Assembly: GCA_043813915.1 (NCBI GenBank)
Contig: JBDRKO010000012.1
Span: forward strand, 37,457-101,456
Direction of reading: 5' to 3'
Length of the DNA stretch: 64,000 nucleotides
Origin: Candidatus Omnitrophota bacterium
GTDB taxonomy: Bacteria; Omnitrophota; Gorgyraeia; Tantalellales; Tantalellaceae
In this document: positions 1-64,000 of the stretch, one piece after another
Layout of the letters: each line of letters begins with the position of its first letter
Position numbering within the stretch: position 1 is the stretch's first letter
Made by a program: the position numbers and the translations under genes
The notes under the pieces: model-generated
Databases searched by the model: none
What the model saw: the letters and a program-made list of their open reading frames with translations, nothing else
What the model was told of the DNA's origin: nothing

Positions 1-157
1 AAAAAATTTTTATTTATATCTAAAAATTCTGGAATTATTCAAAGATGATAGCGCGATATTAGTAAGGATTGACAAATATTTAACCCCGGAACTTTGCGAA
101 CTGTCTCAAATAAATGATCCTAGAACACAAAATATTTTCTATGAAGAGCTGTCTCAG

Positions 158-3100
158 ATGATAAAAGAGAACCAGTCTCCTTCTCAAGTAAAGCAGCATA
201 TGGAAGAGATATTGCAAACAAAAATCACTAAAGAAGTTAACGAAGCGAGTGATAGTACACGTTTTTTACCCGCACAAAAACTGGGCAAAGTGCTGGCTTG
301 TATATTTAAACTAGGAGGGAAGATAGATAAAGCGACCTCAAAGGCTTTCAAATTATTCAGCCTGGAACTGGAACCCGAGGGTGATAGTAACACCGCACAT
401 GGGGAGATCATAAGATCATGTTTTATGAGCCTGCCGGAACTAACAATGCAAAATCCACCTGTTGATCCTCCTGTATATAAAAGCCAAAAGGGGCAGAGGA
501 TGAAGGCGCTTTCTAATATCCCGGGCGAAGCAGCCGCAGGTATCCTGCGGCTGCTTAAAGATGCAGAACCGTATAAGGTTTTAGGGCGGACAATAATATA
601 TAAAACAAATGAAGGATATACGGCTTTTAAGTTTCTTAAAAAGGAGCAAACTCTCCAGCCCAACGGAAGTTACGCAGAAAAACGGGAAGACTCCGGGAAA
701 CTTGTTTATGAAAGCGAGATATTCGACTTCCTGAACACGCTTAAACACGAAAAACGCGCATTGCAGGGAGACTATCCGACTGCGGTAAAAATAGGCGGTG
801 AAAGGATGTTTTGCATCAAAACAGAAACGGTCCCAGGTGCCCTGAGCGGGACCCCCGGCATAGATAAAACGGGCGGTTTTTGTACCTTTATGGCCTATGA
901 AACAGAGGATCCGGACTACTTTGTGTATCTTCACGAAGAAGAAAACGATAAAAAAGCAGAGAAAGCTGCTGAAAAAAATATTCACGATCTATTCTTTCTG
1001 GCAAAATACGGGCTTATACATCCGGACATAATTGAACTCTTCCATAACATAACGGCTGTTCCCAGGGATGATGAAGGGAAGTATCTGGGGATGGTCGATA
1101 TAAGCAGGCCTATTATCAACAGAAGGGGGACGGGAAGACTTCATGGATGGGAAAAAGAGGTAACTTACCCAAACATGCGTATTTCCGGTGCGGCTGATTT
1201 TGCCGAACTTGTGAATATAAACGATCTTATATCCCTGGATAACGGACATTCAAAATACCTAAGAAAAAATCTTTACAAAATGCAGGAAGAAAAAAGAGTG
1301 CAACATATACTAGCTCATTTTTTCAGCAATTACTTTTTGTCTTGGGTTTTGGTGGAGGGGAAACGCCTGAAACAGCACGGGAAAATCATAAAACAGGATT
1401 GGAAAGACGCGGACAAAGTAAAGAAACTGGGCGACAGAGCGAAAAATATTTATATAAAGGCTTATAAAACATTTATAAACTCTAACGGAGAAGATCTCGA
1501 AGCTATTGTGGACTGGGACATGTTAGCGCGACAGATGCTGTTTTATTTAGGGGGCGCTTATAAAGATTACGATATAGAGGATATTCCGGCAAACATACAT
1601 GGCATGCAGGGCCTTCGTATAAGCCACGGGGATGGATGGGGGTTCATACATGAAGATATTATCAAAGAAGCGACCGAAAAAAATGATAAAGAACGGGTGC
1701 TTGATGAATATTTCGATAATGCCGTATCATCCGCCGACAGGGAGTTCCCGGAAGGAGTATTGATCTTCAAGCCCGGGTTTGAAGAATTACTTGGAAAAGA
1801 AGAAAATAAACAGCTTGCCGGCATTCTTGGGAAGTTGTACAAAGAATACGCGAAGGGTTGGAGGCTTGACGGCAAGCATGAAGACCTGGGTCCCATAAAT
1901 GGCCCCTTTCCTATCACGGAGCTCATCAAGGCTAACTATATTTATACAATGGCAATGATCGGAAGGTATGCGTATGGCTCTCGGCTGGAGAAAAACCCAG
2001 AAAGCCAAGATCCAGGGGTCAGTGTTAGGGGTTCAGGGTTCAGGGAGATTCCCGGACGGAAAACCGAATACAATGACAGAGGACAGATAGCTAGATTGAC
2101 CGACGACCGTGGGATCGTCTGGGAAGAGTATTTTTACAAGGAAGAAGGTGTCTTTGAAGCGGTTGATCTGTATAACCCGGTTACCGGAAAAAGGATCAGA
2201 TGTGAGCCGGATAAAGCCCCTCAAAAAAGACCGGAATATGCAAAAATACTAATAAAAATAGAAGAAAAGAACGGACAGTTCCGGCAAGTTGGGGATATGA
2301 ACATTAATGCTGACAGTAAGGCGCTTTTCTGCGTGGCAAATATCCAGCTGCCCGAAACGGGAGAAGAAAAAACAAGAGGAAAAGGGATAGGGAAAACGGT
2401 GCTCAGATGGATAGATATGCAGGCTTACAGGCAGAGTAAACCGCTAGAAATAGAACAAGCGGTTAACCCGGTCATGGCTCATATAGCAGGTACGCTGTAT
2501 GAGGTTTCGAGACTCAAAATAACGGTGGGTGATAAGTCTTATTCTGATATCCATGAAGAGGAAGAATTGAGAAATTTGCTTTTTGAGAGAACATATTTAC
2601 TTTCACTGCCGGGAGATTTCACTTATTTGACCGTTGGAAAGGGGTCGGATGAAGTCAGTATCGAGCGCGTATATAATTCCCGAACAGGGCAACTTGTAAA
2701 AGATAATAAACTTCCGCCCGGATACGACTATAAAATTGACAAAGAAAAAAAACGATTAATTATCACGGATCCGAAGGGTAACCCTGCGCGATTAGAATAT
2801 TTTCCGGGGATCACTTTCGTAGGCTTGCCTGATGTCGGTAAAATAGTCAAAACGCAGGAGATGGAAAATGACCAAAGGGTCAAAGGACAGGGTTCAGGGG
2901 ACAGGGTTAAGGGTCCAGGGTTCAGGGAGATCCCCGGGCGGAAAATCGAATACAATGACAGAGGACAGATAGCTAGATTGACCGACGACCGGGGGATCGT
3001 TTGGGAAGAGTATCAGTACAGGGATGACGGGACGATCGATTATGTATCTTTACATAATCCTGTAACCGGAAGAACGATAAAATGTGAATATAAAGGATAT

Positions 3101-6100
3101 CCGGGAGGCATACCCGGTAACCAGAAGTGGGTTATAAGCCGGGAAGTTGAGGAAAACGGGCCTGTTCCGATAGGCAAACTTATAATTCAGGAAGGGCAAG
3201 ATGCGGCAACAGGGCAGAGATATATACGGCAAAGTAATCTTAGTATCCGCGATAAAGACGATCGCAATAAGGGGATAAGTAAAACAGTAAAAATATGGTT
3301 CGCGTTAAGGGCATATCGAGAAAGCAAAGTATTAAAATTTGCTGCGATATGGAGTCCCTTGTCCGCCAAGATAGATATCGGGGTTTGTGATATCTCATCG
3401 CTCAGGATCAGCAAAGAAAAAAGCGCACGATCGGGAGGTAAGCTGATAGTTTTTTCTGACGGAGAGGACCTAAAAAGACAACTATTGGAACAAGAATTTT
3501 ATTTTCAGGGGCCCACGGGTTTGGTCCGTATAAGCGTGGAACCCGGGACCCAAGAAATAGTTACTACTACAAACTGGCCCAAGGAATACACCCGAGAAAT
3601 AAAAGATGGGGAGTTAGTTGTTAACGACGAAAACGGAGAAAGAATATCAATAAGATATGAAGACAGTTTTTACTTCGAAGGTTTACCTGATGTTAAGAAA
3701 ATAGTAGGCGTGCAGGATGTGGAAGAGAGTCAAGGGAGCAGCCCCTCGGCTTCGCTCGGGACAAGAGAGTCCCCGGCGGCGGCGGGGTCGCCTTTGGCGG
3801 AAAAGAGCCAAAGTTCGGGCAGTAATGGGCCAGGAAAGACGGAGATAGAGAGGATCAACATCGAAGAGCTGCGCGAACTGATAACAGGTATACATGAATA
3901 TATTATCAGACCGGGCAGTCCATACGCGCTTGAGTCAGGATTATGTCTTAGCACGAACGTAGTGTTATATAGGACTATAAAGAACATACGCACTATAAAA
4001 AATGAGATCATTAAAAATGGTGGAACGCGGGGGAGGGTAGCCGCAGACATGCCGGAACCGAAAGCAGAAATATGCAGGAAACAAATAGGAGCGGAGGAAC
4101 ATTGGTTTTTGCTTGTGGACAGCGACTTCGTAGTGGATATTTTTCCCAATTATACTGGACGGCGGACAGGGTTGCATAAGACCGTGATAGTGATGACGAA
4201 AAAAGAAGCCGAAGAGTTAAACGGCTGGTATAAAAACGCGGAACAAAGCAAGATGAATAATCATACCTTAGAAAACATCCGTAGAATGGAGAGTGAAATG
4301 GCTAAGACAGGGGCGGATATAGCTTTAAGAGAATGGCTTGATACGCAGATAGACCGCAGAATGCGCGTAGAAAAAATAAAAGATGAAAAAGATACGGCGC
4401 AAATGATGAAGAAAACCAATACTGTCGAGACTGATCCGGAAAAGGTTTTTATCGGGAACTTAAAGGGATTAATGACAGGTTTTTACGGCACTTTTGTCGG
4501 AGAGAGGAGCATATATCGCGCATTTGAAAGAGGGGACAAAGGGATCGACTTGTCGCTTTTGAGGTTGTTTGCCAAAATAAGCGGAAAAGTGCCGGAACTT
4601 AACGTTGAACTCTGCTATTCAGATAACGCGGAAACGAAATATTGGTATTTGCTTGTCAACAGCAGGATCATCGTCAGCATGTATCCGCCCGAAGAGTTCA
4701 ATAGCGAATGGATAGTAATGACAGAAGAAGATGCGGCATTGGAGAGCAAGCTGTATGACAGAAAAAACAGAAACAAGATAACAGGAACGACAGTATTTGA
4801 GCGAGCGCGGAAAAGATGGGATAACCCGGCTATGGAGGAATATGAACCGATGGTTGATGAGCTGATAGAAAAATGGCTTAAATATAGAGTAAACAATATC
4901 GGCAGTCCGGCGAAAGAAAAAGAAAGTATCCGGAACGGACACAGTAACCCGCGTGATACGTCTGAAAACTTCAGAAATATCGGGAAAGTTTACGATGACA
5001 ATATGGACATAGCAGTTACGCAAACGTCGGAAAAAGAAGCCCAGCTGGAGGTCACGGCGTATAATGCCAGGAATCAAAAAGAGGAAACTTTTCATTTGAA
5101 CGCTTCCATTCACGGGCCGCCTACAAAAGAGCAAAAACAGCGGATAACAGATACCGCAAAAAAAGAGCACAAGAGCCTTATAGCCACCATCCTTAGCCTA
5201 TTCCCGGACGATATCCCCTTATACATACTGACTGACCCCTTAAAGGAAGACCTCTTCGGTTTTGCATCGATCAAGAATAAATTTATAGCGCTTCATAGGA
5301 CCATTAAAGATGATCCTGTAGCGCTGTTCCACGAGATAGGTGAATATCTGATCCGTGTCCCGTCGCTCGTGTCTCGTGTTTCCCGTTTACAATTAGAACT
5401 GGATGAAAAAAATAGATTAACTGTAACGATAAACGGAGAGAGACAGGAACCCGTAGTTTTGTCGGAGGCAACGCTTAAGTTTATTGAAGATGAGAAGATG
5501 GAAGGCGAGTGGGGGCCGAACTGGCAGACAAGCCAGCATTATCTCCTGCGTATTTTACAAAGAGAAGTTTTCGGCAAGGCGGACGAAACCCTTACCGAGA
5601 AGATCATTGACGGGCAAATGACCGCAAGAATGGAAAAAGAAGGGTCTAGAGCTGAGCCGTGGGGGCCGATCAAGGTAAACGGCTTAAGCATTTATGCTAA
5701 AGAGGTCATTAAGCCCTCAGAGATCAGAAAAACCTTAGATATATGGTTTGACGGGAAGGAAGAGAGATATTTTCTCAGAGAACAGTGGGAGAAAGCGATC
5801 AACGCAGCAATAAAAAGAGCACGTCCCGCGTTTCTTGTGAAAATTGAATCACAAGAAGGGGAGTTGATGGGGATCTCATATTGCCATAAAGGACTGTTCC
5901 CGTTCGAAGAAGGAGAAGCTGATATTTATATAGGCGATTTCAGTGAGATACCCGGTAAATACAGGGGAAAAGGTCTTGGCGAAGTCATTATGGCCAAAGG
6001 GATGGAAAGGATGGTCAGCGCGCATAGGGACGGTATAGACAGGGAAGAGATCTACGTAGGCCATCCCGCGGAACATGACGAAGAAGAATACGCGGACAAA

Positions 6101-9100
6101 GGAAAACGTGCGGAAAGATTTTTGTATCAACTCGGGTTCAACGATATCTGTTTTTCATGGTTTGAAACTCTTTCGCAGGAAGACAAGGCTAAAAGCCGTT
6201 TCATGGGGATCTCGGCATATAAGGCACAGGGGCTGGTTAACAGGGTAAAGGGAATGATCGGAGGAACAAGAAAGACAATATCTAAGCCTAAGCAGATGAA
6301 ACTATTCCCGCAAGCCCCCGAACAGCTCAAACTGTTCCCGGAAGTCAGTTCTACCTCAGGTGAAAATATCGCGGAACTAGAAAAAGCAAGAAAGAAAGCG
6401 GTAAGAATAAAGAGAAAATTAAAGAAAAAAAAGATCACGGACAAACAACTGAGCTTGTTCCAGAGGGAGAAGGGCCCAGAGAATACCGGTTTGGGCGAAG
6501 ACATGCTAAAAAAGACGCTAGAAGAACAAGGGGTAGATATAAACCGTGTATCGGAATTTCTTGCAGACTTTTCAAAAAACATAAAAGAGGAAAAGAAAAA
6601 TACATTTTTAATACAACTCGCCGATTGTTTTAGGGAAAGCAAGAAAACGAGGCTTGGCACAAAATTAGAAATAATGGAACCATATTTGTCCGATGTTATG
6701 GATAGCCTTCAAATTAAAATGGACATGGCAAACTTCCATTTTACAATTAATCATGGGACAACCAGTGTTGGATATATGGCGGAGAGTGTAAACATTAAGA
6801 ATGAGTATCATGATTTCACCATATACCTAATTGAAGAAGAAATTGACAAAACATATACCGTGAACCTTCTGGTTGATATAGATAAATGTCTCGCCACGCA
6901 ACCACGTCTTGCGGATGCGATAATGAAATTATGTGATGATAGAGGTACTACGATAGGCATTGCGAAACAAGCTGCTAATAATAAAAAAGGGACAGAAGGC
7001 AGGATTAACGGCATAGCGACACGATCAAAGGACGGCGAAAGGCAACTTATCGTATTGCCGCTTTATGATGTGAACGGAGAAAAAATAGGATACGAAAAGC
7101 CGGCAGGATATGCTTACGACGCGGATGTTCTGATCGACGGACGAAGAGTTACCCGTTTAGAAGCGATTTTGAGCCATGAGATAGCTTATTTATTTTTAAG
7201 AAGAACGCAAAAAAGTCAAAAATGGATATTGAAGGTAGACCAAAAAAGAATAAAAAAATTCACAGAGAAACACTCCGAAATAGAATGGGACATTAAAAGA
7301 TACGAAGAAAATATGGAAGAGGGGTTATTTGAACTGGTCTTCGAGATATATGGGATGAGGGCAGAAAGGATCAATGCGGAGTTTGATTTTCGGAGTTTAT
7401 CTTTGGAAGAAAAAGAAACTGTCCTCAAAAAAACATTCGTATCAGCTGAAAGTAGTTTTAACGTGCACGAATTTTTCGCGGATACTTTGGCGGCCTATTG
7501 GCTGGTGCCGGAGTTTGTTAAAGAAAAGGACCGGATCATGTTCGACCTTTTTGAGGCGATAGGCGTATGGAAAGATATTGAGAAGGGAGCGCGAACAGAC
7601 GACGAAAATAATGTAACGGATCCCCCCGGCCGGATAGGGAAATATTACACGGAAATAATCGCCGATGATGAACCGGGAGAAAACAGGTGGATAGTAAAAG
7701 CGATGCGTCACGGCGCATCTAAAGAGGCGGCTATCGATCTCGGCAGAACGTTCAGGGCCCCGCCTGTTGACGATGAGGTTAAGACGGAAATAAGAGATGC
7801 TGTTGACTCCAGAGATGCATCCAGGAAAACCGCGTATAAAGAACTTGTCAAAGAGATCTTAGAACAATTTCCCCAAAAAACCGTTCTTTACATATATAAA
7901 AACCTTTATCGGGACCTTTTCGGTTTTAACGATGTATCAAAAAAAATGATGGCTTTATATCGGGAGCTTTATGATGATAAGAAAACCCGGCCGGTCAGTC
8001 TGTTCCACGAGATATGCGAGTATCTTGGCACATTGAAGGTGATAGGGATAAGGGCCCGGGGAGACAAATTATTTGTGCGGATCAAAGGCAGAGAAACAGA
8101 AGTAGATGTTAGACGGGCGCGAAAAAGCCTGAAAGAAGACGGAGAAGACTGGATCAATTGGACGGAACAGGAGATCAATAAACCGGAAAACCGGCATTAT
8201 CTATTGAGGATACTGCAGAGGGAAATTTTCGGAGAAAAAGATGAGCTATTAACGAAAAAAATAAAAGACCTTGGGGAGCGCGGGTATAGGCGTTCCGCTG
8301 AAACGGATACGAAGAAAGCGGGAATGGCTACGCTAGACCAAATGATCCGGGAACTAGCCAGGGACATGGATATAACGGGCATGGAAAATGAGATAAAAGT
8401 ATTTTATGAAAAGTATATCAGGCTGGCAATGCGTGTACCGGTTGGAGGGCAAATATTGCTGAGCAGTATTAGAGCCGAACATATAGCGGATATGTTCTAT
8501 TTAAAAAAAGCATATCAATTCGATCTGTTCGAACTTCTGGAAGGGAAGCGCGAGACAAAATGGGTAAAAAGGGACGGGGCCGTCACGGATGAATATGTGT
8601 TCTATAACCGAAATGACGGGACATATGTTAATAAAGTAAGCGAGGCCGGGAAAAAGACATTTTTAGGAAAAGCCACCGATGGACGTTTTGGCCTAGAGGA
8701 CCGTGCCCATGACGGCGGAAGGAACATAGGCAATTTTAGGATAAAGACATTCTCTTTAAATAAATGGTTCCAAAAGACCGAGGGAGAGATGTCCTTAAAT
8801 ATAGACCGCGGTAAAGATACGAACGATCCGTATGCGTTATGTCGTTATTATGAAACTATTGGAGCACATGTTGATTGGCGGCTACTTAGCGGGAGCATGC
8901 TAATAACGGGTGGTTTGGATGCGGGCATATCAACAAAGAAAGAAACCGAAAGGATAGAAGGCCTCGAGAAATACGTGAGAAACGTCTGGAGCCAGAGAAA
9001 ACGCGACAGGTATTTCAGATTGACAAAAGATATAGAAACGGCAAGATTAGCCGAAGCTAATCAGGCGTTTACGGACGCGCATATGGATGTGGATATAGAT

Positions 9101-12100
9101 TCTTTGCGGAAGATCCAGCCGGAAGAGGTCGCGGAATTCATACAACATTATGATGGTGCAACACGAGAATTGGAAAAAGACATGGCGTTGAATGATGAGG
9201 TTAAAGCGAGACTGGGATCATTCTGCAGGAAATATTTAGAGATAAAAGAAGAATTCATCCGATGCGGATATGCTCCGGAAGATGAATACATGGTCAAATG
9301 TTTTAACGGGGAGATAATAGCGGATATGTTCTATTTAGCGGAAAAAGACGGGTTCAATGTTTTGGATCTTCGCAGCAAAAACAGGACTAAATGGATGAAA
9401 GAAGAAAATGGCATAACGATCCATTATGAATTCGAAAAGGAAAAAGACAGATCCGTATCAATGTATGAAGTTGATCAGAATAAGCCAAGGCGTAAAATAG
9501 CTTGTTTCAATGAGTTTTCTTATTATTTGGACGATCTAGATGCGGATGGGGGGAAAAATCTTGGAAATTTTCTTACAAAAACCGTTTATTTTCTATTGTG
9601 GGCAAACAAAAAGCAGAAAAAAACAGAGTTTGTGATCAGCTTTGAAATAAGCGGCGCACTAAAAGAGTACTATATGACTACCGGAGCGCGGATAGGAAGC
9701 AGGACTGATTTCGGCGATGAGATAGCACGCGTGGATCTGGTCGGAGGATTAAGAGCCGGGATATTAACTCCGCAGCAGGCAAAAAGGATTAAAGATCCAA
9801 ATGGCCGTCATAGACTTAATCCCTTTATATGGCGCGTATGGAGCCAGAGAAAGCTGGACAGGTATTTCAGATTGACTAAGGCCATAGAGACAGAGAAACT
9901 CGTCGAAGCTAACCGGGCCTTTACGGAAGCGCGCGCGGCGACGGATATCGAGGATCTGCAGAAGATCCAGCCGGAAGAAGTCGCGGAATTTATAAAAACT
10001 TATTTAACGGAAAAAGTTAAAGAGGAAACGGACACAATTGTCTTCGCGCATGGTACGACAAAAGATGCTATTAGCAATCTTGATGCGGGTTTTTTGAAAA
10101 AAAAGCTGTCTTTTCAGGGAGGAAGGGTAGAAGATATTTTGCGCTTGATCGGGACACATATAGAGGGAAAACTGTATGGAGATGAAAAAGAAATGCTTAT
10201 TTACTGCTTAAGTGAACTGTTAGTCAATACTCATTTCAGGGGAAAAGAGACTATGGGTACCGAGGCGTATCTTTACGTGCCGGAGAAGCGGAGAGACCCT
10301 GGGGTATTAAAATTTGTTGTTTCACAGAAAGGCATTAGAGAGGAAAGATATTGGGGTATACTTAAAAAGACCGCTGCAAAATTTTCCCAAAAAGGCAATA
10401 AAGGGTATGAATATTTTATGGATGTCATACAACGTAAGAAAGATAGAACTAGGGTGGGGGATGGAAGCGCGCTTTTCTGGGTTGGCAGACTTATGGAAAG
10501 AACAAATGTTTACCTTGAATATACACGGAAAGGGGAGGAGATAATAACCAATATCTGGATCGACCTTGGCCCGCTTTTGGAGGGCGACGCTCATGACGAA
10601 CAAGGGAAAGAAACGGTTGTTTTTGCGCATGGGATGACAGAGGGCGATATTAATGTTTTTAAAAAGATCGAAGAAGAAAAAGAGCCTGTCCGCATGCCCG
10701 GGGCCGGACATGTTATTAACTTTGTACGTGCCGAGACCGGGAAAAACATTTGGCGGTCGAAATCGTATGCTTTTGGGGAGTGTCTGGGAGAATTGTTGAA
10801 CAATGCGTGCATGCGTGGAAATGGCGTGGTATCCAGCCACGCGTATGTGTATGAAGCCGGAGAACATAAAGAATATATATTGAGATTCAATATTTCACAA
10901 AAGGGTCTCAATGAAGAAGTCTATTGGCATCTACTTAAGAGAACTGCCAAAAATTTTGCGCAACAAGATAAGAAAGGACCCGCGTATCTTCAGGATACAG
11001 AAAAGCGTGAGCGGGAGGAGATAACAATAGGCGGCGGATCTGGTTTTAAGTTTGTCGGGAGACTTATGGAAGAAACAGATGTCTATCTTGAATATACGCG
11101 AAATGGCGAGAATATCGAGACTGATATATGGGTCAGACTCGAACCATTTTTAGGAGAGACGTTCGATGCCGGACAAAAAGAAACGACAATACGCGACTTG
11201 GCCGGAGAAATGATCATTAAAAAAATAACAAAGGCAAAGATCCAACAGGTCGACAGAAAAAGCCAGGAGCTAAGAACCCGACTTAAAAATTCGTGGGCGG
11301 TAATGCCGGAAGAGTCGCGAAAGACGCCGATAGATATAGTGATAGACCTGTCATTAGTGTCAAAAGAGGACCTTCAGGAAAACATCGAAACCTGGGCGTA
11401 TCTTTTCTTGCTACTGTTCAAACAGGAGAATGTGAATTTTGTTTTCGAAAAAGGCTCTGAAATTCTTAAAGGCGTACGTCTTTCCGAAGAATTGGCTAAC
11501 GATGTCGCTCAGGCGCCTGAGGTAGAAGATGTTTTGAGAGATCTGAAAGCGGCGATAAAAAAGAATGCTAAATTTTCTGATTTTCAATTGGAAGATGAAA
11601 AATTTGATAAGATCCTCGATAAACGTGTTAAGACTGTCCGTAGTGAACCGATTCTCCTCGAAAACCGGGAAAAACCGGAAAAACCGGTTGAGATAACGGT
11701 CACATCTCAAGAATGTTTAATATGGGCAAGTAAAAACGATAAACTTCTCGAGGAGAACCAATATCCCATTGCCATGGAGGGGTTTACGCTTAATGAAGCC
11801 GGAGGCGTTCCGCTTAGGAACTTTGAAGCCGCGGTGATGATAGGTTTTGCCAAGGCCTTGCTTGTTCTTGCCAAAAGAAGAGATATACGGAAAAAACCCG
11901 GAGAAGAGAGAGAACTTCCGCTGCTCAAGAAAAGACTTCTCAACCAGCTTAATGGGTTGTATAGCCTTTGTATAGACGATATTATCAGATTTACAGAGGA
12001 TACACTTGATTCTATGGTACATACTTCACCCATCGTAAGGCTGAATTTAGCAATTGATCTTGCGTTGTCGAAGATAACAAGAATGCCGGTGGGAGGCCTT

Positions 12101-12145
12101 ATTGAGCTTCACAGGGCAATACAATCTGCCCTTCAGGCGGCATAA
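158..12145 (+). CDS. Giant repetitive protein of unknown function, at least 3995 aa. The reading frame stays open, with no stop, from nt 2 to 157, so the gene may begin upstream of the window.
   Basis: It is an uninterrupted 12-kb ORF with coding-like composition. Internal protein repeats include RGSGFREIPGRK..ARLTDDRGIVWEEY (twice), SLFHEI.EYL..HYLLRILQRE (twice) and two roughly 150-aa tandem modules near the C-terminus. The N-terminus has no signal peptide. Confidence 0.75.
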   Translation: MIKENQSPSQVKQHMEEILQTKITKEVNEASDSTRFLPAQKLGKVLACIFKLGGKIDKATSKAFKLFSLELEPEGDSNTAHGEIIRSCFMSLPELTMQNPPVDPPVYKSQKGQRMKALSNIPGEAAAGILRLLKDAEPYKVLGRTIIYKTNEGYTAFKFLKKEQTLQPNGSYAEKREDSGKLVYESEIFDFLNTLKHEKRALQGDYPTAVKIGGERMFCIKTETVPGALSGTPGIDKTGGFCTFMAYETEDPDYFVYLHEEENDKKAEKAAEKNIHDLFFLAKYGLIHPDIIELFHNITAVPRDDEGKYLGMVDISRPIINRRGTGRLHGWEKEVTYPNMRISGAADFAELVNINDLISLDNGHSKYLRKNLYKMQEEKRVQHILAHFFSNYFLSWVLVEGKRLKQHGKIIKQDWKDADKVKKLGDRAKNIYIKAYKTFINSNGEDLEAIVDWDMLARQMLFYLGGAYKDYDIEDIPANIHGMQGLRISHGDGWGFIHEDIIKEATEKNDKERVLDEYFDNAVSSADREFPEGVLIFKPGFEELLGKEENKQLAGILGKLYKEYAKGWRLDGKHEDLGPINGPFPITELIKANYIYTMAMIGRYAYGSRLEKNPESQDPGVSVRGSGFREIPGRKTEYNDRGQIARLTDDRGIVWEEYFYKEEGVFEAVDLYNPVTGKRIRCEPDKAPQKRPEYAKILIKIEEKNGQFRQVGDMNINADSKALFCVANIQLPETGEEKTRGKGIGKTVLRWIDMQAYRQSKPLEIEQAVNPVMAHIAGTLYEVSRLKITVGDKSYSDIHEEEELRNLLFERTYLLSLPGDFTYLTVGKGSDEVSIERVYNSRTGQLVKDNKLPPGYDYKIDKEKKRLIITDPKGNPARLEYFPGITFVGLPDVGKIVKTQEMENDQRVKGQGSGDRVKGPGFREIPGRKIEYNDRGQIARLTDDRGIVWEEYQYRDDGTIDYVSLHNPVTGRTIKCEYKGYPGGIPGNQKWVISREVEENGPVPIGKLIIQEGQDAATGQRYIRQSNLSIRDKDDRNKGISKTVKIWFALRAYRESKVLKFAAIWSPLSAKIDIGVCDISSLRISKEKSARSGGKLIVFSDGEDLKRQLLEQEFYFQGPTGLVRISVEPGTQEIVTTTNWPKEYTREIKDGELVVNDENGERISIRYEDSFYFEGLPDVKKIVGVQDVEESQGSSPSASLGTRESPAAAGSPLAEKSQSSGSNGPGKTEIERINIEELRELITGIHEYIIRPGSPYALESGLCLSTNVVLYRTIKNIRTIKNEIIKNGGTRGRVAADMPEPKAEICRKQIGAEEHWFLLVDSDFVVDIFPNYTGRRTGLHKTVIVMTKKEAEELNGWYKNAEQSKMNNHTLENIRRMESEMAKTGADIALREWLDTQIDRRMRVEKIKDEKDTAQMMKKTNTVETDPEKVFIGNLKGLMTGFYGTFVGERSIYRAFERGDKGIDLSLLRLFAKISGKVPELNVELCYSDNAETKYWYLLVNSRIIVSMYPPEEFNSEWIVMTEEDAALESKLYDRKNRNKITGTTVFERARKRWDNPAMEEYEPMVDELIEKWLKYRVNNIGSPAKEKESIRNGHSNPRDTSENFRNIGKVYDDNMDIAVTQTSEKEAQLEVTAYNARNQKEETFHLNASIHGPPTKEQKQRITDTAKKEHKSLIATILSLFPDDIPLYILTDPLKEDLFGFASIKNKFIALHRTIKDDPVALFHEIGEYLIRVPSLVSRVSRLQLELDEKNRLTVTINGERQEPVVLSEATLKFIEDEKMEGEWGPNWQTSQHYLLRILQREVFGKADETLTEKIIDGQMTARMEKEGSRAEPWGPIKVNGLSIYAKEVIKPSEIRKTLDIWFDGKEERYFLREQWEKAINAAIKRARPAFLVKIESQEGELMGISYCHKGLFPFEEGEADIYIGDFSEIPGKYRGKGLGEVIMAKGMERMVSAHRDGIDREEIYVGHPAEHDEEEYADKGKRAERFLYQLGFNDICFSWFETLSQEDKAKSRFMGISAYKAQGLVNRVKGMIGGTRKTISKPKQMKLFPQAPEQLKLFPEVSSTSGENIAELEKARKKAVRIKRKLKKKKITDKQLSLFQREKGPENTGLGEDMLKKTLEEQGVDINRVSEFLADFSKNIKEEKKNTFLIQLADCFRESKKTRLGTKLEIMEPYLSDVMDSLQIKMDMANFHFTINHGTTSVGYMAESVNIKNEYHDFTIYLIEEEIDKTYTVNLLVDIDKCLATQPRLADAIMKLCDDRGTTIGIAKQAANNKKGTEGRINGIATRSKDGERQLIVLPLYDVNGEKIGYEKPAGYAYDADVLIDGRRVTRLEAILSHEIAYLFLRRTQKSQKWILKVDQKRIKKFTEKHSEIEWDIKRYEENMEEGLFELVFEIYGMRAERINAEFDFRSLSLEEKETVLKKTFVSAESSFNVHEFFADTLAAYWLVPEFVKEKDRIMFDLFEAIGVWKDIEKGARTDDENNVTDPPGRIGKYYTEIIADDEPGENRWIVKAMRHGASKEAAIDLGRTFRAPPVDDEVKTEIRDAVDSRDASRKTAYKELVKEILEQFPQKTVLYIYKNLYRDLFGFNDVSKKMMALYRELYDDKKTRPVSLFHEICEYLGTLKVIGIRARGDKLFVRIKGRETEVDVRRARKSLKEDGEDWINWTEQEINKPENRHYLLRILQREIFGEKDELLTKKIKDLGERGYRRSAETDTKKAGMATLDQMIRELARDMDITGMENEIKVFYEKYIRLAMRVPVGGQILLSSIRAEHIADMFYLKKAYQFDLFELLEGKRETKWVKRDGAVTDEYVFYNRNDGTYVNKVSEAGKKTFLGKATDGRFGLEDRAHDGGRNIGNFRIKTFSLNKWFQKTEGEMSLNIDRGKDTNDPYALCRYYETIGAHVDWRLLSGSMLITGGLDAGISTKKETERIEGLEKYVRNVWSQRKRDRYFRLTKDIETARLAEANQAFTDAHMDVDIDSLRKIQPEEVAEFIQHYDGATRELEKDMALNDEVKARLGSFCRKYLEIKEEFIRCGYAPEDEYMVKCFNGEIIADMFYLAEKDGFNVLDLRSKNRTKWMKEENGITIHYEFEKEKDRSVSMYEVDQNKPRRKIACFNEFSYYLDDLDADGGKNLGNFLTKTVYFLLWANKKQKKTEFVISFEISGALKEYYMTTGARIGSRTDFGDEIARVDLVGGLRAGILTPQQAKRIKDPNGRHRLNPFIWRVWSQRKLDRYFRLTKAIETEKLVEANRAFTEARAATDIEDLQKIQPEEVAEFIKTYLTEKVKEETDTIVFAHGTTKDAISNLDAGFLKKKLSFQGGRVEDILRLIGTHIEGKLYGDEKEMLIYCLSELLVNTHFRGKETMGTEAYLYVPEKRRDPGVLKFVVSQKGIREERYWGILKKTAAKFSQKGNKGYEYFMDVIQRKKDRTRVGDGSALFWVGRLMERTNVYLEYTRKGEEIITNIWIDLGPLLEGDAHDEQGKETVVFAHGMTEGDINVFKKIEEEKEPVRMPGAGHVINFVRAETGKNIWRSKSYAFGECLGELLNNACMRGNGVVSSHAYVYEAGEHKEYILRFNISQKGLNEEVYWHLLKRTAKNFAQQDKKGPAYLQDTEKREREEITIGGGSGFKFVGRLMEETDVYLEYTRNGENIETDIWVRLEPFLGETFDAGQKETTIRDLAGEMIIKKITKAKIQQVDRKSQELRTRLKNSWAVMPEESRKTPIDIVIDLSLVSKEDLQENIETWAYLFLLLFKQENVNFVFEKGSEILKGVRLSEELANDVAQAPEVEDVLRDLKAAIKKNAKFSDFQLEDEKFDKILDKRVKTVRSEPILLENREKPEKPVEITVTSQECLIWASKNDKLLEENQYPIAMEGFTLNEAGGVPLRNFEAAVMIGFAKALLVLAKRRDIRKKPGEERELPLLKKRLLNQLNGLYSLCIDDIIRFTEDTLDSMVHTSPIVRLNLAIDLALSKITRMPVGGLIELHRAIQSALQAA

Positions 12146-12501
12146 AAGAGACAGAAACAGGAGCCGGGGGTTAAACCCCGGCTGCAATTGTGGATAGTGT
12201 GCAAAGCGGATATCTCATCAATGTGTCATTCCGAGCGGAGTGATGAGCGATAGCGAGAGAACGGAGTCGAGGGATCTGATAAGAGAAAATATCTCTCAGC
12301 TCGTTCGTCGTTCTACTTCTTGCTCGCTTGAGATGGCGGTGTGGTTTATGGTTTAGAGCCTACGGTCGTATATATATTGACTTTCTACTATTAATTGTTA
12401 AAATAATGTTTAATATGGGCGTCCTTATGAACAAAGCAATGGTCCATGGCCGTTTGCTGTAAGGTGTTTTTGTTTTTATCGAAAAATGGGGGGAAAGATA
12501 T

Positions 12502-12999
12502 ATGGAACAGACACTCATTCTCATTAAACCTGACGGATTAAAAAAATCTTTGACAGGCAATATCCTGACCAGGCTTTCCGAGACCAAGCTGGATATCGTG
12601 GCCGCGAAAATGGTCCGGGTTTCCAGGGAACTCGCGGAAGAGCACTATAGAGCTTTAAAAAATGAACCTTTCTTTGAAGAGCTCGTTAAATACATAATGG
12701 GCGATTATCACAAAAAAAAGGTAATGGCGCTGATCTATGCCGGAGAAGATTCCATAAGAAAAGTCCGGGATATCTGCGGGAAAACGAACCCGGAAGAGGC
12801 GGACTCCGTGTCAATACGGGGGGCATACGGACGGATCACCACAAAAGGCGTATACGAGAACGTTATACACGCTTCCGCGAATCCCGATGACGCCGAAAGA
12901 GAGATCAAATTATGGTTCGATCCGGATGAGATACTGGAAGACGTGTATCCGTTCGAGATCACTGAAGAGACCGTAAAACGAAAAAAATGGACGGTTTAA
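12502..12999 (+). CDS. ndk: Nucleoside diphosphate kinase.
   Basis: The N-terminus LILIKPDG and the motif NVIHASANPDDAEREIKLWF match Ndk. A GGGG RBS lies upstream. Confidence 0.85.
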   Translation: MEQTLILIKPDGLKKSLTGNILTRLSETKLDIVAAKMVRVSRELAEEHYRALKNEPFFEELVKYIMGDYHKKKVMALIYAGEDSIRKVRDICGKTNPEEADSVSIRGAYGRITTKGVYENVIHASANPDDAEREIKLWFDPDEILEDVYPFEITEETVKRKKWTV

Positions 13000-13000
13000 A

Positions 13001-13885
13001 ATGATACGATCGATGACTGGATTCGGCAAAGGAAGAGAAAGATTCAGCGGCGGAATGATCGAAGTCGAGATAAAAACGCTGAACCATAAAACGCTAAGTA
13101 TAACCTGTAATCCCGTAGAAGACCTTTTTCTCGCGGAACAGCAGCTCCAGAAACTTGTAGAGGAAAAAATATTCAGAGGAAAGGTGTTTGTCAGGATATC
13201 GAAAGAAAGAACAAAAGAAGCCGCTGTCCCGCGCAAAATGATACTGAACGAAAAGACCGCAAGAGCATACCTGAGAAAGATAAATACCCTCAAAGGAAAG
13301 CTGAAGCTCAAAGGGAATATAGAGATCCGGGATATAATAGCCTATCCCGGGGTCATGGAAATATCAAAAGAAGAGGAAAAAGCGGTATCCTGGACGATTA
13401 TCAGAAAAGCGGCGTTAAAGGCCTTGGATGGACTTATCGCTTACAGAAAAACGGAAGGGGAAAAACTTGCCAAAGATTTCAAAAAGAGGCTGGCCCGGAT
13501 AGAAAAAGACCTGAAAAACATAAGGGAACACAGCAAAGAAAGCGTGAAGGACCATAGGGCAAAGCTCATACAGTCCACCAAAGAGATCCCGGGGACTGGA
13601 AAGATCGACAGGACAAAACTGGGCGAAGAAATAGCGCTTTTCGCGAGGAACTGCGATATCACGGAAGAGATAACACGGTTGGGAGGCCATGTTTCGGCTT
13701 ATAGATCGGCCATATCCGGCTCGGAGAAAGATGTCGGCAAAAAACTTGATTTTATAGCTCAGGAAATGCAGAGAGAAGCCAACACGATAGGAGCCAAATC
13801 GAGCGATTTCAGCATCTCCAAAGCGGTAATAGAGATAAAAAGCGAAATAGAAAAGATCAGGGAACAGATCCGGAATATAGAATAG
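13001..13885 (+). CDS. yicC: YicC-family protein.
   Basis: The N-terminus MIRSMTGFGKG is characteristic of YicC, and the size (294 aa) fits. Confidence 0.75.
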   Translation: MIRSMTGFGKGRERFSGGMIEVEIKTLNHKTLSITCNPVEDLFLAEQQLQKLVEEKIFRGKVFVRISKERTKEAAVPRKMILNEKTARAYLRKINTLKGKLKLKGNIEIRDIIAYPGVMEISKEEEKAVSWTIIRKAALKALDGLIAYRKTEGEKLAKDFKKRLARIEKDLKNIREHSKESVKDHRAKLIQSTKEIPGTGKIDRTKLGEEIALFARNCDITEEITRLGGHVSAYRSAISGSEKDVGKKLDFIAQEMQREANTIGAKSSDFSISKAVIEIKSEIEKIREQIRNIE

Positions 13886-14000
13886 ACATGACCCTTGCGG
13901 GGCATTGAAGGATGCAGAAGGGTGTAATGTTCTATGTGTTATGTGTAATGCCCGACAATTCGGAAGAGCCTCTTTAGCGAGGAAGAGAAAAACGGGAATC

Positions 14001-14579
14001 ATGAAAAAAGATCCTTTGATCATAGTTGTATCGGCGCCGTCGGGAAGCGGAAAGACCACGCTTACGGAACGTATCTTGGAAAAAATGGACGGTATAAGAA
14101 GATCGGTCTCTTATACGACCCGGCAGCCGCGTGATGGTGAAAAAGACGCACAGGATTATGTTTTTATCTCGGAAAAAGATTTCAAAGAGAAGGCCGATAA
14201 CGGGGAATTCCTGGAATGGGAAGAGAATTTCGGGAATTTTTACGGAACCCCGTTAGATCAGTTCCGAACCGCCATGGAAGAGGGTGTCGATGTGATCCTC
14301 AGTATCGATGTTAAAGGCGGAAAGACCGTAAAAGAGAAATTCCCGGAAAGCGTGAGCGTTTTTATTATTCCGCCTTCGGTCAAGGAGCTTGAGGAGAGAC
14401 TTAGGAACAGGAATACCGACCGGGAAGAACAGGTAGCGATGAGACTTGAAGAGTCCAAGAGAGAGATGGCGGCCGCGGACAGATACGATTATCTGATCGT
14501 GAATGAAGATCTTGATAAGGCATCAGAAGAACTGATGACTATCATCGAGAAAGAAAGGGAAAGCAGGAACAGGGCTTAA
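14001..14579 (+). CDS. gmk: Guanylate kinase. The likely start is the ATG at 14001; the ORF-track start at 13905 is probably too long.
   Basis: It has the P-loop SAPSGSGKTTL and the motif YTTRQPR.GE.DG.DY.F. Confidence 0.85.
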   Translation: MKKDPLIIVVSAPSGSGKTTLTERILEKMDGIRRSVSYTTRQPRDGEKDAQDYVFISEKDFKEKADNGEFLEWEENFGNFYGTPLDQFRTAMEEGVDVILSIDVKGGKTVKEKFPESVSVFIIPPSVKELEERLRNRNTDREEQVAMRLEESKREMAAADRYDYLIVNEDLDKASEELMTIIEKERESRNRA

Positions 14580-14604
14580 AGCGAAATGAGGGGGAAGGAT
14601 ACCG

Positions 14605-14799
14605 ATGGAAGGAATATCGAGAGAAGATCTGATAATAAAGACAGGAAGTATCTACAAACTGTGTAACCTTGCGGCTTTGAGAGCTATAGAGCTGAACGGC
14701 GGGATGAAAAAACTGATAGAAGCCGACAAAAGCGAAAAGGTAACGACGATAGCCATAAGAGAGATAGCGGCGGGTAAAGTTCGCATGAAAATGGACTGA
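14605..14799 (+). CDS. rpoZ: DNA-directed RNA polymerase subunit omega.
   Basis: It is 64 aa and lies immediately after gmk, the conserved gmk-rpoZ order. It carries the motif NLAALRAIEL...IAIREIAAGK. Confidence 0.7.
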   Translation: MEGISREDLIIKTGSIYKLCNLAALRAIELNGGMKKLIEADKSEKVTTIAIREIAAGKVRMKMD

Positions 14800-14806
14800 T
14801 AATAAG

Positions 14807-15373
14807 ATGGTGAAAAAAGAAAAAAACATATTACTGGGGATAACCGGTAGTATCGCGGCTTTTAAGGCCTGCGACCTTATCGGCATGTTCAGGAAAAAAG
14901 GGTTCTCTGTCAGATGCGCGATGTCGGAAGATGCCGGATGGTTCGTTACTCCGCTGACCCTTGAGACCCTGACCGGTAAAAAGGTCCTGCAAGACCTGTT
15001 CGAACTTCCGGAAGACCGCTCACCGGCTCATATAGCGGCCGCGGACGAGGCCGATATAATACTCATAGCCCCGGCTACGGCAGACATGATCGGGAAAATC
15101 GCATGCGGATTGTGCCCTGACATCCTTGCGTGCACGGTATTGGCTACGGACAGTCCGGTAGTTTTCGCTCCGGCTATGAACGACAAGATGTTCAATAATC
15201 CTATGGTTCAAGATAATATCGCCAAGCTGAAAGGGAAAGGGTATTTTTTTATAGACCCGGTAAAAGGACAGCTAGCTTGCGGGAAAGAAGGAATAGGACA
15301 TCTAGCGCCGCTTGATACCATAGTGGAAACAACGGAACGGATACTCAAGAACGCCTCAAAAAGTACGTCATAA
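14807..15373 (+). CDS. coaC: Phosphopantothenoylcysteine decarboxylase (flavoprotein, CoaC half).
   Basis: It carries the N-terminal flavoprotein motifs ILLGITGSIAAFKA...PAMN. Confidence 0.8.
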   Translation: MVKKEKNILLGITGSIAAFKACDLIGMFRKKGFSVRCAMSEDAGWFVTPLTLETLTGKKVLQDLFELPEDRSPAHIAAADEADIILIAPATADMIGKIACGLCPDILACTVLATDSPVVFAPAMNDKMFNNPMVQDNIAKLKGKGYFFIDPVKGQLACGKEGIGHLAPLDTIVETTERILKNASKSTS

Positions 15374-15374
15374 A

Positions 15375-16043
15375 ATGCCCCGAAAACCAGAACAAAAAAA
15401 GATCATTAAAAAGAATATCCTGATAACGGCCGGACCGACAATAGAGCCCATAGACCCGGTGAGGTATCTTACCAACCGTTCTTCGGGTACAATGGGGTAT
15501 AAGATAGCCGAAAAAATGATCGCGGCAGGCCACGAAGTATGTATTATATCAGGCCCTGTCAGCGTTTCTCCGCCTTCCGGAGCCGAGATCATATCCGTGG
15601 AGACGGCGGATGAGATGAACAAAGAAGTGATCGGGCGGATAGACGCGTGCGATTGTATTATCATGGCCGCGGCGGTTTGTGATTTCAGGCCCGCGAGAAA
15701 GGAAAACCGGAAGATAAAAGAACTGGGAAAATATACGCTCGAGATGGTGCGTAATCCCGACATATTAAAAGGCGTGAGAGACCGGAATATCATCAAGATC
15801 GGGTTCGCGCTCGAGACGGATGACCCGATAAAGAACGGCAAAAAAAAACTTGCGGAAAAAGAACTGGATGCCATCATCGTGAATTCGAAGACGGACAAGA
15901 ACGATCCTTTCGGCAAAGCGGAGGTAAAAAGGGAATACATTCTGATCAAACCGGGTGACGACGTGAGAACGATAAAGGACGTGACCAAGGACGAGATGGC
16001 CGAAATGATCAAAAAAGAGGTCGAGAAGATGCTATGGGTCTGA
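15375..16043 (+). CDS. coaB: Phosphopantothenate-cysteine ligase (CoaB half).
   Basis: It carries the motifs ITAGPTIEPIDPVRYLTNRSSGTMG. It starts 1 nt after the coaC stop, in another frame. Confidence 0.8.
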   Translation: MPRKPEQKKIIKKNILITAGPTIEPIDPVRYLTNRSSGTMGYKIAEKMIAAGHEVCIISGPVSVSPPSGAEIISVETADEMNKEVIGRIDACDCIIMAAAVCDFRPARKENRKIKELGKYTLEMVRNPDILKGVRDRNIIKIGFALETDDPIKNGKKKLAEKELDAIIVNSKTDKNDPFGKAEVKREYILIKPGDDVRTIKDVTKDEMAEMIKKEVEKMLWV

Positions 16044-16489
16044 AGAATTGGGCTAGCAAAGGGTTCACCATAAGCGAGCTGCTGGTAGTTATGATCATAG
16101 TTTTCGCAGCGGGATTGGTCCTGCTGCCTGCCGTTAAATACAGCAGCAGCAGGATGGATAAGACCATATGCACGAATAATCTCAGAGAGATGGGTCTTGC
16201 GCTTTACATATACGCCGAGGAACACGGAGGAGAATTTCCCCCGTCGATCAAAGCTTTGTATGAACAGGGGTATCTATCGGATGAACGGATAACGGATTGT
16301 CCCGCAAACAAGGATAAGGGAACGCCTGAACAGCCAGATTACATATATACGGCGGGATTATCCGCCAAAAGCTCCTCTAACGGCGTTTTGCTCAAAGATA
16401 GAGCTAAGAACCATTCCTCGGAGTGGAAAAATGTCATGAGAGTCGACGGGACCATATCAGCAGGGGAAGAGAACAATAAAGCGGATTGA
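16034..16489 (+). CDS. Prepilin-type N-terminal cleavage/methylation domain protein (type IV pilin or pseudopilin-like).
   Basis: The leader MGLKNWASKG is followed by FTISELLVVMIIV, which is the G|FTxxE motif followed by a hydrophobic helix. Confidence 0.7.
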   Translation: MGLKNWASKGFTISELLVVMIIVFAAGLVLLPAVKYSSSRMDKTICTNNLREMGLALYIYAEEHGGEFPPSIKALYEQGYLSDERITDCPANKDKGTPEQPDYIYTAGLSAKSSSNGVLLKDRAKNHSSEWKNVMRVDGTISAGEENNKAD

Positions 16490-16592
16490 CAATTTCCTCG
16501 TATTGTGATAGCTTAACTGGTTATTACAGAATAGCTTATAGTCCGCAAGGCGGGTATTTTAACGATACGGGCGCGAACTTTAAGACAAAAAG

Positions 16593-16666
16593 GGCGCGGT
16601 GGCCGAGAAGCTAGGCAGCGGTCTGCAAAACCGCGTACACCGGTGCGAATCCGGTCCGCGCCTCCA
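16593..16666 (+). tRNA. tRNA-Cys (anticodon GCA).
   Basis: It folds as a cloverleaf by hand. The acceptor is GGCGCGG/CCGCGCC, the anticodon stem is GCGGT-CTGCAAA-ACCGC, the T-arm is ACCGG-TGCGAAT-CCGGT, and the 3' CCA is encoded. Confidence 0.8.
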
Positions 16667-17502
16667 TTCTTCTTCGCCCTTCGATAATGGGGGAAAACTG
16701 GTAGGGCTTCGAAGAAACAAGTTCTTGGTATGAGGTAAGCGAAGAAGAATGCCTCTGCGAAGCCTCACCGGAGGGGCTCTAGAGGAAGGCGAAGCAGGGC
16801 AAACCTTCGCCCTTCGATAATGGGGCGTGATGGTACGAAGTTTCTTCGAAGCTGTACCGTTGTTTACTTTTTGAACAGCGAAGAAGAAGGGCTTCGAAGA
16901 AACAAGTTCTTGGTATGAGGTAAGCGAAGAAGAATGCCTCTGCGAAGCCTCACCGGAGGGGCTCTAGAGGAAGGCGAAGCAGGGCAGATACGGTATAGAT
17001 AATAGTAGTATTAGGTTACATGTATATTGATATTGTAACATAGCGGGCGGTTAGCTCAGATGGTTAGAGCGCCACGTTGACATCGTGGAGGTCACCGGTT
17101 CGATCCCAGTACCGCCCACCATTCTTCTTCGCCCTTCGATAATGGTGCGCATTGGTACGAAGTTTCTTCGAAGCTGTACCGTTGTTTACTTTTTGAACAG
17201 CGAAGAAGAAGGGCTTCGAAGAAACAAGTTCTTGGTATGAGGTAAGCGAAGAAGAATGCCTCTGCGAAGCCTCACCGGAGGTTCTTTTGAGAAAGGCGAA
17301 GCAGGGCAAACCTTCGCCCTTCGATAATGGTGCGCATTGGTACGAAGTTTCTTCGAAGCTGTACCGTTGTTTACTTTTTGAACAGCGAAGAAGAAGGGCT
17401 ACGAAGAAACAAGTTCTTGGTATGAGGTAAGCGAAGAAGAATGCCTCTGCGAAGCCTCACCGGAGGTTCTTTTGAGAAAGGCGAAGCAGGGCAGACCTTC
17501 GC
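16667..17502. repeat. Tandem array of about 4 copies of a roughly 190-bp unit; the first copy is shorter. The unit reads ttcttcttcgcccttcgataatgg...ggtacgaagtttcttcgaagctgtacc...gcctctgcgaagcctcaccggagg...aggcgaagcagggca. The array is interrupted by tRNA-Val.
   Basis: The copies can be aligned directly, at more than 90% identity. Each tRNA 3' CCA is followed immediately by the unit start TTCTTCTTCGCCC. Confidence 0.85.
17045..17121 (+). tRNA. tRNA-Val (anticodon GAC).
   Basis: The acceptor is GGGCGGT/ACCGCCC, the D-arm is GCTC..GAGC, the anticodon stem-loop is CCACG-TTGACAT-CGTGG, and the CCA is encoded. The T-stem has one mismatch. Confidence 0.85.
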
Positions 17503-17709
17503 CTGTGCTGGATGCCTATATTTCATGTAGCTACGGCGGACTAGGCGACATTAAGAAAAGGCGAAGGTTGTCCTCCGTAGTCGAGTGATATCTAAATAGA
17601 TTGACGAAGGAGGACCATTAGAGCATTGGAGCATTAAAAGGGTTATATAGTGGGTTCCATTGCGGTCCATTGTTCGAATGCTCGAATGTTCAAGATATAC
17701 AGGAAAAAC

Positions 17710-19467
17710 ATGAAAAAAACCGACGAAACATTACAGAAACTCCGGCATAGCACGGCGCATATCATGGCTGACGCGGTCTCGAAACTGTATCCGGGAGTCA
17801 AATTAGGGATAGGACCTTCGATCGAGGACGGGTTCTATTATGATTTTGATTTTTCGGGATGCGTAAAAGATGCGGACGACAGAAAAGCCGGGTTTTTGAC
17901 GCCGGAAGATCTCCCGTTAATAGAACAGGAAATGAGGGAGATCATAAAAAAGGATATACCTTTTGAGAGAAAGGTCATCAAGAAAGAAGAAGCTCTAAGC
18001 CATTTCGGACTGAAAAAAGAAGTTTATAAAGAAGAGGTCATCAAGGAGCTCGAAGAACAGGAAGTATCATTATATCGTCACGGAGAGTTCGAGGATCTTT
18101 GTAAAGGACCTCATATCAAGAGCACCGGCGAGGTCAAAGCTTTTAAACTGTTATCTTTGGCCGGCGCGTATTGGAGGGGCGACGAGAAGAATCCTATGCT
18201 GCAGCGCATATACGGGACAGCGTTCGGGAATAAAAAAGACCTTGAAAGTTTTCTGGAGATGATAGAGGAAGCGAAAAAAAGGGACCATAGAAAATTAGGC
18301 AAAGAACTTGATCTTTTCAGCTTTAACGACCTTATCGGAGCGGGACTCGTGCTGTATCATCCAAAAGGCGCCATGCTCAGGCAGATAATCGCGGATCATA
18401 TCACGAAAGAGCACCTGAAAAGAGGATATGAACTTATTTCCAGTCCGCACATATTGAAAAGCGATATATGGGTACGTTCGGGGCATTATGACTACTACAA
18501 AGAGAATATGTATATATTCGAGAGCGAAAAACAGGAATTCGCCGTCAAGCCCATGAACTGTCCGGGGCATATACTGGTATACGGATCGAGGATGAGGAGT
18601 TACAAAGAATTTCCCATAAAATATTTCGAGCTGGGAAATGTATACCGTCATGAAAAATCCGGTGTTCTTCATGGCCTTTTAAGGGTGAGAGGATTTACGC
18701 AGGATGACGCCCATATTTTTTGCCTAAGAGATCAGGTCGAGGAAGAAGTGGGCAAAGTGATAGACTTTGTCGAGGAAACGCTTAATGTGTTCGGGTTCAA
18801 AGAATTCGAGATCGAGCTTAGCACCCGTCCCGCGAAATACATAGGAGAGGAAAAGGATTGGGAAGAGGCCACGGATGCTTTAAAAAAGGCTTTGGCCGTT
18901 AAAGGTCTGCCGTACGAGATAAACGAAGGGGACGGAGCGTTTTACGGGCCCAAGATAGATATAAAACTGAAAGACGCCTTGGGCAGGTCATGGCAATGTG
19001 CTACTATTCAGTGTGATTTCGCTCTTCCCGAAAGGTTCGATCTGACATATGTGGATTCTGACGGCAAGAACAAACGGCCCATTATGCTACACAGGGTCAT
19101 CCTGGGCAGTCTGGAAAGGTTCATCGGGGCGCTTATAGAACATTACGGAGGGGCTCTCCCGATGTGGCTCGCGCCGGTCCAGGTAAAAGTGATACCTATA
19201 GCCGAGGCGCATAAGGAATATGGCGAAAAAATAAAGCAAAAGCTGTTAGAGAAAGGCATAAGAGCCGAGATCGATATACGTAACGAAAAAATGCAAAAAA
19301 AGATAAGGGACGCGGAAATGGAAAAGGTCCCGTATATGGCGATATTGGGCGGACGGGAAGCCGCCGAAGATCAAGTCTCTGTGCGCAGCAGGAAAGACGG
19401 AGATCAGGGAGCTAAACCCGTGCAGGAATTTATTGACATCTTAATAAAAGAGAACGAAAATAGATAA
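17710..19467 (+). CDS. thrS: Threonyl-tRNA synthetase. The probable start is MKKTDETLQ; the N-terminal TGS domain appears to be absent.
   Basis: It has the second additional domain (HSTAHIMADAV) and class II catalytic motifs. Confidence 0.9.
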   Translation: MKKTDETLQKLRHSTAHIMADAVSKLYPGVKLGIGPSIEDGFYYDFDFSGCVKDADDRKAGFLTPEDLPLIEQEMREIIKKDIPFERKVIKKEEALSHFGLKKEVYKEEVIKELEEQEVSLYRHGEFEDLCKGPHIKSTGEVKAFKLLSLAGAYWRGDEKNPMLQRIYGTAFGNKKDLESFLEMIEEAKKRDHRKLGKELDLFSFNDLIGAGLVLYHPKGAMLRQIIADHITKEHLKRGYELISSPHILKSDIWVRSGHYDYYKENMYIFESEKQEFAVKPMNCPGHILVYGSRMRSYKEFPIKYFELGNVYRHEKSGVLHGLLRVRGFTQDDAHIFCLRDQVEEEVGKVIDFVEETLNVFGFKEFEIELSTRPAKYIGEEKDWEEATDALKKALAVKGLPYEINEGDGAFYGPKIDIKLKDALGRSWQCATIQCDFALPERFDLTYVDSDGKNKRPIMLHRVILGSLERFIGALIEHYGGALPMWLAPVQVKVIPIAEAHKEYGEKIKQKLLEKGIRAEIDIRNEKMQKKIRDAEMEKVPYMAILGGREAAEDQVSVRSRKDGDQGAKPVQEFIDILIKENENR

Positions 19468-19598
19468 GTGAGGGACAGTATAAAGGACGCATGTATCGCC
19501 CGGCTTAGGGATGGATATACGGGATATGTGCACATTAAAGGAGGCGGATCATCAGTTACAAACAGGCATATGACGGCAGGAACACGTCGAAGTACAAA

Positions 19599-20108
19599 GA
19601 TTTCACGCGCGTCAACGACAGGATACGGGCTGCCAAGGTCAGATTGGTGGATGACGAGGGGAATCAGATGGGAGTTGTAGAGATCAGAGAAGCGATCAGT
19701 ATAGCCAAAGAAAAAGGGCTTGATCTTGTTGAGGTAGCTTCAAAAGTAGACCCGCCGGTCTGCCGTATAATGGATTACAGTAAGTTCAAGTATGAACAGG
19801 AGAAAAAACAGAAGCAGGCAAAAAAGAAACAGCATATTACCCATGTCAAAGAGGTAAGGTTCAAGCCTAAAATAGAAGAGCATGACTATCAGGTAAAGAT
19901 GAAACAGATAAGGGTTTTTCTGGAAGGGAAAGACAGGGTAAGAGTATCCTTGCGTTTCAGGGGGAGAGAGAACGCCCATAAGGATCTGGGGATGGATCTT
20001 TTGAAACGCATAGCGACGGATGTAGCGGTCCTCGGGGAAATGGAGTATCCTCCGCAAACTATGGGGAAGACCATGATGATGACCCTGCTGCCTAAAAGTG
20101 AAAAATAG
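19599..20108 (+). CDS. infC: Translation initiation factor IF-3, with a probable non-canonical ATT start codon.
   Basis: The conserved N-terminus VNDRIRAAKVRLVDDEGNQ lies upstream of the first ATG/GTG/TTG. The frame opens at the stop at 19536 and contains no canonical start before the conserved residues. An ATT sits at 19599. Confidence 0.75.
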   Translation, partial: DFTRVNDRIRAAKVRLVDDEGNQMGVVEIREAISIAKEKGLDLVEVASKVDPPVCRIMDYSKFKYEQEKKQKQAKKKQHITHVKEVRFKPKIEEHDYQVKMKQIRVFLEGKDRVRVSLRFRGRENAHKDLGMDLLKRIATDVAVLGEMEYPPQTMGKTMMMTLLPKSEK

Positions 20109-20223
20109 TAACGAAAAAACAAGAAGAGTACAATAGGGAATAGTCGCCGGGAGAGGTTGGAATATCAAACCCAAGAAGCTCTAAAAACCCTACAAACTCA
20201 AAAAACTCGAACAGGGAGATATA

Positions 20224-20421
20224 ATGCCGAAATTAAAGACCAATAAAGGTGCTCAAAAAAGGTTCAAGCTCACAAAAAGCGGTAAAGTAAAAAGACACAA
20301 GCAAGGCGCAAGGCATATCCTGACGAAAAAGAGCAGGAGCAGGAAGAGATCTTTAAGATCATCGTCGTTAGTGGAGAAGACGATGGAGAAGAAGATCAGA
20401 AATTTATTGCCTTACGCGTAA
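20224..20421 (+). CDS. rpmI: 50S ribosomal protein L35.
   Basis: The N-terminus is [15 protein letters not shown]. Confidence 0.9.
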
Positions 20422-20534
20422 AACAGTCCGAAGGTCTAAAAGCCAAAAGGTCTAAAGGCCTGGGATCGAAAAATAGAACAACGGTCAGTATAACGCTATA
20501 CGCTATACGACATACTAAAAGATAAGGAGATGAA

Positions 20535-20882
20535 ATGCCAAGAGTAAAACACGCAGTAAGTTCGCTCAAAAGAAGAAAAAGGACCCTTAAATCCGTAAGG
20601 GGACACCGGGGAGCGAGATCAAAACTGCTTAGGACCGCGAAAGAAGCCTCGAGAAAGAGCATGGTCTCGGCTTACGGGGCCAGGAAAAAGAAGAAAAGCG
20701 ATTTCCGTTCCCTGTGGATCACTAGGATAACGGCGGCTTGTCAAGCGGAGGGGATATCTTACAGCAAGTTCATTGCTGCCCTTAAAAAAGCCGACATAAC
20801 GCTTAATCGGAAAATGATCGCGGATCTTGCCGCGACCGACATTAAGGCGTTCAAGGCTATCGTAAAGAAGACCAACAAGTAA
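20535..20882 (+). CDS. rplT: 50S ribosomal protein L20.
   Basis: The N-terminus is MPRVKHAVSSLKRRKR. It follows rpmI in the conserved operon order. Confidence 0.9.
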   Translation: MPRVKHAVSSLKRRKRTLKSVRGHRGARSKLLRTAKEASRKSMVSAYGARKKKKSDFRSLWITRITAACQAEGISYSKFIAALKKADITLNRKMIADLAATDIKAFKAIVKKTNK

Positions 20883-20889
20883 AAAACTT

Positions 20890-22236
20890 ATGAGAAAGCT
20901 GACACCACCGCAGCTTCTGATCTTCAGTTTTTTTTGTGTCATAATTTTAGGCACGGGATTGCTGTCCCTTCCCGCCGCTACGGTGGACGGCAAAGCCTTG
21001 CCGCTGGTAGACAGCATATTCACGGCCACAAGCGCTACATGCGTTACCGGGCTTGTTGTCAGGGATACCGGGACCGTGTTCTCTCCTTTCGGGAGATGGG
21101 TGATATTCGCGCTCTTCCAGGCCGGGGGGCTGGGGATAATGACCTTTTCCACATTATTCGCTGTTCTTTTAGGCCGGAAGATCGGGTTCCGCGAGACCGA
21201 TGTCATAAGGAGCACGCTGAACAGGAATAATATTCTGGGTCTTAAAAAACTTATATCATACATTTTATGCATCACGTTCATAGCGGAAGGAGCCGGGGCT
21301 TTACTTTTATTCCTCAGGTGGAAAGTCTCGACGGATTGGAGTGTGCTGGAGATAGCGGAAAAAGCCGTTTTTCATTCAGTATCAGCTTTTTGTAACGCGG
21401 GATTTTCACTTTTTAAGAATAACCTTGAGGGATTTTTTAACGATCCGTACATAAATCTCATTATGATGGTCCTGATATTTCTCGGGGGTATCGGTTTCAT
21501 AGTTGTAATGGATCTACTGGGACTATTCGTTAAAAAAGGACCGGCAAGGCGCATCAGCCTCCAGGCCAAAGTAGTCCTTACGGTATCGGCCGCGCTGATA
21601 TTGATGGGCGCGGTGCTGCTTATGATCTTTGAAAAAGACAATACGATGAAAGGCATGGCTCTGTCCGGCAGAGGACTGAGCGCGCTGTTCCAATCCGTAA
21701 CGGCAAGGACCGCGGGATTCAATACGCTTAATATCGGGACTCTGACGGTACCGTCACTTCTCTCGGTCATATTCCTTATGTTCATAGGAGCGTCTCCGGG
21801 GTCGACAGGCGGCGGGATAAAGACCTGCACGTTCGCGGTAGTAGCGGCTCTGGTTTTCGGAATGATGAAGAACAAGAAACGCGTTATGTTTTTCGGGCGG
21901 TCCGTGCCCAAGCAGATCATAAGAGAAGCCGTAGTGATATTTTTTCTGGCGCTATCATGGATATTTGCCGGGACAATGCTTCTGGTGTACGCGGGAGGGA
22001 CATTTACCAAGGGAGGCGATGTGCTGGTCAAAGCGCTATTTGAGGTAGTATCCGCATTCGGGACCGTAGGCCTTTCTACCGGGATAACAGGCGCTTTAAG
22101 CGGCGCCGGAAAAATGATCATTGCCGCGACCATGTTCGCCGGAAGATTGGGCCCGCTGACCCTGGCATTGGCTTTAGCGTTCAAAGAACGCAAGGATAAT
22201 TACGTTTACCCCGAAGAGAATATCATGGTGGGTTAG
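20890..22236 (+). CDS. trkH: Trk/Ktr-type K+ transporter membrane subunit.
   Basis: It is a multi-pass membrane protein with repeated pore-loop GGxG motifs (GGIGF, GSTGGGI). Confidence 0.8.
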   Translation: MRKLTPPQLLIFSFFCVIILGTGLLSLPAATVDGKALPLVDSIFTATSATCVTGLVVRDTGTVFSPFGRWVIFALFQAGGLGIMTFSTLFAVLLGRKIGFRETDVIRSTLNRNNILGLKKLISYILCITFIAEGAGALLLFLRWKVSTDWSVLEIAEKAVFHSVSAFCNAGFSLFKNNLEGFFNDPYINLIMMVLIFLGGIGFIVVMDLLGLFVKKGPARRISLQAKVVLTVSAALILMGAVLLMIFEKDNTMKGMALSGRGLSALFQSVTARTAGFNTLNIGTLTVPSLLSVIFLMFIGASPGSTGGGIKTCTFAVVAALVFGMMKNKKRVMFFGRSVPKQIIREAVVIFFLALSWIFAGTMLLVYAGGTFTKGGDVLVKALFEVVSAFGTVGLSTGITGALSGAGKMIIAATMFAGRLGPLTLALALAFKERKDNYVYPEENIMVG

Positions 22237-22285
22237 GCGCCGAGCACGTAATGTCCGAGGTGTGTCGAAACCTCCGCGTTTCGAC
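22236..22285 (+). repeat. Copy A of the dispersed roughly 50-nt element GGCGCCGAGcACGtAATGTcCGAGGTG followed by a hairpin, here GTCGAAAC-CTCCGC-GTTTCGAC.
   Basis: It matches the copies at 35908, 37219, 37268 and 39081. It starts inside the trkH stop codon. Confidence 0.8.
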
Positions 22286-22343
22286 CAGAAGTTAGAGGGT
22301 ATTTAGTATTCGGTATTTGGTATATGGTGAATGGCGGATGGTG

Positions 22344-22371
22344 GTAGAGGCACGGCATGCCGTGCCTCTAC
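22344..22371. repeat. Perfect 28-nt palindrome GTAGAGGCACGGCATGCCGTGCCTCTAC, followed by cggttcacaaatc.
   Basis: It is its own reverse complement. A second copy at 59100 differs only by a compensatory pair. Confidence 0.85.
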
Positions 22372-22417
22372 GGTTCACAAATCCCGAGCTATACGCGACA
22401 AAAAAACGGAGGAGAGC

Positions 22418-23098
22418 ATGAAACAATATGCCGTTATAGGATTAGGCCGGTTCGGATCCAGTGTAGCGAGAGCGCTGGCCGAAAAAGGGAATCAGGTCAT
22501 CGCGGTAGATAAGAACGAAGAGCTGGTCCGTGACATAATGGATGTTGTCGCGAAAGCGGTGTGTTTGGATGCCAGCGATGAAAAAGCCGTTAAATCGGCG
22601 GGTATCCAGAACGTAGACGCCGCTGTCTGCGGAATAGGAACGGATGTTGAGTCGAGCATCTTGGTCACACTGATGCTGAAAGAACTTAATATTCCGGAAA
22701 TAGTATGCAAGGCGACCAGCGCTGCCCATAAAAAGGTCCTTGAAAAGATAGGGGCCACCAAAGTGGTTCTTCCCGAAAAGGATATAGGCGAAAGGCTCGC
22801 CGCTTCTTTGATGTCCCTGTCAGATACTGTCCGCGACCACATAGGACTTTCCGGCAATTCCAGTATAATAGAGATAATCGTACCGGACGAATTCATCGGA
22901 AAGACCTTGAGAGAGCTCGATATCAGGGCCGAATTCGGCGTTAATGTCATAGCTATAAAGAAAAAGACAGAGGGAAGCAAAGAAGAAAAAATAAACGTTA
23001 CTCCTCAAGCTGATGACGTTGTGGTAAAAGGCGACATCCTTGTGGTTTTCGGTGAGAACGAGAAAATAGACGCTCTAAAATTGAAAAGCGAGGGGTAA
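22418..23098 (+). CDS. trkA: Trk/Ktr K+ uptake regulatory subunit (RCK N and C domains).
   Basis: It has the Rossmann motif GLGRFG. A GGAGAG RBS precedes the ATG at 22418. Confidence 0.8.
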   Translation: MKQYAVIGLGRFGSSVARALAEKGNQVIAVDKNEELVRDIMDVVAKAVCLDASDEKAVKSAGIQNVDAAVCGIGTDVESSILVTLMLKELNIPEIVCKATSAAHKKVLEKIGATKVVLPEKDIGERLAASLMSLSDTVRDHIGLSGNSSIIEIIVPDEFIGKTLRELDIRAEFGVNVIAIKKKTEGSKEEKINVTPQADDVVVKGDILVVFGENEKIDALKLKSEG

Positions 23099-23142
23099 GA
23101 GAGGCAAGGCCCAAGGAAGAAGACGCAACAAAGGCATGAACA

Positions 23143-24159
23143 ATGGACGTGACTAAAAACCTGGAACGGATAAAAGCGGATTTCGAGGCCGAACTTGCTT
23201 CTTGCCGAAGCGAAAAAGAGATAGAGGCGGTCAAGGTAAAATTTGCCGGACGAAAAGGGGAACTTACCGAGATCCTAAGGTCTTTATCGGGGCTTTCCGC
23301 CGAACAAAAAAAAGAAGCCGGAAAATACGCGAACATGCTCAAACTTGATATTTCCGCTAAACTGGACGAGGCAGGAAAAAAGGTCAGAAATGAGGCCCGG
23401 GTAGATGAGATCATAGATATAACGTTACCCGGCATAACGAGACCCGCGGGAACGATGCATCCGCTGACAAAGGTATTGGACAAAATAAACAATATATTTG
23501 TGTCGATGGGGTTCAGTATAGCCGAAGGTCCGGAGATCGAGACCGAATTCTATAATTTTGAAGCGCTGAATATCCCGCTCGACCATCCTTCAAGAGACGC
23601 GTTCGACACGTTCTATATCGACCGCGCACATCTGCTCAGAAGCCATACGTCGAATGTTCAGATACATATAATGCAGAACAGTCCCCCGCCGATCCAGGCG
23701 ATAATGCCGGGCAGGGTCTATCGGCCGGATGCCGTGGACGCGTCACATTCTTTTATGTTCCATCAGGTCGAAGGGCTTATGGTGGACACGGATATCACCT
23801 TCGCGGACCTTAAAGGGGTCCTTTCGATGTTTATCCGAATGATGTTCGGCGATAAAGCTAAAATGAGGTTAAGGCCGCACTTTTTTCCGTTCACGGAACC
23901 CAGCGCGGAAGTCGATATCTCCTGTATCATTTGCGGGGGGACGGGATGCCGGGTATGTTCCGGCAGCGGATGGCTCGAGATCTTAGGAGCGGGCATGGTA
24001 GACCCTAAAGTGTTCCAAGCGGTCGGGTATGATCCCGAAAAATATAAAGGGTTCGCGTTCGGTATGGGCGCGGAAAGAATAGCCATGCTGCTCTACGGGA
24101 TAGAGGATATCCGTCTTTTTTATGAGAACGATGTGAGGTTCCTGAAGCAGTTTAAATAG
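23143..24159 (+). CDS. pheS: Phenylalanyl-tRNA synthetase alpha subunit.
   Basis: It has the motif FPFTEPSAEVD and class II motifs. Confidence 0.9.
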   Translation: MDVTKNLERIKADFEAELASCRSEKEIEAVKVKFAGRKGELTEILRSLSGLSAEQKKEAGKYANMLKLDISAKLDEAGKKVRNEARVDEIIDITLPGITRPAGTMHPLTKVLDKINNIFVSMGFSIAEGPEIETEFYNFEALNIPLDHPSRDAFDTFYIDRAHLLRSHTSNVQIHIMQNSPPPIQAIMPGRVYRPDAVDASHSFMFHQVEGLMVDTDITFADLKGVLSMFIRMMFGDKAKMRLRPHFFPFTEPSAEVDISCIICGGTGCRVCSGSGWLEILGAGMVDPKVFQAVGYDPEKYKGFAFGMGAERIAMLLYGIEDIRLFYENDVRFLKQFK

Positions 24160-24246
24160 TTCGTAGAGGGTAGTTCATAGTTCGTAGTTAAAAGTAAAAC
24201 CAAGCTTTCCGCTATGAACTCCGAACTAAACCCGAAGGGTTTTACA

Positions 24247-26277
24247 ATGAAACTCAGTTATGAATGGGTCAAAGAATACGTTAAGACCTCGGTCAGTCCT
24301 GAAAAAATGGCGGAAGGGCTTACCATGTCCGGGTCCGAGGTCGGAGAGATGACGAAGGCAGGCAAAGACACCGTCATGGAGCTTGAGATCACTTCCAACA
24401 GGCCTGACTGTCTTAGCGTTATAGGTCTTGCCCGCGAAATTTCCGCGGTATTTGACGCTGATCTGACATTGCCTTCTTTCGGTCCCGTTCAGGAGAAAGG
24501 CGCCAAGAAAATAAAATGTGTAATACAGAACAAACAATTGTGCCCGCTATATACCGCTAGGGTCATAGAAAATATCACCGTCTCCGGAACGTGTAAGAAG
24601 ATAACAGACAGAATAACCGCGGTCGGCATGAGAGGGGTCAATAATATCGTCGATATAACCAATTACTGTCTTTTGGAGACGGGACAGCCCATGCATGCTT
24701 TTGATCTGGACAAGATAGAGGGCAGCGCGGTGTACATAAGGGAAGCCGCGGAAAACGAAAAAATAACCACAATAGACGGCATGGACAGGACGCTTAAAAA
24801 AGGGATGCTTGTTATAGCCGATGAAAAAGGACCGATAGCCGTAGCCGGGGTCATGGGCGGTAAACGGACCGAAGTCGGAGAACGGACCGTGAATATTCTT
24901 CTGGAAAGCGCTTATTTTGACCCGCTTTCCATAAGAAGGACCTCCCGGGAATTAGGCATTTCCACGGATTCCAGCTACCGCTTTGAGAGAGGAGTGGATA
25001 AAGGCATGGTCGAAAAGGCTTCCGCTCGCGCTTCCGCGCTTATTCTGAAAGAAACCGGCGGCACGGCTTCTCCCTTATCGGCCGAAGGAAGCGTTAAGTC
25101 AGAAATGACGATCATAAAATTCAGAGTGCCGGAAGCCGGCAGGATCCTGGGGATGACCCTGACAACCCGAGAAACCGGAAAGATCTTTCAAAGGCTCGGA
25201 ATGACTGTAAAAAAAGAGGAAAAGGATGTATTGTTCGTTGAGGCACCTACCTTTCGGGGGGATATCGCAAGAGAGGTCGACCTGATCGAGGAAGCCGCCA
25301 GGATATACGGTTATGAGAAGATCCCTTCGGAGATAAAAAAAATGATCCCTCAGGTAACGCGGAAACAGCGGGGGAGAGAGGTCCAGGAAAAGATAAAACA
25401 GATAATGACCCGGTCGGGCTTCAGCGAGATCATGACATACAGCCTCATCAGCGTCGCGGCCTCCGGAAGGTTCGCTATGATATCAGGGGACGAGGTCTCT
25501 CTTATTAATCCGCTGTCGGAAGAGCAGAAAGTGCTTACCCCGCAGCTGATCGATGGTATGATGAAGACCATTTCCTGGAATTTGAACAGAAATAGCAGGG
25601 ACCTCATACTTTTTGAGATAGGAAAGGTATATGCTCCCGGGAAAAACGGTTTTCTCGAAACAGCTGTCCTTTGCGCGTCTATGACCGGAAGCGCACGGAA
25701 CAATTGGGCTGAAGGGAACAGAAAAGCGGGATTGTATGATCTTAAGGGCGCCCTAGAGGCGCTTTTTGACGGGCTTTCCGTCCCGCCTGTTTTTAAAAAG
25801 ACCCGGATCGAAGGAATGGTCAATTGCGCGGATATACACATCGGAGAGTCTGACGAAAAAGAAGGCTTTATCGCGGAGATAGGATATGGGTTATCGGACG
25901 CGTACGGTATTTCTCAGAAAGTTTATGTCTGTCATGTCCGGCTGGATACTTTAACGGCTAAGGCTGTTCTGGACAGCAAATATGTACCGATAGCTAAATT
26001 CCCTTCTTCGGACCGGGATATATCCATACTGTGCGCGAGAGAGACCGCCGCGGAGGAGATAAAGAAGATCATATGCCGTGCCGGAGGACCGGCCGTTAAA
26101 GGGGTGGCATTCAAGGATATTTATGAAGGGGAGCAGGTCCCTGCCGGCAAGAAAAGCCTGACATACGGCATCAAATACGGCTCGGATGATAAGACCCTCA
26201 CCGACGCGGAAACAGAAAGCGTTCACGGCAAGATCAAAGAAGCTCTTATTAAGACCCTCGGAGTATCTTTCAGATAA
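24247..26277 (+). CDS. pheT: Phenylalanyl-tRNA synthetase beta subunit. It appears to lack the N-terminal tRNA-binding (Myf) domain.
   Basis: The start is MKLSYEWVKEYV. The B3/4 and B5 regions are present, and the FDX-ACB-like C-terminus reads KDIYEG. Confidence 0.85.
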   Translation: MKLSYEWVKEYVKTSVSPEKMAEGLTMSGSEVGEMTKAGKDTVMELEITSNRPDCLSVIGLAREISAVFDADLTLPSFGPVQEKGAKKIKCVIQNKQLCPLYTARVIENITVSGTCKKITDRITAVGMRGVNNIVDITNYCLLETGQPMHAFDLDKIEGSAVYIREAAENEKITTIDGMDRTLKKGMLVIADEKGPIAVAGVMGGKRTEVGERTVNILLESAYFDPLSIRRTSRELGISTDSSYRFERGVDKGMVEKASARASALILKETGGTASPLSAEGSVKSEMTIIKFRVPEAGRILGMTLTTRETGKIFQRLGMTVKKEEKDVLFVEAPTFRGDIAREVDLIEEAARIYGYEKIPSEIKKMIPQVTRKQRGREVQEKIKQIMTRSGFSEIMTYSLISVAASGRFAMISGDEVSLINPLSEEQKVLTPQLIDGMMKTISWNLNRNSRDLILFEIGKVYAPGKNGFLETAVLCASMTGSARNNWAEGNRKAGLYDLKGALEALFDGLSVPPVFKKTRIEGMVNCADIHIGESDEKEGFIAEIGYGLSDAYGISQKVYVCHVRLDTLTAKAVLDSKYVPIAKFPSSDRDISILCARETAAEEIKKIICRAGGPAVKGVAFKDIYEGEQVPAGKKSLTYGIKYGSDDKTLTDAETESVHGKIKEALIKTLGVSFR

Positions 26278-26334
26278 GCGCGGCCAAAAAAAATCTGTTA
26301 CAAAACATTTTCAAAGTGATATAATTAAGTTACT

Positions 26335-26510
26335 GCTAAGTGCGTGAAGCGGGAACGATGAATTGGACCAACACGATAAAATAGGGAATCTAACTTTGAC
26401 GTTTTCTTTATGGGAACGGCAAGAGGGTACCCACCTGGGAAACCAGGTCTCAATTCTCTTTCTGCGCACGGCTTGTCGGGGTAGGGCCGGAGAAGTCCGG
26501 CCCTATTTTT
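26335..26510 (+). ncRNA. Candidate roughly 175-nt structured small RNA or cis-regulatory leader, family unassigned. It runs from a promoter-like TTACAA-N17-TATAAT at about 26300-26326 to an intrinsic terminator.
   Basis: No coding ORF fits. It contains a GAAA-tetraloop hairpin CCTGG-GAAA-CCAGG. The terminator GGGCCGGA-gaag-TCCGGCCC plus T7 lies at 26475..26510. Confidence 0.3.
26475..26510 (+). terminator. Rho-independent terminator: an 8-bp GC stem, a 4-nt loop and T7.
   Basis: The sequence is gggccggagaagtccggccctattttttt. Confidence 0.7.
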
Positions 26511-26605
26511 TTAGGAACAGTTCAGCTTGCATAAGGAACGCAAAGAGCATAGGGCATGGCGCATAGAGTTAAGGACCGAGGGATCGAAGGGAATACGGAA
26601 TAAGC

Positions 26606-27007
26606 ATGAAAGAACAGGGAACGGTTATTACAAGAGACGCGGACACAGCTACGGTCCGAATAGAGAAAAGTGAAGCTTGTTCTAAATGCTGTTCCTGCGA
26701 GAACGCGCGGGCGAGGATCATAACGGTAACCGTGGATAAGGCCGCCGGTGTCAATGTCGGCGATATTGTGGAGATAGAGGTAAGCCCTTCGACGATGTTA
26801 AAGACATACTGCTTTATTTATCTTTTTCCGTTAATGCTGTTCGCGGCCGGTTCGCTGAGCGTATACGCGTTCCTGAAAGACCCTCTAAAAAGTTTTGCGG
26901 CAGGATGCGCGTGCGCTATGATATATTACGTTATAATCGGCAGATATATAAAAAAGAAAAAATGTTTTGACGGTAAAGTGAGCATCAATAAGGTTCCGGG
27001 GGAATAG
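26606..27007 (+). CDS. RseC/MucC-family (SoxR-reducing system) membrane protein.
   Basis: It has the Cys-rich N-terminus CSKCCSC followed by two hydrophobic helices, and the size (133 aa) fits. Confidence 0.55.
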   Translation: MKEQGTVITRDADTATVRIEKSEACSKCCSCENARARIITVTVDKAAGVNVGDIVEIEVSPSTMLKTYCFIYLFPLMLFAAGSLSVYAFLKDPLKSFAAGCACAMIYYVIIGRYIKKKKCFDGKVSINKVPGE

Positions 27008-27100
27008 AAGCGGGAAGTGAGACGATAGAGAACAGTTTAAAAAGTTAAAAGGTTAAAAGGTTTAATGTAGGGGCGGGGTTGCCCCGCCCTAATAATAAAG

Positions 27101-27135
27101 GGCGCGGAAACCGCGCCCGTACAGTTTTTATTTTT
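27101..27135 (+). terminator. Probable intrinsic terminator GGGCGCGG-AAAC-CGCGCCC plus a T-rich tail.
   Basis: It is a stem-loop followed by gtacagtttttattttt, downstream of the RseC-like gene. Confidence 0.5.
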
Positions 27136-27232
27136 AATTTCGCTATACGATATACGAATACAACGCTGTGCCCTATGCTCTGTGCGCTATGCGATACCCC
27201 GATATTCTATACTAAAACGACAGGAGGGAAAA

Positions 27233-27454
27233 ATGGAACAACGAGTGAAAGACGCGATAGAAAAGGTGAGGCCGCTTTTGCAGAGAGACGGCGGTGATGT
27301 TGAGTTCGCCGCGCTTGAAGGAAAAACGGTAAAAGTGCGTCTTAAAGGAGCATGCTGCGGATGTCCGATGAGCCAGATGACGATCAAGAGCGTAGTAGAA
27401 GAGACCATCAAGAGGGAAGTTCCGGAAATAGAAAAAGTTGAGAACGTCATGTGA
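27233..27454 (+). CDS. NifU-like Fe-S cluster assembly protein (Nfu/NifU C-terminal domain).
   Basis: It carries the motif GACCGCPMSQMTIK. The start is the ATG at 27233, after an AGGAGGG RBS. Confidence 0.75.
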   Translation: MEQRVKDAIEKVRPLLQRDGGDVEFAALEGKTVKVRLKGACCGCPMSQMTIKSVVEETIKREVPEIEKVENVM

Positions 27455-27456
27455 TC

Positions 27457-28605
27457 ATGAAAACCATATATCTTGATGCCAATGCCGCAACGCGGCTGGA
27501 CCCGGAAGTGCTCGCTGAGATGATGCCGTTCCTGGGCGGAACCTACGGAAACGCTTCGAGCGCGCATATCTTGGGAAGAGAAGCGAAAAAACATATCGAG
27601 CTGGCCAGAAGAAGAGTAGCGGCCTTGATAGGAGCGGATCTTCCCGAAGAGATAATGTTCACATCCGGCGGGACCGAAGCCGATAATGCCGCGATAATAA
27701 GCGTGGCGGAAGCGCTGCGTCTGAAGGGTAACCATATAATAACTTCTTCAGTCGAACATCCGGCCGTCCTGAATACCTGCAGATACCTGGAAAAGAAGGG
27801 GTATAGCGTTACATATCTAAAAGCGGACAAATACGGGATGATAGATCCCCTTGAGGTAAAGGACTCCTTAACGGATAGGACGATATTAATAACCGTTATG
27901 ACGGCCAATAATGAGACCGGGACGATCATGCCGATACGGGAGATAAAAGATATTGCCCGGGAAAGAGAGGTTCTTTTCCATACGGACGCCGTGCAGGCGG
28001 CAGGAAAGATAAAGATCAATGATCGCGGCCCGGCAGCGGATATGATCTCTTTGTCCGGGCACAAGATGAACGGACCCAAAGGTGTAGGGGCATTGTATGT
28101 CAAAAAAGGGATAACATTCACTCCTTTTATCCGCGGCGGACATCAGGAAAACGGGAAAAGGGCCGGGACGGAGAACACGGCGGGTATTGTAGGGATGGGG
28201 AAAGCCAGCGAGAACGCGCGGGAAAAAGGCGAGGAGAGGAAAGAAAAGGTCAAGAGAATGAGGGATCGGCTATACGGCGATATAAAGAAAAAAGTGGACG
28301 CGAAAATAGAGCTTAACGGACATCCTTCGGAAAGACTGCACAATACTTTGAACGTAAGTTTTGAAGGGGTCAATGGAGAGTCTTTGGTCCTTGCCATGGA
28401 CCTGGAAGGGGTGTGTATTTCAACCGGGTCGGCATGTACATCGGGCTCTCAGGAGTCATCGCATGTTCTTAAGGCTATGGGACTTGACGACGACAGGGTA
28501 AACGGCGCGGTAAGGTTCTCTTTGGATCATTTTAATACGGACAGTGAAATTGAAGAAGCTTCGGACCGGCTTAAGGAGAGAGTGGCCCGAATAAGAGATA
28601 TATAA
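27457..28605 (+). CDS. Cysteine desulfurase (class V aminotransferase, NifS/IscS).
   Basis: It has the PLP motif SLSGHKMNGPKG and the active-site loop SSGSACTS. It overlaps the nifU-like gene's stop codon. Confidence 0.85.
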   Translation: MKTIYLDANAATRLDPEVLAEMMPFLGGTYGNASSAHILGREAKKHIELARRRVAALIGADLPEEIMFTSGGTEADNAAIISVAEALRLKGNHIITSSVEHPAVLNTCRYLEKKGYSVTYLKADKYGMIDPLEVKDSLTDRTILITVMTANNETGTIMPIREIKDIAREREVLFHTDAVQAAGKIKINDRGPAADMISLSGHKMNGPKGVGALYVKKGITFTPFIRGGHQENGKRAGTENTAGIVGMGKASENAREKGEERKEKVKRMRDRLYGDIKKKVDAKIELNGHPSERLHNTLNVSFEGVNGESLVLAMDLEGVCISTGSACTSGSQESSHVLKAMGLDDDRVNGAVRFSLDHFNTDSEIEEASDRLKERVARIRDI

Positions 28606-28685
28606 GCTTTTAAAACACTAACAAATAAAAAAGTGGGAATATTTTTAATATTCATGTATAATACTACGGGATAAAAGTGACAAAC

Positions 28686-29243
28686 ATGGAAAGTAAAGAG
28701 GAACTACGAAAGGAGATAATAAGGCGTCTGAAGGACCAAGATCCAGCGTTGCGGGACAAAAGAAGCCGGAAAATACAGGAGAGATTTCTTGCAAGCGAAG
28801 AATTCAAAGCCTGTAGAACTGTTATGACTTACGTTTCTTTGACAACCGAGGTAGATACGAGCATGATCAACGAAGAAGCATTGAGATCGGGAAAGAGGGT
28901 CGCGGTTCCGTATCTGGGACCGGGAGAAGAGAGAATAATAGCTTCTAAGCTTACGGCTATAAAAGACTTGGAAAAAGGGCCTTTCGGCATATGTCAGCCG
29001 AAAAAAAGCCGCGTTGAAGAGGTGCCGCCGGAAGAAATAGACCTGGTAGTGGTTCCGGCGATAGCATATGACACCGATAATATGCGGCTAGGGAGAGGAA
29101 AAGGTTTTTATGATAGATTTCTCGCGGAAAAACACCTTTCCCGTATCCCGACAGTCGGCCTAGCCTTCGGTTTCCAAGTAGTAGAACATCTCCCCTCAGA
29201 CCCACATGACAGACCGGTTTTTCGGGTAATAACCGATATGTGA
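28686..29243 (+). CDS. 5-formyltetrahydrofolate cyclo-ligase.
   Basis: It has the motif GRGKGFYDRFL and an ATP-binding N-terminus. The start may instead be the GTG at 28677. Confidence 0.75.
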   Translation: MESKEELRKEIIRRLKDQDPALRDKRSRKIQERFLASEEFKACRTVMTYVSLTTEVDTSMINEEALRSGKRVAVPYLGPGEERIIASKLTAIKDLEKGPFGICQPKKSRVEEVPPEEIDLVVVPAIAYDTDNMRLGRGKGFYDRFLAEKHLSRIPTVGLAFGFQVVEHLPSDPHDRPVFRVITDM

Positions 29244-29299
29244 ACTCAACCAAGTGTATTTGGTGCCAAGACGTCCTTCTTATTAAAAGGGAGGAACAT

Positions 29300-30871
29300 A
29301 TGACAGGAAACAACATGTGGCACGATTTCGGATTTGCCTTCTTAGGCGGGATATTTTTCTTCATATTGGGATATATTTTGCGCAAATACACCGCCAAGAT
29401 GAAGATCAAACGCGCCGAAGACAAAGCCAAGACCATAATCAACGAATCAAAACTGGACGCTGAAAAAAGAAAAAGGGAATCCATCCTTGAAGCTAAGGAC
29501 CTTTCCCTGAAGATGAGGGCGGAATTCGAAGAAGAAGCAAAAGAGCGGCGTAAAGAACTTCTCGTTACGGAGAAAAGACTGATCCAGAAAGAAGAGAATA
29601 TCGACAAAAAAGCGTCGTTAATGGATCAGAAGGAGAAAGACCTGAAGCAGGTCGAAGAAGCCGCCACCTTAAAACACGAAGAAGCGGCTCGGAAAAAGGA
29701 CGAAATGGAGCGGCTTATACAGGATGAAAAAGTAAAGCTGCAGGAAATATCCGGGATGAGCAAAGAGCAGGCCAAGAGCATGCTGATAGAAAAAATGACG
29801 GCGGAAGCCAGGCAGGATGCCGCTCTTGAAGTAAAAAGGATACAGGAAGAGACTAAAGAGAAAGCGGATAGAGAAGCCCGCAAGATAGTCGGCCTGGCTA
29901 TACAGAAATGCGCGGTCGATCATACCGTCGAGACCACGGTAAGTGTTGTGCATTTGCCGTCCGAAGAGATGAAAGGCCGTATAATCGGCAGAGAAGGAAG
30001 AAATATCCGCGCATTAGAGATGGCCACGGGAGTGGATATCATCATAGATGATACGCCGGAGGCCGTTATCATATCAGGGTTCGATAAATTCCGCAGAGAA
30101 ATAGCCAGAATATCCCTTGAACGTCTTCTTGAGGACGGAAGGATACATCCCGGCCGGATAGAGGAAGTTGTAGGAAAGGTCAAGAAGGAGATGGAAGCCG
30201 CGATCAAGGTGGAAGGGGATAACACTCTCCTGGACCTCGGGATACACGGCGTGCATACCGAGCTGGTAAAACTTCTGGGAAGACTGAAATTCCGCACAAG
30301 TTACGGACAGAACGTTCTTCAGCATTCAAAGGAGACGGCATATCTCATGGCTACCATGGCCGGGGAACTTAGGCTGGATATCGCGTTAGCTAAAAGGATA
30401 GGGATACTGCACGATATAGGCAAGGCCGTATCGCACGAAATGGAGGGGACGCACGCGTCTTTAGGAGCGGATCTTGCCAAAAAGTACGGGGAACACGATA
30501 TCGTGGTGCATGCCATCGCCGCGCATCATGGGGACGTCGAGCCTAAGACACTTCTGGCCGTATTGGTGCAGGCGGCCGACGCGGTAAGCGCAAGCCGTCC
30601 CGGAGCGCGCAGGGAGAGCCTGGAACATTATATAAAACGTCTCGAGAATCTTGAGGCCATAGCCAATGAGTTCGAAGGAGTGGAAAAGACATTCGCCATA
30701 CAGGCCGGACGGGAGATCAGGGTAATAGTCAAACCCGAAAAGGTCGATGATGTCGCGACCGCTGTTCTGGCGCAGGAGATGAAAAAGAAAATAGAAGAAA
30801 GGCTGCAGTATCCGGGACAGATAAAAATAGTGGTTATCCGGGAGACTAGGTCGATAGAATACGCGAAATAG
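29300..30871 (+). CDS. rny: Ribonuclease Y.
   Basis: It has an N-terminal TM helix, a KH domain (GRIIGREGRNIRALE) and an HD domain (HSKETAYL...HDIGK). A strong AAGGGAGG RBS precedes the ATG at 29300. Confidence 0.85.
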   Translation: MTGNNMWHDFGFAFLGGIFFFILGYILRKYTAKMKIKRAEDKAKTIINESKLDAEKRKRESILEAKDLSLKMRAEFEEEAKERRKELLVTEKRLIQKEENIDKKASLMDQKEKDLKQVEEAATLKHEEAARKKDEMERLIQDEKVKLQEISGMSKEQAKSMLIEKMTAEARQDAALEVKRIQEETKEKADREARKIVGLAIQKCAVDHTVETTVSVVHLPSEEMKGRIIGREGRNIRALEMATGVDIIIDDTPEAVIISGFDKFRREIARISLERLLEDGRIHPGRIEEVVGKVKKEMEAAIKVEGDNTLLDLGIHGVHTELVKLLGRLKFRTSYGQNVLQHSKETAYLMATMAGELRLDIALAKRIGILHDIGKAVSHEMEGTHASLGADLAKKYGEHDIVVHAIAAHHGDVEPKTLLAVLVQAADAVSASRPGARRESLEHYIKRLENLEAIANEFEGVEKTFAIQAGREIRVIVKPEKVDDVATAVLAQEMKKKIEERLQYPGQIKIVVIRETRSIEYAK

Positions 30872-30900
30872 AGAATTAAAGGTCACCAGTTACCAGGTTA

Positions 30901-30944
30901 CCCCTGCCTGCCGGTTTACCTGCCGTAGGCATGGCAGGCAGGAA
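30901..30944. repeat. Composite palindrome cccCTGCCTGCCGGtttaCCTGCCgtaggcatGGCAGGCAGGaag.
   Basis: It is related to the CCTGCCTGCCGGCAGGCAGG palindromes at 32015 and 63759. Confidence 0.7.
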
Positions 30945-31003
30945 GTCACCGGTGACTAGGAAACTGGATACTGGTGATCACTTACAGGAAAGCTAGGGTT
31001 ATT

Positions 31004-31780
31004 ATGAGAATATTGTTCCTGGGAGACATAGTGGGGAGTCCCGGACGCGGGATAATCAAGAACCGTATTGCCGATCTTAAGAAAACGAAGAAGATCGACT
31101 GCGTTATCGCCAACGGGGAGAACGCGGCCGGCGGCAGCGGACTTACTCCTAAGATCGCCGAAGAACTGTTCGCCAGCGGGATAGATGTGCTGACGTCCGG
31201 TGACCATATATGGAAGAAAAAAGAGATATTTGACGTCCTCAGGACGACGAGCCGGCTTCTCCGTCCGGCGAACTATCCCGAAGGATCGCCCGGGTCCGGT
31301 TCCACGGTGATCGAAACGCCGAGCTCCGGAAAGGTGGGTGTGATAAACCTTATAGGACGCGTTTTTATGGAAGCGGTGGAATGTCCTTTTCGCACGGCCG
31401 AAAAAGAGATCGCTAAAATAAAGGACAAGACATCCGTCATTATCGTTGATATGCACGCGGAAGCGACAAGCGAAAAAGTCGCTCTGGGGTGGTATCTTGA
31501 CGGAAAGGTAAGCGCTGTTCTCGGAACGCATACGCATATACAAACGGCGGACGAAAAGATCCTTGATAACGGGACAGCGTATATTACGGATTGCGGGATG
31601 ACCGGTCCGTATGATTCCGTTATCGGAAGAAAAAAAGAGAATGTCATAGAAAGATTTATCACTCAGATGCCGGCCAGGTTCGAGGTAGCCGAGGGAAAAG
31701 TCGAAATGCACGGGGTTCTCTTGGACGTAGACGAAAAGACAGGCAAGGCGCGGAGTGTAGAGAGAGTGCAGGAGAGGTAA
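31004..31780 (+). CDS. YmdB-like metallophosphoesterase.
   Basis: The N-terminus MRILFLGDIVGSPGR matches. The rny-ymdB adjacency is as in Bacillus. Confidence 0.8.
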   Translation: MRILFLGDIVGSPGRGIIKNRIADLKKTKKIDCVIANGENAAGGSGLTPKIAEELFASGIDVLTSGDHIWKKKEIFDVLRTTSRLLRPANYPEGSPGSGSTVIETPSSGKVGVINLIGRVFMEAVECPFRTAEKEIAKIKDKTSVIIVDMHAEATSEKVALGWYLDGKVSAVLGTHTHIQTADEKILDNGTAYITDCGMTGPYDSVIGRKKENVIERFITQMPARFEVAEGKVEMHGVLLDVDEKTGKARSVERVQER

Positions 31781-31928
31781 GTGTTAAGATGTAAGTATTA
31801 AGTAATAAGTGTTGTTGGCGGGATGACGTGTAATGTTTTATGTGTAATGTGTGATGGGAAAGAGAAAAGAAGTCAGAGGACAGACGTCAGAAATCAGAGT
31901 GACGAGGGAAGAAGGACGAAGCCCAATA

Positions 31929-32054
31929 TTGTCATCCCGACCGAACGGAGGGAGTGGAGGGATCTGGATAAATGGACATCGGAATCGGGAGATCCCGATG
32001 CACCTCGAGCATTGCCTGCCTGCCGGCAGGCAGGCGGCTCACTCGGGATGACAA
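31929..32054. mobile_element. MITE-like 126-bp element with 12-bp perfect terminal inverted repeats TTGTCATCCCGA / TCGGGATGACAA.
   Basis: It shares the TIRs and internal segments (ggaatcgggagatcccgat; the palindrome CCTGCCTGCCGGCAGGCAGG) with the element at 63666..63821. Confidence 0.5.
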
Positions 32055-32105
32055 CGGAAGTATCGTTCACGAATTACAAATTACGAATTACGAATCACGA
32101 AAAAC

Positions 32106-33359
32106 ATGAAAGACGCAATGATCTATACTGTTACCCAGCTTACGCGGGACCTGAGGGACCTTTTGGAAGAAGCGTTCGCCAAGATCTGGGTGGAAGGGGA
32201 GATCTCGAATTACACGGTCTCATCGGCGGGGCACGCGTATTTCAGTTTAAAAGATAAAGAAAGCCTGCTTAATTGTGTTCTTTTCAAGGGGAGCGGGTCG
32301 AAAATAAAATTTACCGTCAAAGACGGAATGCAAGTCGTATGCGCCGGACGTATAAGCGTGTACGATAAAAGAGGACAATACCAGCTGTATGCGTCGGAAA
32401 TAGAACCTAAGGGGAAGGGAGCTCTTCAGCTGGCTTTCGAACAGTTAAAGGACAAACTTTCCAAAGAAGGTATTTTTGACGAAAAACATAAAAAGGCGAT
32501 ACCGCGCGTTCCCCTGCATGTAGGTATAGTTACATCGCCCACCGGAGCCGCCATAAAAGATATATTAAAGGTCGCGAAAAGACGGTTCGAGAATGTCGAT
32601 ATATCCATACGGCCGGTCAGGGTGCAGGGAGAAGGATCCGCCTCGGAAATAGCGGAAGCGATAAAAGAGCTTAACGATTATAATGGGTATATAGAAAGGA
32701 CCTCGTCCGGCGAGCATCCGATCGATGTCATAATAGTAGGACGCGGAGGAGGAAGCCTGGAAGACCTATGGTCCTTCAACGAGGAAGAAGTAGCCAGGGC
32801 AATTTACAATTCGAATATTCCTGTCGTAAGCGCCGTAGGGCATGAAATAGATTACACAATATCGGATTTTACCGCGGATATGCGCGCACCCACCCCATCG
32901 GCAGCGGCGGAGCTGATCCTGCCTAGGAAAGAGGATCTTATAGCCAGGATCACCCAATCTAGGAGAGGCTTGTATTCCGCGATGAAGGCAACCGTCGAGA
33001 ACCTAAGGACAACGGTAGAAGGGTTAGGAGAAAGTTATGTCCTGAGAAATCCCGTTAATGTGCTTCTTAGGATGAAACAGGAGATAGATGAAAAAGTCAG
33101 AGGGATCAATACTTTCATCTCGCATTTTCTGGATATCAAGCGCAAAGACTTGAACGGTTTGGCCGGCAAACTGCATATGTTAAGTCCGCTTGCCGTGCTT
33201 GAAAGAGGATACAGCATCACTTTGTCGGGCGGCAGCGCCATAAAAGACATAAGATCGGTAAGAAAGGGAGATAGTATAGAGACCCGCATGCACGGCGGAT
33301 ATATATCCAGCACGGTTATCGGGGTCAGTACCCCCGGGCGGGGCAAGGAGGAGGCATGA
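32106..33359 (+). CDS. xseA: Exodeoxyribonuclease VII large subunit.
   Basis: It has an OB-fold N-terminus and catalytic-domain motifs. It overlaps xseB. Confidence 0.85.
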   Translation: MKDAMIYTVTQLTRDLRDLLEEAFAKIWVEGEISNYTVSSAGHAYFSLKDKESLLNCVLFKGSGSKIKFTVKDGMQVVCAGRISVYDKRGQYQLYASEIEPKGKGALQLAFEQLKDKLSKEGIFDEKHKKAIPRVPLHVGIVTSPTGAAIKDILKVAKRRFENVDISIRPVRVQGEGSASEIAEAIKELNDYNGYIERTSSGEHPIDVIIVGRGGGSLEDLWSFNEEEVARAIYNSNIPVVSAVGHEIDYTISDFTADMRAPTPSAAAELILPRKEDLIARITQSRRGLYSAMKATVENLRTTVEGLGESYVLRNPVNVLLRMKQEIDEKVRGINTFISHFLDIKRKDLNGLAGKLHMLSPLAVLERGYSITLSGGSAIKDIRSVRKGDSIETRMHGGYISSTVIGVSTPGRGKEEA

Positions 33360-33580
33360 AAGATACAAATTTCGAAAAAGACCTTCAAAAACTCGAGAAG
33401 ATAGTAGCGGAACTTGAAGATGGGGAATTTTCGCTGGATTCGTCAATGAAAAAATATGAAGAAGGGATAAAACTTGCCCGCGCATGCCGGGAACAGCTGG
33501 AAAAAGCCCAGAAAAAAATAGAGATACTTATAAAAAAAGACGAAAACCTTTTTGAAAAACGGCCGTTTGAGGAAACTTGA
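33356..33580 (+). CDS. xseB: Exodeoxyribonuclease VII small subunit.
   Basis: It is 74 aa with a coiled-coil motif LEKIVAELEDGE.SLD. It overlaps xseA by ATGA. Confidence 0.8.
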   Translation: MKDTNFEKDLQKLEKIVAELEDGEFSLDSSMKKYEEGIKLARACREQLEKAQKKIEILIKKDENLFEKRPFEET

Positions 33581-33601
33581 AAGAGTGCAAAGAAGGAATA
33601 A

Positions 33602-35479
33602 ATGGGAACATTGCTTGATAAGATATCCTCTCCGGAGGACTTGAAAGAGCTCAGCATGGAGCAGTTGAAAGCCCTTGCCGGCGAGATAAGGGAAACGATA
33701 ATCAATGTTACATCCGAGAAAGGCGGGCATGTAGCCGCAAGTCTAGGAGCGGTGGAACTGGCCATAGCGCTCCACTATTGTCTGGACAGCCCAAAAGACA
33801 AGATCATATGGGACGTGGGGCATCAGAGCTATGCCCATAAACTGCTTACGGGCAGAAGAGAGAGATTCGGTACCTTAAGGGAAATGGGAGGGCTCAGTGG
33901 ATTTCCTCTCGCCGAAGAAAGCGAGCATGACCCGTTCACCTGCGGACATAGTTCTACTTCTATTTCAGCGGCTCTGGGAATGGCGTCCGCGAGGGACATA
34001 TCCGGGCAGGATAACAAAGTGGTCGCCGTGATCGGGGACGCGGCCTTGTCCACCGGCTTGGCATTCGAGGGGATGAATAATGCCGGCAACAAGCAGACCA
34101 ACCTGGTGGTGATATTGAACGATAATGAACATTCGATATCCAAGCCTGTAGGAGCGATGAGCAGATATCTTAATACCGTTATCACTAACCCGCTGTATAA
34201 CAAGGTGAGGCAGGAAGCCGAAAAGATCGTTAAGGGAATACCTAAACTGGGCCCGGCCGCGTATAATACGGTAAAAAAATTCCAAGAAGGCCTGAAAAAC
34301 CTTCTGGTCCCGGGTATAATTTTTGAAGAACTGGGGTTTCGGTATTTCGGGCCCATAGACGGGCACGATCTTAAGCAACTTATATCTACATTGCAGAAGA
34401 TATTACCTTTTAAAGAACCTGTTTTTATCCACGCAATGACCAAAAAAGGAAAAGGATACAAGTTCGCGGAAGAAGATCCCACCAGATTCCACGGGGTGAA
34501 CTTTTTTAATATCGCGACAGGCAGAACGGAAGCAGCGGACCCGAAAGGTAAGACATTCACGGAATATTTTTCCGATAAGATGGTAGAACTGGGGGAAAGG
34601 GATAAAAGAGTTGTCGCTATAACAGCGGCGATGCCTGACGGCACGGGACTCTCGGCATTCGCCAAAAAGTTCCCGAAACGGTTCTTTGATGTCGGGATAA
34701 CCGAACCGCATGCGGTAACTTTTTCCGCGGGGCTCGCGAAAGGCGGACTTAGACCCGTAGTAGCGGTTTATTCCACTTTTCTTCAGAGGGCGTATGATCA
34801 GCTTATACACGATGTTGCTCTGCAGAAACTCCCGGTGATCTTTTGTCTGGACAGGGCCGGGCTTGTCGGTAAGGACGGGCCTACGCATCACGGCGTTTTT
34901 GATATCCCCTACACGAGGAGTTTGCCGAATTTCACTGTCATGGCGCCTAAAGACGGAGAAGAGATGAAGCGCATGATGGACCTGTGTTTGGAATTGGAAG
35001 GACCTTCGGTCCTCAGATACCCCAGGGATACAGCCGGCCAGCTTGTAGGCATATCTTCCTGCGAGCCGCTAAAAAAAGGAAAAAGCGAAGTTTTGAGAGA
35101 AGGTAAGGACCTGACTATTTTAGCTATAGGAAGCATGGTGAATACCGCGCTTTCGGCCGCGAACATATTGTCAAAAAAAGGTATAGAGGCAACGGTAATT
35201 AACGCGCGTTTTATAAAACCTTTGGATGCGGAAATGCTGGAAGAACTGCCCCGCAATAAACGCAGAATATTCACTCTTGAAGAAGGGGTCGTTTCCGGAG
35301 GGTTCGGGAGCGGCGTGCTGGAATTCTTCGAGAGAGAGAATATAGCGAATATAAAGATAAGATGTTTGGGCCTGCCGGACGAGTTCATAGAGCATGGCGG
35401 CAGAGAAGAGCTTTTGAGAAAATATCACTTATCGGCTCCTGAAATAGCGGAAACGATACAGTCGGAACTAGGAAGATGA
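33602..35479 (+). CDS. dxs: 1-deoxy-D-xylulose-5-phosphate synthase.
   Basis: It has the TPP-binding motif GDGA.STG and transketolase-like domains. Confidence 0.9.
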   Translation: MGTLLDKISSPEDLKELSMEQLKALAGEIRETIINVTSEKGGHVAASLGAVELAIALHYCLDSPKDKIIWDVGHQSYAHKLLTGRRERFGTLREMGGLSGFPLAEESEHDPFTCGHSSTSISAALGMASARDISGQDNKVVAVIGDAALSTGLAFEGMNNAGNKQTNLVVILNDNEHSISKPVGAMSRYLNTVITNPLYNKVRQEAEKIVKGIPKLGPAAYNTVKKFQEGLKNLLVPGIIFEELGFRYFGPIDGHDLKQLISTLQKILPFKEPVFIHAMTKKGKGYKFAEEDPTRFHGVNFFNIATGRTEAADPKGKTFTEYFSDKMVELGERDKRVVAITAAMPDGTGLSAFAKKFPKRFFDVGITEPHAVTFSAGLAKGGLRPVVAVYSTFLQRAYDQLIHDVALQKLPVIFCLDRAGLVGKDGPTHHGVFDIPYTRSLPNFTVMAPKDGEEMKRMMDLCLELEGPSVLRYPRDTAGQLVGISSCEPLKKGKSEVLREGKDLTILAIGSMVNTALSAANILSKKGIEATVINARFIKPLDAEMLEELPRNKRRIFTLEEGVVSGGFGSGVLEFFERENIANIKIRCLGLPDEFIEHGGREELLRKYHLSAPEIAETIQSELGR

Positions 35480-35480
35480 T

Positions 35481-35702
35481 ATGGAAGAAAAAAAGAAATT
35501 GCGGATAAGAACGGAAAGATGCAAGGGATGCGGGCTCTGCATTAACGTATGCCCTTCCGGACATCTGAGCATGTCCGATGGAGTGAATAAACGAGGATCT
35601 AAATATGTTACGCTCAAAGAAGGCGGGAAGTGCACTTTATGCGGGATGTGCGCGGTAATCTGTCCTGATTGCGCTATAGAGATCAGAGAAGATGAAGGAT
35701 AG
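35481..35702 (+). CDS. 4Fe-4S ferredoxin, the probable delta subunit of the 2-oxoacid:ferredoxin oxidoreductase.
   Basis: It has two CxxCxxCxxxCP clusters. Confidence 0.7.
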   Translation: MEEKKKLRIRTERCKGCGLCINVCPSGHLSMSDGVNKRGSKYVTLKEGGKCTLCGMCAVICPDCAIEIREDEG

Positions 35703-35862
35703 ACGGTCCGAAGGAAGAGAGACGAAGGACGAAAGACGTGTTATGCGAGAAGTAGAAGTAGAAATGCTAACCTGGTTAGAAGATGCCAGGTTAGTATAAA
35801 ACCAGATCATTTACTTGGCAGCGTTAACCAGGTTAGATCGTACTTAACCTTATATTCAGGAC

Positions 35863-35970
35863 ATGAAACAGAAATATTTATGTACAGGAAATGAAGCTTG
35901 CGCGGAAGGCGCCGAGAACGTAATGTTCGAGGTGCGTCGAAACGCCCCTGTTTCGACGTTCCGATAAAAA
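35863..35970 (+). pseudogene. Diverged duplicate of the first 17 codons of the downstream oxidoreductase alpha gene (MKQKYLCTGNEACAEGA), fused to repeat copy B. It forms a 35-codon ORF.
   Basis: Nt 35863..35913 align to 35998..36048 with about 8 substitutions, mostly synonymous. The repeat element starts at 35908. Confidence 0.5.
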
Positions 35971-35997
35971 AATGAATGCTGAACGGTAAACTTGATC

Positions 35998-37056
35998 ATG
36001 AAGCAAAAATATCTATTTACAGGTAATGAAGCGTGCGCTGAAGGAGCGCTCCGCGCGGGATGCCGTTTTTACGCGGGGTATCCTATAACCCCGCAGAACG
36101 AGCTCATTGCCTACATGGCGCTTCATATGGAAGAACGCGGCGGCGTGTTCATACAGTCCGAAAGCGAACTTGCGGCGGTCAATATGGTGTTAGGAGCTTC
36201 TGCCGCGGGAGCGCGGGCTATGACAAGTTCGTCCTCACCGGGGATAAGCCTGAAACAGGAGGGTATATCGTATATGGCGGGGTGTGAACTGCCGGCCGTT
36301 ATAGTGAACGTAATGAGAGGGGGTCCCGGCCTTGGTAACATTTCCGCTTCACAATCAGATTATTTTCAGGCGACGAAAGGCGGAGGCCACGGAGATTACA
36401 GGATCATAGTTCTTGCTCCGTCAAGCGTGCAGGAGATGTTCGATCTTACCTTCAACGCGTTCACGCTAGCGGATAGATATAACACTCCCGTAATGGTGCT
36501 TTCGGACGGGCTTTTAGGACAGATGATGGAACCTCTCGAATATGACGAGGAGAGAGCTCCTGCCGGTATTGTGGATAAACCGTGGGCGATGAAAGGCTCG
36601 AAAGGGAACGCCGCCAAAAGCGTAAAAAGTCTGTATCTCGGGGACGGAGTGCTGGAAGCGCTCAATACAAAACTTCAAAAAAAATACGGAGAAATAAAGA
36701 GTAAAGAACCCATAGCCGAACTCTACAAATGCGATGACGCGGAAATAGTGCTTGTTGGGTACGGGTCCGTAGGACGTATACTGATGTCATGCGTGGATAT
36801 TCTAAGAAAAGAAGGCATTAAAGCCGGAGCGGTCAGACCGATAACTTTGTGGCCGTTCCCATGCGAGGCGATAAAGAAGCTCGCGGAAAAGATAAAGAGG
36901 TTCTTTGTGGTCGAAATGAGCGCGGGTCAGATGGTGGAAGATGTGATGCTCGCCGCTGAAGGAAGAACAAAAGTGGATTTTTATGGACGGACAGGCGGAG
37001 GTATCCCGCAGGAAGAGGATATAATAAAAGAAATAAAGAAAGTTCGTAGTAGGTAG
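35998..37056 (+). CDS. 2-oxoacid:ferredoxin oxidoreductase alpha subunit.
   Basis: The N-terminus LFTGNEACAEGALRAGCRFYAGYPITP matches KorA/OorA. Confidence 0.8.
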   Translation: MKQKYLFTGNEACAEGALRAGCRFYAGYPITPQNELIAYMALHMEERGGVFIQSESELAAVNMVLGASAAGARAMTSSSSPGISLKQEGISYMAGCELPAVIVNVMRGGPGLGNISASQSDYFQATKGGGHGDYRIIVLAPSSVQEMFDLTFNAFTLADRYNTPVMVLSDGLLGQMMEPLEYDEERAPAGIVDKPWAMKGSKGNAAKSVKSLYLGDGVLEALNTKLQKKYGEIKSKEPIAELYKCDDAEIVLVGYGSVGRILMSCVDILRKEGIKAGAVRPITLWPFPCEAIKKLAEKIKRFFVVEMSAGQMVEDVMLAAEGRTKVDFYGRTGGGIPQEEDIIKEIKKVRSR

Positions 37057-37218
37057 TTCATAGTTCGTAGTAGTTCGTGAACCGCCCGAAAAAAGAGGTC
37101 AGAGAGACGAAGGAAGAGAGACGATAGAGGGTCACCGGAGGGTAGAGGCGAGAAGATATAAGGTCACCTGGAGTAGGGGCGGGGTTGCCCCGCCCGAGGC
37201 GGGAAGTGAGAAGGAAGA

Positions 37219-37315
37219 GGCGCCGAGCACGAAATGTGCGAGGTGGGCAAAACGTCCCCGTTTTGATAGCCGAGCACGAAATGTGCGAGGTAGATCGAAA
37301 CCTCCGTGTTTCGAC
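37219..37315 (+). repeat. Two tandem copies, C1 and C2, of the roughly 50-nt GGCGCCGAG element. The hairpins are GCAAAACG-tcccc-CGTTTTG and GATCGAAAC-ctccgt-GTTTCGAC.
   Basis: They align directly with copies A, B and D. Confidence 0.8.
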
Positions 37316-37393
37316 AATCTAGTTCTAGATCTCTCGACCCGCTTTGCTCGCTCGAGATGACAATATAACCGCCGCTAAACAAAAAGAACAAAC

Positions 37394-38125
37394 ATGGCAA
37401 AGACATTTAAAAGACCTGATTCGATGAAAGATGTGCCGATGCATTATTGCGCCGGATGCGGACACGGGTTGATACACAGACTGATATGCGAAGTTATAGA
37501 TGACCTTGGCATAAAAGGAAATACGGTAGCGGTGGCACCCGTAGGATGCGCCGTGCTCGCCTATGATTACTGGGATTTTGATACTATGGAAGCGCCGCAT
37601 GGACGGACACCGGCCGTAGCGACGGGACTTAAACGCGTTCTGCCGGATAGTCTGGTATTTACGTATCAGGGCGACGGCGATCTTGCCGCTATCGGGACGT
37701 CCGAGATCATACATGCCGCCAATCGAGGAGAAAATATTTCCGTTATATTTGTCAATAACGGTGTATACGGGATGACCGGAGGACAAATGGCTCCTACGAC
37801 TCTTAAAGGTCAGATAACCGCGACATCACCGCATAAGCGCAGAGTTGAAAAAGAAGGATATCCTTTAAAGATAACGGAAATGATGGCCCTTCTTGACGGA
37901 ACAGCTTATCTTGAAAGAACATCGGTAGATTCTTACGTGAATATCACTAAAACCAAAAAAGCTATAGAAAAATGTTTCAGGACCCAGCTCGACAAAAAAG
38001 GGTTTTCCATGGTAGAGATAATTTCGCCATGCCCCACTTATTGGGGAATGTCACCGGAGAGATCCATGGAAAGGATACGCAGCGAAGTTGTTAAGGAGTA
38101 TCCGTTGGGAGTTATTAAAGGGTAG
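37394..38125 (+). CDS. 2-oxoacid:ferredoxin oxidoreductase beta subunit (TPP-binding).
   Basis: It has the motifs HYCAGCGHG and GDG. Confidence 0.85.
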   Translation: MAKTFKRPDSMKDVPMHYCAGCGHGLIHRLICEVIDDLGIKGNTVAVAPVGCAVLAYDYWDFDTMEAPHGRTPAVATGLKRVLPDSLVFTYQGDGDLAAIGTSEIIHAANRGENISVIFVNNGVYGMTGGQMAPTTLKGQITATSPHKRRVEKEGYPLKITEMMALLDGTAYLERTSVDSYVNITKTKKAIEKCFRTQLDKKGFSMVEIISPCPTYWGMSPERSMERIRSEVVKEYPLGVIKG

Positions 38126-38357
38126 TTAAAGAGAGGTCAGAAGACAGAAGTCAGAGGGCAGAAAGACGAAGGACGATAGAAGAAGTGTCAGAGTGTCAAA
38201 GTGTCCGGGTGTCAAAAAGTTGTGGCGAATGATGTTCTCTCTTCCGTCATTGCGGGGACTTCTGCGAAGCTCTACCAGGGGCCCATATTATATTAGAGCG
38301 TAGCAGAGGATGAAGCAATCTCAAGAGAGTCTGTAATTTAATATTTGGATCTTATTT

Positions 38358-38903
38358 ATGAAGAATACCATTCACCACACTATTATTTGCGCCGGGTTCG
38401 GCGGGCAGGGCATAATGGTGCTCGGCAAAGTAATTGCCGAAGCCGGAATGCTAGCCGGGATGAACGTGACATGGCTTCCTTCCTACGGCGCCGAGGTCCG
38501 CGGAGGAACGGCACATTCGGCCATAAGAATAAGTTCCGGCAAGATCGCGAGCCCTATCGTCTCCGGAACGGATACGGCCATTATAATGAACGGACCTTCT
38601 CTGGATAAATTCGAAAAAAGAATAGTTCCGGGAGGGCTTCTTGTGCTCAATACCTCCATGGCCGAGAGGACCTCCGATAGAAAGGATATTGAGATAGCGA
38701 ATGCACCCTTGACGGAGGAAGCTATAAAATTAGGTAACATAAGGGTCGCTAATATCATAGCGGTCGGGATATATCTGTCAAAAAGGAATATTTTGACCAA
38801 AGACGCGGCCGTTGAGGCCATAAAAAAAATGGGTTCAGGGAAAAAAGAACTGGTAGAGATAAATATTAAAGCGTTAGAATTGGGGATGGAGATAGGGAAG
38901 TAA
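38358..38903 (+). CDS. 2-oxoacid:ferredoxin oxidoreductase gamma subunit.
   Basis: It has the motif ICAGFGGQGIMVLGKVIAEAGM. Confidence 0.8.
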   Translation: MKNTIHHTIICAGFGGQGIMVLGKVIAEAGMLAGMNVTWLPSYGAEVRGGTAHSAIRISSGKIASPIVSGTDTAIIMNGPSLDKFEKRIVPGGLLVLNTSMAERTSDRKDIEIANAPLTEEAIKLGNIRVANIIAVGIYLSKRNILTKDAAVEAIKKMGSGKKELVEINIKALELGMEIGK

Positions 38904-39048
38904 GGGGTAGATGTCAGAAGCCAGAAGTCAGAGGTCAGAGACACGAAGGAAGAAGGACGAGGGACGAGAGAATAGTTTGAAAAGTTAAAACGTTTTAAAA
39001 GTTAAAAAGTACAAAGGGTAGGAAGAGGGAGGAAGTAGCTACTCCCTA

Positions 39049-39128
39049 TTGTCATCCCGAGTGAGCCGAAGGCGAATCGAGGCGCCGAGGACGAAGTGTC
39101 CGAGGTGGGCAAAACGTCCCCGTTTTGA
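39049..39128 (+). repeat. Left-TIR-like segment TTGTCATCCCGAGTGAGC followed by copy D of the GGCGCCGAG element, with hairpin GCAAAACG-tcccc-CGTTTTG.
   Basis: It links the MITE-like family and the 50-nt element family into one mosaic. Confidence 0.7.
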
Positions 39129-39401
39129 CGATTGTGGGAGAGTATAGTGTCAAAGTGTTAGAGAAAGAACTGACTCTGTGAATCTAATGAGCGGAGATAA
39201 GGGGTCTTCTTTGTAGCTAAGCGAATGATGACTCTATGACTCTAATAAAGGACAATAGTCAATCGTCAATAGTCAATGGTCTGTTAAGACGGTTCACAAA
39301 TCACGACTCACGAATTACGAATTACGATTAAGCATCAATCAATACAACGCTGTGACCTATGCGATCAAAAGGTCTATTGTCTATAAATTAAGGATATTAT
39401 C

Positions 39402-40679
39402 ATGGGAGTACGAGTAAGATTCGCGCCTAGCCCTACGGGGTTCCTTCATCTGGGAAGCGCAAGGACGGCGCTTTTTAACTGGCTATACGCCAGGCGGACA
39501 AAAGGCCGGTTCCTGCTTAGGATAGAGGATACCGATAAGGTAAGATCCGATAAAAAATTCTTGGAAGAGATACTTGAAGACCTTAAATGGATGGGCCTGG
39601 ATTGGGACGGAGAACCTATCTATCAAAGCGGCAGGTTCGACGTATACAAAGAAAAAGCGGAAGAGCTGCTCGCCGCCGGAAAAGCGTATAAAGAAGGCGA
39701 CGCTATCATATACAGGGTCGAAAAAGGAAGGACTGTGGAAGTCGCGGACATTGTTCACGGCATTATCCGTTTCAATACGGATGAGATAAAAGATCAGGTG
39801 ATGATGAAGTCCGACGGATCACCGGCATATAATTTTTGCTGTGTCGTAGATGATGTTGAAATGGGCATAACCCATATTATCCGGGGGGACGATCATCTTT
39901 CCAACACGCCTAAACAGATACTTTTTTATGAAGCGTTCGGTGCGGTGCTCCCGAAATTCGCTCATCTGCCGCTTATGATGGGTGTCGACGGCGCTAAACT
40001 GTCCAAAAGGCACGGCGCGGTTTCCGTGGAGGAATACAAAAAAGACGGGTTCCTGCCTGAAGCACTGGCGAATTACCTGATATTGCTCGGATGGTCTCCC
40101 GGAGACGAAAAAGAAATAATCACGATCGAAGAGGCTTCACGGATATTCGACCTTAAGGATATGAGAGATGTGCAGGCAAGGTTCGATATCCAGAAACTTA
40201 CATGGATCAACGCGGAGTATATAAAAAAAAGAACAGCGGAAGAACTTAAACCTCTTATAAAAGTACATCTAGCCGAGGAGGGGATCGAGGCCCCGGACGG
40301 GACATTAGATAAGCTGATAGACTTATATCATGTCCGTATAAAAACGACAAAAGATTTCGTAGAGCTAACAAGATCATTTTTTACGGACGATTATCCTATT
40401 GACGAGAAAGGGACCAAGAAGTTCGTAGAAGCGGGCGGCAACAAGGAAAACCTTAAGATCTTTGCCGGGGAACTTGAAAAAACGGAGAAGTTCACTCATG
40501 AAAATATAGAAGAAGTGTGTAGAAAAATAATGGAAGAAAGAAAGTTAAAAGCGGCTGAAATAATACACCCCACGCGCATGGCGATATCGGGAAGGACAGA
40601 TGGAGCGGGCCTGTTCGAGATGATGGAAGTACTTGGGAAAGAGAAAGTTATAGAGAGGATGTTGAAGACGGCCGGATAA
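39402..40679 (+). CDS. gltX: Glutamyl-tRNA synthetase.
   Basis: It has the HIGH-region motif PSPTGFLHLG and the KMSKS variant KLSKR. Confidence 0.85.
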   Translation: MGVRVRFAPSPTGFLHLGSARTALFNWLYARRTKGRFLLRIEDTDKVRSDKKFLEEILEDLKWMGLDWDGEPIYQSGRFDVYKEKAEELLAAGKAYKEGDAIIYRVEKGRTVEVADIVHGIIRFNTDEIKDQVMMKSDGSPAYNFCCVVDDVEMGITHIIRGDDHLSNTPKQILFYEAFGAVLPKFAHLPLMMGVDGAKLSKRHGAVSVEEYKKDGFLPEALANYLILLGWSPGDEKEIITIEEASRIFDLKDMRDVQARFDIQKLTWINAEYIKKRTAEELKPLIKVHLAEEGIEAPDGTLDKLIDLYHVRIKTTKDFVELTRSFFTDDYPIDEKGTKKFVEAGGNKENLKIFAGELEKTEKFTHENIEEVCRKIMEERKLKAAEIIHPTRMAISGRTDGAGLFEMMEVLGKEKVIERMLKTAG

Positions 40680-40896
40680 ATTTGTTCCTACGGGGACGTC
40701 CGATCTCCTCCGGCGGGAAATCGGACTCGGTAATTTTCGAACAATTTTTCATCCTTCCGGGATGAAAAAACCAAGCTTGTTCGAAAATTAACGCCCCGCA
40801 CGAAACAAATTGACCCGTCAACTATTCTCTTTCGGCGTGGAGGGGGCGAACGGCCTGCGGCCGTTCGGGAAAAGCGGAAGTGGCTGGGACAAAAAG

Positions 40897-40952
40897 GTTG
40901 GGAGAGAGAAAGTTATAGAGAGGATGTTGAAGACAGCCGGATAAATTTGTTC
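40897..40952 (+). repeat. Direct duplication, 56 nt at about 90% identity, of the last roughly 15 codons plus the stop and 3' flank of gltX (40632..40688).
   Basis: gttgggagagagaaagttatagagaggatgttgaagacagccggataaatttgttcc aligns with cttgggaaagagaaagttatagagaggatgttgaagacggccggataaatttgttcc. Confidence 0.85.
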
Positions 40953-41025
40953 CGGCCTATATCGTCGACCAACGGCACGAGTATTTCCAGCTCAAACAGT
41001 CCTCGCCCCTTAAATCCATCCGGGA

Positions 41026-41070
41026 TAGATCTTATCCCGGATAAGATCTATCCCGGATGGAAAAGCGGGA
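41026..41070. repeat. Perfect 45-nt palindrome: two 22-nt arms (CCATCCGGGATAGATCTTATCC) around a 1-nt centre.
   Basis: It is its own reverse complement except for the centre base. Confidence 0.85.
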
Positions 41071-41296
41071 AGATAGAGGTCAGATAAAAATGTAGGAGCG
41101 GTTCGTGAACCGCCCGAAAAAAGAAGGACGAAGCAATCTCTCTAAGGAGTTGTTGCCTGTAACCAGAAACCAGTAACCAGCAATAGAATGAGAGCACTGT
41201 TTCCTCTGGTAACTGGTAACCGGAAACTGGTTACTTTAAAGAAGCACTGTTCACTATTCACGAGTCACGAATTACGATTTACGAATCACGAAACTT

Positions 41297-42970
41297 ATGA
41301 GCAACTCAAATTTCATTACAGAGATAATAGATAAAGACCTTGCGCAAGGCAAGAACTCGGGACGCGTGCACACGCGGTTCCCGCCCGAACCTAACGGGTA
41401 TCTGCATATAGGACACGCGAAATCGATATGCCTTAATTTCGGATTAGCCGAGGAATATAAAGGCCTGTGCAACCTTAGGTTCGATGATACAAACCCTGAA
41501 AAAGAAGAAGACGAGTATGTCTCGTCCATACAAGAAGACGTGAAATGGCTGGGGTTCGATTGGGCAGACAGGCTGTATTACGCTTCGGATTATTTCGAAC
41601 GTCTTTACGGTTACGCGGTCGAACTCATAAAAAAAGACAAAGCATATGTATGCGACCTGACGATGGACGAGATGAGGGAATACCGAGGAACGCTGACAGA
41701 ACCCGGTAAAGACAGCCCATACAGGACGAGATCCGCTAGCGAGAACCTTGATCTTTTCGGAAGGATGAGAAAAGGCGAATTCGCCGACGGGTCACGCGTT
41801 TTGAGAGCTAAGATAGACATGGCGTCACCGAATGTCACCATGAGAGACCCTATACTCTACCGTATACGCAGAGCCGAACATCATAGGACCGGCAGCGAAT
41901 GGTGCATATACCCGATGTATGATTTTACGCATTGTCTTTCCGATTCCATCGAGGGGATAACACATTCCATCTGCACGCTGGAATTCGAGAACAACCGTCC
42001 TTTGTATGACTGGATACTGGACGAGCTTGGCCTGCATCATCCTCAGCAGATAGAGTTCGCCAGGCTCAACCTGGGGTATACCGTTCTCAGCAAGAGAAAA
42101 CTGCTTGAGCTTGTGGAAGAAAAATATGTTTCGGGATGGGACGATCCGAGGATGCCGACGATATCAGGCATAAGAAGACGCGGGTATACTCCGGGCTCCA
42201 TACGTTCTTTCTGCGCCGGGATCGGAATATCAAAATTCAACAGCATCATAGACATGGTGGTCCTTGAGAACAGCATAAGGGAAGAGCTTAATAAAAAAGC
42301 GCAAAGGGTCATGGCGGTATTGAGACCTCTGAAAATCGTTATTGAGAACTATCCCGAAGGAAAAGAAGAGGAGCTTGACGCTATTAACAATCCGGAAGAC
42401 CCGTCTATGGGCACAAGAAAAGTCTCATTCGCGCGGGAAATATACATCGAGAAAAAGGATTTTCAGGAAACTCCGCATAAAAATTTTTTCCGCCTAGCTC
42501 CGGGACGAGAGGTACGCCTCAGATACGCGTATTTTATCAAATGTGAAAAGGTCATTAAAGACGAAAGAACTGGAGAGATAACAGAACTCGTGTGCTCTTA
42601 TGATCCCAAGACTCGCGGAGGCGATGCGCCCGACGGGCGTAAGGTCAAAGGGACCATACACTGGGTGTCCGCGAAACACGCGTATAAAGCCGAAGTGCGG
42701 CTCTATGACCACCTTTTTACCGAAAGAGATCCCGGAAGCCTGGAGGAAGGGGAGGATTATAAAGATAAACTTAACCCTAAGTCTCTAGAGACGCTTACCG
42801 GATGTTTTCTTGAACCCTCGCTCCGTGAAGCCGAACCTTTCATTCCTTATCAGTTCGAACGCATGGGATATTTCTGCGTAGACCCAGTTGATTCCGAAGC
42901 CGGTAAACCCGTTTTTAACCGGACCGTATCGTTAAGGGATACGTGGGAGAAGGTTAAAGGGAAAGGATAG
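41297..42970 (+). CDS. glnS: Glutaminyl-tRNA synthetase.
   Basis: It has the HIGH-region motif [12 protein letters not shown] and GlnRS-type anticodon-binding beta-barrels. Confidence 0.9.
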
Positions 42971-43205
42971 AAGCCAGAAGACAGAAGTCAGAGGGCAGAA
43001 AGACGAAGGACGATAGAAGAAGTGTCAGAGTGTCCCCGTAACAGTCACTTCGTTCCGGTACAGGGCAGGCGCCGTGTCAAGGTGTCAGAGATGAACAAAG
43101 GATGAAGGACGGGGGACGCATCCTTTGCGTCATTGCGAGCGTAGCGAAGCAATCCATTCCGATCCCCGAGATCCTCTCAAATATTTAATTTCGAATCTCG
43201 ACTTC

Positions 43206-43350
43206 CGCCTGTACATCGATCATACAGTTTATCCTTTATTCTTCTCTTTTTCGTAACTAAACGCTTTAAATTGTTCACACAAATAATCCGGCCTTAGATG
43301 TCTGTATCTTTGGGTCATTGCTAAGTTTTTATGTCCTAAAACTGCCTGTC
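43206..43350 (-). pseudogene. Truncated remnant of a tyrosine integrase (the C-terminal roughly 50 codons only), paralogous to the intact integrase at 48174..49256.
   Basis: Nt 43206..43350 align to 48161..48300 (the integrase 3' end) at about 80% identity. No upstream integrase sequence is present. Confidence 0.6.
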
Positions 43351-43512
43351 GGGCATACCCTTTACACTTTTTCTACTTCTTTTCGGAGGGATTGCTAGTC
43401 TTTTCTAAGCTGTTTTTAAAATAATGTAGCATTTTTACATTTTCTCATACCACTTTATGTTGCATTTTAGCATTATTATTGACATAAGCTAAGTTTATGC
43501 TATACTTATCTT

Positions 43513-44835
43513 ATGAAAAGATTTATTTGGTCACAGCTACTTCATTGGAAAGAGAAAAAAGACCGGAAACCTCTTATTTTAAGAGGTGTTCGTCAAGTTG
43601 GGAAAACATACATACTCCGTTCTTTTGCTAACACTTACTTTTCAAATGTTCATTATGTAAATTTCGAAAAAGAGGAACAATTGATCTCAATATTTGACAC
43701 TGATCTTTCGCCTGTACGGATTCTAAAAGAATTAAGTTTTCATTTGGGTCGATCTATTGATAATAAAAATGACATTATGATCTTTGATGAGATCCAGAAC
43801 GCACCCAAAGCTCTTACCAGCCTGAAATACTTTTATGAAGAAATGCCGGAAATGGCCATATGCTCGGCAGGTTCATTGCTGGGACTTCACTTGGGAGCTG
43901 AGGCATTCCCGGTAGGTAAAGTAGATTTCCTTGAGTTATATCCCTTTTCTTTTGCCGAATTTTTAAGAGGTGTCGGTGACCAAAAATCTTATACTTTTCT
44001 CAGGGATTTTAAAAAGGGACAAATTATCTCGGACCATATACATAAACATTTATGGGAACAACTAAAATTGTATTTCGTTGTAGGCGGCCTTCCTGAAGTC
44101 ATTAATACCTACTCTTCACATAAAGATAATTTATTCTCCGCGCTAGAACTAGTACGAAAAAAACAGAAAGAGCTTATTGTAGCTTATACCGCGGATATGG
44201 CAAAACATTCCGGAAAGCAGAACGCCATGCACTTAGAGCGCTTATTTAGGAACATACCTGCCCAACTTGCCAAAGAACAGGACTTTTCAGTTTCCAGGTT
44301 CAAGTTTAAGGGAATAATTCCCGGTATTAACAGATATTCAAAGCTGGCAGGTTCAATTGATTGGCTGATTAACGCGGGATTAATTATCAAATCCAACATA
44401 GTAAACCACTGTGAACTTCCCTTCTCTGCTTACACAAAAGAAAATTTCTTTAAACTTTATCTTTTTGATCCGGGTATTCTTGGTGCCTTGAGCGATCTTC
44501 CCTCTAAAGCTATCTTGGACTACGATTATGGCTCATATAAAGGATACTTCGCTGAAAATTATGCCGCTTGTGAATTCAAATGCTTTGAAGGCAAAGACCT
44601 TTATTCTTGGCAGGAAAACACCGCGGAGGTGGAATTTTTAAGAGAAATAGATGGTTCCATTTTTCCCATTGAAATCAAGTCGGGGAACATAACCCAGGCA
44701 AAAAGCCTTAAAGTGTTTGCGGACAAATATGATCCGCCATACCGCACTGTAATGAGTGGGAAAAAACCACTTTTCGATGATATAAATAAAATTCACAAGT
44801 ACCCTTTATACCTAGCTTCGCGTTTTCCTGTTTGA
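43513..44835 (+). CDS. AAA+ ATPase with a C-terminal DUF4143-like domain.
   Basis: It has the Walker A motif GVRQVGKT and a Walker B motif IMIFDEIQ. Confidence 0.7.
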   Translation: MKRFIWSQLLHWKEKKDRKPLILRGVRQVGKTYILRSFANTYFSNVHYVNFEKEEQLISIFDTDLSPVRILKELSFHLGRSIDNKNDIMIFDEIQNAPKALTSLKYFYEEMPEMAICSAGSLLGLHLGAEAFPVGKVDFLELYPFSFAEFLRGVGDQKSYTFLRDFKKGQIISDHIHKHLWEQLKLYFVVGGLPEVINTYSSHKDNLFSALELVRKKQKELIVAYTADMAKHSGKQNAMHLERLFRNIPAQLAKEQDFSVSRFKFKGIIPGINRYSKLAGSIDWLINAGLIIKSNIVNHCELPFSAYTKENFFKLYLFDPGILGALSDLPSKAILDYDYGSYKGYFAENYAACEFKCFEGKDLYSWQENTAEVEFLREIDGSIFPIEIKSGNITQAKSLKVFADKYDPPYRTVMSGKKPLFDDINKIHKYPLYLASRFPV

Positions 44836-44906
44836 GATCATAAGATCCAAAAGGGCATATGTTTTAGCAAAAAGAAAAAACCCCCACGATTAGTGAGGGT
44901 TCATTC

Positions 44907-44923
44907 AGATTGGCTGGGATGCC
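44907..44923. repeat. Direct repeat of the tRNA-Gln 3' end (17 nt, TGGCTGGGATGCCTGG), a candidate att site.
   Basis: It is identical to 45103..45119 and 52314..52330. Confidence 0.7.
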
Positions 44924-45102
44924 TGGCCGATTCGGACTATGATGCTTCTGTTCGTCGCATCATTTACGCCCTTATCGGCATTTCCTTGCGCCTTTGGCGC
45001 TCGGTCAGACTCGGCGTTACATTAATTTCATATTATTTTCGCCATCGTCCACTTACACAGACCAATAAACAAAAAACCCCTCTAACGAGGGGCATTTTGT
45101 TT

Positions 45103-45121
45103 ATGGCTGGGATGCCTGGAC
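45103..45121. repeat. Direct repeat of the tRNA-Gln 3' end (19 nt), a candidate attR of the integrative element.
   Basis: TGGCTGGGATGCCTGGACT matches the tRNA-Gln 3' end at 52314..52332. Confidence 0.75.
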
Positions 45122-45216
45122 TATCAGCTAGGCTTTCCCAAGTCCTTTAGTCACTTGTGATTGTAAACTTTCTTTAAATTTTTGGACAGTTTTTGGTCAG
45201 TTTCTAGTGAAATAGA

Positions 45217-47994
45217 TTATGCCTGCTGCAAATATAGTTGTTCTAATTCGTGGAATTCCTGAGCTCCATCAACAGCTTTAAACGCAGGTGGAAGTGCGTA
45301 TGTATCTACATAATACAATTTAGCCTTTGAGCAACCGTTAACCATTAGTTCAAGCTCCTCAACCGAAAACTTACTCTTTCCTTCTATCAAATTTACGCCA
45401 TATCTCTCATAAATCTCCGTGAACTTATCCATTGTTTCGCCCCTAAGCTCTTCATATTCTTCCCATTCCCTGCTTTCCTTATCTTTTACCACTGATCCCT
45501 TTTTTTGTTTTTCCGGCACCTTATCCCACGCAACACGAAGAGCAGCCAAGGATGCGCCCATAACTGCCGCAGCAGTATAATTGGGAACTGCAACTCCCTG
45601 CTTTGTGCTAGCATCCTTAAGCGCGACAACATATTCTCTATCGTCAATAATCCTATCCTTCGTAATATCGTCCAGGTTTTCCAACCTTATGTCAATCAAC
45701 CCATCTCCGGCTTCCGCCCTTGTATGTAATTTAAAGACGCTTTCAATTTTATCGTTCGGGAATTCATCAATATTTCTTAGTTCATTTTTTACTAAGTCAA
45801 TAACCCTTGCGGCATCTTTACCTTTAAACCCATATCTCATATTTAATCCATAAGCATTATTTCGTGTGATTATAAGTGCTAACCTTTTTATGTTTTGTTC
45901 AAGCTGCTCCTGTTTTTCTGGAAGACTTGTTAGATCTATATACATATTTGTCGGCTGATTTTGAAGAATTCTAGATGTTCTTGTTAATAAATATCTTTCA
46001 TCGTTGTTTTCTGGTTTAATTATTGTTGATTTCATATAATCTGTTTGTTTTTCTATTTTCCTATCAACAATTTCCTTATATCTGTTAGCTAATACTTTCC
46101 ACGTTTTTTTAGATCTTTCATCAGTATATAAGGGTAAATACTTGGTCTCTCTAAAATCTGGTTCGCCAAAATATTTGTTTCTAATATTTTCTAATTCAAG
46201 CCCTAATTCCTTTACTCGCTGTGTCAGGTTTGGCACCTTTTGCCGAGCCATAATATTTTCTATATTTCCCCATATTCCTTCATCAGCATTTTCCCATCTT
46301 CGCTGGCTAACAATTTGGAGAATATTTCTGGTTTGATTGGCTAAAACAATGGTAGTTCTAATAGACTCTGTTTCTTCAGGCGTAATAAACGATTCCAAAC
46401 GAGATATAATTTCATCAAAATCTGGTCCAAAATTTATGCCAAACTTATTTGACAACCCAAAGATTAGATTTGAAATACCTCTAAACTGCAATTTTTTAAT
46501 ATTTTTAATATCAAGTGGTAATTGAGAGGGTTTTCCTTGCCATACCTGTAATTGCCTGCATAAATAGGGATGCACTTCTGCCCACATGCCGTCCAGATCT
46601 AAATGAGATTCAACATCTCGATTAAAAACTTCACTATATGAGCCTTCATTAATTTCAATTATTTGTCCCATTGCAAAATAATGATAAATGTCAAAATCTA
46701 TACGTCTATTTTCTATCTCATTTCCCATCAATAATGTAGACCACAAATCTCGTTTAAAACCAAGCGAAAATAATAATTCCGTAAGCATAAGATTTACTTT
46801 GTCTGGCTGTGGCCCCCAGTAATACAGGTCAACATCTGAAGAGAATGTTTTCATATCTCGGAAATAGATTACTGCAGAAGAATCAGAAGAAACTCCTAGT
46901 TCGTTCCAAACTACTGGCAACAATTGATTAATAACCTTTTCAACAAATGTATTGGACCCTAAAGCAACTTCTTTATATATTACATCAAAGGATTTTTCTG
47001 ATAATATCAATTTTTTTTGCTTGTTTCTCAATTCTTCATATTCTCTTTTTAATGTAGCCAAAATGTCCGTCTTGCCCTGTCGAGTTATTGTTGAATTTTG
47101 CTGTGTTGTAGTAATAGTACTATTAGTGTTCTCCATTCGTACAATATTTTTGTATGAGGATAAATCTTCCCCAAGTAATTCAACGGACATATAACCTAAA
47201 ATGTCTGAAATATGATAGCACGCTGTCCAAGGATTTGTTGGATCGATCCCTAAATTTAACAGAACATCAATTAATCTACATAAAGACTGCTTTTTAACCC
47301 CATTATTAAATAATTCCAAAATGGTAGACACTACTGCGTTATCTGGTGAATCGATAGCCTGTTGCCATAAATTGCGAATTAACAAACTCTCTTCATCCTG
47401 GGGAAACTTTGATATCTTTCCACTTATATGTTTAGTAATCCAGTTTTCATATTTTTTAGTTTTTGCTATTTTATTAATGCAAATTCTATCGTTTTCTTGA
47501 CAAACATTCCCCCAGTTTAATTGTTCCATTGGCAAATGCTCTCTTAACACAGCATCTTCAACACTTATGTCTCTTCCTGCTTGCTTTTTAGTATCCGTTC
47601 TTTCCTCTGTTTGCGTATCATTATATTCAATCTCAAAAATAATATTTTCCTTCCCAATTACGTAAAAATTTGCCCTTACAGAATTTTTATCTCTTTGAAC
47701 CTCTGAAAGAAATTCTATGTTGGCCTTCCCCTTTTCAATGCCTTGTTCATGATCTTCGATTAATATTCCGTTAACAGTTGAATGCGATTTCCCGGCCAGA
47801 AGAAGTCTTACGCCTGCAAGTATTTCAAATTGTGTTTGAAGGGACATTTCAATACCTGCATCTACCAAGGCACTGAACCCTGACTGAGGAGAAAGGGTGC
47901 TCCACATATCTCCATAGACTGGATTGGATGCAAAAATGGCTCCTGCTAACAGTATAGATATTAATTTCATATAGAATTTTCTCGTAATAAACAT
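45217..47994 (-). CDS. Hypothetical 925-aa protein with an N-terminal signal-peptide-like segment (MKLISILLAGAIFASNPVYG); the start may be at 47970.
   Basis: It is a long ORF with no recognisable family. It is terminated by the bidirectional hairpin CCCCTC-taac-GAGGGG at 45066..45095. Confidence 0.7.
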   Translation of the reverse strand: MFITRKFYMKLISILLAGAIFASNPVYGDMWSTLSPQSGFSALVDAGIEMSLQTQFEILAGVRLLLAGKSHSTVNGILIEDHEQGIEKGKANIEFLSEVQRDKNSVRANFYVIGKENIIFEIEYNDTQTEERTDTKKQAGRDISVEDAVLREHLPMEQLNWGNVCQENDRICINKIAKTKKYENWITKHISGKISKFPQDEESLLIRNLWQQAIDSPDNAVVSTILELFNNGVKKQSLCRLIDVLLNLGIDPTNPWTACYHISDILGYMSVELLGEDLSSYKNIVRMENTNSTITTTQQNSTITRQGKTDILATLKREYEELRNKQKKLILSEKSFDVIYKEVALGSNTFVEKVINQLLPVVWNELGVSSDSSAVIYFRDMKTFSSDVDLYYWGPQPDKVNLMLTELLFSLGFKRDLWSTLLMGNEIENRRIDFDIYHYFAMGQIIEINEGSYSEVFNRDVESHLDLDGMWAEVHPYLCRQLQVWQGKPSQLPLDIKNIKKLQFRGISNLIFGLSNKFGINFGPDFDEIISRLESFITPEETESIRTTIVLANQTRNILQIVSQRRWENADEGIWGNIENIMARQKVPNLTQRVKELGLELENIRNKYFGEPDFRETKYLPLYTDERSKKTWKVLANRYKEIVDRKIEKQTDYMKSTIIKPENNDERYLLTRTSRILQNQPTNMYIDLTSLPEKQEQLEQNIKRLALIITRNNAYGLNMRYGFKGKDAARVIDLVKNELRNIDEFPNDKIESVFKLHTRAEAGDGLIDIRLENLDDITKDRIIDDREYVVALKDASTKQGVAVPNYTAAAVMGASLAALRVAWDKVPEKQKKGSVVKDKESREWEEYEELRGETMDKFTEIYERYGVNLIEGKSKFSVEELELMVNGCSKAKLYYVDTYALPPAFKAVDGAQEFHELEQLYLQQA

Positions 47995-48173
47995 AGTTTT
48001 GACATTATACTACTTTTATCTTGTTAGTGCAATAGAAAGTATGTAGCTTTTTCCCTCTTAATTACAATTATCTCTATAGAAGGGAGCTGAGAGTCTTTGA
48101 ATCCCGGCGGAAAGCCCTAAACCCTTGTTAGCTAAAAGACTTAAGGCTTACGCCTGTACATCAATTGTACCGT

Positions 48174-49256
48174 TTATTCTTCTTTCTTCTCTTTTTCGTA
48201 GCTAAATGCCTTAAATCGTTCATGTAAATAATCCGGCCTTAGATGTCTATATCTGCGTGTCATTGATGCGCTCTTATGGCCCAAGACCTCCTGAATGGCT
48301 GTTTCTGGTATATCCCTCATATGAGCAATAGAGCAAAAAGTGTGTCTCAGTGAGTGCACATGAACCTCTTTGATCCTTGCCTCCTGACAGCATTCTTTTA
48401 CTTTTTCCAACACCCTACGATTATTAATTACATGTCCTTTCGTTGTCTGAAACAACAGTTCTCCCTCTGTCAGCATTTGGTCTTCTATAATATTTTTTAT
48501 TTCATCGGCAATAGGGGCATATCTGTTCTCTTTATTTTTCGGGTGCCACTCTTTGCCGTCTACTTCTTTCCCGCGGATATACAATAGCGATCTTGCTAAA
48601 TCTACATCATCCTTAGTTAAATGAAGCACTTCGTTGACTCTCATACCTGTAAATAGTATCGTTGCTACGATTTCAAAATAAGGCACTTTATAATCTTTTT
48701 CTTTCATCTTTTTCAGAAGCAGAATAGCTTCTTCTTCTGTTAGATTTTCGACATGTGGTGTTGCCACTTTCTTTGGGGATGTAGCTACTGTGGGATTATT
48801 ATTAGTCCACTTGCGCGCTATAGCATATCTGAACAGGTTAGAAATTACCATCCTCTCCATGTTCCAGGTTCTCCTGGCTATCCCTCTTTCTGTCCGGGAA
48901 TAAAGGTACTCTTCTATCATGCCTGTGTTAATGTCGCTAATATTGCTCACCTTTTTTATTTCAGCAAACTCCTGAAACATCTTTATTATGCCCTGGTACC
49001 TTCTCTTAGATTCTCTTGTAGTAAGATCTGTATCAAACTTACTTCGCAGATAGCTTCTAACTACCATCTTAAAATCCGCTCCCTGCACATATCCGTCTTT
49101 TCTTTTTTGCGCTCTCTGCAACTGATTATCTTTTGCCATACGCTCTGCTTCAGATTTATTGTATGATAAGAATTTCCATACAGCTTTACCAAATTCAGTA
49201 GGACGTATGTAATATCCCTTACATCCTGCCCTGGTAACAATCTTTAATTTCTTCAT
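48174..49256 (-). CDS. Tyrosine-type site-specific recombinase (integrase).
   Basis: Its C-terminal catalytic motifs are HSLRHTF and GH...MTRRYRHL with the catalytic Tyr. The N-terminus is a SAM-like domain. Confidence 0.9.
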   Translation of the reverse strand: MKKLKIVTRAGCKGYYIRPTEFGKAVWKFLSYNKSEAERMAKDNQLQRAQKRKDGYVQGADFKMVVRSYLRSKFDTDLTTRESKRRYQGIIKMFQEFAEIKKVSNISDINTGMIEEYLYSRTERGIARRTWNMERMVISNLFRYAIARKWTNNNPTVATSPKKVATPHVENLTEEEAILLLKKMKEKDYKVPYFEIVATILFTGMRVNEVLHLTKDDVDLARSLLYIRGKEVDGKEWHPKNKENRYAPIADEIKNIIEDQMLTEGELLFQTTKGHVINNRRVLEKVKECCQEARIKEVHVHSLRHTFCSIAHMRDIPETAIQEVLGHKSASMTRRYRHLRPDYLHERFKAFSYEKEKKEE

Positions 49257-49495
49257 ATTAAGCGCCTCCTGTTATTATCAACCTTAAAATCTTTCATCAC
49301 ATCTTCTGGGTCAAATCTTAATGCATTACCTATCTTGATGTATGAAATAAGATTTTGCGAGGTCATCCTGTAAAGTTTTGATAACTTGATCTGGTACATC
49401 TCACAGATTTCCTTTGCTGTAAGATACTGTTTACTTAAGTACTTATTACTCATTTTCTTAATATCCTTTTTTGTATCTATGTCTATTAGGCACAC
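49253..49495 (-). CDS. Helix-turn-helix excisionase/AlpA-like DNA-binding protein.
   Basis: It is 80 aa with the HTH YLTAKEICEMYQIKLSKLYRM. Its stop overlaps the integrase start. Confidence 0.6.
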   Translation of the reverse strand: MCLIDIDTKKDIKKMSNKYLSKQYLTAKEICEMYQIKLSKLYRMTSQNLISYIKIGNALRFDPEDVMKDFKVDNNRRRLI

Positions 49496-50558
49496 TTTAC
49501 CCTAGAGCTATAAGTCGCCCGAGAATTCATAAAATCCCCGTTGTGCCTAGTTTATAGACGCACGAATAGCCTCTATAGTTGCAAAACATAAGCAACTACA
49601 CTTAACTATTGTTAATGATTATGGTTAGATTTTTGTCTGGCAAAGAAAAGGTAGGATTCTCTGCATAAACAATAAAAATAGAGGTCTTATGTAAACGACC
49701 TCTTTCGGGTGTGTTTTTTCTTGATATAACTAAGTAACTTTCTTAGCTTCACTATTATTATATCACTGAAATACGGTTTTTTCAACCACCCCACAAAACC
49801 CCTACCCCGTGGGCGTTTGCTCTCCAAAAAAGCAACTACCAACATCTTTCCTGTCATGACCTTAACTTTCATGCGACCACTCTCCTTTCTTTTGTGAACG
49901 TTTAATTATGTTCACTAATTGTTGATTTTCTTATAGAAAGAAGAAGAACCGGTGCTAAAAGGCACATGGGGCACGAAACAGGAACAACTAGAATATGCTA
50001 ATCGTATATAGGACCTCAGGAATTTTCCAGGATATATTCTTTCTAATGGAGTTTAGTTTTTACTGTTTGATTTTATTTTCAGCCTTTTATAAATTCTCCG
50101 GTTTTGTCTGTTAGTATATAAGTGTAAGACAAGGAAAGAGTGGAGGACAGTGATCGGCAAGATCAAGATGGTAGTGACGACAGTCACCTCATCAACATGA
50201 GGCGTTCGCAAACAGTGATTTTACACTTATGATGTTACGGGATATTTTATCTATTTTTTATGATTAGCGAACGACCCACGCAGGAACAAATATGTAGGCC
50301 TATTTGAGCAAATGGTGAAATTAGGTATGGCTTCCATAATAAACTACAAGGCATCCATAGGAGAACATGAAAGAATATCTTATACCCGATAATAGGCCAT
50401 CTAAGAAGCTAAATAGGCTTCCAATGGCTTCTAAGAAAACATGTCATATTCGCATAAGGAATGTTGTTCTGCCGCCAAACTTTGGAAAGATAGCTATGGA
50501 TTTACACGCGCGGAGAATAAATCATCAGGTGATTGATGTGAAAGAGAAGACGGAACAC

Positions 50559-52046
50559 TTATTCGGAGCTAATTGATCCTATTATTCCAGATAAAAAAAT
50601 CTGATCTCGTGCTTTCTTTTTTAATTCATCGCTGGGGTTTGCGTAAACCTTTTTACATATGTCAAACAAAACTCTCGTATCGAGAAGACCTATGCTTGCT
50701 TCCCTTGCACCTTCCAGCGCAGCAGGATCTGAGTAAAAATTTCCTCTGTTATTTGGAGCTTTATCTCTCTGATAGTTTAGGATTAGAAGTCCTGGTGGTG
50801 ATACATTTTTGATAAGCTTACTATATCGAAGCATATGATTTTTGACTTGCTCCACATATTCGTTACATGGTCCCCGGGTAACACCTTTTGCCTCACATAA
50901 GATTTCTTTGCCGTCCGCCTTCAGTATAAAATCATTGATTAAAGCCTTATCTTCTTTCTCTAGCATCGCATCCATGTCAACAACTTCAAACCCTAACCAT
51001 TCTAGTGTCTTTTTTAATGGTGGTTTTAACTTTTCTTCCTCGTCAACCTTGTCATCATCTCCGTTAGTCAAAAGAGCTCTAAAATGTTTAGAGTTTTCTC
51101 TAGCACTACTGCGTTTAGATTCTAGGTCTTCTATTTTCCCATTAAAGGTTTCTCTTACTTCTTTTTTCTCATTGATAATTCGTATTTCGTCCGAAAATTT
51201 ATACGTCTCTGTATCAAGCCAAAGGCCTTCTTGATAATCCTTACTAAATAGAGCTTCGGGAGATAGCGCAGGTAGCTCTCTAAGAATATGTTTTATTATA
51301 TTTATGTTGACCGCTTTAAAGTCTGGGAAAAACCCAACATTCCCACCATTCGGTAAATGACAAAAATAACTATGTACTAAGGTATTTTCTCCCAGAGCAA
51401 AAAACTTATCGCCTTCACCTATGTGGTCTTTTACGCAATTAAAATGCATTCCCCTTAACAGGTCAACAGAATGCCCTAATGCACCTGTCATAAGCTGTTC
51501 TATATAATTTCCTACGGCTTCGACTTTTGGTTCTGTACGAAAGAATAGATCATACTCCTCGTCCGTATCCCCTTGCGTATAAGTTATCTTCCCTCCTTTG
51601 ATGTCTAGTAGTTTCTTTACCAACAAATCATCTTCTTCAATCCTTGTCTCGCCCATAAAAACTAACACTGTCCCATTTTTTTTCAAAACTTCTGTCCCCA
51701 AACTGTATAATCCTTCCAGGCCACAACATGAGTCACTGTTACGTTTTGGAAAGCCACATATTAAACCGTGAGACTTATAAGAATATTTCTTGTATTCACA
51801 AAATGAGTTTATGCGAACTGATTCTTCGGCATCAGATGGAACTGTTGGCATGTTGTAACAACTCCTATACGCAACAATATCCACCCGGTGTGGATCTGTC
51901 GGAATATTTAATAAATCTCCGTTTAGACCAGTAGCTCCTAAATGAACTTTGTAGCCATAGTCCCTTAAAGTTTGTGCCTCTGTCGGACTAAAATCGATTA
52001 GGAGTATTCTTGGACGTATAGTTTTTTCTATATTAAAAATCTTCAT
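50559..52046 (-). CDS. Hypothetical 495-aa protein. Its C-terminal region may carry a PD-(D/E)xK-like nuclease signature (D..EAK).
   Basis: It is a long ORF in the island. The C-terminus reads DFILKADGKEILCEAKG. No family is recognised. Confidence 0.65.
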   Translation of the reverse strand: MKIFNIEKTIRPRILLIDFSPTEAQTLRDYGYKVHLGATGLNGDLLNIPTDPHRVDIVAYRSCYNMPTVPSDAEESVRINSFCEYKKYSYKSHGLICGFPKRNSDSCCGLEGLYSLGTEVLKKNGTVLVFMGETRIEEDDLLVKKLLDIKGGKITYTQGDTDEEYDLFFRTEPKVEAVGNYIEQLMTGALGHSVDLLRGMHFNCVKDHIGEGDKFFALGENTLVHSYFCHLPNGGNVGFFPDFKAVNINIIKHILRELPALSPEALFSKDYQEGLWLDTETYKFSDEIRIINEKKEVRETFNGKIEDLESKRSSARENSKHFRALLTNGDDDKVDEEEKLKPPLKKTLEWLGFEVVDMDAMLEKEDKALINDFILKADGKEILCEAKGVTRGPCNEYVEQVKNHMLRYSKLIKNVSPPGLLILNYQRDKAPNNRGNFYSDPAALEGAREASIGLLDTRVLFDICKKVYANPSDELKKKARDQIFLSGIIGSISSE

Positions 52047-52313
52047 ATCTTAGATTATACAACTAACTCCCGATAGTCTCAAGCTACAAAAGAGTTATAC
52101 TCAAACTGGCTTCATTTGTCCAATCTATTTTCCTTATTTACCTGTACAACAATTGGACAGTTTTGGACAATTTGTACATGTTTTGTACAGTATTACCAGC
52201 AAATGGAAACAACTACCCACAACTAAAAGAAAAAGCCCAAACCCTTGATTTACAAAGATTTGAGCTCTTTCTTTTTTGTTTTTATGGGCTTCTGGAAATA
52301 CCCAAAAAGATCT

Positions 52314-52388
52314 TGGCTGGGATGCCTGGACTCGAACCAGAAACGGATGATCCAGAGTCATCTGTGTTACCAATTACACCACATCCCA
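52314..52388 (-). tRNA. tRNA-Gln (anticodon CTG).
   Basis: The reverse complement folds as TGGGATG/CATCCCA acceptor, D-arm GTGT..ACAC, anticodon stem GATGA-CTCTGGA-TCATC, and T-arm TCTGG-TTCGAGT-CCAGG, with discriminator G and CCA. Confidence 0.85.
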
Positions 52389-52395
52389 GCGTGAT

Positions 52396-52647
52396 TTATT
52401 TAATTGATTCTCGCAGTATTTGTCTTAAACTGCTTCTTCCTTTCGTTGTCTTAAAATACCGTTCTCTTCTCAAGCTATCTTTTTTATCAAAAAATGCTTC
52501 ATAAAATACTAACTCCGGGTCTTTCATTCTGCTGCTTGTATGGCCTTCACCCTTCTTATGTTCCGTTATTCTTCTCTCTATGTTCCCGGTTGATCCTATG
52601 TAAAACTTTTCACTTTCCTTACTCCGCAGTACATACACATAATGCAT
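52396..52647 (-). CDS. Small stand-alone GIY-YIG nuclease-family protein.
   Basis: The N-terminus HYVYVLRSKESEKFYIGSTGNIERRITEH contains GIY..10..YIG and the conserved Arg. An AAGGA RBS precedes it. Confidence 0.8.
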   Translation of the reverse strand: MHYVYVLRSKESEKFYIGSTGNIERRITEHKKGEGHTSSRMKDPELVFYEAFFDKKDSLRRERYFKTTKGRSSLRQILRESIK

Positions 52648-52719
52648 TTTTTATACATCCTTGATCCAGCCCAGAACCGCTTAGGGTTCTGGGCTACCCG
52701 GCATCCTTTGTGGTGCCGG

Positions 52720-52791
52720 GCAGAGTCATCTGTGTTACCAATTACACTTGCCGTATACCCCACGAGGTATGCGGCCACATCCCAGCGTGAG
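52720..52791 (-). pseudogene. Duplicated 5' half of tRNA-Gln (acceptor through anticodon stem), carrying a 28-nt hairpin insertion in the D-arm.
   Basis: Nt 52720..52750 and 52779..52791 match 52355..52394. The inserted ttgccgtataccccacgaggtatgcggc forms the hairpin CCGCATACC/GGTATACGG. Confidence 0.75.
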
Positions 52792-52906
52792 GGTTATTAT
52801 ACTATAATAGCTTTATTTTAAAAAGTTTTTTGTGGTATACTTTTGAAATAGCGTATCGTATATGCGTAGTTAAGTAAAAACACCAAGGAACGGGGGGATA
52901 TGTATA

Positions 52907-53080
52907 ATGACAAAAGAGCCTAAAAATTACGCTTATTGGAAAAGTATTCTAGATAACGAAGAAAAAGCGGCGGAATTTATAGTGAAAGGCAGCGAACGGC
53001 AAAAAAAAGAACTTAAAAAAGTGTTTAAATATATGGAGATGAAAAAGGAAAAGGAACAGGCCGATCTATTTCCGGGGTAG
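52907..53080 (+). CDS. Possible small protein of 57 aa (MTKEPKNYAYWKSILDNEEKAAEFIVKGSERQKKELKK...).
   Basis: It is an ORF below the ORF-track cutoff, preceded by GGAACGGGGGG and followed by a terminator at 53106. Confidence 0.3.
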   Translation: MTKEPKNYAYWKSILDNEEKAAEFIVKGSERQKKELKKVFKYMEMKKEKEQADLFPG

Positions 53081-53105
53081 GCCGTATCTAGATCAAAGCT
53101 AATGA

Positions 53106-53130
53106 ACCCTCACTAATCGTGGGGTTTTTT
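53106..53130 (+). terminator. Intrinsic terminator CCTCAC-taatc-GTGGGG plus T6. An inverted, near-identical copy lies at 44876..44906.
   Basis: The sequence is aatgaaccctcactaatcgtggggtttttt. The reverse complement of 44876..44906 is ctgaatgaaccctcactaatcgtgggggtttttt. Confidence 0.6.
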
Positions 53131-53156
53131 GTTTCGGTAAATTTGGGGCTAAATTC

Positions 53157-53211
53157 GGGACGTTTCCTAATTAATAAGAGATTAGAAAGCAAGCAAATAG
53201 GGAAACGTCCC
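53157..53211. repeat. Palindromic element of 55 nt: GGGACGTTTCC(C)TATT - a 24-nt loop (aataagagattagaaagcaagca) - AATAGGGAAACGTCCC. This is copy 1.
   Basis: It is near-identical to 58356..58410. Confidence 0.85.
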
Positions 53212-53301
53212 TGATTTATCCCTGATTTAAACGTCTCAAATTTAATTGCAGACGTGTTTACACAAATATAGTATTATAATCATATTAACCATGATCGAAT
53301 T

Positions 53302-54072
53302 ATGAAAAAAGGACTAAAAAAAATCTTCATGTTCTCTGTTTCGACCTGTCTTTTGATCGCGTATCAAGCGGAGGCAGGAGAGGTCGGCAAGAGAGATTTT
53401 ACCGAAAAAATAGAGATCCCCGCCAATGCGTCAGGCGATAGCAAGTTTGAGGCCTACCTTACACATAAACGAGCCTATAAACTTCTTAAAGAATACCAAG
53501 CTAGTGGAGACCTAGATAAGCTCTATATAGCCTTGAATCTTGCCGGTGAAGCACTCGTCTTAGATCCTGGAGAATCCCGTTACTGGGTGACTTTAGGTGA
53601 TATTCATTCTGAAATGACTAAATTCAATATATTCCGTGCGGGCGAGTGGGCTGAGCAAGCATACCAGGAAGCCCTTGTCTTAAATCCTGAAGATACAACT
53701 ACTATGGTGCTATTAGGGATCAGTCTTGCAAAAAGCGGTGACTATAAAGAGGCCCTGCAGTATTTAGAACCGGCGCTTACCGATGATACCTATTTGATGA
53801 CATATGCTATCGGGCAGTGGTTGAATCTATGTTATCTTGCCGGCAGCCAGACTAAACGCGGCACTATATATTATGAGGAGTTTTTAAATGTCAACCCGGA
53901 GTTTTATTATTTAAGGTTATATAAAGCTTTTCTTTATAAAGCGCATTTTGATTATGTGAATGTCGAAAAAGAATTAAAGATCATTTTGGCCGATAAAGAA
54001 GCAGACTCTAAAACCAAAGAGTTTGCCTCTAATCTCCTGAAAGACCTCAAGACAGAGGAGGCCAAAGGGTAA
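53302..54072 (+). CDS. Secreted TPR-repeat protein.
   Basis: It has a signal peptide MKKGLKKIFMFSVSTCLLIAYQA and TPR-like helices (AYQEALVLNPED...GDYKEALQYLEPAL). Confidence 0.7.
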   Translation: MKKGLKKIFMFSVSTCLLIAYQAEAGEVGKRDFTEKIEIPANASGDSKFEAYLTHKRAYKLLKEYQASGDLDKLYIALNLAGEALVLDPGESRYWVTLGDIHSEMTKFNIFRAGEWAEQAYQEALVLNPEDTTTMVLLGISLAKSGDYKEALQYLEPALTDDTYLMTYAIGQWLNLCYLAGSQTKRGTIYYEEFLNVNPEFYYLRLYKAFLYKAHFDYVNVEKELKIILADKEADSKTKEFASNLLKDLKTEEAKG

Positions 54073-56957
54073 TGAAGAAAACCACGCTTTTTCTTATTTC
54101 TGTATTTCTTCTGAGTATCGCAACTTCTGCTTTTGGAGCAATATCCACCGACGATCTGGCTAAAAGAAAGGCTGAAGGAGACAGCATCTTTACCCAAATG
54201 ACTAAAGAGCGAAATAAAGCGGTAGAGTCAATTATGAACGACCCCAACACCTCTGCGATGCAAAAAAAGCAAGCTGTTAGGAGATTACAGGAAGACTTTT
54301 TGCGATCAAGCAGAGAGGTGCATTTAAAGTATCGTGAACCGTTCGTGCAAAGGATCATTGCCGAAACAAATGCTGAATTACCCAAAGACCAACAAATAAA
54401 AAGAAGCCTGGGCAGCGATATTTATAAAAGGGATGAGGTAACGGGTAAAGTTTTAAAGGATGAGTATGGACGCAAGATACTAAACCCTACGCACCGCGGG
54501 ATGCAGGGTGATCTTGATCTAGGGGGTAGCCCGAGCGCCGTGGAAAAGCTGGAGAAGAAATTCGGTGATTACGGGATAGGCAAAAAAGTTGACCCAAAGA
54601 TCCCCGTTAGCCACAAAGATTATAATAAGGTAAAAGACGCACCGGGATACCGAGATTTTAAACAGGCGGAAGTTACGATCAATATCGAAGGCCATGTGGA
54701 TAAGCCCGGAAGCTCTTCTCACTTAACACAGGTTCAGATGGATGCCTTTTCAAAGGAGACTTATGTCTCAGTAGGAATGAATAAGGATCAGCCCGGGCGC
54801 AAATTTGTCGAGGTCAATGACCATATAAAAAAAGGCACTACGGGTTTTGCGGGCCCTGCATCAGTGTTGCTTGATCCAAGATCAGAGGATGTTTTTCAAG
54901 GTGTCGGTAAAGCGACTCTAAAATCTATCGATCCTCCAAAGAAACCCGGCCAGGTTCAACACGTAAGCGATGAGCAGCTCAATAAGATCTTAAAAGAAAC
55001 AGGTTATCAAGGAGACGTGAATACGTTTAAATCTCAGGTTGCTGATATAAAGCAGGGTCACTTGCCTCAAGGCGTGGGGCTTGACGAGAAAAACATAAAA
55101 CCTTTCCAAGAAGCCTGTCAAAAGACAACCGAGCAAGCGTTGGACAATGCCAAGAAAATAGCGGATCAGGAATTTCAGAAAACAAATGAAAGGATAAAGA
55201 AGTACGATGAAGTAGCAAAGTCTCCGGATACTCCTGAATATCAAAAAAAGAGGTTTGAGAAAGAAGCCCAAAAACTCCGTGACGAATTAGCTGATTCAAA
55301 GGTAAGAATAGAACAGACTACCTTAGCTAATCAGGAAAAGTTAAAAGGGGGGAATTACGATACCTTTTACGAAAAAAAAGCGATAAAACCCAAAGCTCTG
55401 CCGGATATCCCGAAAACACCAAATGCGCCGAAATCACCCAGAATAGATGCCATAAAAAACGGACTTAAACCAGACCTTATGAGTACAGCCGGTTACGGGC
55501 TTTCTGCCTATAATGTTTATGATAATGTGCAAAAATATCAAAACGGAGAAATAACTAAGAACGACATGGTCATCGGTGTTAACAAGGAAGTTGTTGATAC
55601 CGGCTTTGGAATTGTGACGGATCTTGGGACTGCTGCGGCTGTCGGAGGTATAGGAACGGGTGCGACAGGAGCAGTTGCCACTGTAGCCGCGCCATTGGTT
55701 GTTTTCGCGGCAACCGGATACGCGGTGAGCCAGGCGGCCGAAGACGGTTTGAAAATGGCGGACGCTTTTAAAGACGAAGAAATTTTGGAAATGATAAGCA
55801 AGTCAAAGACCGAAGAAGCGATCAATACCATGCAAATGGCGGCTGAGGAAGTATTAAAGGCCGGGGAGGTAACCGGTGACTGGAAATTTTTCGCTAAGGC
55901 TGATGATGTTATTTATGCTATGGATAAATTGTATCAGGCAACGGGTGATGTTTTTTATTTACAGAGATCTAATGATCTAGCTGACCGTGTGGATAAGAAG
56001 AAAGAAGAGCTGGAGAAACAGTATGGTTGCTCGATCTATGATGTTAAGAATAAGAAGAAGGAGGAAGCGGAAAAGGAAGCTGAAAAAGAAAAGGTTCCGG
56101 AGACCAAAACCGCTGAAGAGGTTAAAGAAGCCGAGAGGGAGCCGGAAATAGTATTCGAGGAACCAGGGCCGGATGAGAATGAAGAGGAAGACGAATACGA
56201 GATTGTTTTTGAAGATGTTGATGAGGAGACCAAAACGCAGGCGAAGGAGTTTATAGAATATCAAAAGAATAAAGACGCAGAGCAAGACAAAAAAGATATG
56301 TATTACGAGATGCAAGACGCAAAGACGTCTTCTGATACGCAACGTGCTTATGATGAAGCTGCTGAAGAAGCCAGGGAAGAGAATTATTATGCTTTGGTAG
56401 GAGTATCCCAAAAGTGGCAGGATTATAAGCAACAACAGCAACAGCAGGATAAACAATACAAAAAAGAATTGGCGGCGATAAAAAAGCAATACAATGACAC
56501 GCAGAATAATACACAGGCAAAAGATCCTATCCCGGGATCTTTGGGATGGATCAACGCCAAGCCTTCTCAGGCTTCGCAACCCGCAACAAGCTATCAAGAC
56601 GGTACGGCCAGTGATCATAAAACGTATAAGCAGGAGGAGCAAAAGCGGTGTTCTTGTAAAGGGTGGTATTATTTTTGTGTCAGACCGGCTGATGGAGCCG
56701 GAGGATGGACCGGTTTTGAGGGGCTTGATAAAAGCGCAACTTGTGGGATCATGCACTTGCACAAAGTGCCTTTACAGATCCCCGGAGCAGGTACATTATA
56801 TTTTGAGGAACGGCAGGCAAATCAGGCCGGAAAATGTTTAGATAAAGGACACAAATTTCATATCGGCAAGAAGTCGCCCCAGCAGATAGATGATGCGGTA
56901 AAAAAGAGTGATGCTTTTTACGGCAAATCTTACGAGTTCGATAAAATAGATAGATAA
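54072..56957 (+). CDS. Large secreted protein of 961 aa and unknown function. It has a signal peptide, K/E-rich coiled regions, a Gly/Ala-rich zipper-like hydrophobic segment, acidic low-complexity stretches, and a Cys-rich C-terminal domain.
   Basis: The leader MKKTTLFLISVFLLSIATSAFG, the segment GTAAAVGGIGTGATGAVATVAAPLVVFAATGYA, and the C-terminus CSCKGWYYFCV..CG..H are all visible. It is translationally coupled to the upstream gene (TAATGA). Confidence 0.7.
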   Translation: MKKTTLFLISVFLLSIATSAFGAISTDDLAKRKAEGDSIFTQMTKERNKAVESIMNDPNTSAMQKKQAVRRLQEDFLRSSREVHLKYREPFVQRIIAETNAELPKDQQIKRSLGSDIYKRDEVTGKVLKDEYGRKILNPTHRGMQGDLDLGGSPSAVEKLEKKFGDYGIGKKVDPKIPVSHKDYNKVKDAPGYRDFKQAEVTINIEGHVDKPGSSSHLTQVQMDAFSKETYVSVGMNKDQPGRKFVEVNDHIKKGTTGFAGPASVLLDPRSEDVFQGVGKATLKSIDPPKKPGQVQHVSDEQLNKILKETGYQGDVNTFKSQVADIKQGHLPQGVGLDEKNIKPFQEACQKTTEQALDNAKKIADQEFQKTNERIKKYDEVAKSPDTPEYQKKRFEKEAQKLRDELADSKVRIEQTTLANQEKLKGGNYDTFYEKKAIKPKALPDIPKTPNAPKSPRIDAIKNGLKPDLMSTAGYGLSAYNVYDNVQKYQNGEITKNDMVIGVNKEVVDTGFGIVTDLGTAAAVGGIGTGATGAVATVAAPLVVFAATGYAVSQAAEDGLKMADAFKDEEILEMISKSKTEEAINTMQMAAEEVLKAGEVTGDWKFFAKADDVIYAMDKLYQATGDVFYLQRSNDLADRVDKKKEELEKQYGCSIYDVKNKKKEEAEKEAEKEKVPETKTAEEVKEAEREPEIVFEEPGPDENEEEDEYEIVFEDVDEETKTQAKEFIEYQKNKDAEQDKKDMYYEMQDAKTSSDTQRAYDEAAEEAREENYYALVGVSQKWQDYKQQQQQQDKQYKKELAAIKKQYNDTQNNTQAKDPIPGSLGWINAKPSQASQPATSYQDGTASDHKTYKQEEQKRCSCKGWYYFCVRPADGAGGWTGFEGLDKSATCGIMHLHKVPLQIPGAGTLYFEERQANQAGKCLDKGHKFHIGKKSPQQIDDAVKKSDAFYGKSYEFDKIDR

Positions 56958-56963
56958 AGGAAA

Positions 56964-57674
56964 ATGAAGATGAGGTGTAAGACAATAAAATCCACGGTAT
57001 TTTGTATTGTTGCATGTTATTTTTTTTCAGGTGTATCTATAGCTTGGGATATTTCTGAGTTTCCTCATGCCCCCAAAAAGAAACAAAGAGCCTCCTTAAG
57101 ATATCAGCCCAGATCAGAGCTTATGCAAAAGAAATACCCTTTAACCGTAGGGGTGATGGATGTCAGCGATAAAAGGGCAACATCTTTTTTTCTTGCTAAA
57201 GAGGGCGCTACCGACGAATTCTTTCAGGAGACAATAGCCGATGGAATTTCAGAAGCTTTTTACCTTGAGATGAAAAAAAGCGGTCTTTTTGAGAAAGTTG
57301 TAAAGATCGATGAAACCAGGCCCGAGGAATTAACCGCGGGATCTTTATCCGGGTTAAGAGAACAATACAATGTAGATATGCTCGTTGTCGCTGATCTTAG
57401 CAAGTTTAATATGGTAAGGGAAAAAATGGGCGGGTTGCAGTATAATTCATACATTACAAGAGTAGACATTGAGCTTATAGCTCAGCTCATTTATCTTAAA
57501 GCAGGTGTAGTTGTATGGGCAGATGTTGTTGATCGTATCAGCGAGAAGCATTCAGAAACAGGCGCTCTGAGGCCGGGAGAGGTCGGTGAACTTACCACAT
57601 CCACAATGGGTGATCTTTTTAGTGATATGAAAGTATTAATTGCAGAAACCGGTAAAGTGATGAAGGTGAAATGA
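56964..57674 (+). CDS. Putative lipoprotein or secreted protein of 236 aa, possibly with a CsgG/LpoB-like fold (weak).
   Basis: It has a signal peptide with a CIVAC-type lipobox. The pattern TVGVMDVSD...LVVADL resembles CsgG-like lipoproteins. Confidence 0.6.
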   Translation: MKMRCKTIKSTVFCIVACYFFSGVSIAWDISEFPHAPKKKQRASLRYQPRSELMQKKYPLTVGVMDVSDKRATSFFLAKEGATDEFFQETIADGISEAFYLEMKKSGLFEKVVKIDETRPEELTAGSLSGLREQYNVDMLVVADLSKFNMVREKMGGLQYNSYITRVDIELIAQLIYLKAGVVVWADVVDRISEKHSETGALRPGEVGELTTSTMGDLFSDMKVLIAETGKVMKVK

Positions 57675-58318
57675 ATTTAAAGAAAGCGGCACTTTTGATC
57701 TTAGTAAGCATATGTATCACTGCTAATGCTTATGCAGGCGCGCCGCCCATAACTAAAGAGATGGATGCGGCCAGTTTGGAGCTTCCTTTTTATGAGGCTG
57801 AGGACCTGCCCGGAGCAGTTAGTAAGGAGGATATTTCTTTAGCTGCATCAGTTAGCAGCGGGGACGATCTCGAAAGATACTTTGCCTATGATCTTACTAA
57901 ATATGGGTATGTCGCGGTTTTAGTTACCATAACGAACAATTCTGATAAGCCAATATTGATCCACGGCACAGACACTTCTGTTGAGTATAGAGGCAATATC
58001 ATCAGACCTCTTTCGGTTGATAAAGTTTCCTCAAAGGTGATTGCCAATGTAAAAAAGCTGTTCAACAATACCGGCTATGGCCTTTATGAGGTATGGAATA
58101 TGTTCTTTGTAAGACTTGATGCGGTGGGAGAAAATTTCAATAAGAAATCTTTGCGGCATATGGTGCTTCCCGCGGGTGATACTGTGAGGGGGTATGTGTT
58201 TTTCGGTAAAAGTGAGCTTAATAGATCAAATCCAGGCATGAATCTCCGTGTAAACTTCCGCAGAATTGATAAAATAGAGAGCTTTGGACTGATAGCCGAG
58301 ATCGAACCTGATAAATAA
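57671..58318 (+). CDS. Secreted protein of 215 aa and unknown function.
   Basis: It has a signal peptide MNLKKAALLILVSICITANAYA. It overlaps the upstream gene by ATGA. Confidence 0.65.
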   Translation: MNLKKAALLILVSICITANAYAGAPPITKEMDAASLELPFYEAEDLPGAVSKEDISLAASVSSGDDLERYFAYDLTKYGYVAVLVTITNNSDKPILIHGTDTSVEYRGNIIRPLSVDKVSSKVIANVKKLFNNTGYGLYEVWNMFFVRLDAVGENFNKKSLRHMVLPAGDTVRGYVFFGKSELNRSNPGMNLRVNFRRIDKIESFGLIAEIEPDK

Positions 58319-58355
58319 TTGCGGCCAGTTCAAAAAATCCAGCCTGTATAAATTA

Positions 58356-58410
58356 GGGACGTTTCCCTATTAATAAGAGATTAGAAAGCAAGCAAATAGG
58401 GAAACGTCCC
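58356..58410. repeat. Palindromic 55-nt element, copy 2, matching 53157..53211.
   Basis: The sequence is gggacgtttccctattaataagagattagaaagcaagcaaatagggaaacgtccc. Confidence 0.85.
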
Positions 58411-58543
58411 GCGTTATGTCCCGAACAAAAATTTGACGTTTAGAACAGAGCGAATTTCCTTTGAATTCTTCTTGAACTGTTCTAAAATAGTGTTCAAGTA
58501 AATAATATTATAGAGATGATCTGGCAAAAAAAGGGAGGGTAAT

Positions 58544-59089
58544 ATGAGAAAAGTTTTTATGGTGATGCTTTTAACGGCAGCGGTAATATTCGCGTCTGCG
58601 GCAGCAAACGCTTTTGCCGATTCGGCAAAAGTCCTGGATATTAAAGTAGACGATACTTTAAAACTCTTTAAGGCGGTCAAAGGTTCGGATGATCTTATAA
58701 AGAGCGCTAAAGGACTGTTGGTATTCCCAAGTGTTATGAAAGCCGGGATAGGGTTGGGCGGAGAATACGGAGAAGGCTCTCTCCTGGTAAACGGGAGTAC
58801 GCAAGGATATTACAATACGGCTTCCGCTTCAATAGGGTTTCAGCTAGGAGTGCAGAAAAAATCCATAATCATCGCGTTCATGCAGCAGGACGCGCTTGAT
58901 AAGTTCCTGGGCAGCGACGGATGGAAAATAGGGGCTGACGCGTCGGTAGCCGTTATCGCCGTGGGCGCCGAAGGGGCGCTGGACACGCAGAGCACCAACC
59001 AGCCGGTTGTAGCGTTCGTTTTCGACCAGAAAGGGCTCATGTATAACCTTACTCTGGAAGGGACGAAGATAAGTAAGATCAGTAAATAG
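58544..59089 (+). CDS. Secreted SYLF (DUF500/Ysc84-like) lipid-binding domain protein.
   Basis: It has a signal peptide and the Gly-rich pattern AGIGLGGEYGEGSLLVNGS...ASIGFQLG. An AGGGAGGG RBS precedes it. Confidence 0.6.
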   Translation: MRKVFMVMLLTAAVIFASAAANAFADSAKVLDIKVDDTLKLFKAVKGSDDLIKSAKGLLVFPSVMKAGIGLGGEYGEGSLLVNGSTQGYYNTASASIGFQLGVQKKSIIIAFMQQDALDKFLGSDGWKIGADASVAVIAVGAEGALDTQSTNQPVVAFVFDQKGLMYNLTLEGTKISKISK

Positions 59090-59099
59090 AAGTTATGGT

Positions 59100-59127
59100 G
59101 TAGGGGCACGGCATGCCGTGCCCCTAC
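59100..59127. repeat. Perfect 28-nt palindrome GTAGGGGCACGGCATGCCGTGCCCCTAC.
   Basis: It is its own reverse complement. It matches 22344..22371 with a compensatory G/C to A/T pair. Confidence 0.85.
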
Positions 59128-59211
59128 GGTTCAAGAGTTCGCGTTTCCCGCTTTCGCCAAACCTGCGGCGGACAGGCGCAATGACGGAAAGATGAGAAAG
59201 GAGAAGGGCAC

Positions 59212-60579
59212 ATGGCGGACACAAAAATACTTCTTAATAGAAGCGAGATACCAAGGCAGTGGTATAACCTGGCGGCGGATTTCGCCGGACCCATGAGCCC
59301 GCCCATAGGGCCCGACGGTAAGCCTATAACGGCCGATATGTTGGCGCCGGTATTCCCGATGAACCTTATCGAGCAGGAAGTCTCGACGGAAAGATGGATC
59401 GATATCCCGGAAGAGATACTTGAGATACTTTACAGGTGGAGGCCCGCTCCTCTCAGGCGAGCGCGTAATCTTGAAAAATACCTGAAAACCCCCGCCAAGA
59501 TATATTACAAAGACGAAAGTGTGAGCCCTGCCGGAAGTCACAAACCTAATACCGCTGTCCCGCAGGCTTGGTATAACAAACAGTTCGGGATAGAGAACCT
59601 GACCACGGAAACTGGCGCGGGACAATGGGGCAGCGCGCTTTCCTTCGCGTGTAACATCGTAGGGCTGAAGTGCAAAATATACATGGTGAGAATTAGTTTC
59701 GATCAAAAGCCTCTCCGCAAGACGATGATGAGGATCTGGGGAGGAAACTGCGTTGCCAGCCCCAGCGATCAGACGAATTTCGGACGAAAAATACTTAAAG
59801 AAATGCCCGGGACACCGGGAAGCCTGGGGATCGCCATAAGCGAAGCCGTAGAAGAAGCGGTAAGCGATAAGACGGGGAAAACGCGTTACGCGCTCGGAAG
59901 CGTCCTGAACCATGTTATGCTGCATCAGACCATCATAGGGCTTGAGGCCAAGAAACAGCTTGATATAGCGGGAGAAGGAAGTCCCGACGTGGTCATAGGA
60001 TGCGCCGGCGGAGGAAGCAATTTCGCGGGGCTGTCTTTCCCGTTCGTATGCGACAAGATACACGGCGAAAAGATAAGCATTATAGCGGCCGAGCCCACCG
60101 CGTGCCCGACGCTCACCAAAGGGCCCTTCGCTTACGATTTCGGTGATATGGCCTGTCAGACGCCGCTACTTGCGATGTTCACGCTGGGACACAATTTCGT
60201 TCCGCCGCCGATACACGCGGGGGGGCTTAGATATCATGGGATGTCGCCGATGGTGAGCCATGCCGTAAAAGAAGGGCTTGTCGAAGCAAGGGCGTATGAC
60301 CAGATAAAATGTTACAATTCGGCTCTTCTATGGGCAAGGACCGAAGGGCCGATATGCGCTCCCGAAACGAGCCATGCCATAGCGGCGGTCATAGAAGAAG
60401 CCGAGAAAGCAAAAGAAGAGGGCAAAGAGAAGACGATATTGTTCTGTTACAGCGGGCACGGACTTATGGACCTTCTGGGTTATGAAAAGTTCCTTAATAA
60501 TGAGCTCAAGGAATATCATCTGCCGAAAGAAGAGATAGACAGGGCTCTTGCGTCCATAAAGGACCTCCCTAAGCCGTAA
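59212..60579 (+). CDS. Tryptophan synthase beta-like protein, TrpB2 family.
   Basis: It has the long TrpB2 N-terminus (WYNLAADFAGP) and PLP-lysine region motifs. Confidence 0.8.
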   Translation: MADTKILLNRSEIPRQWYNLAADFAGPMSPPIGPDGKPITADMLAPVFPMNLIEQEVSTERWIDIPEEILEILYRWRPAPLRRARNLEKYLKTPAKIYYKDESVSPAGSHKPNTAVPQAWYNKQFGIENLTTETGAGQWGSALSFACNIVGLKCKIYMVRISFDQKPLRKTMMRIWGGNCVASPSDQTNFGRKILKEMPGTPGSLGIAISEAVEEAVSDKTGKTRYALGSVLNHVMLHQTIIGLEAKKQLDIAGEGSPDVVIGCAGGGSNFAGLSFPFVCDKIHGEKISIIAAEPTACPTLTKGPFAYDFGDMACQTPLLAMFTLGHNFVPPPIHAGGLRYHGMSPMVSHAVKEGLVEARAYDQIKCYNSALLWARTEGPICAPETSHAIAAVIEEAEKAKEEGKEKTILFCYSGHGLMDLLGYEKFLNNELKEYHLPKEEIDRALASIKDLPKP

Positions 60580-60653
60580 ACGCGTTCCAGCCCGTGTCCT
60601 GTTCCTGCCGGGATACGGGAATTTTGTGCTATTGACCTCAAGAGGAGAAGGTT

Positions 60654-62681
60654 ATGGTAAAGAAAGAAAAGCGGGACACTTTTCTGCGCGGAAAGGATCT
60701 CACCAAAAGTATCATAAATACAGCTCCGTCCATCATTATGGTCCTCGATACGAAAGGACGCATTGTCACCTTTAATCCTTACATGGAAAGACTTTCCGGA
60801 TATAAACTTAAAGAAGTCGTAGGAAAGGACTGGTTCTCGACATTCCTGTCTAAAAATGAAGCGGCTAAAATAAAAAAAATATTCCGAAAAGCCGTGAGCA
60901 ACATACATACACGCGGTAATGTCAACCCGATCATATCAAAGCATGGGAAAGAGATATTCGTGGAATGGCATGATACAACGCTGAAAGGATACGACGGTAG
61001 AGTTGAGGGAGTGTTATCTATAGGGCAGGATATCACGGAAAGAGTAAGAACCGAAAGAGCGTTATCCGAGATCATGGAACTTCAGGAGAGGGTAGAAAAA
61101 GAGACCAAAATAGGCGGATGGGAGATGGATCTCGTGACCGGGAGATCAAAATGGACGAAAGGGACTTACGAGATAGTCGAAATAGCGAAAGGCAAGCCCG
61201 TTCCCGGGATAAAAGAGCATGTAGGATATTATCTCCCCGAATACCGAGGCCTTGTAAAGAGGTCCATAGAGCAGCTCATTAAGACAAAACGCCCTATGGA
61301 GTTTGAAGCGGCATTCAGGACAGCTAATGGAAATTTGAAATGGGGTTGCGCTACCGGCAGGGCGGTGATGGTCAAGGGAAAGGCCGTAAAGATCAGGGGG
61401 ACATTCCGGGACATTACGGAACAAAAACTGGCGGCAGAAGAGAAAGAAAAAGCAGAGAAACTCGTAAAGAGCTGGATCACGAGATACGAACTTGTTGTGG
61501 AAGCTTCAGGGCAAGCTGCATATGATTATTGCGTGGCTACCGGTGGGATCATCTGGGGAAAGAGCATAAAAAAAGTTTTGGGATATTCTTCTCAGGAAAT
61601 GACCGGTGGTTTCTCTCAATGGAAAGAAATGCTTCATCCGGGAGACAGAGAGGCGACACTTGAGACGCTTTACGCCGCGGAAAAGGATTGCGCCTATTGG
61701 GATCATGAGTACCGGATGAGGCATAAAAAAGGGGAATACCGGTGGGTTCGGGACCGAGGATTTTTTGTCCGCGGAGAGAAAGGAACAGTTGAGCGTCAGC
61801 TGGGAATGATCGAGGATATAAACGACAGAAAACGGAACGAAATAGAACTAAAATCTGCCCGGGAATTGGTGCAAAGGTGGAACAAGGAGCTTGAACATAG
61901 AGTAGAGGAAAGGACCGAAGAATTAAGACGTTCACAGGGACAGCTTATTCAGGCCGAAAAACTTTCAAGTGTAGGTCAATTAAGCGCGGGAGTCGCCCAC
62001 GAGCTTAACAGTCCGTTAACCGGTCTTCTTACCATGCTGGGATCTTATTTAAAAAAAACCGATAAAAATAAGGCTGAATATAACGAGATAAGAGAAATGA
62101 TAGAGGCGTCCAAACACATGGCGCGGATAGTCAAGGATCTGGGCACTTTCGCCAGAGAAACAGATGACGTGTTCACTGAGACCGATTTAAATGAGGTTAT
62201 AAATTCCACACTGAATTTTATTCCTCACCTTTTCCGAAAGGATAAAAAAACGGTTAGGCTTAAAAAAGAACTTAATACAAGCATCCCGGCCATAAAAGGT
62301 AATGAGAGCCGGCTTAGGCAGGTGGTGCTCAACCTGATCACTAACTCGTGTGACGCTATGCCAGAAGGCGGAAAGCTGACAATAAGAACCGGCAAAACAG
62401 ACGGCGGCAAAGGTGTTATGATGACATTCGAGGATACCGGAAAGGGTATTTCAGAAGAAAACATAAAAAAAGTTTTCGAACCGTTCTTTACGACAAAACA
62501 GCCGGGAGAAGGAGTGGGATTAGGGCTGTCCATAGTGCATGGAATAATCGCGACTCATAGCGGCCGTATTAAGATAGAAAGCGAGAAAGGAAAACGCACA
62601 AAATTTACAGTGATCTTCCCCGCGGCTAAAAGACGGAGGAATAATAATGGGAAAAAAAGGAAAGATACTGATAGTAGATGA
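60654..62681 (+). CDS. Cytoplasmic multi-PAS sensor histidine kinase.
   Basis: It has several PAS repeats, the H-box VAHELNSPL, and HATPase N/G boxes (NLITNSCDAM, GLGLSIVHGI). It has no TM segment. Confidence 0.85.
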   Translation: MVKKEKRDTFLRGKDLTKSIINTAPSIIMVLDTKGRIVTFNPYMERLSGYKLKEVVGKDWFSTFLSKNEAAKIKKIFRKAVSNIHTRGNVNPIISKHGKEIFVEWHDTTLKGYDGRVEGVLSIGQDITERVRTERALSEIMELQERVEKETKIGGWEMDLVTGRSKWTKGTYEIVEIAKGKPVPGIKEHVGYYLPEYRGLVKRSIEQLIKTKRPMEFEAAFRTANGNLKWGCATGRAVMVKGKAVKIRGTFRDITEQKLAAEEKEKAEKLVKSWITRYELVVEASGQAAYDYCVATGGIIWGKSIKKVLGYSSQEMTGGFSQWKEMLHPGDREATLETLYAAEKDCAYWDHEYRMRHKKGEYRWVRDRGFFVRGEKGTVERQLGMIEDINDRKRNEIELKSARELVQRWNKELEHRVEERTEELRRSQGQLIQAEKLSSVGQLSAGVAHELNSPLTGLLTMLGSYLKKTDKNKAEYNEIREMIEASKHMARIVKDLGTFARETDDVFTETDLNEVINSTLNFIPHLFRKDKKTVRLKKELNTSIPAIKGNESRLRQVVLNLITNSCDAMPEGGKLTIRTGKTDGGKGVMMTFEDTGKGISEENIKKVFEPFFTTKQPGEGVGLGLSIVHGIIATHSGRIKIESEKGKRTKFTVIFPAAKRRRNNNGKKRKDTDSR

Positions 62682-63033
62682 CTAAAACATAGTTCTCAAG
62701 GGTCTCAGCCGGATATTGGAGGATGAAGGATATTACGTTAAGACAGCGATATCCAAGGATGAGGCAGTAGAGGAAGTGTCGACGGAACGATACGATATAG
62801 TGCATGTTGATCTTGTGCTGCCGTATGCGGACGGAGTTGCGGTATGCAAAGAGGTCAAAAAAAGGTCACCGGATACGGAAGTGGTTCTATTTTCCGGTCA
62901 CCCGAAAAAGCTGGCAAGACATAGATCTGATTTTTTGAATGCCGGAGGAAGGAACGAGATCCTCCGCAAACCGTTGGACGGTGAGGAAATAATATCGATC
63001 ACGGAAAAGATATTAAAGGAGAAAAAGAGATGA
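62647..63033 (+). pseudogene. Response-regulator receiver gene interrupted by an in-frame TAA at codon 13 (MGKKGKILIVDD*NIVLKGL...).
   Basis: The ATG at 62647 is in frame with the ORF at 62716..63033. The TAA lies at 62683..62685, where receivers normally have Glu/Asp. Confidence 0.6.
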
Positions 63034-63422
63034 TGACAGAAGTGAATACGGGCAAAATACTGATAGTGGACGACGAAAAGGTCGTCTGTATGGGATTCGA
63101 AAGGGTTCTCGCCGAAGCCGGATACGAGGTTGACAGCGCTATGAACGGGAGCGAAGCGATCGCGAAAGCGAAAGAAAAAGACTATGATATCGCTTTCATT
63201 GATCTTATCCTGCCCGCAATGAACGGGGTAGAGGTTTGCCGGGCGATAAAAAAGATAAAGCCGGAGATGACGCTTATCTTTATGACGGGAAAACTTGATA
63301 CAGACCCTATAGGCAGGGAAGTAGAGTTCGTAGAAGCCGGCGGTAAGACATACAGCTTTTACAAACCTTTCGGCGCGGAAGAGATATTGGAAGTTACCAG
63401 AAAAGCGATATCCGAAAGGTAG
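63030..63422 (+). CDS. Single-domain CheY-like response regulator.
   Basis: The pattern KILIVDDEKVV...D..FIDL.LP.MNG...K matches a receiver domain. Confidence 0.85.
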   Translation: MMTEVNTGKILIVDDEKVVCMGFERVLAEAGYEVDSAMNGSEAIAKAKEKDYDIAFIDLILPAMNGVEVCRAIKKIKPEMTLIFMTGKLDTDPIGREVEFVEAGGKTYSFYKPFGAEEILEVTRKAISER

Positions 63423-63665
63423 GCTCTAATAACACCTATAAAGTTCCGCGGACGTAAGTCCGGGACTGTGCTCTATGCTCTGTGCGCAGCCCGAAGAGAC
63501 ACTTGACTATTGACGATTGACCATTGTCCTTTATAAGATCGCGCGATCCGTAGGTTCGCGGCATGACGCGTAATGTTTTATGTGTGATGAGAGAAGAGAC
63601 GAAGAACGATAGAAGAAGTGTTAAGTTGTAAGTATTAAGTGAGAATGGGTTTAAAAGTTAAAAAG

Positions 63666-63821
63666 CTGTCATTCCGAGTGAATGACCGTAGGGAATGAGT
63701 CGAGGAATCTTGATGAACGAACATGGAATCGGGAGATTCCGATACACCTCGGACATTACCTGCCTGCCGGCAGGCAGGCGTCCTCGGCGCCTCGGCTTGT
63801 TACACTCGCTCGGGATGACAA
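63666..63821. mobile_element. MITE-like element, the second copy, in the same orientation as 31929..32054. Its TIRs are TGTCATTCCGAG / CTCGGGATGACA.
   Basis: It shares ggaatcgggagattccgat, CCTGCCTGCCGGCAGGCAGG and the right TIR with the first copy. It also contains an inverted GGCGCCGAGGAC module. Confidence 0.5.
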
Positions 63822-64000
63822 CGTTTGGGTATAGTTACAATATGCGGTTTAATATTTCATCTGACTTCTGATTTCTGACATCTGACTTCTTTACCCCGGG
63901 CACGAGTCACGAATTAAGAAAAGAAGCCGTGGTTTTTAACCCGGATACAATTGCGGATAGCTAGCAGAATAGGAATAATAAACATACTTTTACGCGGACA

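What the first reader, a model, noticed from the sequence alone, without database searches (positions are those of the whole stretch)
44907..52388. Integrative element at tRNA-Gln with three direct repeats of the tRNA 3' end
The 3'-terminal 17-19 nt of tRNA-Gln (TGGCTGGGATGCCTGGACT) recur at 45103 and 44907 as direct repeats. An intact tyrosine integrase and excisionase, plus AT-rich cargo, lie between 45122 and 52313. This is the signature of tRNA-targeted site-specific integration. The third repeat, 180 bp further on, suggests serial integrations at the same attB.
Basis: partly seen in the sequence, partly recalled or inferred. Interest (0 to 1): 0.7.

Follow-up and report, generated by a model that had tools for sequence, protein, structure and literature searches.

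The report
Integrase island inserted at tRNA-Gln
A 7.2-kb mobile island with its own integrase and excisionase sits at the 3' end of a tRNA-Gln gene in a Candidatus Omnitrophota genome; a public assembly with identical flanks lacks it exactly at the repeats, so it is a real but ordinary kind of element.

Summary
The last 19 nt of tRNA-Gln(CTG) (52314-52332) recur exactly at 45104-45122. They recur in interrupted form at 44911-44938.

Between the two exact copies lie 7191 bp at 36% GC; the flanks are 45-46% GC. This segment encodes a tyrosine integrase, an overlapping HTH_17 excisionase-like gene and two orphan cargo genes. One cargo protein is 495 aa with a probable PD-(D/E)xK nuclease end. 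The other is a 925-aa modular protein with a signal-peptide-like start.

The decisive result is contig JAHITD010000221.1 of GCA_018817765.1. It is 100% identical to both flanks and joins 45122 directly to 52314. That is a precise empty site with an intact tRNA. Independent ENA contigs carry both occupied junctions.

The nearest relative's integrase (70% identity) is followed by the same arm-repeat motif and a near-identical tRNA 3'-end fragment.

Each core copy has its own terminator. A related integrase pseudogene (43241-43354) and a defence-candidate ATPase lie beyond the third repeat.

This is a new member of a well-known kind, so interest is modest.

Separately, a 396-bp GIY-YIG unit that duplicates the tRNA 5' part lies just upstream.

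The parts
52314..52388 (-). tRNA-Gln(CTG), intact. Its last 19 nt (52314-52332) are the tRNA-proximal copy of the att core.
   Evidence: ARAGORN; Rfam RF00005 60.7 bits; core search.
52117..52313 (-). tRNA-proximal arm of the island. It holds a long terminator-like hairpin (52227-52273) that now ends the tRNA transcript. It also holds a cluster of TGTAC/TGTCC repeats about 10-11 nt apart (52153-52194, plus an inverted copy at 52117-52123), which are candidate arm-type integrase sites.
   Evidence: The exact 12-mer TTGGACAGTTTT occurs only at 45182 and 52153 in the 64-kb window.
50559..52046 (-). Cargo gene of 495 aa with no family match. The N-terminal part is an alpha/beta region and the C-terminal ~120 aa has a PD-(D/E)xK-like fold (probable nuclease). 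A promoter-like site (11/12 match) lies at 52054-52082.
   Evidence: No hits in Pfam, NCBIfam, PADLOC or PHROGs. Only 12 homologs found. D372, E385 and K387 are invariant. AF2 model pLDDT 77. Foldseek matches Hjc resolvases at prob 0.96-0.97 but with weak E-values of about 0.04. Promoter scan.
49496..50558 (.). About 1.06 kb with only short ORFs (61, 52 and 69 aa) and no family matches; coding status unknown.
49253..49495 (-). Excisionase-like HTH_17 gene (80 aa). It overlaps the integrase start by 4 nt.
   Evidence: PF12728 E=2.3e-9. TIGR01764 'excise' scores 30.6 bits, above its 28.8 cut-off. The HTH_17-int pair is conserved in relatives L159-L164.
48174..49256 (-). Tyrosine integrase, 360 aa, intact.
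   Evidence: PF00589 E=8.5e-27 with SAM-like N-domain. phrog_1 integrase E=2.9e-51. R206, H301, R304, H327 and Y336 are invariant in 28 family members. 100% identical to an NCBI protein of a Candidatus Omnitrophota MAG.
48147..48173 (-). Conserved pair of TGTAC motifs just after the integrase stop codon. It is also present after the integrase remnant at 43202-43228 and after the integrases of L159 and L087.
45217..47994 (-). Cargo gene of 925 aa, function unknown. It has a signal-peptide-like N-terminus and three modules (about aa 30-180, 180-650 and 650-925).
   Evidence: No family hits. A 54%-identical homolog lies downstream of a related integrase in L087. Module structure. C-terminal domain model pLDDT 80.6 with no fold match.
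45123..45216 (-). tRNA-distal arm of the island, with two tandem arm-type repeats (TTGGACAGTTTT TGGTCAGTTTC, 45182-45204).
   Evidence: The same motif lies at the same distance from the core in L159.
45104..45122 (-). Second, exact copy of the 19-nt core: the displaced tRNA 3' end at the distal junction.
   Evidence: junction table.
44930..45103 (.). 174-bp spacer (44% GC) between core copies 2 and 3. A terminator hairpin (45076-45093, - strand) directly follows core 2. The spacer is present in both the occupied and the empty form. It is either the remnant of an earlier element or captured flank.
   Evidence: Positions 45033-45103 resemble the post-core flank of L159.
44911..44938 (-). Third, fossil copy of the core. 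The 19 nt are interrupted by a 9-nt insertion, and the first 16 nt on the + strand are exact.
44876..44905 (-). Terminator hairpin following the third core. A 97%-identical inverted twin lies at 53101-53130.
43513..44835 (+). AAA_14/DUF4143 ATPase (440 aa) in a 37% GC segment, probably cargo of an older decayed island. It matches the candidate defence family PDC-S01.
   Evidence: Pfam; PADLOC PDC-S01 E=1.1e-129; GC.
43202..43354 (-). Remnant of a second, related integrase gene. It keeps the last 38 codons (30/38 identical to the intact one, including the catalytic-Tyr box RYRHL) plus 27 nt after the stop.
   Evidence: 80% nucleotide identity over 147 nt to 48147-48293; tblastn E=2e-15.

Best explanation
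Positions 45123-52313 are a small genomic island (7191 bp, or 7210 bp counting one core copy as a circle). It entered the chromosome of a Candidatus Omnitrophota bacterium by site-specific recombination between its attP and the 3' end of tRNA-Gln(CTG).

Shown here:
- The island encodes an intact tyrosine integrase and an excisionase-family HTH protein.
- It is bounded by an exact 19-bp direct repeat that is the T-loop-to-CCA end of the tRNA.
- The tRNA is intact in the occupied state.
- An otherwise identical chromosome segment exists without the island, cut exactly at the repeat.

Inferred:
- The integrase binds core sites around the 19-bp crossover region.
- It also binds arm-type sites of consensus TTGKACAGTTTT, which are clustered in direct orientation 60-160 bp inside both ends.
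- Strand exchange within the 19 bp replaces the tRNA's last 19 nt with the identical attP-borne copy, together with an island-borne terminator.
- The original 3' end and its terminator are left at the far junction.
- The HTH_17 protein directs the reverse reaction.
- The island has no recognisable replication, packaging or conjugation genes, so transfer between cells must depend on something else.

The cargo is two orphan genes: a 495-aa protein with a probable PD-(D/E)xK nuclease domain and a 925-aa modular protein with a signal-peptide-like start.

The locus has been used repeatedly. A fossil core with a 9-nt insertion, a 174-bp spacer, a low-GC segment carrying a defence-candidate ATPase and the tail of a related integrase gene are the debris of at least one, and probably two, earlier insertions.
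For: - Repeats and tRNA.
- Integrase and excisionase families and catalytic residues.
- Composition: 36.4% GC against 45-46% in the flanks.
- Empty site: L168 (GCA_018817765.1) equals 41403-45122 fused to 52314-52411 at 100% identity, with the tRNA-Gln intact.
- Occupied junctions in independent assemblies: L167 equals 41403-45679 at 100%, and L166 equals 52790-51545 at 99.9%.
- Arm motif: the exact 12-mer occurs only at 45182 and 52153, each with neighbouring degenerate copies.
- Nearest relative L159 (integrase 70% identical) has, after its integrase, the same paired motif, then ATCCAGGCATCCCAACCA, then a terminator. That is the same type of distal junction.
- Terminator-like hairpins follow each of the three cores on the tRNA strand.
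- Integrase remnant and PDC-S01 ATPase beyond the third core.
- No phage or conjugation families, and no family member above 31% identity among IMG/VR viral contigs.
Against: - No circular attP junction was seen. Only IMG/VR could be scanned for it, and there was no match.
- None of the 32 loci examined that carry this integrase family, at 37-70% identity (L081-L106, L159-L164), contains a tRNA-Gln gene. Many are short contigs. Targeting of tRNA-Gln is therefore documented only for this island and, through a tRNA-end fragment, for L159.
- The arm-site assignment rests on motif position and conservation in one relative, not on binding data.
- The empty-site contig does not show whether the island excised or was never inserted, nor whether Int/Xis or RecA-type recombination produced it.
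- The 174-bp spacer is host-like in GC (44%) and resembles L159's flank. The exact history behind the third repeat is therefore open.
Confidence: 0.88

Rival explanations
1. It is a defective prophage or a phage satellite (PICI-like) rather than a plain genomic island. The int-xis module is what remains of, or serves, a virus-dependent element that is packaged by a helper phage.
For: Larger relatives with the same HTH_17-int pair carry a Phage_rep_O-like gene and a DEAD/ResIII helicase upstream (L161). The integrase's best PHROG hit is phrog_1. The island has no transfer genes of its own.
Against: The 7.2 kb contain no capsid, terminase, portal, tail, primase or replication-initiator match. 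No member of this integrase family above 31% identity is present among IMG/VR viral contigs. The cargo consists of two long orphan genes.
Confidence: 0.1
2. The presence/absence difference is not integrase-driven. It is either an assembly mis-join across the 19-nt repeat, or a deletion by homologous recombination or replication slippage between the repeats of an island that is no longer mobile.
For: Only one empty-site contig is known, and it ends 98 nt past the junction. No attP circle was found.
Against: A 19-nt repeat is shorter than the k-mers used by metagenome assemblers, so reads must span the junction. Both occupied junctions are also assembled independently at k=141 (contig names). 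The integrase and excisionase genes are intact, and the core is 19/19 identical at both ends. The flanks are 100% identical between the forms, so the difference is very recent.
Confidence: 0.05
3. The third repeat does not record a separate earlier integration at the tRNA. It could be a secondary (pseudo-)att site, or a piece of tRNA flank carried in by an imprecisely excised element. In that case the 174-bp spacer is native or captured host DNA.
For: The spacer is 44% GC, like the host. Positions 45033-45103 align at roughly 70% with the DNA beyond the core in relative L159. The spacer shows no detectable similarity to the ends of the 7.2-kb island.
Against: The third copy reproduces the whole 19-nt core plus the two element-side bases of the second junction. 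It has its own terminator. It is followed by low-GC DNA with an integrase remnant and a defence-candidate gene. That layout is what tandem accretion at one attB produces.
Confidence: 0.2

Closest known systems
tRNA-targeting genomic islands and prophages of lambda/P4-type tyrosine integrases, in the class whose crossover segment runs from the T-loop to the 3' end of the tRNA (classification recalled from Williams 2002, Nucleic Acids Res 30:866; from my own knowledge, not read here)
   Same: Tyrosine integrase plus excisionase. The att core is identical to the tRNA 3' end including CCA. An intact tRNA is regenerated. Direct repeats lie at both ends, GC content differs from the host, and empty and occupied alleles both exist.
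   Different: It is very small (7.2 kb) and has no phage genes. The integrase has a XerC/D-like SAM_1 N-domain rather than a recognised P4-type arm-binding domain. The host phylum is Omnitrophota, and the cargo is entirely orphan.
Integrative mobilizable elements such as Bacteroides NBU1/NBU2 (from my own knowledge)
   Same: A small element that integrates at a tRNA 3' end through a short core, carries an integrase plus a few cargo genes, and depends on other elements for transfer.
   Different: No relaxase, mobilisation protein or oriT could be recognised, so mobilisability is untested.
Tandem accretion of integrative elements at one attB (ICE/CIME arrays, as described for Streptococcus thermophilus ICESt1/ICESt3; from my own knowledge)
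   Same: Several att copies in direct orientation. The newest element lies nearest the tRNA, with decayed remnants beyond it that have lost their integrase.
   Different: The remnants here are reduced to 174 bp and about 1.7 kb. One fossil core carries a 9-nt insertion, and the outermost att is missing.
Phage T4 SegB, a free-standing GIY-YIG homing endonuclease in a tRNA gene cluster (PMC2330249; PMC13096335, abstracts). Relevant only to the neighbouring GIY-YIG unit.
   Same: A GIY-YIG gene embedded among tRNA sequences, with evidence of segmental (tandem) duplication of the unit.
   Different: The protein here has only 83 aa, a bare catalytic domain with no DNA-binding domain. It is chromosomal, and no cleavage activity is known.

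Membership tests
tRNA-integrated tyrosine-recombinase genomic island | Encodes a tyrosine recombinase with the catalytic R..H-x-x-R..H..Y residues | tested here: met
   PF00589 E=8.5e-27. R206, H301, R304, H327 and Y336 are invariant in a 28-member alignment.
tRNA-integrated tyrosine-recombinase genomic island | Bounded by direct repeats identical to part of a tRNA gene, with the tRNA left intact | tested here: met
   The 19/19-nt repeat lies at 45104-45122 and 52314-32, with none expected by chance. The tRNA is intact.
tRNA-integrated tyrosine-recombinase genomic island | An unoccupied attB exists in the same or a closely related genome, with the break exactly at the repeat | tested here: met
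   L168 (GCA_018817765.1) joins 45122 to 52314 with 100% identical flanks and an intact tRNA.
tRNA-integrated tyrosine-recombinase genomic island | A recombination directionality factor (excisionase) is present | tested here: met
   The gene is HTH_17 / TIGR01764 above cut-off and overlaps the integrase start. Its function is inferred from homology only.
tRNA-integrated tyrosine-recombinase genomic island | An excised circular form (attP junction) exists | tested here: inconclusive
   The exact junction pattern is absent from IMG/VR.
tRNA-integrated tyrosine-recombinase genomic island | Integrase binds arm-type and core-type sites in attP | not testable with these tools
   Only candidate sites are available: TTGKACAGTTTT repeats in both arms, conserved in L159.
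Prophage | Virion structural and packaging genes (capsid, portal, terminase, tail) | tested here: not met
   No Pfam, NCBIfam or PHROG hit other than int and xis.
Integrative conjugative element (ICE) or integrative mobilizable element (IME) | Relaxase with or without a type IV secretion/coupling protein, or a recognisable oriT | tested here: not met
   No such family in any ORF of 45123-52313. An oriT cannot be recognised from sequence alone.
Phage satellite (PICI-like) | Primase/replication-initiator module and helper-interference or packaging genes next to int | tested here: not met
   Absent from this island. A Phage_rep_O-like gene and a helicase occur only in larger relatives.

The most novel reading that the evidence does not exclude
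The tRNA-Gln locus carries a second, unrelated kind of tRNA-duplicating mobile unit. It is a 396-bp cassette (52395-52790) made of a copy of the tRNA 5' part (nt -6 to 41, split by 27-nt and 52-nt hairpin inserts) and an 83-aa GIY-YIG-only ORF. The cassette lies between the native promoter and the intact tRNA. It would spread or amplify by nuclease-triggered repair while always leaving a working tRNA.

Support comes from two observations. First, contig L166 joins a second GIY-YIG copy to the pseudo-tRNA through the 16-nt end repeat, which is a tandem or circular junction. Second, a 55%-identical homolog sits behind tRNA-Asn in 7 of 8 contigs examined. In L259 and L263 it is preceded by two hairpins and followed by an exact 17-nt copy of that tRNA's 3' end.

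If general, this would be an undescribed family of miniature tRNA-associated homing cassettes in Omnitrophota and Patescibacteria.
Probability: 0.3. Interest if true: 0.6.

Novelty: new member of a known kind. Interest (0 to 1): 0.3.

Why it matters
Mobile elements of Omnitrophota are little characterised. This one comes with precisely defined attL, attR and attB sequences, a candidate arm-site motif, and a natural empty/occupied polymorphism at 100% flank identity. The integrase, its 19-bp target and its directionality factor could therefore be tested directly, and might serve as a genetic tool for an uncultivated phylum. The island also marks two orphan protein families (a 495-aa nuclease-like protein and a 925-aa modular protein) as mobile cargo, which makes them reasonable candidates for defence or host-interaction functions. 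As biology it is otherwise a textbook tRNA-targeted island.

Tried and rejected
- I tested whether the integrase family generally targets tRNA-Gln. The 32 family loci from metagenome contigs and look-ups contain no tRNA-Gln and no copy of the core. Only the closest one, L159, shows a tRNA-end junction.
- Exact-protein look-ups for the integrase, GlnRS and the 495-aa protein found nothing on record.
- An attP junction search in IMG/VR found no match.
- An integrase-family search in IMG/VR found nothing above 31% identity, so the prophage reading was rejected.
- Direct-repeat searches in the long relatives L083, L160 and L161 found no convincing att pair within the stretches held.
- Function of the 925-aa protein: Pfam, NCBIfam, PADLOC and PHROGs gave no hits, and a confident model of its C-terminal domain has no significant PDB fold match.
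- Function of the 495-aa protein: only weak fold matches to PD-(D/E)xK nucleases, so the nuclease assignment is tentative.
- I considered that the pseudo-tRNA plus GIY-YIG might be a group I intron in the tRNA and rejected it. The 368 nt between equivalent positions hold a 252-nt ORF and leave no room for an intron core, and Rfam found nothing at E<=1.
- A general GIY-YIG/tRNA association is not universal. Two other homolog contexts (L169, L170-L175) have no tRNA nearby.
Full report
**1. Observation**

ARAGORN places tRNA-Gln(CTG) on the minus strand at 52314-52388, and Rfam scores it as tRNA at 60.7 bits. The plus-strand 19-mer TGGCTGGGATGCCTGGACT is the reverse complement of the tRNA's last 19 nt, from the T-loop through the encoded CCA.
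- It occurs at 52314-52332 and exactly again at 45104-45122.
- It occurs with two mismatches at 44911-44929. No matches are expected in shuffled sequence.
- Read in tRNA orientation, the third copy is ATAGTCC-GAATCGGCC-AGGCATCCCAGCCA. That is the whole core split by a 9-nt insertion, preceded by the same two bases (AT) as the second copy.

**2. What lies between the exact copies**

Positions 45123-52313 (7191 bp) are 36.4% GC, against 46.3% to the left and 45.2% to the right. All clear genes are on the tRNA strand. In order from the tRNA they are:
- **A 495-aa orphan (50559-52046)**, behind an 11/12 sigma-70-like promoter match.
- **About 1 kb with only short ORFs.**
- **An 80-aa HTH_17/TIGR01764 excisionase-family gene (49253-49495).** It overlaps the integrase start by 4 nt.
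- **A 360-aa tyrosine integrase (48174-49256).** It matches PF00589 at E=8.5e-27 and phrog_1 at E=2.9e-51. The catalytic Arg/His/Arg/His/Tyr positions are invariant across 28 relatives.
- **A 925-aa orphan (45217-47994).**

Nothing matches phage structural, replication or conjugation families. The integrase is 100% identical to an NCBI protein from a Candidatus Omnitrophota MAG on a 113,764-nt contig.

**3. Decisive evidence for mobility**

Exact-protein look-ups of flanking genes returned three informative contigs.
- **L168 (GCA_018817765.1, JAHITD010000221.1, 3799 nt)** equals window 41403-45122 at 100%. It then continues, through the 19-nt core, as window 52314-52411 at 100%. ARAGORN finds an intact tRNA-Gln there. 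This is a precise empty site.
- **L167 (ENA ERZ27247128)** equals 41403-45679 at 100%, which is the occupied distal junction.
- **L166 (same ENA sample)** equals 52790-51545 at 99.9%, which is the occupied tRNA-side junction.
- **L165 (GCA_018817765.1)** equals 53241-58943 at 100%, so the same strain-level population is involved.

The junctions, written in tRNA orientation, are:
- attL: CGTTTCTGGTTCG|AGTCCAGGCATCCCAGCCA|AGATCTTTTTGGG
- attR: CCTAGCTGAT|core|TAAACAAAATGCCCC
- attB: CGTTTCTGGTTCG|core|TAAACAAAATGCCCC

attP follows by inference. A 19-nt repeat cannot cause a mis-join at assembler k-mer sizes, and both states were assembled independently.

**4. Candidate arm sites and the nearest relative**

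The exact 12-mer TTGGACAGTTTT occurs only twice in 64 kb, at 45182 and 52153. The first is 60 nt inside the distal core and the second about 150 nt inside the tRNA end. Each has degenerate neighbours at 10-11-nt spacing: two copies distally, and four or five proximally plus one inverted.

In L159, whose integrase is 70% identical, the integrase is followed in turn by:
- a TGTAC pair motif;
- the tandem repeats AAATTGTACAAAAACTGTACAAAAAA;
- about 50 nt later, ATCCAGGCATCCCAACCA;
- a terminator hairpin.

This is the same kind of distal junction on a near-identical tRNA 3' end. It is independent comparative support for both the target and the arm motif. A related TGTAC pair directly follows the integrase stop in this island, in the integrase remnant at 43202-43228 and in L087. 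More distant relatives (37-53% identity) keep the HTH_17-int pair and have variable, often defence-like cargo downstream of int (Vsr plus Dcm plus Z1; DUF4062). None of the stretches held contains tRNA-Gln.

**5. Serial use of the site**

On the tRNA strand each core copy is followed by its own terminator-like hairpin: 52273-52227 after the tRNA, 45093-45076 after copy 2 and 44902-44878 after copy 3. That pattern is expected if each incoming element brings a new tRNA 3' end plus terminator and pushes the old one outward.

Beyond copy 3 lies 43202-44910 at 37% GC.
- It carries an AAA_14/DUF4143 ATPase that matches PADLOC candidate PDC-S01 at E=1.1e-129.
- At 43241-43354 it carries the last 38 codons of a second integrase. 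These are 30/38 identical to the intact one, including RYRHL, with 80% nucleotide identity over 147 nt.
- No fourth core was found, so the outer end of that old element is deleted.

The third repeat, the spacer and this old segment are present in the empty-site contig too, so they are older and fixed.

The 174-bp spacer between copies 2 and 3 is 44% GC, and part of it resembles L159's post-core flank. Whether it is a remnant of an element or captured flank is unresolved. I put the serial-integration reading at about 0.7.

**6. Cargo**

- **495-aa family.** The family is tiny, with 12 proteins found and none annotated. An AlphaFold model (pLDDT 77) has a C-terminal domain whose best matches are archaeal Hjc resolvases, Can2, EcoO109I and the Avs4 nuclease domain. 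Foldseek probability is 0.96-0.97, but E-values are only about 0.04. Invariant D372, E385 and K387 fit a PD-(D/E)xK motif. A nuclease role is therefore probable, not shown.
- **925-aa protein.** It has a signal-peptide-like start and three modules. A 54%-identical homolog of the central module lies downstream of a related integrase in L087. The 270-aa C-terminal module ends many proteins of up to 4824 aa, which elsewhere carry deaminase, HD, kinase or methyltransferase domains. Its model (pLDDT 80.6, pTM 0.79) has no significant PDB match, so its function is unknown.

**7. Comparison with known systems, and novelty**

In mechanism and anatomy this is a classical tRNA-3'-end-targeting tyrosine-integrase island. 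All sequence-testable defining features are met. Only the circular intermediate and protein-DNA binding remain untested. It is not a prophage, ICE or recognisable IME or satellite, because the defining genes are absent. Tandem debris at the same attB is also a known phenomenon. I rate it as a new member of a known kind. The points of interest are the host phylum, the clean natural empty/occupied pair and the orphan cargo.

**8. Noticed beside the finding**

Immediately upstream of the tRNA is an 83-aa GIY-YIG-only ORF (52396-52647; PF01541 E=5.7e-17). Before it lies a copy of the tRNA's 5' part:
- TCACGC plus nt 1-10 (16/16 identical);
- a 27-nt hairpin insert;
- nt 10-36 (27/27 identical);
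- a 52-nt double hairpin;
- GGATCA, corresponding to nt 36-41.

The 396-nt unit is bounded by the 16-nt repeat.

Contig L166 begins with the end of a second GIY-YIG copy, joined through that repeat to the pseudo-tRNA. This is a tandem or circular junction, and it cannot be a k-mer artefact at k=141.

A 55%-identical homolog (P0139) lies about 100 nt behind a full tRNA-Asn in 7 of 8 contigs. In L259 and L263 it is preceded by two hairpins and followed, 4 nt after its stop, by an exact 17-nt copy of that tRNA's nt 57-73. Two other homolog contexts have no tRNA. Homologs are mostly named Patescibacteria and sit on very short contigs.

This may be a small homing-type cassette that keeps the tRNA functional. 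T4 SegB is the nearest described analogue. The lead is only partly followed.

Noticed in passing
window 52395-52790 (- strand): A 396-nt unit lies between the native promoter region and the intact tRNA-Gln. It holds a copy of tRNA nt -6..41, in blocks 16/16, 27/27 and 6/6 identical to the real tRNA and split by a 27-nt hairpin and a 52-nt double hairpin. An RBS and an 83-aa GIY-YIG-only ORF (52396-52647) follow. The unit is bounded by a 16-nt direct repeat (52379-52394 = 52775-52790). The pseudo-tRNA region folds with z = -4.8.
   Followed up: partly
L166 1-140 (ENA ERZ27247128 k141_1859041): The contig starts with the last 70 nt of a GIY-YIG copy and runs through the 16-nt repeat into the pseudo-tRNA with its 27-nt insert. 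The 396-nt unit is therefore tandemly duplicated, or circular, in that sample. The window has a single unit.
   Followed up: partly
L259 1243-1700; L263 218-671; also L256, L258, L260-L262: A 55%-identical GIY-YIG homolog (P0139) lies about 100 nt downstream of an intact tRNA-Asn(GTT) in 7 of 8 contigs. In L259 and L263 the order is tRNA, two hairpins, ORF, then an exact 17-nt copy of tRNA nt 57-73. In L260 the copy is diverged. In L257 the same tRNA end plus cassette has different downstream genes. Two other homolog contexts (L169, L170-L175) have no tRNA.
   Followed up: partly
window 44876-44905 and 53101-53130: A 30-nt terminator hairpin next to the third att copy has a 97%-identical inverted twin. 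The twin lies upstream of the tRNA region, just after a 57-aa orphan ORF (52907-53080). There are no other copies in the window and the relationship is unexplained.
   Followed up: partly
window 42969-43034 vs 38132-38197; 53150-53211 vs 58349-58410: Short intergenic repeats (66 nt at 97%, 62 nt at 95%) flank the locus. The second coincides with a contig break of GCA_018817765.1 at 53241.
   Followed up: no
L087 9208-9500, 11692-11963, 13893-13982: In a related element (integrase 48% identical), each cargo gene downstream of int is flanked by a 250-300-nt direct repeat (81-87% identity) that starts with the TGTAC pair motif. One of those genes is the homolog of the 925-aa protein. This suggests modular accretion of cargo cassettes.
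   Followed up: partly
window 45217-47994 (925-aa protein), aa 650-925: The 270-aa C-terminal module recurs at the extreme C-terminus of many large proteins (up to 4824 aa). Their other domains include MafB19-like deaminase plus HD, APH kinase plus methyltransferase, and PPDK-like domains. A confident model has no PDB fold match.
   Followed up: partly
window 41297-42970 and 52314-52388: The glutaminyl-tRNA synthetase gene lies next to the tRNA-Gln locus, about 2.1 kb from the tRNA in the empty-site form. The best GlnRS match among GTDB species representatives is only 72% identical.
   Followed up: no
L168 end (window 52411): The empty-site contig stops 79 nt beyond the core. That is the length expected for a k=99 graph in which empty and occupied alleles coexist and paths merge. 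It is suggestive only and was not checked against reads.
   Followed up: no

What the first reader, a model, noticed from the sequence alone, without database searches (positions are those of the whole stretch)
45217..52046. Island cargo: a 925-aa signal-peptide protein and a 495-aa protein with a possible PD-(D/E)xK nuclease core, neither assignable to a known family
The only substantial cargo of the integrase element is two large orphan proteins, on the same strand as int and xis. The 495-aa protein ends with a D...EAK arrangement (DFILKADGKEILCEAKG) that is reminiscent of restriction-endonuclease-fold nucleases. The 925-aa protein has an N-terminal hydrophobic leader and a possible nucleotidyltransferase-like GS...DxD stretch (SSDVDLYYW). 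Cargo of this kind on integrative elements is frequently defence or anti-defence machinery. This pair could be an undescribed system.
Basis: inference. Interest (0 to 1): 0.65.

Follow-up and report, generated by a model that had tools for sequence, protein, structure and literature searches.

The report
Two unrelated passengers on one island
A small mobile island inserted next to a tRNA gene of an Omnitrophota bacterium carries two real but unrelated genes: a stand-alone DNA-cutting enzyme of a new family, and an exported modular enzyme from a large undescribed family that appears restricted to this phylum. They are not a two-gene system.

Summary
They lie on a 7.2-kb tRNA-Gln island (45104-52332) with xis and int between them. 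Neither protein matches Pfam, NCBIfam, PADLOC, PHROGs or PDB sequences, but neither is an orphan.

The 495-aa protein belongs to a family of about 30 stand-alone genes. It has a new N-terminal alpha/beta domain, a long helix and a C-terminal restriction-endonuclease-fold domain. D359, D372 and E385 are conserved throughout the family. K387 is kept only in the close clade.

The 925-aa protein has three modules. A leader plus N-module and a C-module at the very C-terminus recur in at least 36 proteins of 600-4800 aa, around swappable enzyme cassettes. A giant ORF in this same window carries the C-module too. The cassette here holds an invariant DxD and basic residues. Its resemblance to nucleotidyltransferases is weak.

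The two genes do not travel together. Of 18 other loci with a 495-type gene, one has a family member nearby, about what chance predicts. A related island carries the 925-type cassette without the nuclease.

The nuclease guess is supported and defence is plausible for that gene alone. The "pair as a system" reading is not supported.

The parts
52314..52388 (-). tRNA-Gln (CUG), the integration target. Its last 19 nt (52314-52332) are attL.
   Evidence: ARAGORN; Rfam tRNA 60.7 bits; repeats
45104..45122 (-). attR: a 19-nt exact copy of the tRNA 3' end, marking the far end of the 7.2-kb island
   Evidence: family D2
50559..52046 (-). 495-aa stand-alone nuclease gene, with no hydrophobic segment
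51261..52019 (-). 495-aa protein, aa 10-262: new alpha/beta N-terminal domain with invariant R11-P-R13, D18, D139, E220 and P241-D242. No informative fold match.
51066..51191 (-). 495-aa protein, aa 286-327: one long helix linking the two domains
   Evidence: AF2 DSSP
50598..51026 (-). 495-aa protein, aa 341-483: Mrr-like restriction-endonuclease-fold domain. Catalytic candidates are D359, D372, E385 and K387 (motif at 50886-50933).
52054..52082 (-). Promoter-like site (11 of 12 matches) 8 nt upstream of the 495-aa ORF. The consensus match is suggestive only, and the site count in the region is not above chance.
49496..50558 (.). About 1 kb with no ORF over 69 aa, no Rfam match and no similarity to the related island. 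Probably the regulatory or recombination region of the element.
49253..49495 (-). Excisionase-type HTH_17 protein (xis)
   Evidence: Pfam 2.3e-9 and TIGR01764 3.2e-7
48174..49256 (-). Tyrosine integrase, 48% identical to the integrase of the related element in L003
45217..47994 (-). 925-aa exported modular protein gene
47455..47994 (-). 925-aa protein, aa 1-180: hydrophobic leader (aa 7-28) plus the family N-module (TLxxQSxF, FEIxAGxRLLLAGK, VNG)
   Evidence: module HMM 4.7e-60
46030..47454 (-). 925-aa protein, aa 181-655: enzyme cassette (M-module). Invariant residues are R379, K382, D387, D389, Y392, G394, D416, K500, R556 and Q560; R566 and W567 are kept in 90% or more of sequences. The DxD region is at 46813-46860.
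45220..46029 (-). 925-aa protein, aa 656-925: family C-module, a Rossmann-like alpha/beta domain that always lies at the extreme C-terminus (PNYxAA, GLSLAALR, MVxG, YALPP, ...LQAA)
   Evidence: module HMM 1.5e-86
45076..45093 (-). Terminator-like hairpin just beyond attR
11318..12142 (+). C-module at the C-terminus of a chromosomal giant ORF (at least 3995 aa) in the same window. A paralogue that shows the family is native to this genome.
   Evidence: hmmsearch 2e-23; BLASTP 1e-4

Best explanation
The interval is the cargo of a 7.2-kb integrative island inserted into the 3' end of tRNA-Gln in a Candidatus Omnitrophota genome. Xis and a tyrosine integrase sit in the middle. The two passengers are independent and lie in separate transcription units.

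(1) The 495-aa protein is a cytoplasmic, stand-alone endonuclease. A new N-terminal alpha/beta domain and a long helix are joined to a C-terminal Mrr/restriction-endonuclease-fold domain whose D359, D372 and E385-x-K387 would bind metal and cut DNA. I infer that the N-domain senses or binds a target and gates the nuclease. The gene would then act as a single-gene restriction-like or defence module that travels on islands.

(2) The 925-aa protein is exported through its N-terminal leader. It belongs to a large family, so far found only in Omnitrophota. In this family a shared leader plus N-module and a shared C-module at the very C-terminus bracket interchangeable enzyme cassettes. The cassette here is a roughly 470-aa enzyme with an Asp triad and basic residues, most likely a phosphoryl- or nucleotidyl-transferase. 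I infer that it acts outside the producer's cytoplasm, on the envelope or in a host or prey cell.

Shown: the gene models, the island anatomy, the module architecture, the conserved residues, the REase fold and the lack of co-occurrence. Inferred: nuclease activity, defence role, export, cassette chemistry and site of action.
For: Island: tRNA-Gln; 19-nt direct repeats; int and xis; a GC trough between GlnRS and the tRNA. The source is a Candidatus Omnitrophota MAG.

495-aa protein:
- 11 homologues plus 15 metagenome loci.
- D359, D372 and E385 are conserved in 26 sequences; K387 in the 14 close ones.
- The AF2 model (pLDDT 77) has alpha-beta-beta-beta-alpha-beta at aa 341-425.
- Foldseek against BFVD: 3 hits at E<=1e-3, headed by 'Restriction endonuclease', followed by Mrr, PD-(D/E)xK and Hjc entries. 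Against PDB: Hjc at prob 0.96, plus Avs4, Can2 and EcoO109I.
- No conserved neighbour.
- It sits beside a tRNA and/or an integrase remnant in the window, L006 and L014.
- Its neighbours include Mrr_cat x2, ApeA, PD-T4-6, PDC-S02 and PDC-S58.

925-aa protein:
- 117 relatives at the 50% cluster level, in three separable modules.
- 36 proteins have both the N- and the C-module.
- All 65 full C-module hits end within 20 aa of the C-terminus.
- 46 of 50 N-module proteins carry a hydrophobic leader.
- Cassettes in other members are APH kinase + methyltransferase, deaminase + HD, HAD + radical SAM, and PPDK-like.
- A chromosomal giant ORF in this window ends in the same C-module.
- All 4 hits in GTDB genomes are Omnitrophota.
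- AF2 pLDDT is above 90 for the cassette, and the invariant charged residues are listed.
- The related island L003 has xis-int (48% identity) followed by a 54%-identical cassette protein and no nuclease.
Against: - There is no biochemical evidence for any activity.
- The defence role rests only on fold, single-gene habit and neighbourhood. PADLOC has no model for the protein, and many neighbours are housekeeping genes.
- The distant clade lacks the Lys of ExK.
- The nucleotidyltransferase reading is weak: Foldseek E=0.1, no G[GS] motif, hhalign against kanamycin nucleotidyltransferase prob 0.1.
- Export is inferred from one hydrophobic leader, without a signal-peptide predictor.
- The N-module model is poor (pLDDT 30-60).
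- Only two islands and about 18 contexts were seen, most on short contigs.
- In L012 a family member lies 1.9 kb from a 495-type gene.
Confidence: 0.6

Rival explanations
1. The two genes form one undescribed two-component defence or anti-defence system. For example, the exported or nucleotidyltransferase-like protein would signal to or modify a target, and the nuclease would be the effector.
For: The two genes share an island and a strand. In L012 a 1362-aa protein with the N- and C-modules lies 1.9 kb upstream of a 41%-identical 495-type gene.
Against: - The genes are separated by xis, int and 1 kb of non-coding DNA, and the 495-aa gene has its own promoter-like site.
- All-against-all comparison of neighbours in 18 loci finds no shared partner.
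- L001, L005, L006, L009, L010 and the P0009 and P0010 contigs have no family member nearby.
- The L003 island has the cassette but no nuclease in 21 kb.
- The L012 protein lacks the M-cassette.
- The family is dense (2 genes in this 64-kb window), so one adjacency in about 7 close-clade contexts is what chance predicts.
- One partner is exported and the other cytoplasmic.
Confidence: 0.06
2. The 925-aa protein is not an effector acting on another cell. It is a membrane-anchored or periplasmic enzyme working on the cell's own envelope, or a surface-display protein. The N- and C-modules would be anchoring or assembly domains, as in the multi-enzyme long proteins of Omnitrophota.
For: There is a single N-terminal hydrophobic segment. 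The same C-module sits on a chromosomal giant ORF. Omnitrophota long proteins are reported to carry methyltransferase, HAD, HD and radical SAM content, and 94% have a TM helix or signal peptide; their topology and role are debated (10.64898/2026.06.07.730766; 10.1101/2023.11.21.568195).
Against: The cassettes in the family (kinases, SAM methyltransferases, radical SAM, PPDK-like) need ATP, SAM or reductant. These are not expected outside the cytoplasm, by established biochemistry. No lipobox, sortase-type signal or C-terminal TM helix was seen.
Confidence: 0.3
3. The 495-aa nuclease serves the element itself rather than defence. It could act in junction resolution, replication initiation, or addiction by cutting island-free chromosomes.
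For: The best PDB fold matches are Holliday-junction resolvases. The gene lies on islands next to integrase genes or remnants in the window and L006.
Against: Most family members sit in contexts with no integrase or replication genes. The related L003 element manages without it. A 340-aa N-terminal extension is not a resolvase feature.
Confidence: 0.12

Closest known systems
Mrr-type (type IV) restriction endonucleases and other stand-alone PD-(D/E)xK nucleases with a sensor domain (e.g. Shedu, and the nuclease domains of Avs4 and Can2)
   Same: A single gene in which an N-terminal non-catalytic domain is joined to a C-terminal restriction-endonuclease-fold domain with D...ExK. It has a patchy distribution and is found on islands.
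   Different: There is no Pfam Mrr_cat, DUF4263 or PADLOC match. The N-terminal 260-aa alpha/beta domain and the long linker helix match nothing informative. The distant clade has lost the Lys.
Archaeal Hjc Holliday-junction resolvases (2wiw, 2wcz, 1gef)
   Same: These are the best solved-structure matches to the C-domain core (prob 0.96, TM about 0.46 over about 90 residues).
   Different: Hjc is a 120-130-aa dimeric protein with no extra domains. E is only 0.04 and identity 15%.
Kanamycin nucleotidyltransferase ANT(4') and minimal MNT-type nucleotidyltransferases (Pol-beta superfamily)
   Same: A helix-strand-loop-DxD-strand arrangement, a later invariant Asp and a helical C-terminal part. 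They are the best meaningful PDB fold hits (6un8, 6nmk, 6p06 at prob 0.9; MntA 6m6u).
   Different: The G[GS] motif is replaced by (Y/F)FR, and the spacing to the DxD is shorter. The module is twice as large. The profile comparison is negative.
Multi-enzyme 'long' and giant proteins of Omnitrophota (West-Roberts et al. 2023, bioRxiv 10.1101/2023.11.21.568195; 2026 bioRxiv 10.64898/2026.06.07.730766)
   Same: The same phylum. An N-terminal signal or TM helix is followed by strings of methyltransferase, HAD, HD, radical SAM and kinase domains. Function is unknown. The C-module also ends a protein of at least 3995 aa in this window.
   Different: The passages I read in those papers describe proteins of 10,000 aa or more and do not mention a shared N-module or C-module. 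The family here spans 600-4800 aa, and one member rides on an integrative island.
Secretion substrates built as signal peptide + variable passenger + conserved C-terminal domain (T9SS CTD proteins, autotransporters)
   Same: The same overall logic: a leader at the N-terminus, a variable middle and a conserved domain at the extreme C-terminus.
   Different: The C-module is a 270-aa Rossmann-like alpha/beta domain plus helices. It is neither a beta-sandwich CTD nor a beta-barrel. No secretion system has been linked to it.
tRNA-targeting integrative islands with a tyrosine integrase and excisionase
   Same: Integrase, excisionase, a direct repeat that rebuilds the tRNA 3' end, and low GC.
   Different: None of note: the backbone is ordinary. 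It is small (7.2 kb), has no replication or transfer genes, and int is not next to an att site.

Membership tests
PD-(D/E)xK (restriction-endonuclease-fold) nucleases - 495-aa protein | alpha-beta-beta-beta-alpha-beta core | tested here: met
   AF2 DSSP: H341-350, E354-357, E372-377, E380-389, H395-412, E419-425; pLDDT about 80-85
PD-(D/E)xK (restriction-endonuclease-fold) nucleases - 495-aa protein | Asp at the start of strand 2 and (D/E)xK on strand 3, conserved in the family | tested here: met
   D372, E385 and K387 are invariant in 12 sequences. D372 and E385 are kept in all 26; K387 is replaced by T/S in the distant clade.
PD-(D/E)xK (restriction-endonuclease-fold) nucleases - 495-aa protein | Structural similarity to established members | tested here: met
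   BFVD Foldseek: 'Restriction endonuclease' at E=9.5e-5, prob 1.0, plus many Mrr, PD-(D/E)xK and Hjc entries. PDB: Hjc at prob 0.96 but E=0.04.
PD-(D/E)xK (restriction-endonuclease-fold) nucleases - 495-aa protein | Match to a curated sequence model (Mrr_cat, PDDEXK_x, DUF4263) | tested here: not met
   No Pfam or NCBIfam hit, only Bax1 at E=0.022. The PDB profile search found nothing.
PD-(D/E)xK (restriction-endonuclease-fold) nucleases - 495-aa protein | Metal-dependent nuclease activity | not testable with these tools
   Needs purified protein and active-site mutants
Known anti-phage defence systems - 495-aa protein | Match to a defence-protein model | tested here: not met
   PADLOC: 0 families at E<=1
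Known anti-phage defence systems - 495-aa protein | Enrichment in defence islands | tested here: inconclusive
   The 48 neighbours include Mrr_cat x2, ApeA, PD-T4-6, mad6, PDC-S02 x2 and PDC-S58, but also MutS, AnmK, GH3 and transport genes. No background rate was computed.
Two-gene system (495 + 925) | Conserved co-occurrence of the two families | tested here: not met
   No shared neighbour in 18 loci. There is one loose adjacency (L012). The L003 island lacks the nuclease.
Two-gene system (495 + 925) | Adjacent genes in one operon | tested here: not met
   2.6 kb apart, with xis, int and 1 kb of non-coding DNA between them. There is a separate promoter-like site.
Pol-beta-superfamily nucleotidyltransferases - 925-aa protein, M-module | hG[GS] motif before the catalytic strand | tested here: not met
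   The family consensus is y-F-R-x-x-K-t-x-a-S-D-l-D. No conserved G or S at that position.
Pol-beta-superfamily nucleotidyltransferases - 925-aa protein, M-module | [DE]x[DE] at the start of strand 2, plus a third carboxylate | tested here: met
   D387 and D389 are invariant just before strand 390-393. D416 is invariant 27 residues later. Assigning D416 as the third carboxylate is inference.
Pol-beta-superfamily nucleotidyltransferases - 925-aa protein, M-module | Fold or profile similarity to established members | tested here: inconclusive
   Foldseek to ANT(4'): prob 0.9, E=0.1, TM 0.38-0.42. hhalign against the ANT(4') sequence: prob 0.1. One family member hits GlnD_UR_UTase at E=0.023. 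No PDB profile hit.
Omnitrophota N/C-module family (defined here) - 925-aa protein | Hydrophobic leader plus N-module at the N-terminus | tested here: met
   Module HMM E=4.7e-60 at aa 14-181 of the stop-to-stop ORF, which starts 5 codons upstream of M1. 49 of 50 hits are in register with the N-terminus and 46 of 50 have a leader.
Omnitrophota N/C-module family (defined here) - 925-aa protein | C-module at the extreme C-terminus | tested here: met
   Module HMM E=1.5e-86. All 65 full hits end within 20 aa of the C-terminus.
Omnitrophota N/C-module family (defined here) - 925-aa protein | Restriction to Omnitrophota | tested here: inconclusive
   4 of 4 GTDB hits are Omnitrophota MAGs, but the scan used two short peptide patterns. 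The 117 representatives carry no taxonomy.
tRNA-integrating tyrosine-recombinase island | Integrase + excisionase + direct repeat of the tRNA 3' end + deviant composition | tested here: met
tRNA-integrating tyrosine-recombinase island | Ability to excise | not testable with these tools
   Needs reads or PCR across attB and attP junctions

The most novel reading that the evidence does not exclude
The 925-aa protein would be a small, island-borne member of an undescribed 'cassette-carrier' system of Omnitrophota. A common leader plus N-module and a common C-terminal alpha/beta module would act as export or delivery handles. They would carry interchangeable ATP- or SAM-dependent enzymes (kinases, methyltransferases, radical SAM enzymes, deaminases, the DxD enzyme here) out of these ultra-small predatory or episymbiotic cells and into host or prey cells. 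Integrative elements would spread new cassettes. The same handles on proteins up to 4800 aa would then explain how at least some of the phylum's puzzling long multi-enzyme proteins are routed.
Probability: 0.2. Interest if true: 0.75.

Novelty: new variant of a known kind. Interest (0 to 1): 0.42.

Why it matters
The finding as posed, a new two-gene defence system, does not hold. Two useful leads remain.

First, there is a compact single-gene nuclease family with an intact restriction-endonuclease core and an N-terminal domain that matches nothing. It is found on tRNA islands and near defence genes. It is a cheap candidate for heterologous phage-challenge tests.

Second, there is a handle on the long multi-enzyme proteins of Omnitrophota. 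Their function and topology are openly debated (10.1101/2023.11.21.568195; 10.64898/2026.06.07.730766). A leader plus N-module and a C-terminal module recur on proteins from 600 to 4800 aa. That gives two conserved, well-modelled, clonable domains whose partners could be sought. The 925-aa member is small enough to express.

Tried and rejected
- **Word-indexed homology search.** It found only 2 relatives of the 925-aa protein, even with a 54-sequence profile. The exhaustive HMMER search found 117. The third capped search was therefore wasted.
- **MAFFT alignments mixing N-module fragments with full proteins** misplaced the N-fragments (A2, A3). I left them out of the structure job, so the N-module was modelled from a single sequence and came out poor.
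- **Profile searches against PDB sequences** gave nothing for the 495 family, the M-module or the C-module.
- **hhalign of the M-profile against kanamycin nucleotidyltransferase** was negative.
- **PHROGs and IMG/VR** gave no hits for either protein, so a phage origin is not supported.
- **Rfam** over the island found only the tRNA.
- **Autotransporter or T9SS-type C-terminal domain** for the C-module: rejected, because the model is alpha/beta with helices and not a beta-barrel or beta-sandwich.
- **CARF-nuclease (Can2/Card1) architecture** for the 495-aa protein: considered, because Can2 and Cdn1 appear among the PDB hits. The matches cover only about 100-170 columns at TM 0.13-0.15, so this stays an analogy only.
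- **Exact-sequence look-up of the source contig** failed.

Full report
**What is at the coordinates**

The window has ORFs of 925 aa (45217-47994) and 495 aa (50559-52046), both on the minus strand. Between them, on the same strand, lie a tyrosine integrase (48174-49256; Pfam Phage_integrase 8.5e-27) and an HTH_17/excisionase gene (49253-49495).

A tRNA-Gln(CUG) lies at 52314-52388 on the minus strand. Its last 19 nt recur exactly at 45104-45122, and a 16-nt core recurs again at 44911-44926. That is three copies against 0.03 expected by chance.

GC falls to 0.33-0.39 inside the repeats, against 0.46-0.49 in the flanks. The flanks encode GlnRS, GluRS, pyruvate:ferredoxin oxidoreductase subunits and DXP synthase.

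This is a 7.2-kb integrative island in the 3' end of tRNA-Gln. The order from the tRNA is: 495-aa gene, about 1 kb without ORFs, xis, int, 925-aa gene, attR. An identical copy of the 495-aa protein is on record from a Candidatus Omnitrophota MAG.

**The 495-aa protein**

It matches no Pfam, NCBIfam, PADLOC or PHROGs model. The only trace is Bax1 endonuclease at E=0.022 over aa 307-391. A family profile finds nothing among PDB sequences.

It is not an orphan:
- 11 homologues were found: 9 at 41-50% identity over the full length, and two at about 25%.
- A metagenome scan added 15 loci, including a distant clade at 25-30% identity.

In the 12-sequence alignment D359, D372, E385 and K387 are invariant. 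Across 26 sequences D359, D372 and E385 persist, while K387 becomes T or S in the distant clade.

The AlphaFold model (12 sequences, pLDDT 77) has three parts:
- an alpha/beta domain at aa 13-261;
- a single long helix at aa 286-327;
- a C-terminal domain with the order helix, three strands, helix, strand. D372 opens strand 2 and E385-x-K387 lies on strand 3.

This is the canonical PD-(D/E)xK arrangement, by established knowledge of that superfamily.

Foldseek against predicted viral structures gives three hits at E<=1e-3. The list is headed by 'Restriction endonuclease' (9.5e-5, prob 1.0), followed by Mrr-domain, PD-(D/E)xK and Holliday-resolvase entries. Against the PDB nothing reaches 1e-3. 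However, Hjc resolvases (prob 0.96, TM about 0.46), Avs4, Can2 and EcoO109I recur.

I accept the nuclease fold. The N-terminal domain has no informative match. The protein has no hydrophobic segment.

**Context of the 495 family**

All-against-all comparison of neighbours across 18 loci finds no gene shared between loci other than the nuclease itself. It is a stand-alone gene.

- Three loci place it beside a tRNA and/or an integrase remnant: the window, L006 (tRNA-Arg plus a 123-aa integrase fragment) and L014 (tRNA-Lys).
- Among 48 neighbours, some match defence or defence-candidate models: Mrr_cat x2, ApeA, NA-iREase1, PD-T4-6, mad6, PDC-S02 x2 and PDC-S58.
- Others are plainly housekeeping: MutS, AnmK, GH3 and solute-binding proteins.

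I did not compute a background rate, so this is suggestive only. My best reading is a single-gene, sensor-coupled endonuclease with a restriction-like or defence role. The activity and the role are both inferred.

**The 925-aa protein**

The word-indexed search found two partial relatives. An exhaustive HMMER search of 1.84 billion cluster representatives found 117.

Mapping the matched stretches shows three separable modules:
- **N-module, aa about 30-180.** It lies at the N-terminus of other proteins, behind a hydrophobic leader.
- **M-module, aa about 180-650.** It occurs alone (480-560 aa) or inside larger proteins.
- **C-module, aa about 655-925.**

The positions are strict. All 65 full C-module hits end within 20 residues of the protein's C-terminus. 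49 of 50 N-module hits are in register with the N-terminus, and 46 of those 50 have a hydrophobic leader. 36 proteins have both modules. The proteins that carry the C-module range from fragments to 4824 aa.

The middles differ between members: APH kinase + methyltransferase; cytidine-deaminase/MafB19-like + HD; PPDK-like; a weak GT9-like hit. The M-cassette itself also sits between a HAD domain and a radical SAM domain in one 1258-aa protein that lacks the N- and C-modules.

The 925-aa protein is therefore one member of a family with constant ends and swappable enzyme cassettes.

The family is native to this genome. The ORF at 158-12145 is at least 3995 aa, probably runs off the window, and has no Pfam domain. 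It ends in the same C-module (HMM 2e-23, BLASTP 1e-4).

A pattern scan of GTDB species genomes found four C-module loci, all in Candidatus Omnitrophota MAGs. Neither family was found in IMG/VR.

**Structure and chemistry of the 925-aa protein**

The AlphaFold model (23 sequences, pLDDT 80, pTM 0.67) is confident for the M-module (above 90) and good for the C-module. It is poor for the N-module, which had no alignment depth.

Invariant M-module residues are R379, K382, D387, D389, Y392, G394, D416, K500, R556 and Q560. R566 and W567 are kept in 90% or more of sequences. D387-x-D389 sits immediately before strand 390-393, which follows a long helix and strand 374-379.

The best meaningful PDB matches are kanamycin nucleotidyltransferase ANT(4') (prob 0.9, TM 0.38-0.42 over about 299 columns), with MntA and CCA-adding enzyme further down. 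But E is about 0.1 and nothing reaches 1e-3. Other tests add little:
- The G[GS] motif that defines the superfamily is absent; the family has (Y/F)FR.
- A profile comparison with the ANT(4') sequence is negative.
- One family member touches GlnD_UR_UTase at E=0.023.

I therefore call the cassette 'a DxD enzyme, possibly of nucleotidyltransferase fold' and rate membership as inconclusive.

The C-module is a four-stranded Rossmann-like alpha/beta unit followed by helices. It has no significant match. This excludes a beta-barrel or beta-sandwich secretion domain.

**Are the two genes a system?**

No, on present evidence.
- They are 2.6 kb apart, with xis, int and 1 kb of non-coding DNA between them.
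- The 495-aa gene has a strong promoter-like site 8 nt upstream of its start. The 925-aa gene follows int after 180 nt with no terminator-like site between them (the promoter count in the region is not above chance).
- The one related element found (L003) has xis-int (48% identity), then a PMT_2-like membrane protein, then a 54%-identical M-cassette protein with a leader. It has no 495-type gene anywhere in 21 kb.
- Conversely L001, L005, L006, L009, L010 and two contigs without DNA carry 495-type genes with no N, M or C module nearby.
- The single exception is L012. There a 1362-aa N+C protein without the M-cassette lies 1.9 kb from a 41%-identical 495-type gene at a contig end. With two family genes in this 64-kb window, one such adjacency among about seven close-clade contexts is what chance predicts.

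**How the 925-aa protein most likely works**

The leader has basic residues before a hydrophobic stretch. In relatives this stretch ends in ...WA|YPD. By the positive-inside rule, this predicts export or an N-in anchor with the bulk of the protein outside.

The cassettes in the family mostly need ATP, SAM or a reductant. By established biochemistry these are not expected outside the cytoplasm. That argues for action inside another cell. Omnitrophota are reported as ultra-small predatory or host-dependent bacteria (abstracts of 10.1101/2023.11.21.568195 and PMC10066038).

The alternative is an envelope-associated role, as discussed for the phylum's long multi-enzyme proteins. Their topology is openly debated (10.64898/2026.06.07.730766). 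I cannot separate these two readings with the tools at hand.

**Verdict**

- The nuclease guess is supported.
- The nucleotidyltransferase guess is weakly supported.
- The 'pair as an undescribed system' reading is not supported.

What remains is a new stand-alone nuclease family (a new variant of a known kind) and a pointer to an undescribed modular family in Omnitrophota. The second could matter more than the original claim.

Noticed in passing
window 52395-52790 (-): Just upstream of tRNA-Gln lies an 83-aa GIY-YIG ORF (52396-52647; Pfam 5.7e-17; PHROG homing endonuclease). Before it is a second, partial copy of the tRNA's 5' half: 16 nt plus 27 nt, both 100% identical, ending exactly at the anticodon CTG and interrupted by a 27-nt hairpin. 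About 70 nt of strongly structured RNA follow. It looks like a mini GIY-YIG cassette that inserted at, or duplicated, the tRNA 5' half. Rfam finds no intron.
   Followed up: partly
window 43202-44931: A decayed second element sits behind a third att copy (44911-44926). It consists of the last 38 codons of an integrase (43241-43354, 79% identical to the intact one) and an intact AAA_14/DUF4143 ATPase on the opposite strand (43513-44835). The ATPase matches the PADLOC defence candidate PDC-S01 at 1e-129. A 190-bp remnant lies between the second and third att copies. The tRNA-Gln site has been used repeatedly.
   Followed up: partly
window 158-12145 (+): A giant ORF of at least 3995 aa, open to the window's start. 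It has no Pfam domain at E<=1e-3 but ends in the same C-terminal module as the 925-aa protein.
   Followed up: partly
window 44876-44905 and 53101-53130: A 30-nt terminator-like hairpin occurs twice in inverted orientation at 97% identity. One copy is just beyond the third att copy. The other is 700 nt on the far side of the tRNA. This may be the trace of an inversion or of a second tRNA-proximal junction.
   Followed up: no
L003 1-17470: The related element carries an AEP-primase/DnaB_C helicase gene, several zinc-ribbon ORFs and xis-int. A row of proteins of 563, 344 (methyltransferase), 431 (P-loop) and 780 aa follows. Each starts with a hydrophobic leader followed by a shared (A/T)LR(P/L)P-type motif, which suggests a common export or processing signal.
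   Followed up: no
P0014 (L004 637-2535) and L003 13369-14664: In P0014 the M-cassette is fused to a P-loop, uridine-kinase-like domain (GISGSGKTT). In L003 it lies three genes from a separate P-loop protein (GDARVGKT). This hints at a linked kinase step.
   Followed up: no
method note: The word-indexed protein search returned 2 relatives of the 925-aa protein, and the exhaustive HMMER search 117. It did not return the query itself, which suggests the 925-aa ORF is absent from that collection or is called differently in the source annotation.
   Followed up: no
window 53302-56957 (+): The low-GC stretch continues past the tRNA. It holds a 256-aa TPR protein with a leader and a 961-aa leader-bearing protein with no Pfam match. 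They were not examined further.
   Followed up: no

Follow-up and report, generated by a model that had tools for sequence, protein, structure and literature searches.

Small GIY-YIG nuclease genes with palindromic hairpins beside tRNA and tmRNA genes: a candidate selfish cassette at a tRNA-Gln locus of Omnitrophota

Known elements of tRNA genes and related nucleases

To our knowledge, there are two routes by which an element can enter an essential RNA gene without destroying it: as a self-splicing intron, or through an integrase whose insertion rebuilds the tRNA 3′ end. REP-like repeats have so far, as far as we know, been linked only to HUH transposases, and we know of no established function for the UPF0213 proteins. 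Slx1, a GIY-YIG nuclease with an additional zinc-binding domain, acts with Slx4 on branched DNA. The GIY-YIG enzyme SegB of T4 is encoded in a tRNA gene cluster and spreads with neighbouring tRNA genes; the conserved motif of the T-psi-C stem-loop falls within its 27-bp site (PMC2330249). Both SegB and I-TevI are two-domain proteins with C-terminal DNA-binding parts (NUMOD3, zinc finger, helix-turn-helix) (PMC2330249). REPINs are described as short palindromic units arranged as inverted doublets (PMC3337134, PMC3116915), and REP palindromes as carrying a GTAG or CGTC tag at one end (PMC3733652).

The locus described here lies in the window (the whole 64-kb stretch of an Omnitrophota contig that was analysed). 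It resembles SegB and I-TevI in having a GIY-YIG gene among tRNA genes, and their selfish logic and tRNA co-transfer recall both the window and a relative, L200, described below. Theirs are two-domain proteins that act during phage co-infection, whereas the window protein is a catalytic domain only and is encoded on a bacterial chromosome; its gene is also accompanied by a conserved hairpin doublet and by a second copy of part of the target tRNA, and many tRNAs, as well as tmRNA, are used by its relatives. The family recalls REPs and REPINs in its inverted doublets, which were found dispersed across metagenome contigs and in tandem arrays and which flank one protein-coding gene. The enzyme, however, is a GIY-YIG nuclease and not an HUH (Y1) tyrosine transposase, and the hairpins start with CCATG or CCCTG and lack the GTAG/CGTC tag. 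Their density is also low, with none elsewhere in the window, and in the cassette family they are strongly linked to tRNA/tmRNA ends.

The closest proteins in sequence and fold are UPF0213 (BH0048, EF2693) and Slx1, and the UPF0213 proteins are likewise single-domain (~90–100 aa). In the literature searched, no paper was found that connects GIY-YIG proteins with REPINs, or UPF0213 or Slx1 with tRNA genes or hairpin repeats. Integrase islands also use a tRNA gene as landing site and keep it by carrying a copy of the displaced part, but they duplicate the tRNA 3′ end, use a tyrosine recombinase and span kilobases, whereas in the cassette it is the 5′ half that is doubled, the length is only about 0.33 kb and a nuclease is the sole product encoded. 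One such island adjoins the cassette, with integrase (48174–49256) and excisionase genes and 19-nt repeats of the tRNA-Gln 3′ end, and is a separate element. As for tRNA group I introns, the break in the tRNA remnant falls in the anticodon loop, where tRNA introns sit, but the cassette has no ribozyme and a complete tRNA follows, so that duplication replaces splicing. The opinion of the earlier note that this is not an intron is upheld: the downstream tRNA is complete by ARAGORN, and no Intron_gpI or catalytic-intron Rfam match was found in 51900–53300 even at E ≤ 10.

Anatomy of the tRNA-Gln locus

Read along the minus strand, the locus consists of a TATAAT box, a split tRNA-Gln remnant, two hairpins, a ribosome-binding site (RBS), the GIY-YIG gene and a complete tRNA-Gln(CUG), as follows.

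52796–52801, minus strand: promoter-like −10 box TATAAT, read from the sequence, 5 nt upstream of the repeat start
52775–52790, minus strand: upstream repeat, part 1; leader −6 to −1 (TCACGC) and tRNA-Gln positions 1–10, identical (16/16) to 52379–52394
52747–52774, minus strand: 28-nt insertion within the remnant's D stem; hairpin CCGCATACC-tcgtgg-GGTATACGG followed by CAAG, position ambiguous by 1 nt
52721–52747, minus strand: upstream repeat, part 2; tRNA-Gln positions 10–36, identical (27/27) to 52353–52379
52697–52720, minus strand: hairpin 1 of the doublet, CCCGGCACC-acaaag-GATGCCGGG; part of the R1 match at 52670–52720
52668–52695, minus strand: hairpin 2 of the doublet, AGCCCAGAACC-ctaagc-GGTTCTGGGCT; 11-bp perfect inverted repeat, part of the R1 match
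52662–52669, minus strand: resumption of tRNA-Gln, CTGGATCA; 8 nt equal to tRNA positions 34–41
52658–52662, minus strand: Shine-Dalgarno-like AAGGA, read from the sequence, 10 nt before the ATG
52396–52647, minus strand: GIY-YIG gene, 83 aa; Pfam PF01541, E 5.7e-17; single domain, UPF0213/Slx1 type
52353–52394, minus strand: downstream, uninterrupted repeat copy; leader −6 to −1 and tRNA positions 1–36
52314–52388, minus strand: complete tRNA-Gln(CUG) by ARAGORN; Rfam tRNA 60.7 bits, E 2.5e-12; starts 7 nt after the GIY-YIG stop
52228–52272, minus strand: terminator-like hairpin followed by a T run, 3′ of the tRNA

All of the elements named in the earlier note (tRNA-Gln, GIY-YIG ORF, split tRNA 5′ half, hairpins and RBS) are thus present on the minus strand, and its repeat boundaries need correction. 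The intact copy (52353–52394) is 42 nt long and not 40, reaches 6 nt and not 4 nt past the tRNA 5′ end, and stops exactly with the last base of the anticodon (position 36). The upstream copy, which had been placed at 52751–52791, a span that covers only the hairpin and the first 16 nt, extends over 52721–52790 including the 28-nt insertion. The direct repeat is 100% identical in both of its parts, 16 nt (TCACGCTGGGATGTGG; 52790–52775 and 52394–52379) and 27 nt (GTGTAATTGGTAACACAGATGACTCTG; 52747–52721 and 52379–52353), and the respective spacings are 396 and 368 nt, the difference of 28 being the length of the insertion. The CCGCATACC/GGTATACGG stem of that insertion contains one C·A mismatch.

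The upstream copy is best explained as a dead remnant that later gained a third hairpin of the cassette family in its D stem. As the tRNA resumes at positions 34–41 after hairpin 2, a feature missing from the earlier note, the doublet itself looks as though it had been inserted into the anticodon loop, duplicating CTG. The tRNA likewise resumes behind the doublet in five relatives (L002, L003, L011, L012 and L197), and three of these (L002, L003 and L012) have D-arm hairpins similar to that of the window, at position 12/13.

The cassette (52720–52395, ~0.33 kb) lies between the tRNA and its presumed promoter. The TATAAT at 52796–52801 is presumed to be the tRNA-Gln promoter and would now drive the whole unit; a consensus promoter scan gave no full −35/−10 pair on the minus strand. 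Since the stretch between hairpin 2 and the ATG is only 20 nt long, there is no room for a promoter of the cassette's own. Transcription probably ends at the terminator-like hairpin (52228–52272).

The nuclease family and its hairpin doublets

The PF01541 match covers residues 1–71 of the 83, and both length and domain content fit the UPF0213/YhbQ-like single-domain GIY-YIG proteins (~80–110 aa). Across 46 relatives, Y5, Y16, G18, R26, E50, R61, E62 and K66 do not vary, and at least 90% retain H30; the catalytic-motif residues are all intact, with E62 aligning with the conserved Glu of BH0048. A profile search of the PDB returned 1zg2 (BH0048; E 5.2e-13) and 1ywl (EF2693; E 4.9e-12), with Slx1 next at 5e-4. 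The AlphaFold2 (AF2) model (pLDDT 90.2) has the order beta-beta-alpha-beta-alpha-alpha, and was matched by Foldseek to 1zg2, Slx1 (7cq3; TM 0.67, rmsd 2.2 Å), I-TevI (1ln0) and the N-terminal domain of UvrC (1yd5). Motifs and the predicted fold of a three-stranded sheet with helices place the protein in the GIY-YIG superfamily, with predicted nuclease activity. A C-terminal DNA-binding region of homing-endonuclease type is absent from the 83-aa protein, and the TIGR01453 and PHROG homing-endonuclease models match residues 1–39 only. A phage origin was rejected, given a single match of the hairpins in a viral contig collection and weak, partial PHROG matches, as was a defence-system reading, for which PADLOC gave only weak, partial matches.

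Relatives were surveyed in 64 loci found via the protein alone (peptide RERYFKTT). A same-strand tRNA, tmRNA or tRNA fragment lies directly beside the gene in 49 of these loci, where chance would give, on a rough estimate, ~1%. Insertion is not specific to the tRNA 5′ regions proposed in the earlier note: about two thirds of relatives sit just after a tRNA 3′ end. Where the tRNA is downstream, the gap from stop codon to tRNA is 0–16 nt, save in L013 (35 nt), L055 (49 nt) and L049 (92 nt); where it is upstream, the hairpins start at the discriminator base or CCA. The family occurs in Omnitrophota, Planctomycetota, Patescibacteria, Verrucomicrobiota, Bacteroidota and Proteobacteria, mostly known from metagenomes; one locus, L059, belongs to the cultivated Robiginitalea aestuariiviva M366. 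Its distribution is patchy and phyla are mixed inside nuclease clades; even close relatives differ in the tRNA beside which they lie, some lying at tmRNA, and four positions within the tRNA are represented. In some metagenome-assembled genomes (MAGs), more than one tRNA has a copy. The proteins of the cassettes at tRNA-Gln group in one clade.

A 5′ remnant is present in 14 tRNA-downstream loci (11 from the 64-locus set, together with L197, L198 and L199); loci without a remnant include L005 and L055. The junction between remnant and hairpin falls at unpaired tRNA positions in 13 cases, with seven in the anticodon loop and two each in the D loop, the T loop and the 8/9 linker, and in L197 it falls at 12/13, in the D stem. 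In six tRNA-Gln loci the repeat ends exactly at anticodon base 36.

A covariance model of the hairpins (R1), built solely from loci other than the window, matches the doublet of the window at 52670–52720 (39.2 bits, E 5.6e-9) and its D-arm hairpin (21.8 bits, E 3e-4), and no other part of the 64-kb window below E 0.1. In 30 of the 64 loci, R1 matches are confined to the stretch directly 5′ of the GIY-YIG gene, or to flanking repeat arrays. Stems start with CCATG, CCGTG or CCCTG, the ACC/GGT beside the loop is invariant, and the loops of the doublet's two hairpins are reverse complements of each other. Hairpin subtype matches nuclease clade, and the stem sequence of hairpin 2 is shared with L003 and L012. 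Compensatory changes were seen in 6 of 9 stem pairs, a count that is partly circular because the hairpins were chosen for pairing. No Rfam family was matched at gathering score in 38 loci, and the window gave only sub-threshold chance matches.

The doublet is conserved, travels with the gene and is also dispersed alone. Solo doublets occur at L042, at L013 and in ordinary intergenic DNA, some far from any GIY-YIG gene or tRNA and one apparently in frame within an ORF. When loci were searched for by hairpin only, a GIY-YIG gene lay within 700 nt of 13 of 125 doublets, and 12 of 125 abutted a tRNA 3′ end exactly. Density is about one site per 6–13 kb locus, and tandem arrays of the hairpin module were found in L008 (three units) and L123 (about seven). 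Consistent target-site duplications at solo doublets were looked for and rejected: TTCGGAA flanks only L094, L146 and L170, and nothing of the kind was seen in the others. Folding of the 151-nt leader gave z = −4.0 for the sense RNA and z = −5.5 for the antisense DNA; these values and the R1 matches in the window exceed what chance would give. Stem mismatches on the sense strand (15 G·T against 6 A·C) are too weak to decide between RNA and DNA, and their lean and the variable orientation of doublets relative to the gene point opposite ways.

Several loci point to mobility or to instability. The L200 locus has a small GIY-YIG gene and an intact tRNA-Leu, allele B, lodged within a resident allele, A, that is split in two; rejoined, the halves of A fold as a perfect tRNA-Leu. 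This locus was reached via the neighbours of L197 and L199 and represents a broken tRNA, not an empty site. At the start of L001, as assembled from short reads, 86 nt run from a GIY-YIG 3′ end through the 16-nt repeat into the hairpin-bearing copy, so that one 396-nt unit is joined to another. L121 derives from the L013 locus by loss of the ORF and is no empty site either. A cassette-free allele of the window's own tRNA-Gln locus was searched for via the neighbouring TPR gene (53302–54072), and none was found; synteny with the only relative (87% identity) breaks off at 53284, where that relative lacks a tRNA.

Selfish cassette and alternative explanations

It seems somewhat better than an even call that the window holds one copy of a widespread family of selfish cassettes, ~0.33–0.45 kb long, residing within tRNA/tmRNA transcription units. 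Each cassette is made up of a palindromic hairpin doublet, an RBS and the gene of a single-domain GIY-YIG nuclease. The anatomy, the association of nuclease, hairpins and tRNA across the family, the positions of the junctions and, in L200, a GIY-YIG and tRNA block within a broken tRNA are observed; expression and spread would most likely proceed as follows. The cassette, without a promoter of its own, would be read from the tRNA promoter, and normal tRNA processing would release the tRNA, which lies last in the transcript. Because the protein has no DNA-binding domain and is similar to Slx1, it would probably cut structured DNA (hairpins, or a cloverleaf-like fold of the tRNA gene) and not a long sequence. 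Repair of the break would then copy the cassette along with the adjoining tRNA segment, and target duplication would substitute for splicing, one functional tRNA always being regenerated. The hairpins would be the cis-acting partners of the nuclease, inserting at unpaired tRNA positions, and could also drive local tandem duplication and deletion.

The earlier note had likewise read this locus as a small, selfish GIY-YIG cassette by which the tRNA is kept whole. The adjacency of relatives to tRNAs, tmRNAs or fragments, the 14 loci with a 5′ remnant and L200 bear this out, and the survey of relatives for the same GIY-YIG and tRNA-fragment arrangement gave no ground for rejecting it, so that its overall idea was largely right. 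Some observations count against the selfish-cassette explanation, among them that the search for a cassette-free allele of this locus found none. The intact tRNA-Gln 7 nt downstream should be a target too, unless it is protected by context. The 8-nt resumption of the tRNA follows host-specific bases and is left unexplained by every model. The solo hairpins of the D arm sit in the stem and not in the loop, a 3′ remnant after the gene is significant in only 3 of 25 tRNA-upstream loci (L010, L021 and L031), and the 64-kb window contains no hairpin repeat outside the cassette of the kind that a genome-wide repeat would give.

The earlier note had gone further and suggested a homing-like mechanism. 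A classical free-standing homing endonuclease would recognise a long site in a cassette-free tRNA-Gln and make a double-strand break near the anticodon, and homologous repair from an allele bearing the cassette would copy it using the remnant (−6 to 36) and the tRNA 3′ half as arms. The presence of a GIY-YIG catalytic domain, the precedent of T4 SegB within a tRNA gene cluster (PMC2330249), the exact stop of the repeat at base 36 in the six tRNA-Gln loci and the common clade of their proteins all fit such an enzyme. Classical, sequence-specific homing is nevertheless doubtful, because the protein is a catalytic domain only, without the C-terminal DNA-binding parts of I-TevI and SegB (PMC2330249), and because an uninterrupted copy of the presumed target lies in cis, 7 nt downstream. 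In addition, the nearest relatives are UPF0213 proteins and Slx1 and not I-TevI, close relatives occupy many tRNAs and tmRNA at four positions within the tRNA, and the remnant matches the host's own tRNA in most loci, whereas interspecies transfer with 36–40-nt arms would give chimeric tRNAs. This explanation is regarded as unlikely, and what stands of the earlier suggestion is the selfish, tRNA-linked cassette. Even less credence is given to excision of the 396-nt unit as a circle by recombination between the repeats, with Campbell-type re-entry within positions 1–36 and a nuclease that only stimulates recombination. The L001 junction is exactly that expected of a circle or tandem copy, and a single crossover of a circle carrying −6 to 36 predicts both the observed order and the duplicated 6-nt leader. 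Tandem duplication would give the same junction, however, and tandem arrays of the hairpin module do exist; homology of 16–42 nt is very short for a RecA-dependent crossover, and neither the tRNA-upstream loci without duplications nor the arrival of a complete second tRNA allele in L200 would be explained.

Two further explanations dispense with a mobile nuclease cassette. In one, the protein is a domesticated small nuclease, for example of repair or nucleic-acid processing, that is co-transcribed with tRNAs and no longer mobile; the hairpins would be signals of RNA stability or processing, and the remnants would have arisen incidentally, through local duplication at loci that are fragile, highly transcribed and rich in palindromes. 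The very large size of the family (6,506 cluster representatives at E ≤ 1e-10), its purifying selection and invariant catalytic residues, hairpins that are always within the 5′ leader, the lean of sense-strand mismatches to G·U (15 against 6) and the remnant-free loci L005 and L055 would suit this. It is hard to reconcile with the patchy distribution, the mixing of phyla in clades and the switches of target tRNA between close relatives, or with multiple copies at different tRNAs in some MAGs; ORF-deletion derivatives are known, doublets vary in orientation and occur far from GIY-YIG genes and tRNAs and once apparently in frame in an ORF, and in L200 the GIY-YIG and tRNA block breaks a resident tRNA. 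It is accordingly rated as quite improbable. The other makes the doublets an independent REP/REPIN-like family, moved by another enzyme and itself favouring tRNA 3′ ends, with GIY-YIG genes merely adjacent and remnants arising from hairpin-driven rearrangement. The small share of doublets (13/125) near a GIY-YIG gene, a similar number (12/125) exactly abutting tRNA 3′ ends, and the solo doublets at L042, L013 and in ordinary intergenic DNA are what such a family might show. The protein-based search, on the other hand, gave matches only beside the gene in 30/64 loci, with subtype following nuclease clade; L121 shows that a solo doublet can remain after ORF deletion, and no HUH or other transposase was present among the neighbouring ORFs examined. 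This explanation is given a low probability, on a par with that of domestication.

Small GIY-YIG (UPF0213-like) proteins are very common, with 26,703 cluster representatives at E ≤ 1e-3. If the selfish-cassette explanation is correct, many of them would be selfish passengers of tRNA/tmRNA operons, and duplication or delivery of part of a tRNA would be a third route into an essential RNA gene that leaves the gene undestroyed. A large cassette family on tRNA and tmRNA genes of many bacterial phyla has apparently gone undescribed; no description of small GIY-YIG genes with hairpins and tRNAs was found in the literature searched, subscription journals lying outside the search. That these elements form a new class of mobile element, in which a minimal Slx1-like GIY-YIG nuclease and REPIN-like doublets target DNA structure (unpaired positions and ends of tRNA/tmRNA genes) and spare the target by duplicating or carrying the tRNA, is a tentative proposal, judged rather more apt to fail than to hold. 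Were it true, nuclease and doublets would be the GIY-YIG counterpart of the RAYT/REPIN pair, a new enzyme class would be tied to REP-like repeats, and tRNA genes would be both landing pad and portable cargo, with tRNA alleles moved between genomes, as L200 suggests. If the protein is indeed a minimal nuclease that selects for structure and has a defined DNA hairpin as partner, it could also serve as a reagent.

Fragments of tRNAs and hairpins beside small GIY-YIG ORFs break short-read assemblies and confuse tRNA annotation. Several contigs end at tRNA fragments or hairpins beside such ORFs. In one relative (L007), the neighbouring tRNA-Asn contains a group I intron.

Anatomy of the tRNA-Gln cassette

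The cassette, a hairpin doublet, a ribosome binding site and a small GIY-YIG nuclease gene, lies on the minus strand between a presumed tRNA-Gln promoter and the intact tRNA-Gln gene. Upstream is a remnant of the tRNA-Gln leader and positions 1-36. The window derives from a Candidatus Omnitrophota MAG, a name shared by exact matches to its dxs, pheT and PAS-domain proteins.

Features of the cassette locus
52801-52796, minus: TATAAT box
52790-52775, minus: TCACGC and tRNA-Gln positions 1-10
52774-52747, minus: 28-nt insertion, the hairpin CCGCATACC/tcgtgg/GGTATACGG
52747-52721, minus: tRNA-Gln positions 10-36, the third anticodon base last
52720-52697, minus: hairpin 1
52695-52668, minus: hairpin 2
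52669-52662, minus: CTGGATCA, repeating tRNA positions 34-41
52662-52658, minus: AAGGA (ribosome binding site)
52647-52396, minus: 83-aa ORF with a GIY-YIG domain (Pfam E 5.7e-17)
52395, minus: single base between the ORF and TCACGC
52394-52389, minus: TCACGC, second copy
52388-52314, minus: complete tRNA-Gln(CUG) (ARAGORN; Rfam 60.7 bits)
52272-52228, minus: terminator-like hairpin

The earlier note had described a GIY-YIG gene bracketed by a complete tRNA-Gln and a duplicated, hairpin-bearing 5′ half, and this was borne out, since the tRNA, the GIY-YIG ORF and identical repeat pieces are all present. The direct repeat is 42 nt long and reaches 6 nt 5′ of the tRNA, rather than 40 and 4 nt as proposed, and its upstream copy spans 52721-52790 instead of 52751-52791. 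Between copies, both repeat pieces (16 and 27 nt) show 100% identity, and their spacings differ by 28 nt. Beyond the doublet, tRNA sequence resumes for 6-8 nt, a stretch that tracks host-specific bases in three comparison loci (L002, L012 and L197).

All catalytic-motif residues of the 83-aa protein are conserved. Among proteins of solved structure, its best matches are BH0048 and EF2693, both UPF0213 proteins, with Slx1 next. A confident structural model (pLDDT 90) aligns with Slx1 at 2.2 Å; I-TevI and UvrC fit it less closely. PADLOC, PHROGs and NCBIfam gave only partial, weak matches. Enzymes of the I-TevI/SegB type carry a DNA-binding tail (PMC2330249), whereas the 83-aa protein has no second domain; this, together with its likeness to UPF0213 and Slx1, makes it a minimal nuclease of the structure-specific branch and not of the I-TevI/SegB type.

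A nuclease family and its tRNA neighbours

The nearest protein matches, of 83-116 aa, share 50-65% identity, and the few with a name come from Patescibacteria MAGs. The family comprises 6,506 cluster representatives at E ≤ 1e-10. A scan with the peptide RERYFKTT, a query blind to genomic context, returned 64 loci at one genome per species, from Omnitrophota, Planctomycetota, Patescibacteria, Verrucomicrobiota, Flavobacteriia, Proteobacteria, Nitrospirota and Cloacimonadota. The gene is adjoined by a same-strand tRNA, tmRNA or recognisable tRNA fragment in 49 of the 64, against a chance expectation, roughly estimated, of about 1%. An outgroup clade (L044, L053, L060, L062 and L063) has neither tRNA nor hairpins.

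Two arrangements were seen. In the first, that of the window, a tRNA (Gln, Leu, Tyr, Ser or Met) follows the stop codon, mostly after 0-16 nt, with wider gaps of 35, 49 and 92 nt in L013, L055 and L049, respectively. The 5′ part of this tRNA is copied upstream in eleven loci, and such a remnant also occurs in L197, L198 and L199, three of the window's closest relatives. The remnant is a family trait with a non-random end position, and its junctions with the first hairpin fall nearly all at unpaired tRNA positions.

Position in the tRNA of the remnant/first-hairpin junction
Anticodon loop: the window, L002, L003, L008, L011, L012, L016
D loop: L028, L042
T loop: L015, L052
8/9 linker: L198, L199
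12/13: L197

The D-arm hairpin of the window has counterparts at position 12/13 in L002, L003 and L012, and L197 looks like the product of deletion between a D-arm hairpin and the anticodon-loop doublet, suggesting that the remnant is eroded by hairpin insertion and inter-hairpin deletion. In the second, commoner arrangement, a tRNA (Asn, Met, Lys, Ala, Gln, Glu, Cys, Tyr or Ser) or tmRNA ends 60-400 nt 5′ of the start codon; the first hairpin starts directly 3′ of the discriminator base, its initial three bases often serving as the tRNA CCA too.

A Patescibacteria single-cell genome (L052) carries two GIY-YIG copies within 1.5 kb (810-1598 and 2305-2828), one after the tmRNA gene and the other with a 77-nt tRNA-Ser remnant on one side and the intact tRNA-Ser on the other, heading a tRNA array. 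In a Phycisphaerales MAG (L007, 1862-2136 and 2140-2181), an HNH-like coding stretch precedes a group I intron (Rfam 79.6 bits) in an apparent tRNA-Asn, and about 190 nt onward a duplicated tRNA-Asn 3′ fragment is fused to a hairpin doublet and GIY-YIG gene.

The hairpin doublet

The doublet precedes nearly every gene in the tRNA-linked clades. The first hairpin has the consensus CC[A/G]TG[A/T]ACC-loop-GGT[T/A]CA[T/C]GG and the second CCCTG[A/T/C]ACC-loop-GGT[..]CAGGG, the loop of the second being approximately the reverse complement of the first (e.g., acgttg and caacgt). Compensatory changes occur in six of the nine stem pairs, with ACC/GGT invariant; the hairpins had been preselected for pairing, so that the percentage paired is circular. 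As a less circular test, a covariance model built from 17 doublets of other loci (R1) was run unfiltered on the whole window. It matched 52670-52720 (39.2 bits, E 5.6e-9) and the D-arm hairpin (E 3e-4), with no further match below E 0.1 in the 64 kb. Across the 64 protein-seeded loci, all 65 matches (65/65) lie just 5′ of the gene or in flanking repeat arrays. Hairpin subtype tracks protein clade, the two hairpins vary in their order relative to the gene, and an Rfam search matched no family to the doublet. Regarding a DNA versus an RNA role of the hairpins, mismatch bias and variable orientation give opposite indications.

Doublets also occur away from the gene. A metagenome scan for CCATGAACC-N6-GGTTCATGG found at least 120 loci. 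Among 125 hairpins listed from it, 12 sit flush against a tRNA 3′ end and 13 lie ahead of a GIY-YIG gene; many of the matches listed are clear doublets in ordinary intergenic DNA, some in tandem and one between infA and rpmJ. Doublet density is low, and a viral collection gave a single hairpin match. Arrays of up to about seven doublets lie 5′ of some genes. Tandem arrays, which resemble BIME (clustered REP) arrays, were seen at L123 4092-4656 and L132 260-711 (about seven copies), L008 2321-2477 (three) and L094 884-986 (two), those of L123, L132 and L008 directly 5′ of a GIY-YIG gene. By eye, a 24-nt family-type hairpin, CCATGAACC-acgttg-GGTTCATGG (L108 9391-9414), appears to lie in frame within an aminotransferase-like ORF, reminiscent of Rickettsia palindromic elements, which insert into genes. 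The dispersed doublets behave like REP/REPIN sequences, but the partner here is a GIY-YIG nuclease, not a HUH transposase, and no paper in the literature searched ties a GIY-YIG nuclease to such repeats.

Signs of movement, a proposed mechanism and the adjoining island

Close protein relatives reside at different RNAs, with phyla intermixed inside clades, and several MAGs carry the gene at more than one tRNA (L003 with L037, L024 with L048, L041 with L061). The window's own protein clade is confined to tRNA-Gln yet spans Omnitrophota and Planctomycetota. A contig 99.9% identical to the window (L001) starts with the GIY-YIG gene 3′ end, joined via the 16-nt repeat to the hairpin-bearing copy; this junction between 396-nt units could reflect either a tandem copy or a circle. 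L121, orthologous to L013, lacks 232 nt, almost the whole ORF, and retains the hairpins. The most telling case is L200 (4078-4523). There, 8 nt of one tRNA-Leu(UAA) allele (A) are followed by a 77-aa GIY-YIG gene of another subfamily. A complete tRNA-Leu(UAA) that differs in its acceptor stem (allele B) starts 8 nt past the stop codon, and after 9 nt more allele A continues, its anticodon loop carrying a hairpin. The allele A pieces rejoin into a perfect tRNA-Leu (acceptor stem GCCCGGG/CCCGGGC), and the sequence clearly reads as a nuclease-plus-tRNA block within a broken resident tRNA, which it replaces. Three further loci (L201, L202 and L203) have a sequence identical to L200 4078-4523. The L200 hairpin is of a different, 19-nt type (CTGCCTGCCGGCAGGCAGG), and hairpins resembling it (CTGCCTGCC) lie 5′ of GIY-YIG genes in L038 and L043. 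A look-up via the TPR gene neighbouring the window cassette found no empty tRNA-Gln site. Short-read contigs repeatedly terminate in or next to the cassette or its tRNA repeat (L001, L075, L197 and L199), L075 beginning at window 53266, and L197 and L199 ending 12 and 53 nt past the GIY-YIG stop codon; the cassettes seem to disrupt assembly, and MAGs may under-represent them.

Direct observations are the anatomy, the tight gene-tRNA spacing, the junctions lying nearly all at unpaired tRNA positions, one clear tRNA replacement, and the linkage of nuclease, doublet and tRNA or tmRNA throughout the family. The window locus very probably belongs to a family of selfish GIY-YIG cassettes that carry hairpins and are linked to tRNAs. 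For its mechanism we tentatively propose structure-directed break-and-copy. The tRNA promoter would drive expression, since hairpin 2 is just 20 nt from the ATG, and the nuclease, having no DNA-binding domain, would act on structured DNA, for instance hairpins or a cloverleaf-like fold of tRNA genes. Break repair would duplicate the cassette along with the adjoining tRNA segment, so that an intact tRNA would always be regenerated. The upstream remnant would be tolerated and later decay via hairpin insertions, which may stabilise the cassette because they interrupt a direct repeat otherwise able to delete it. Membership and mechanism taken together give an explanation that we somewhat favour.

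Each ingredient is already known: selfish GIY-YIG genes, REP-like palindromes and the use of tRNA genes as landing sites. The nearest precedent is T4 SegB, which recognises a site containing the tRNA T-psi-C motif and takes neighbouring tRNA genes with it (PMC2330249). A minimal nuclease with its own hairpin doublet, residing in bacterial tRNA/tmRNA operons and preserving its target by duplicated or delivered tRNA sequence, was a combination not found in the non-subscription literature searched. There is a substantial chance that the family is a new class of mobile element.

A classical integrated island (44910-52332, minus) lies directly 3′ of the same tRNA-Gln, making this gene a double hotspot. 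The 19-nt tRNA 3′ end, AGTCCAGGCATCCCAGCCA (52332-52314), is repeated at 45122-45104, and 17 nt of it again at 44926-44910.

Genes between the tRNA-Gln 3′-end repeats
52046-50559, minus: 495-aa ORF
49495-49253, minus: excisionase-like gene
49256-48174, minus: tyrosine integrase
47994-45217, minus: 925-aa ORF

The 495-aa and 925-aa ORFs matched no family in Pfam, NCBIfam, PADLOC or PHROGs. Similar minus-strand motifs near both island ends (TTGTCCAAAACTGTCCAATTG and CTGACCAAAAACTGTCCAAAAA, at 52153-52170 and 45180-45200) could be arm-type binding sites for the integrase; on the minus strand ACTGTCCAA occurs only at these two sites, with one plus-strand copy at 39998. An AAA_14/DUF4143 ATPase gene just past the last repeat (43513-44835, plus) may be part of an older island remnant. 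Elsewhere, the window carries a very long ORF of 3,995 aa (158-12145, plus).
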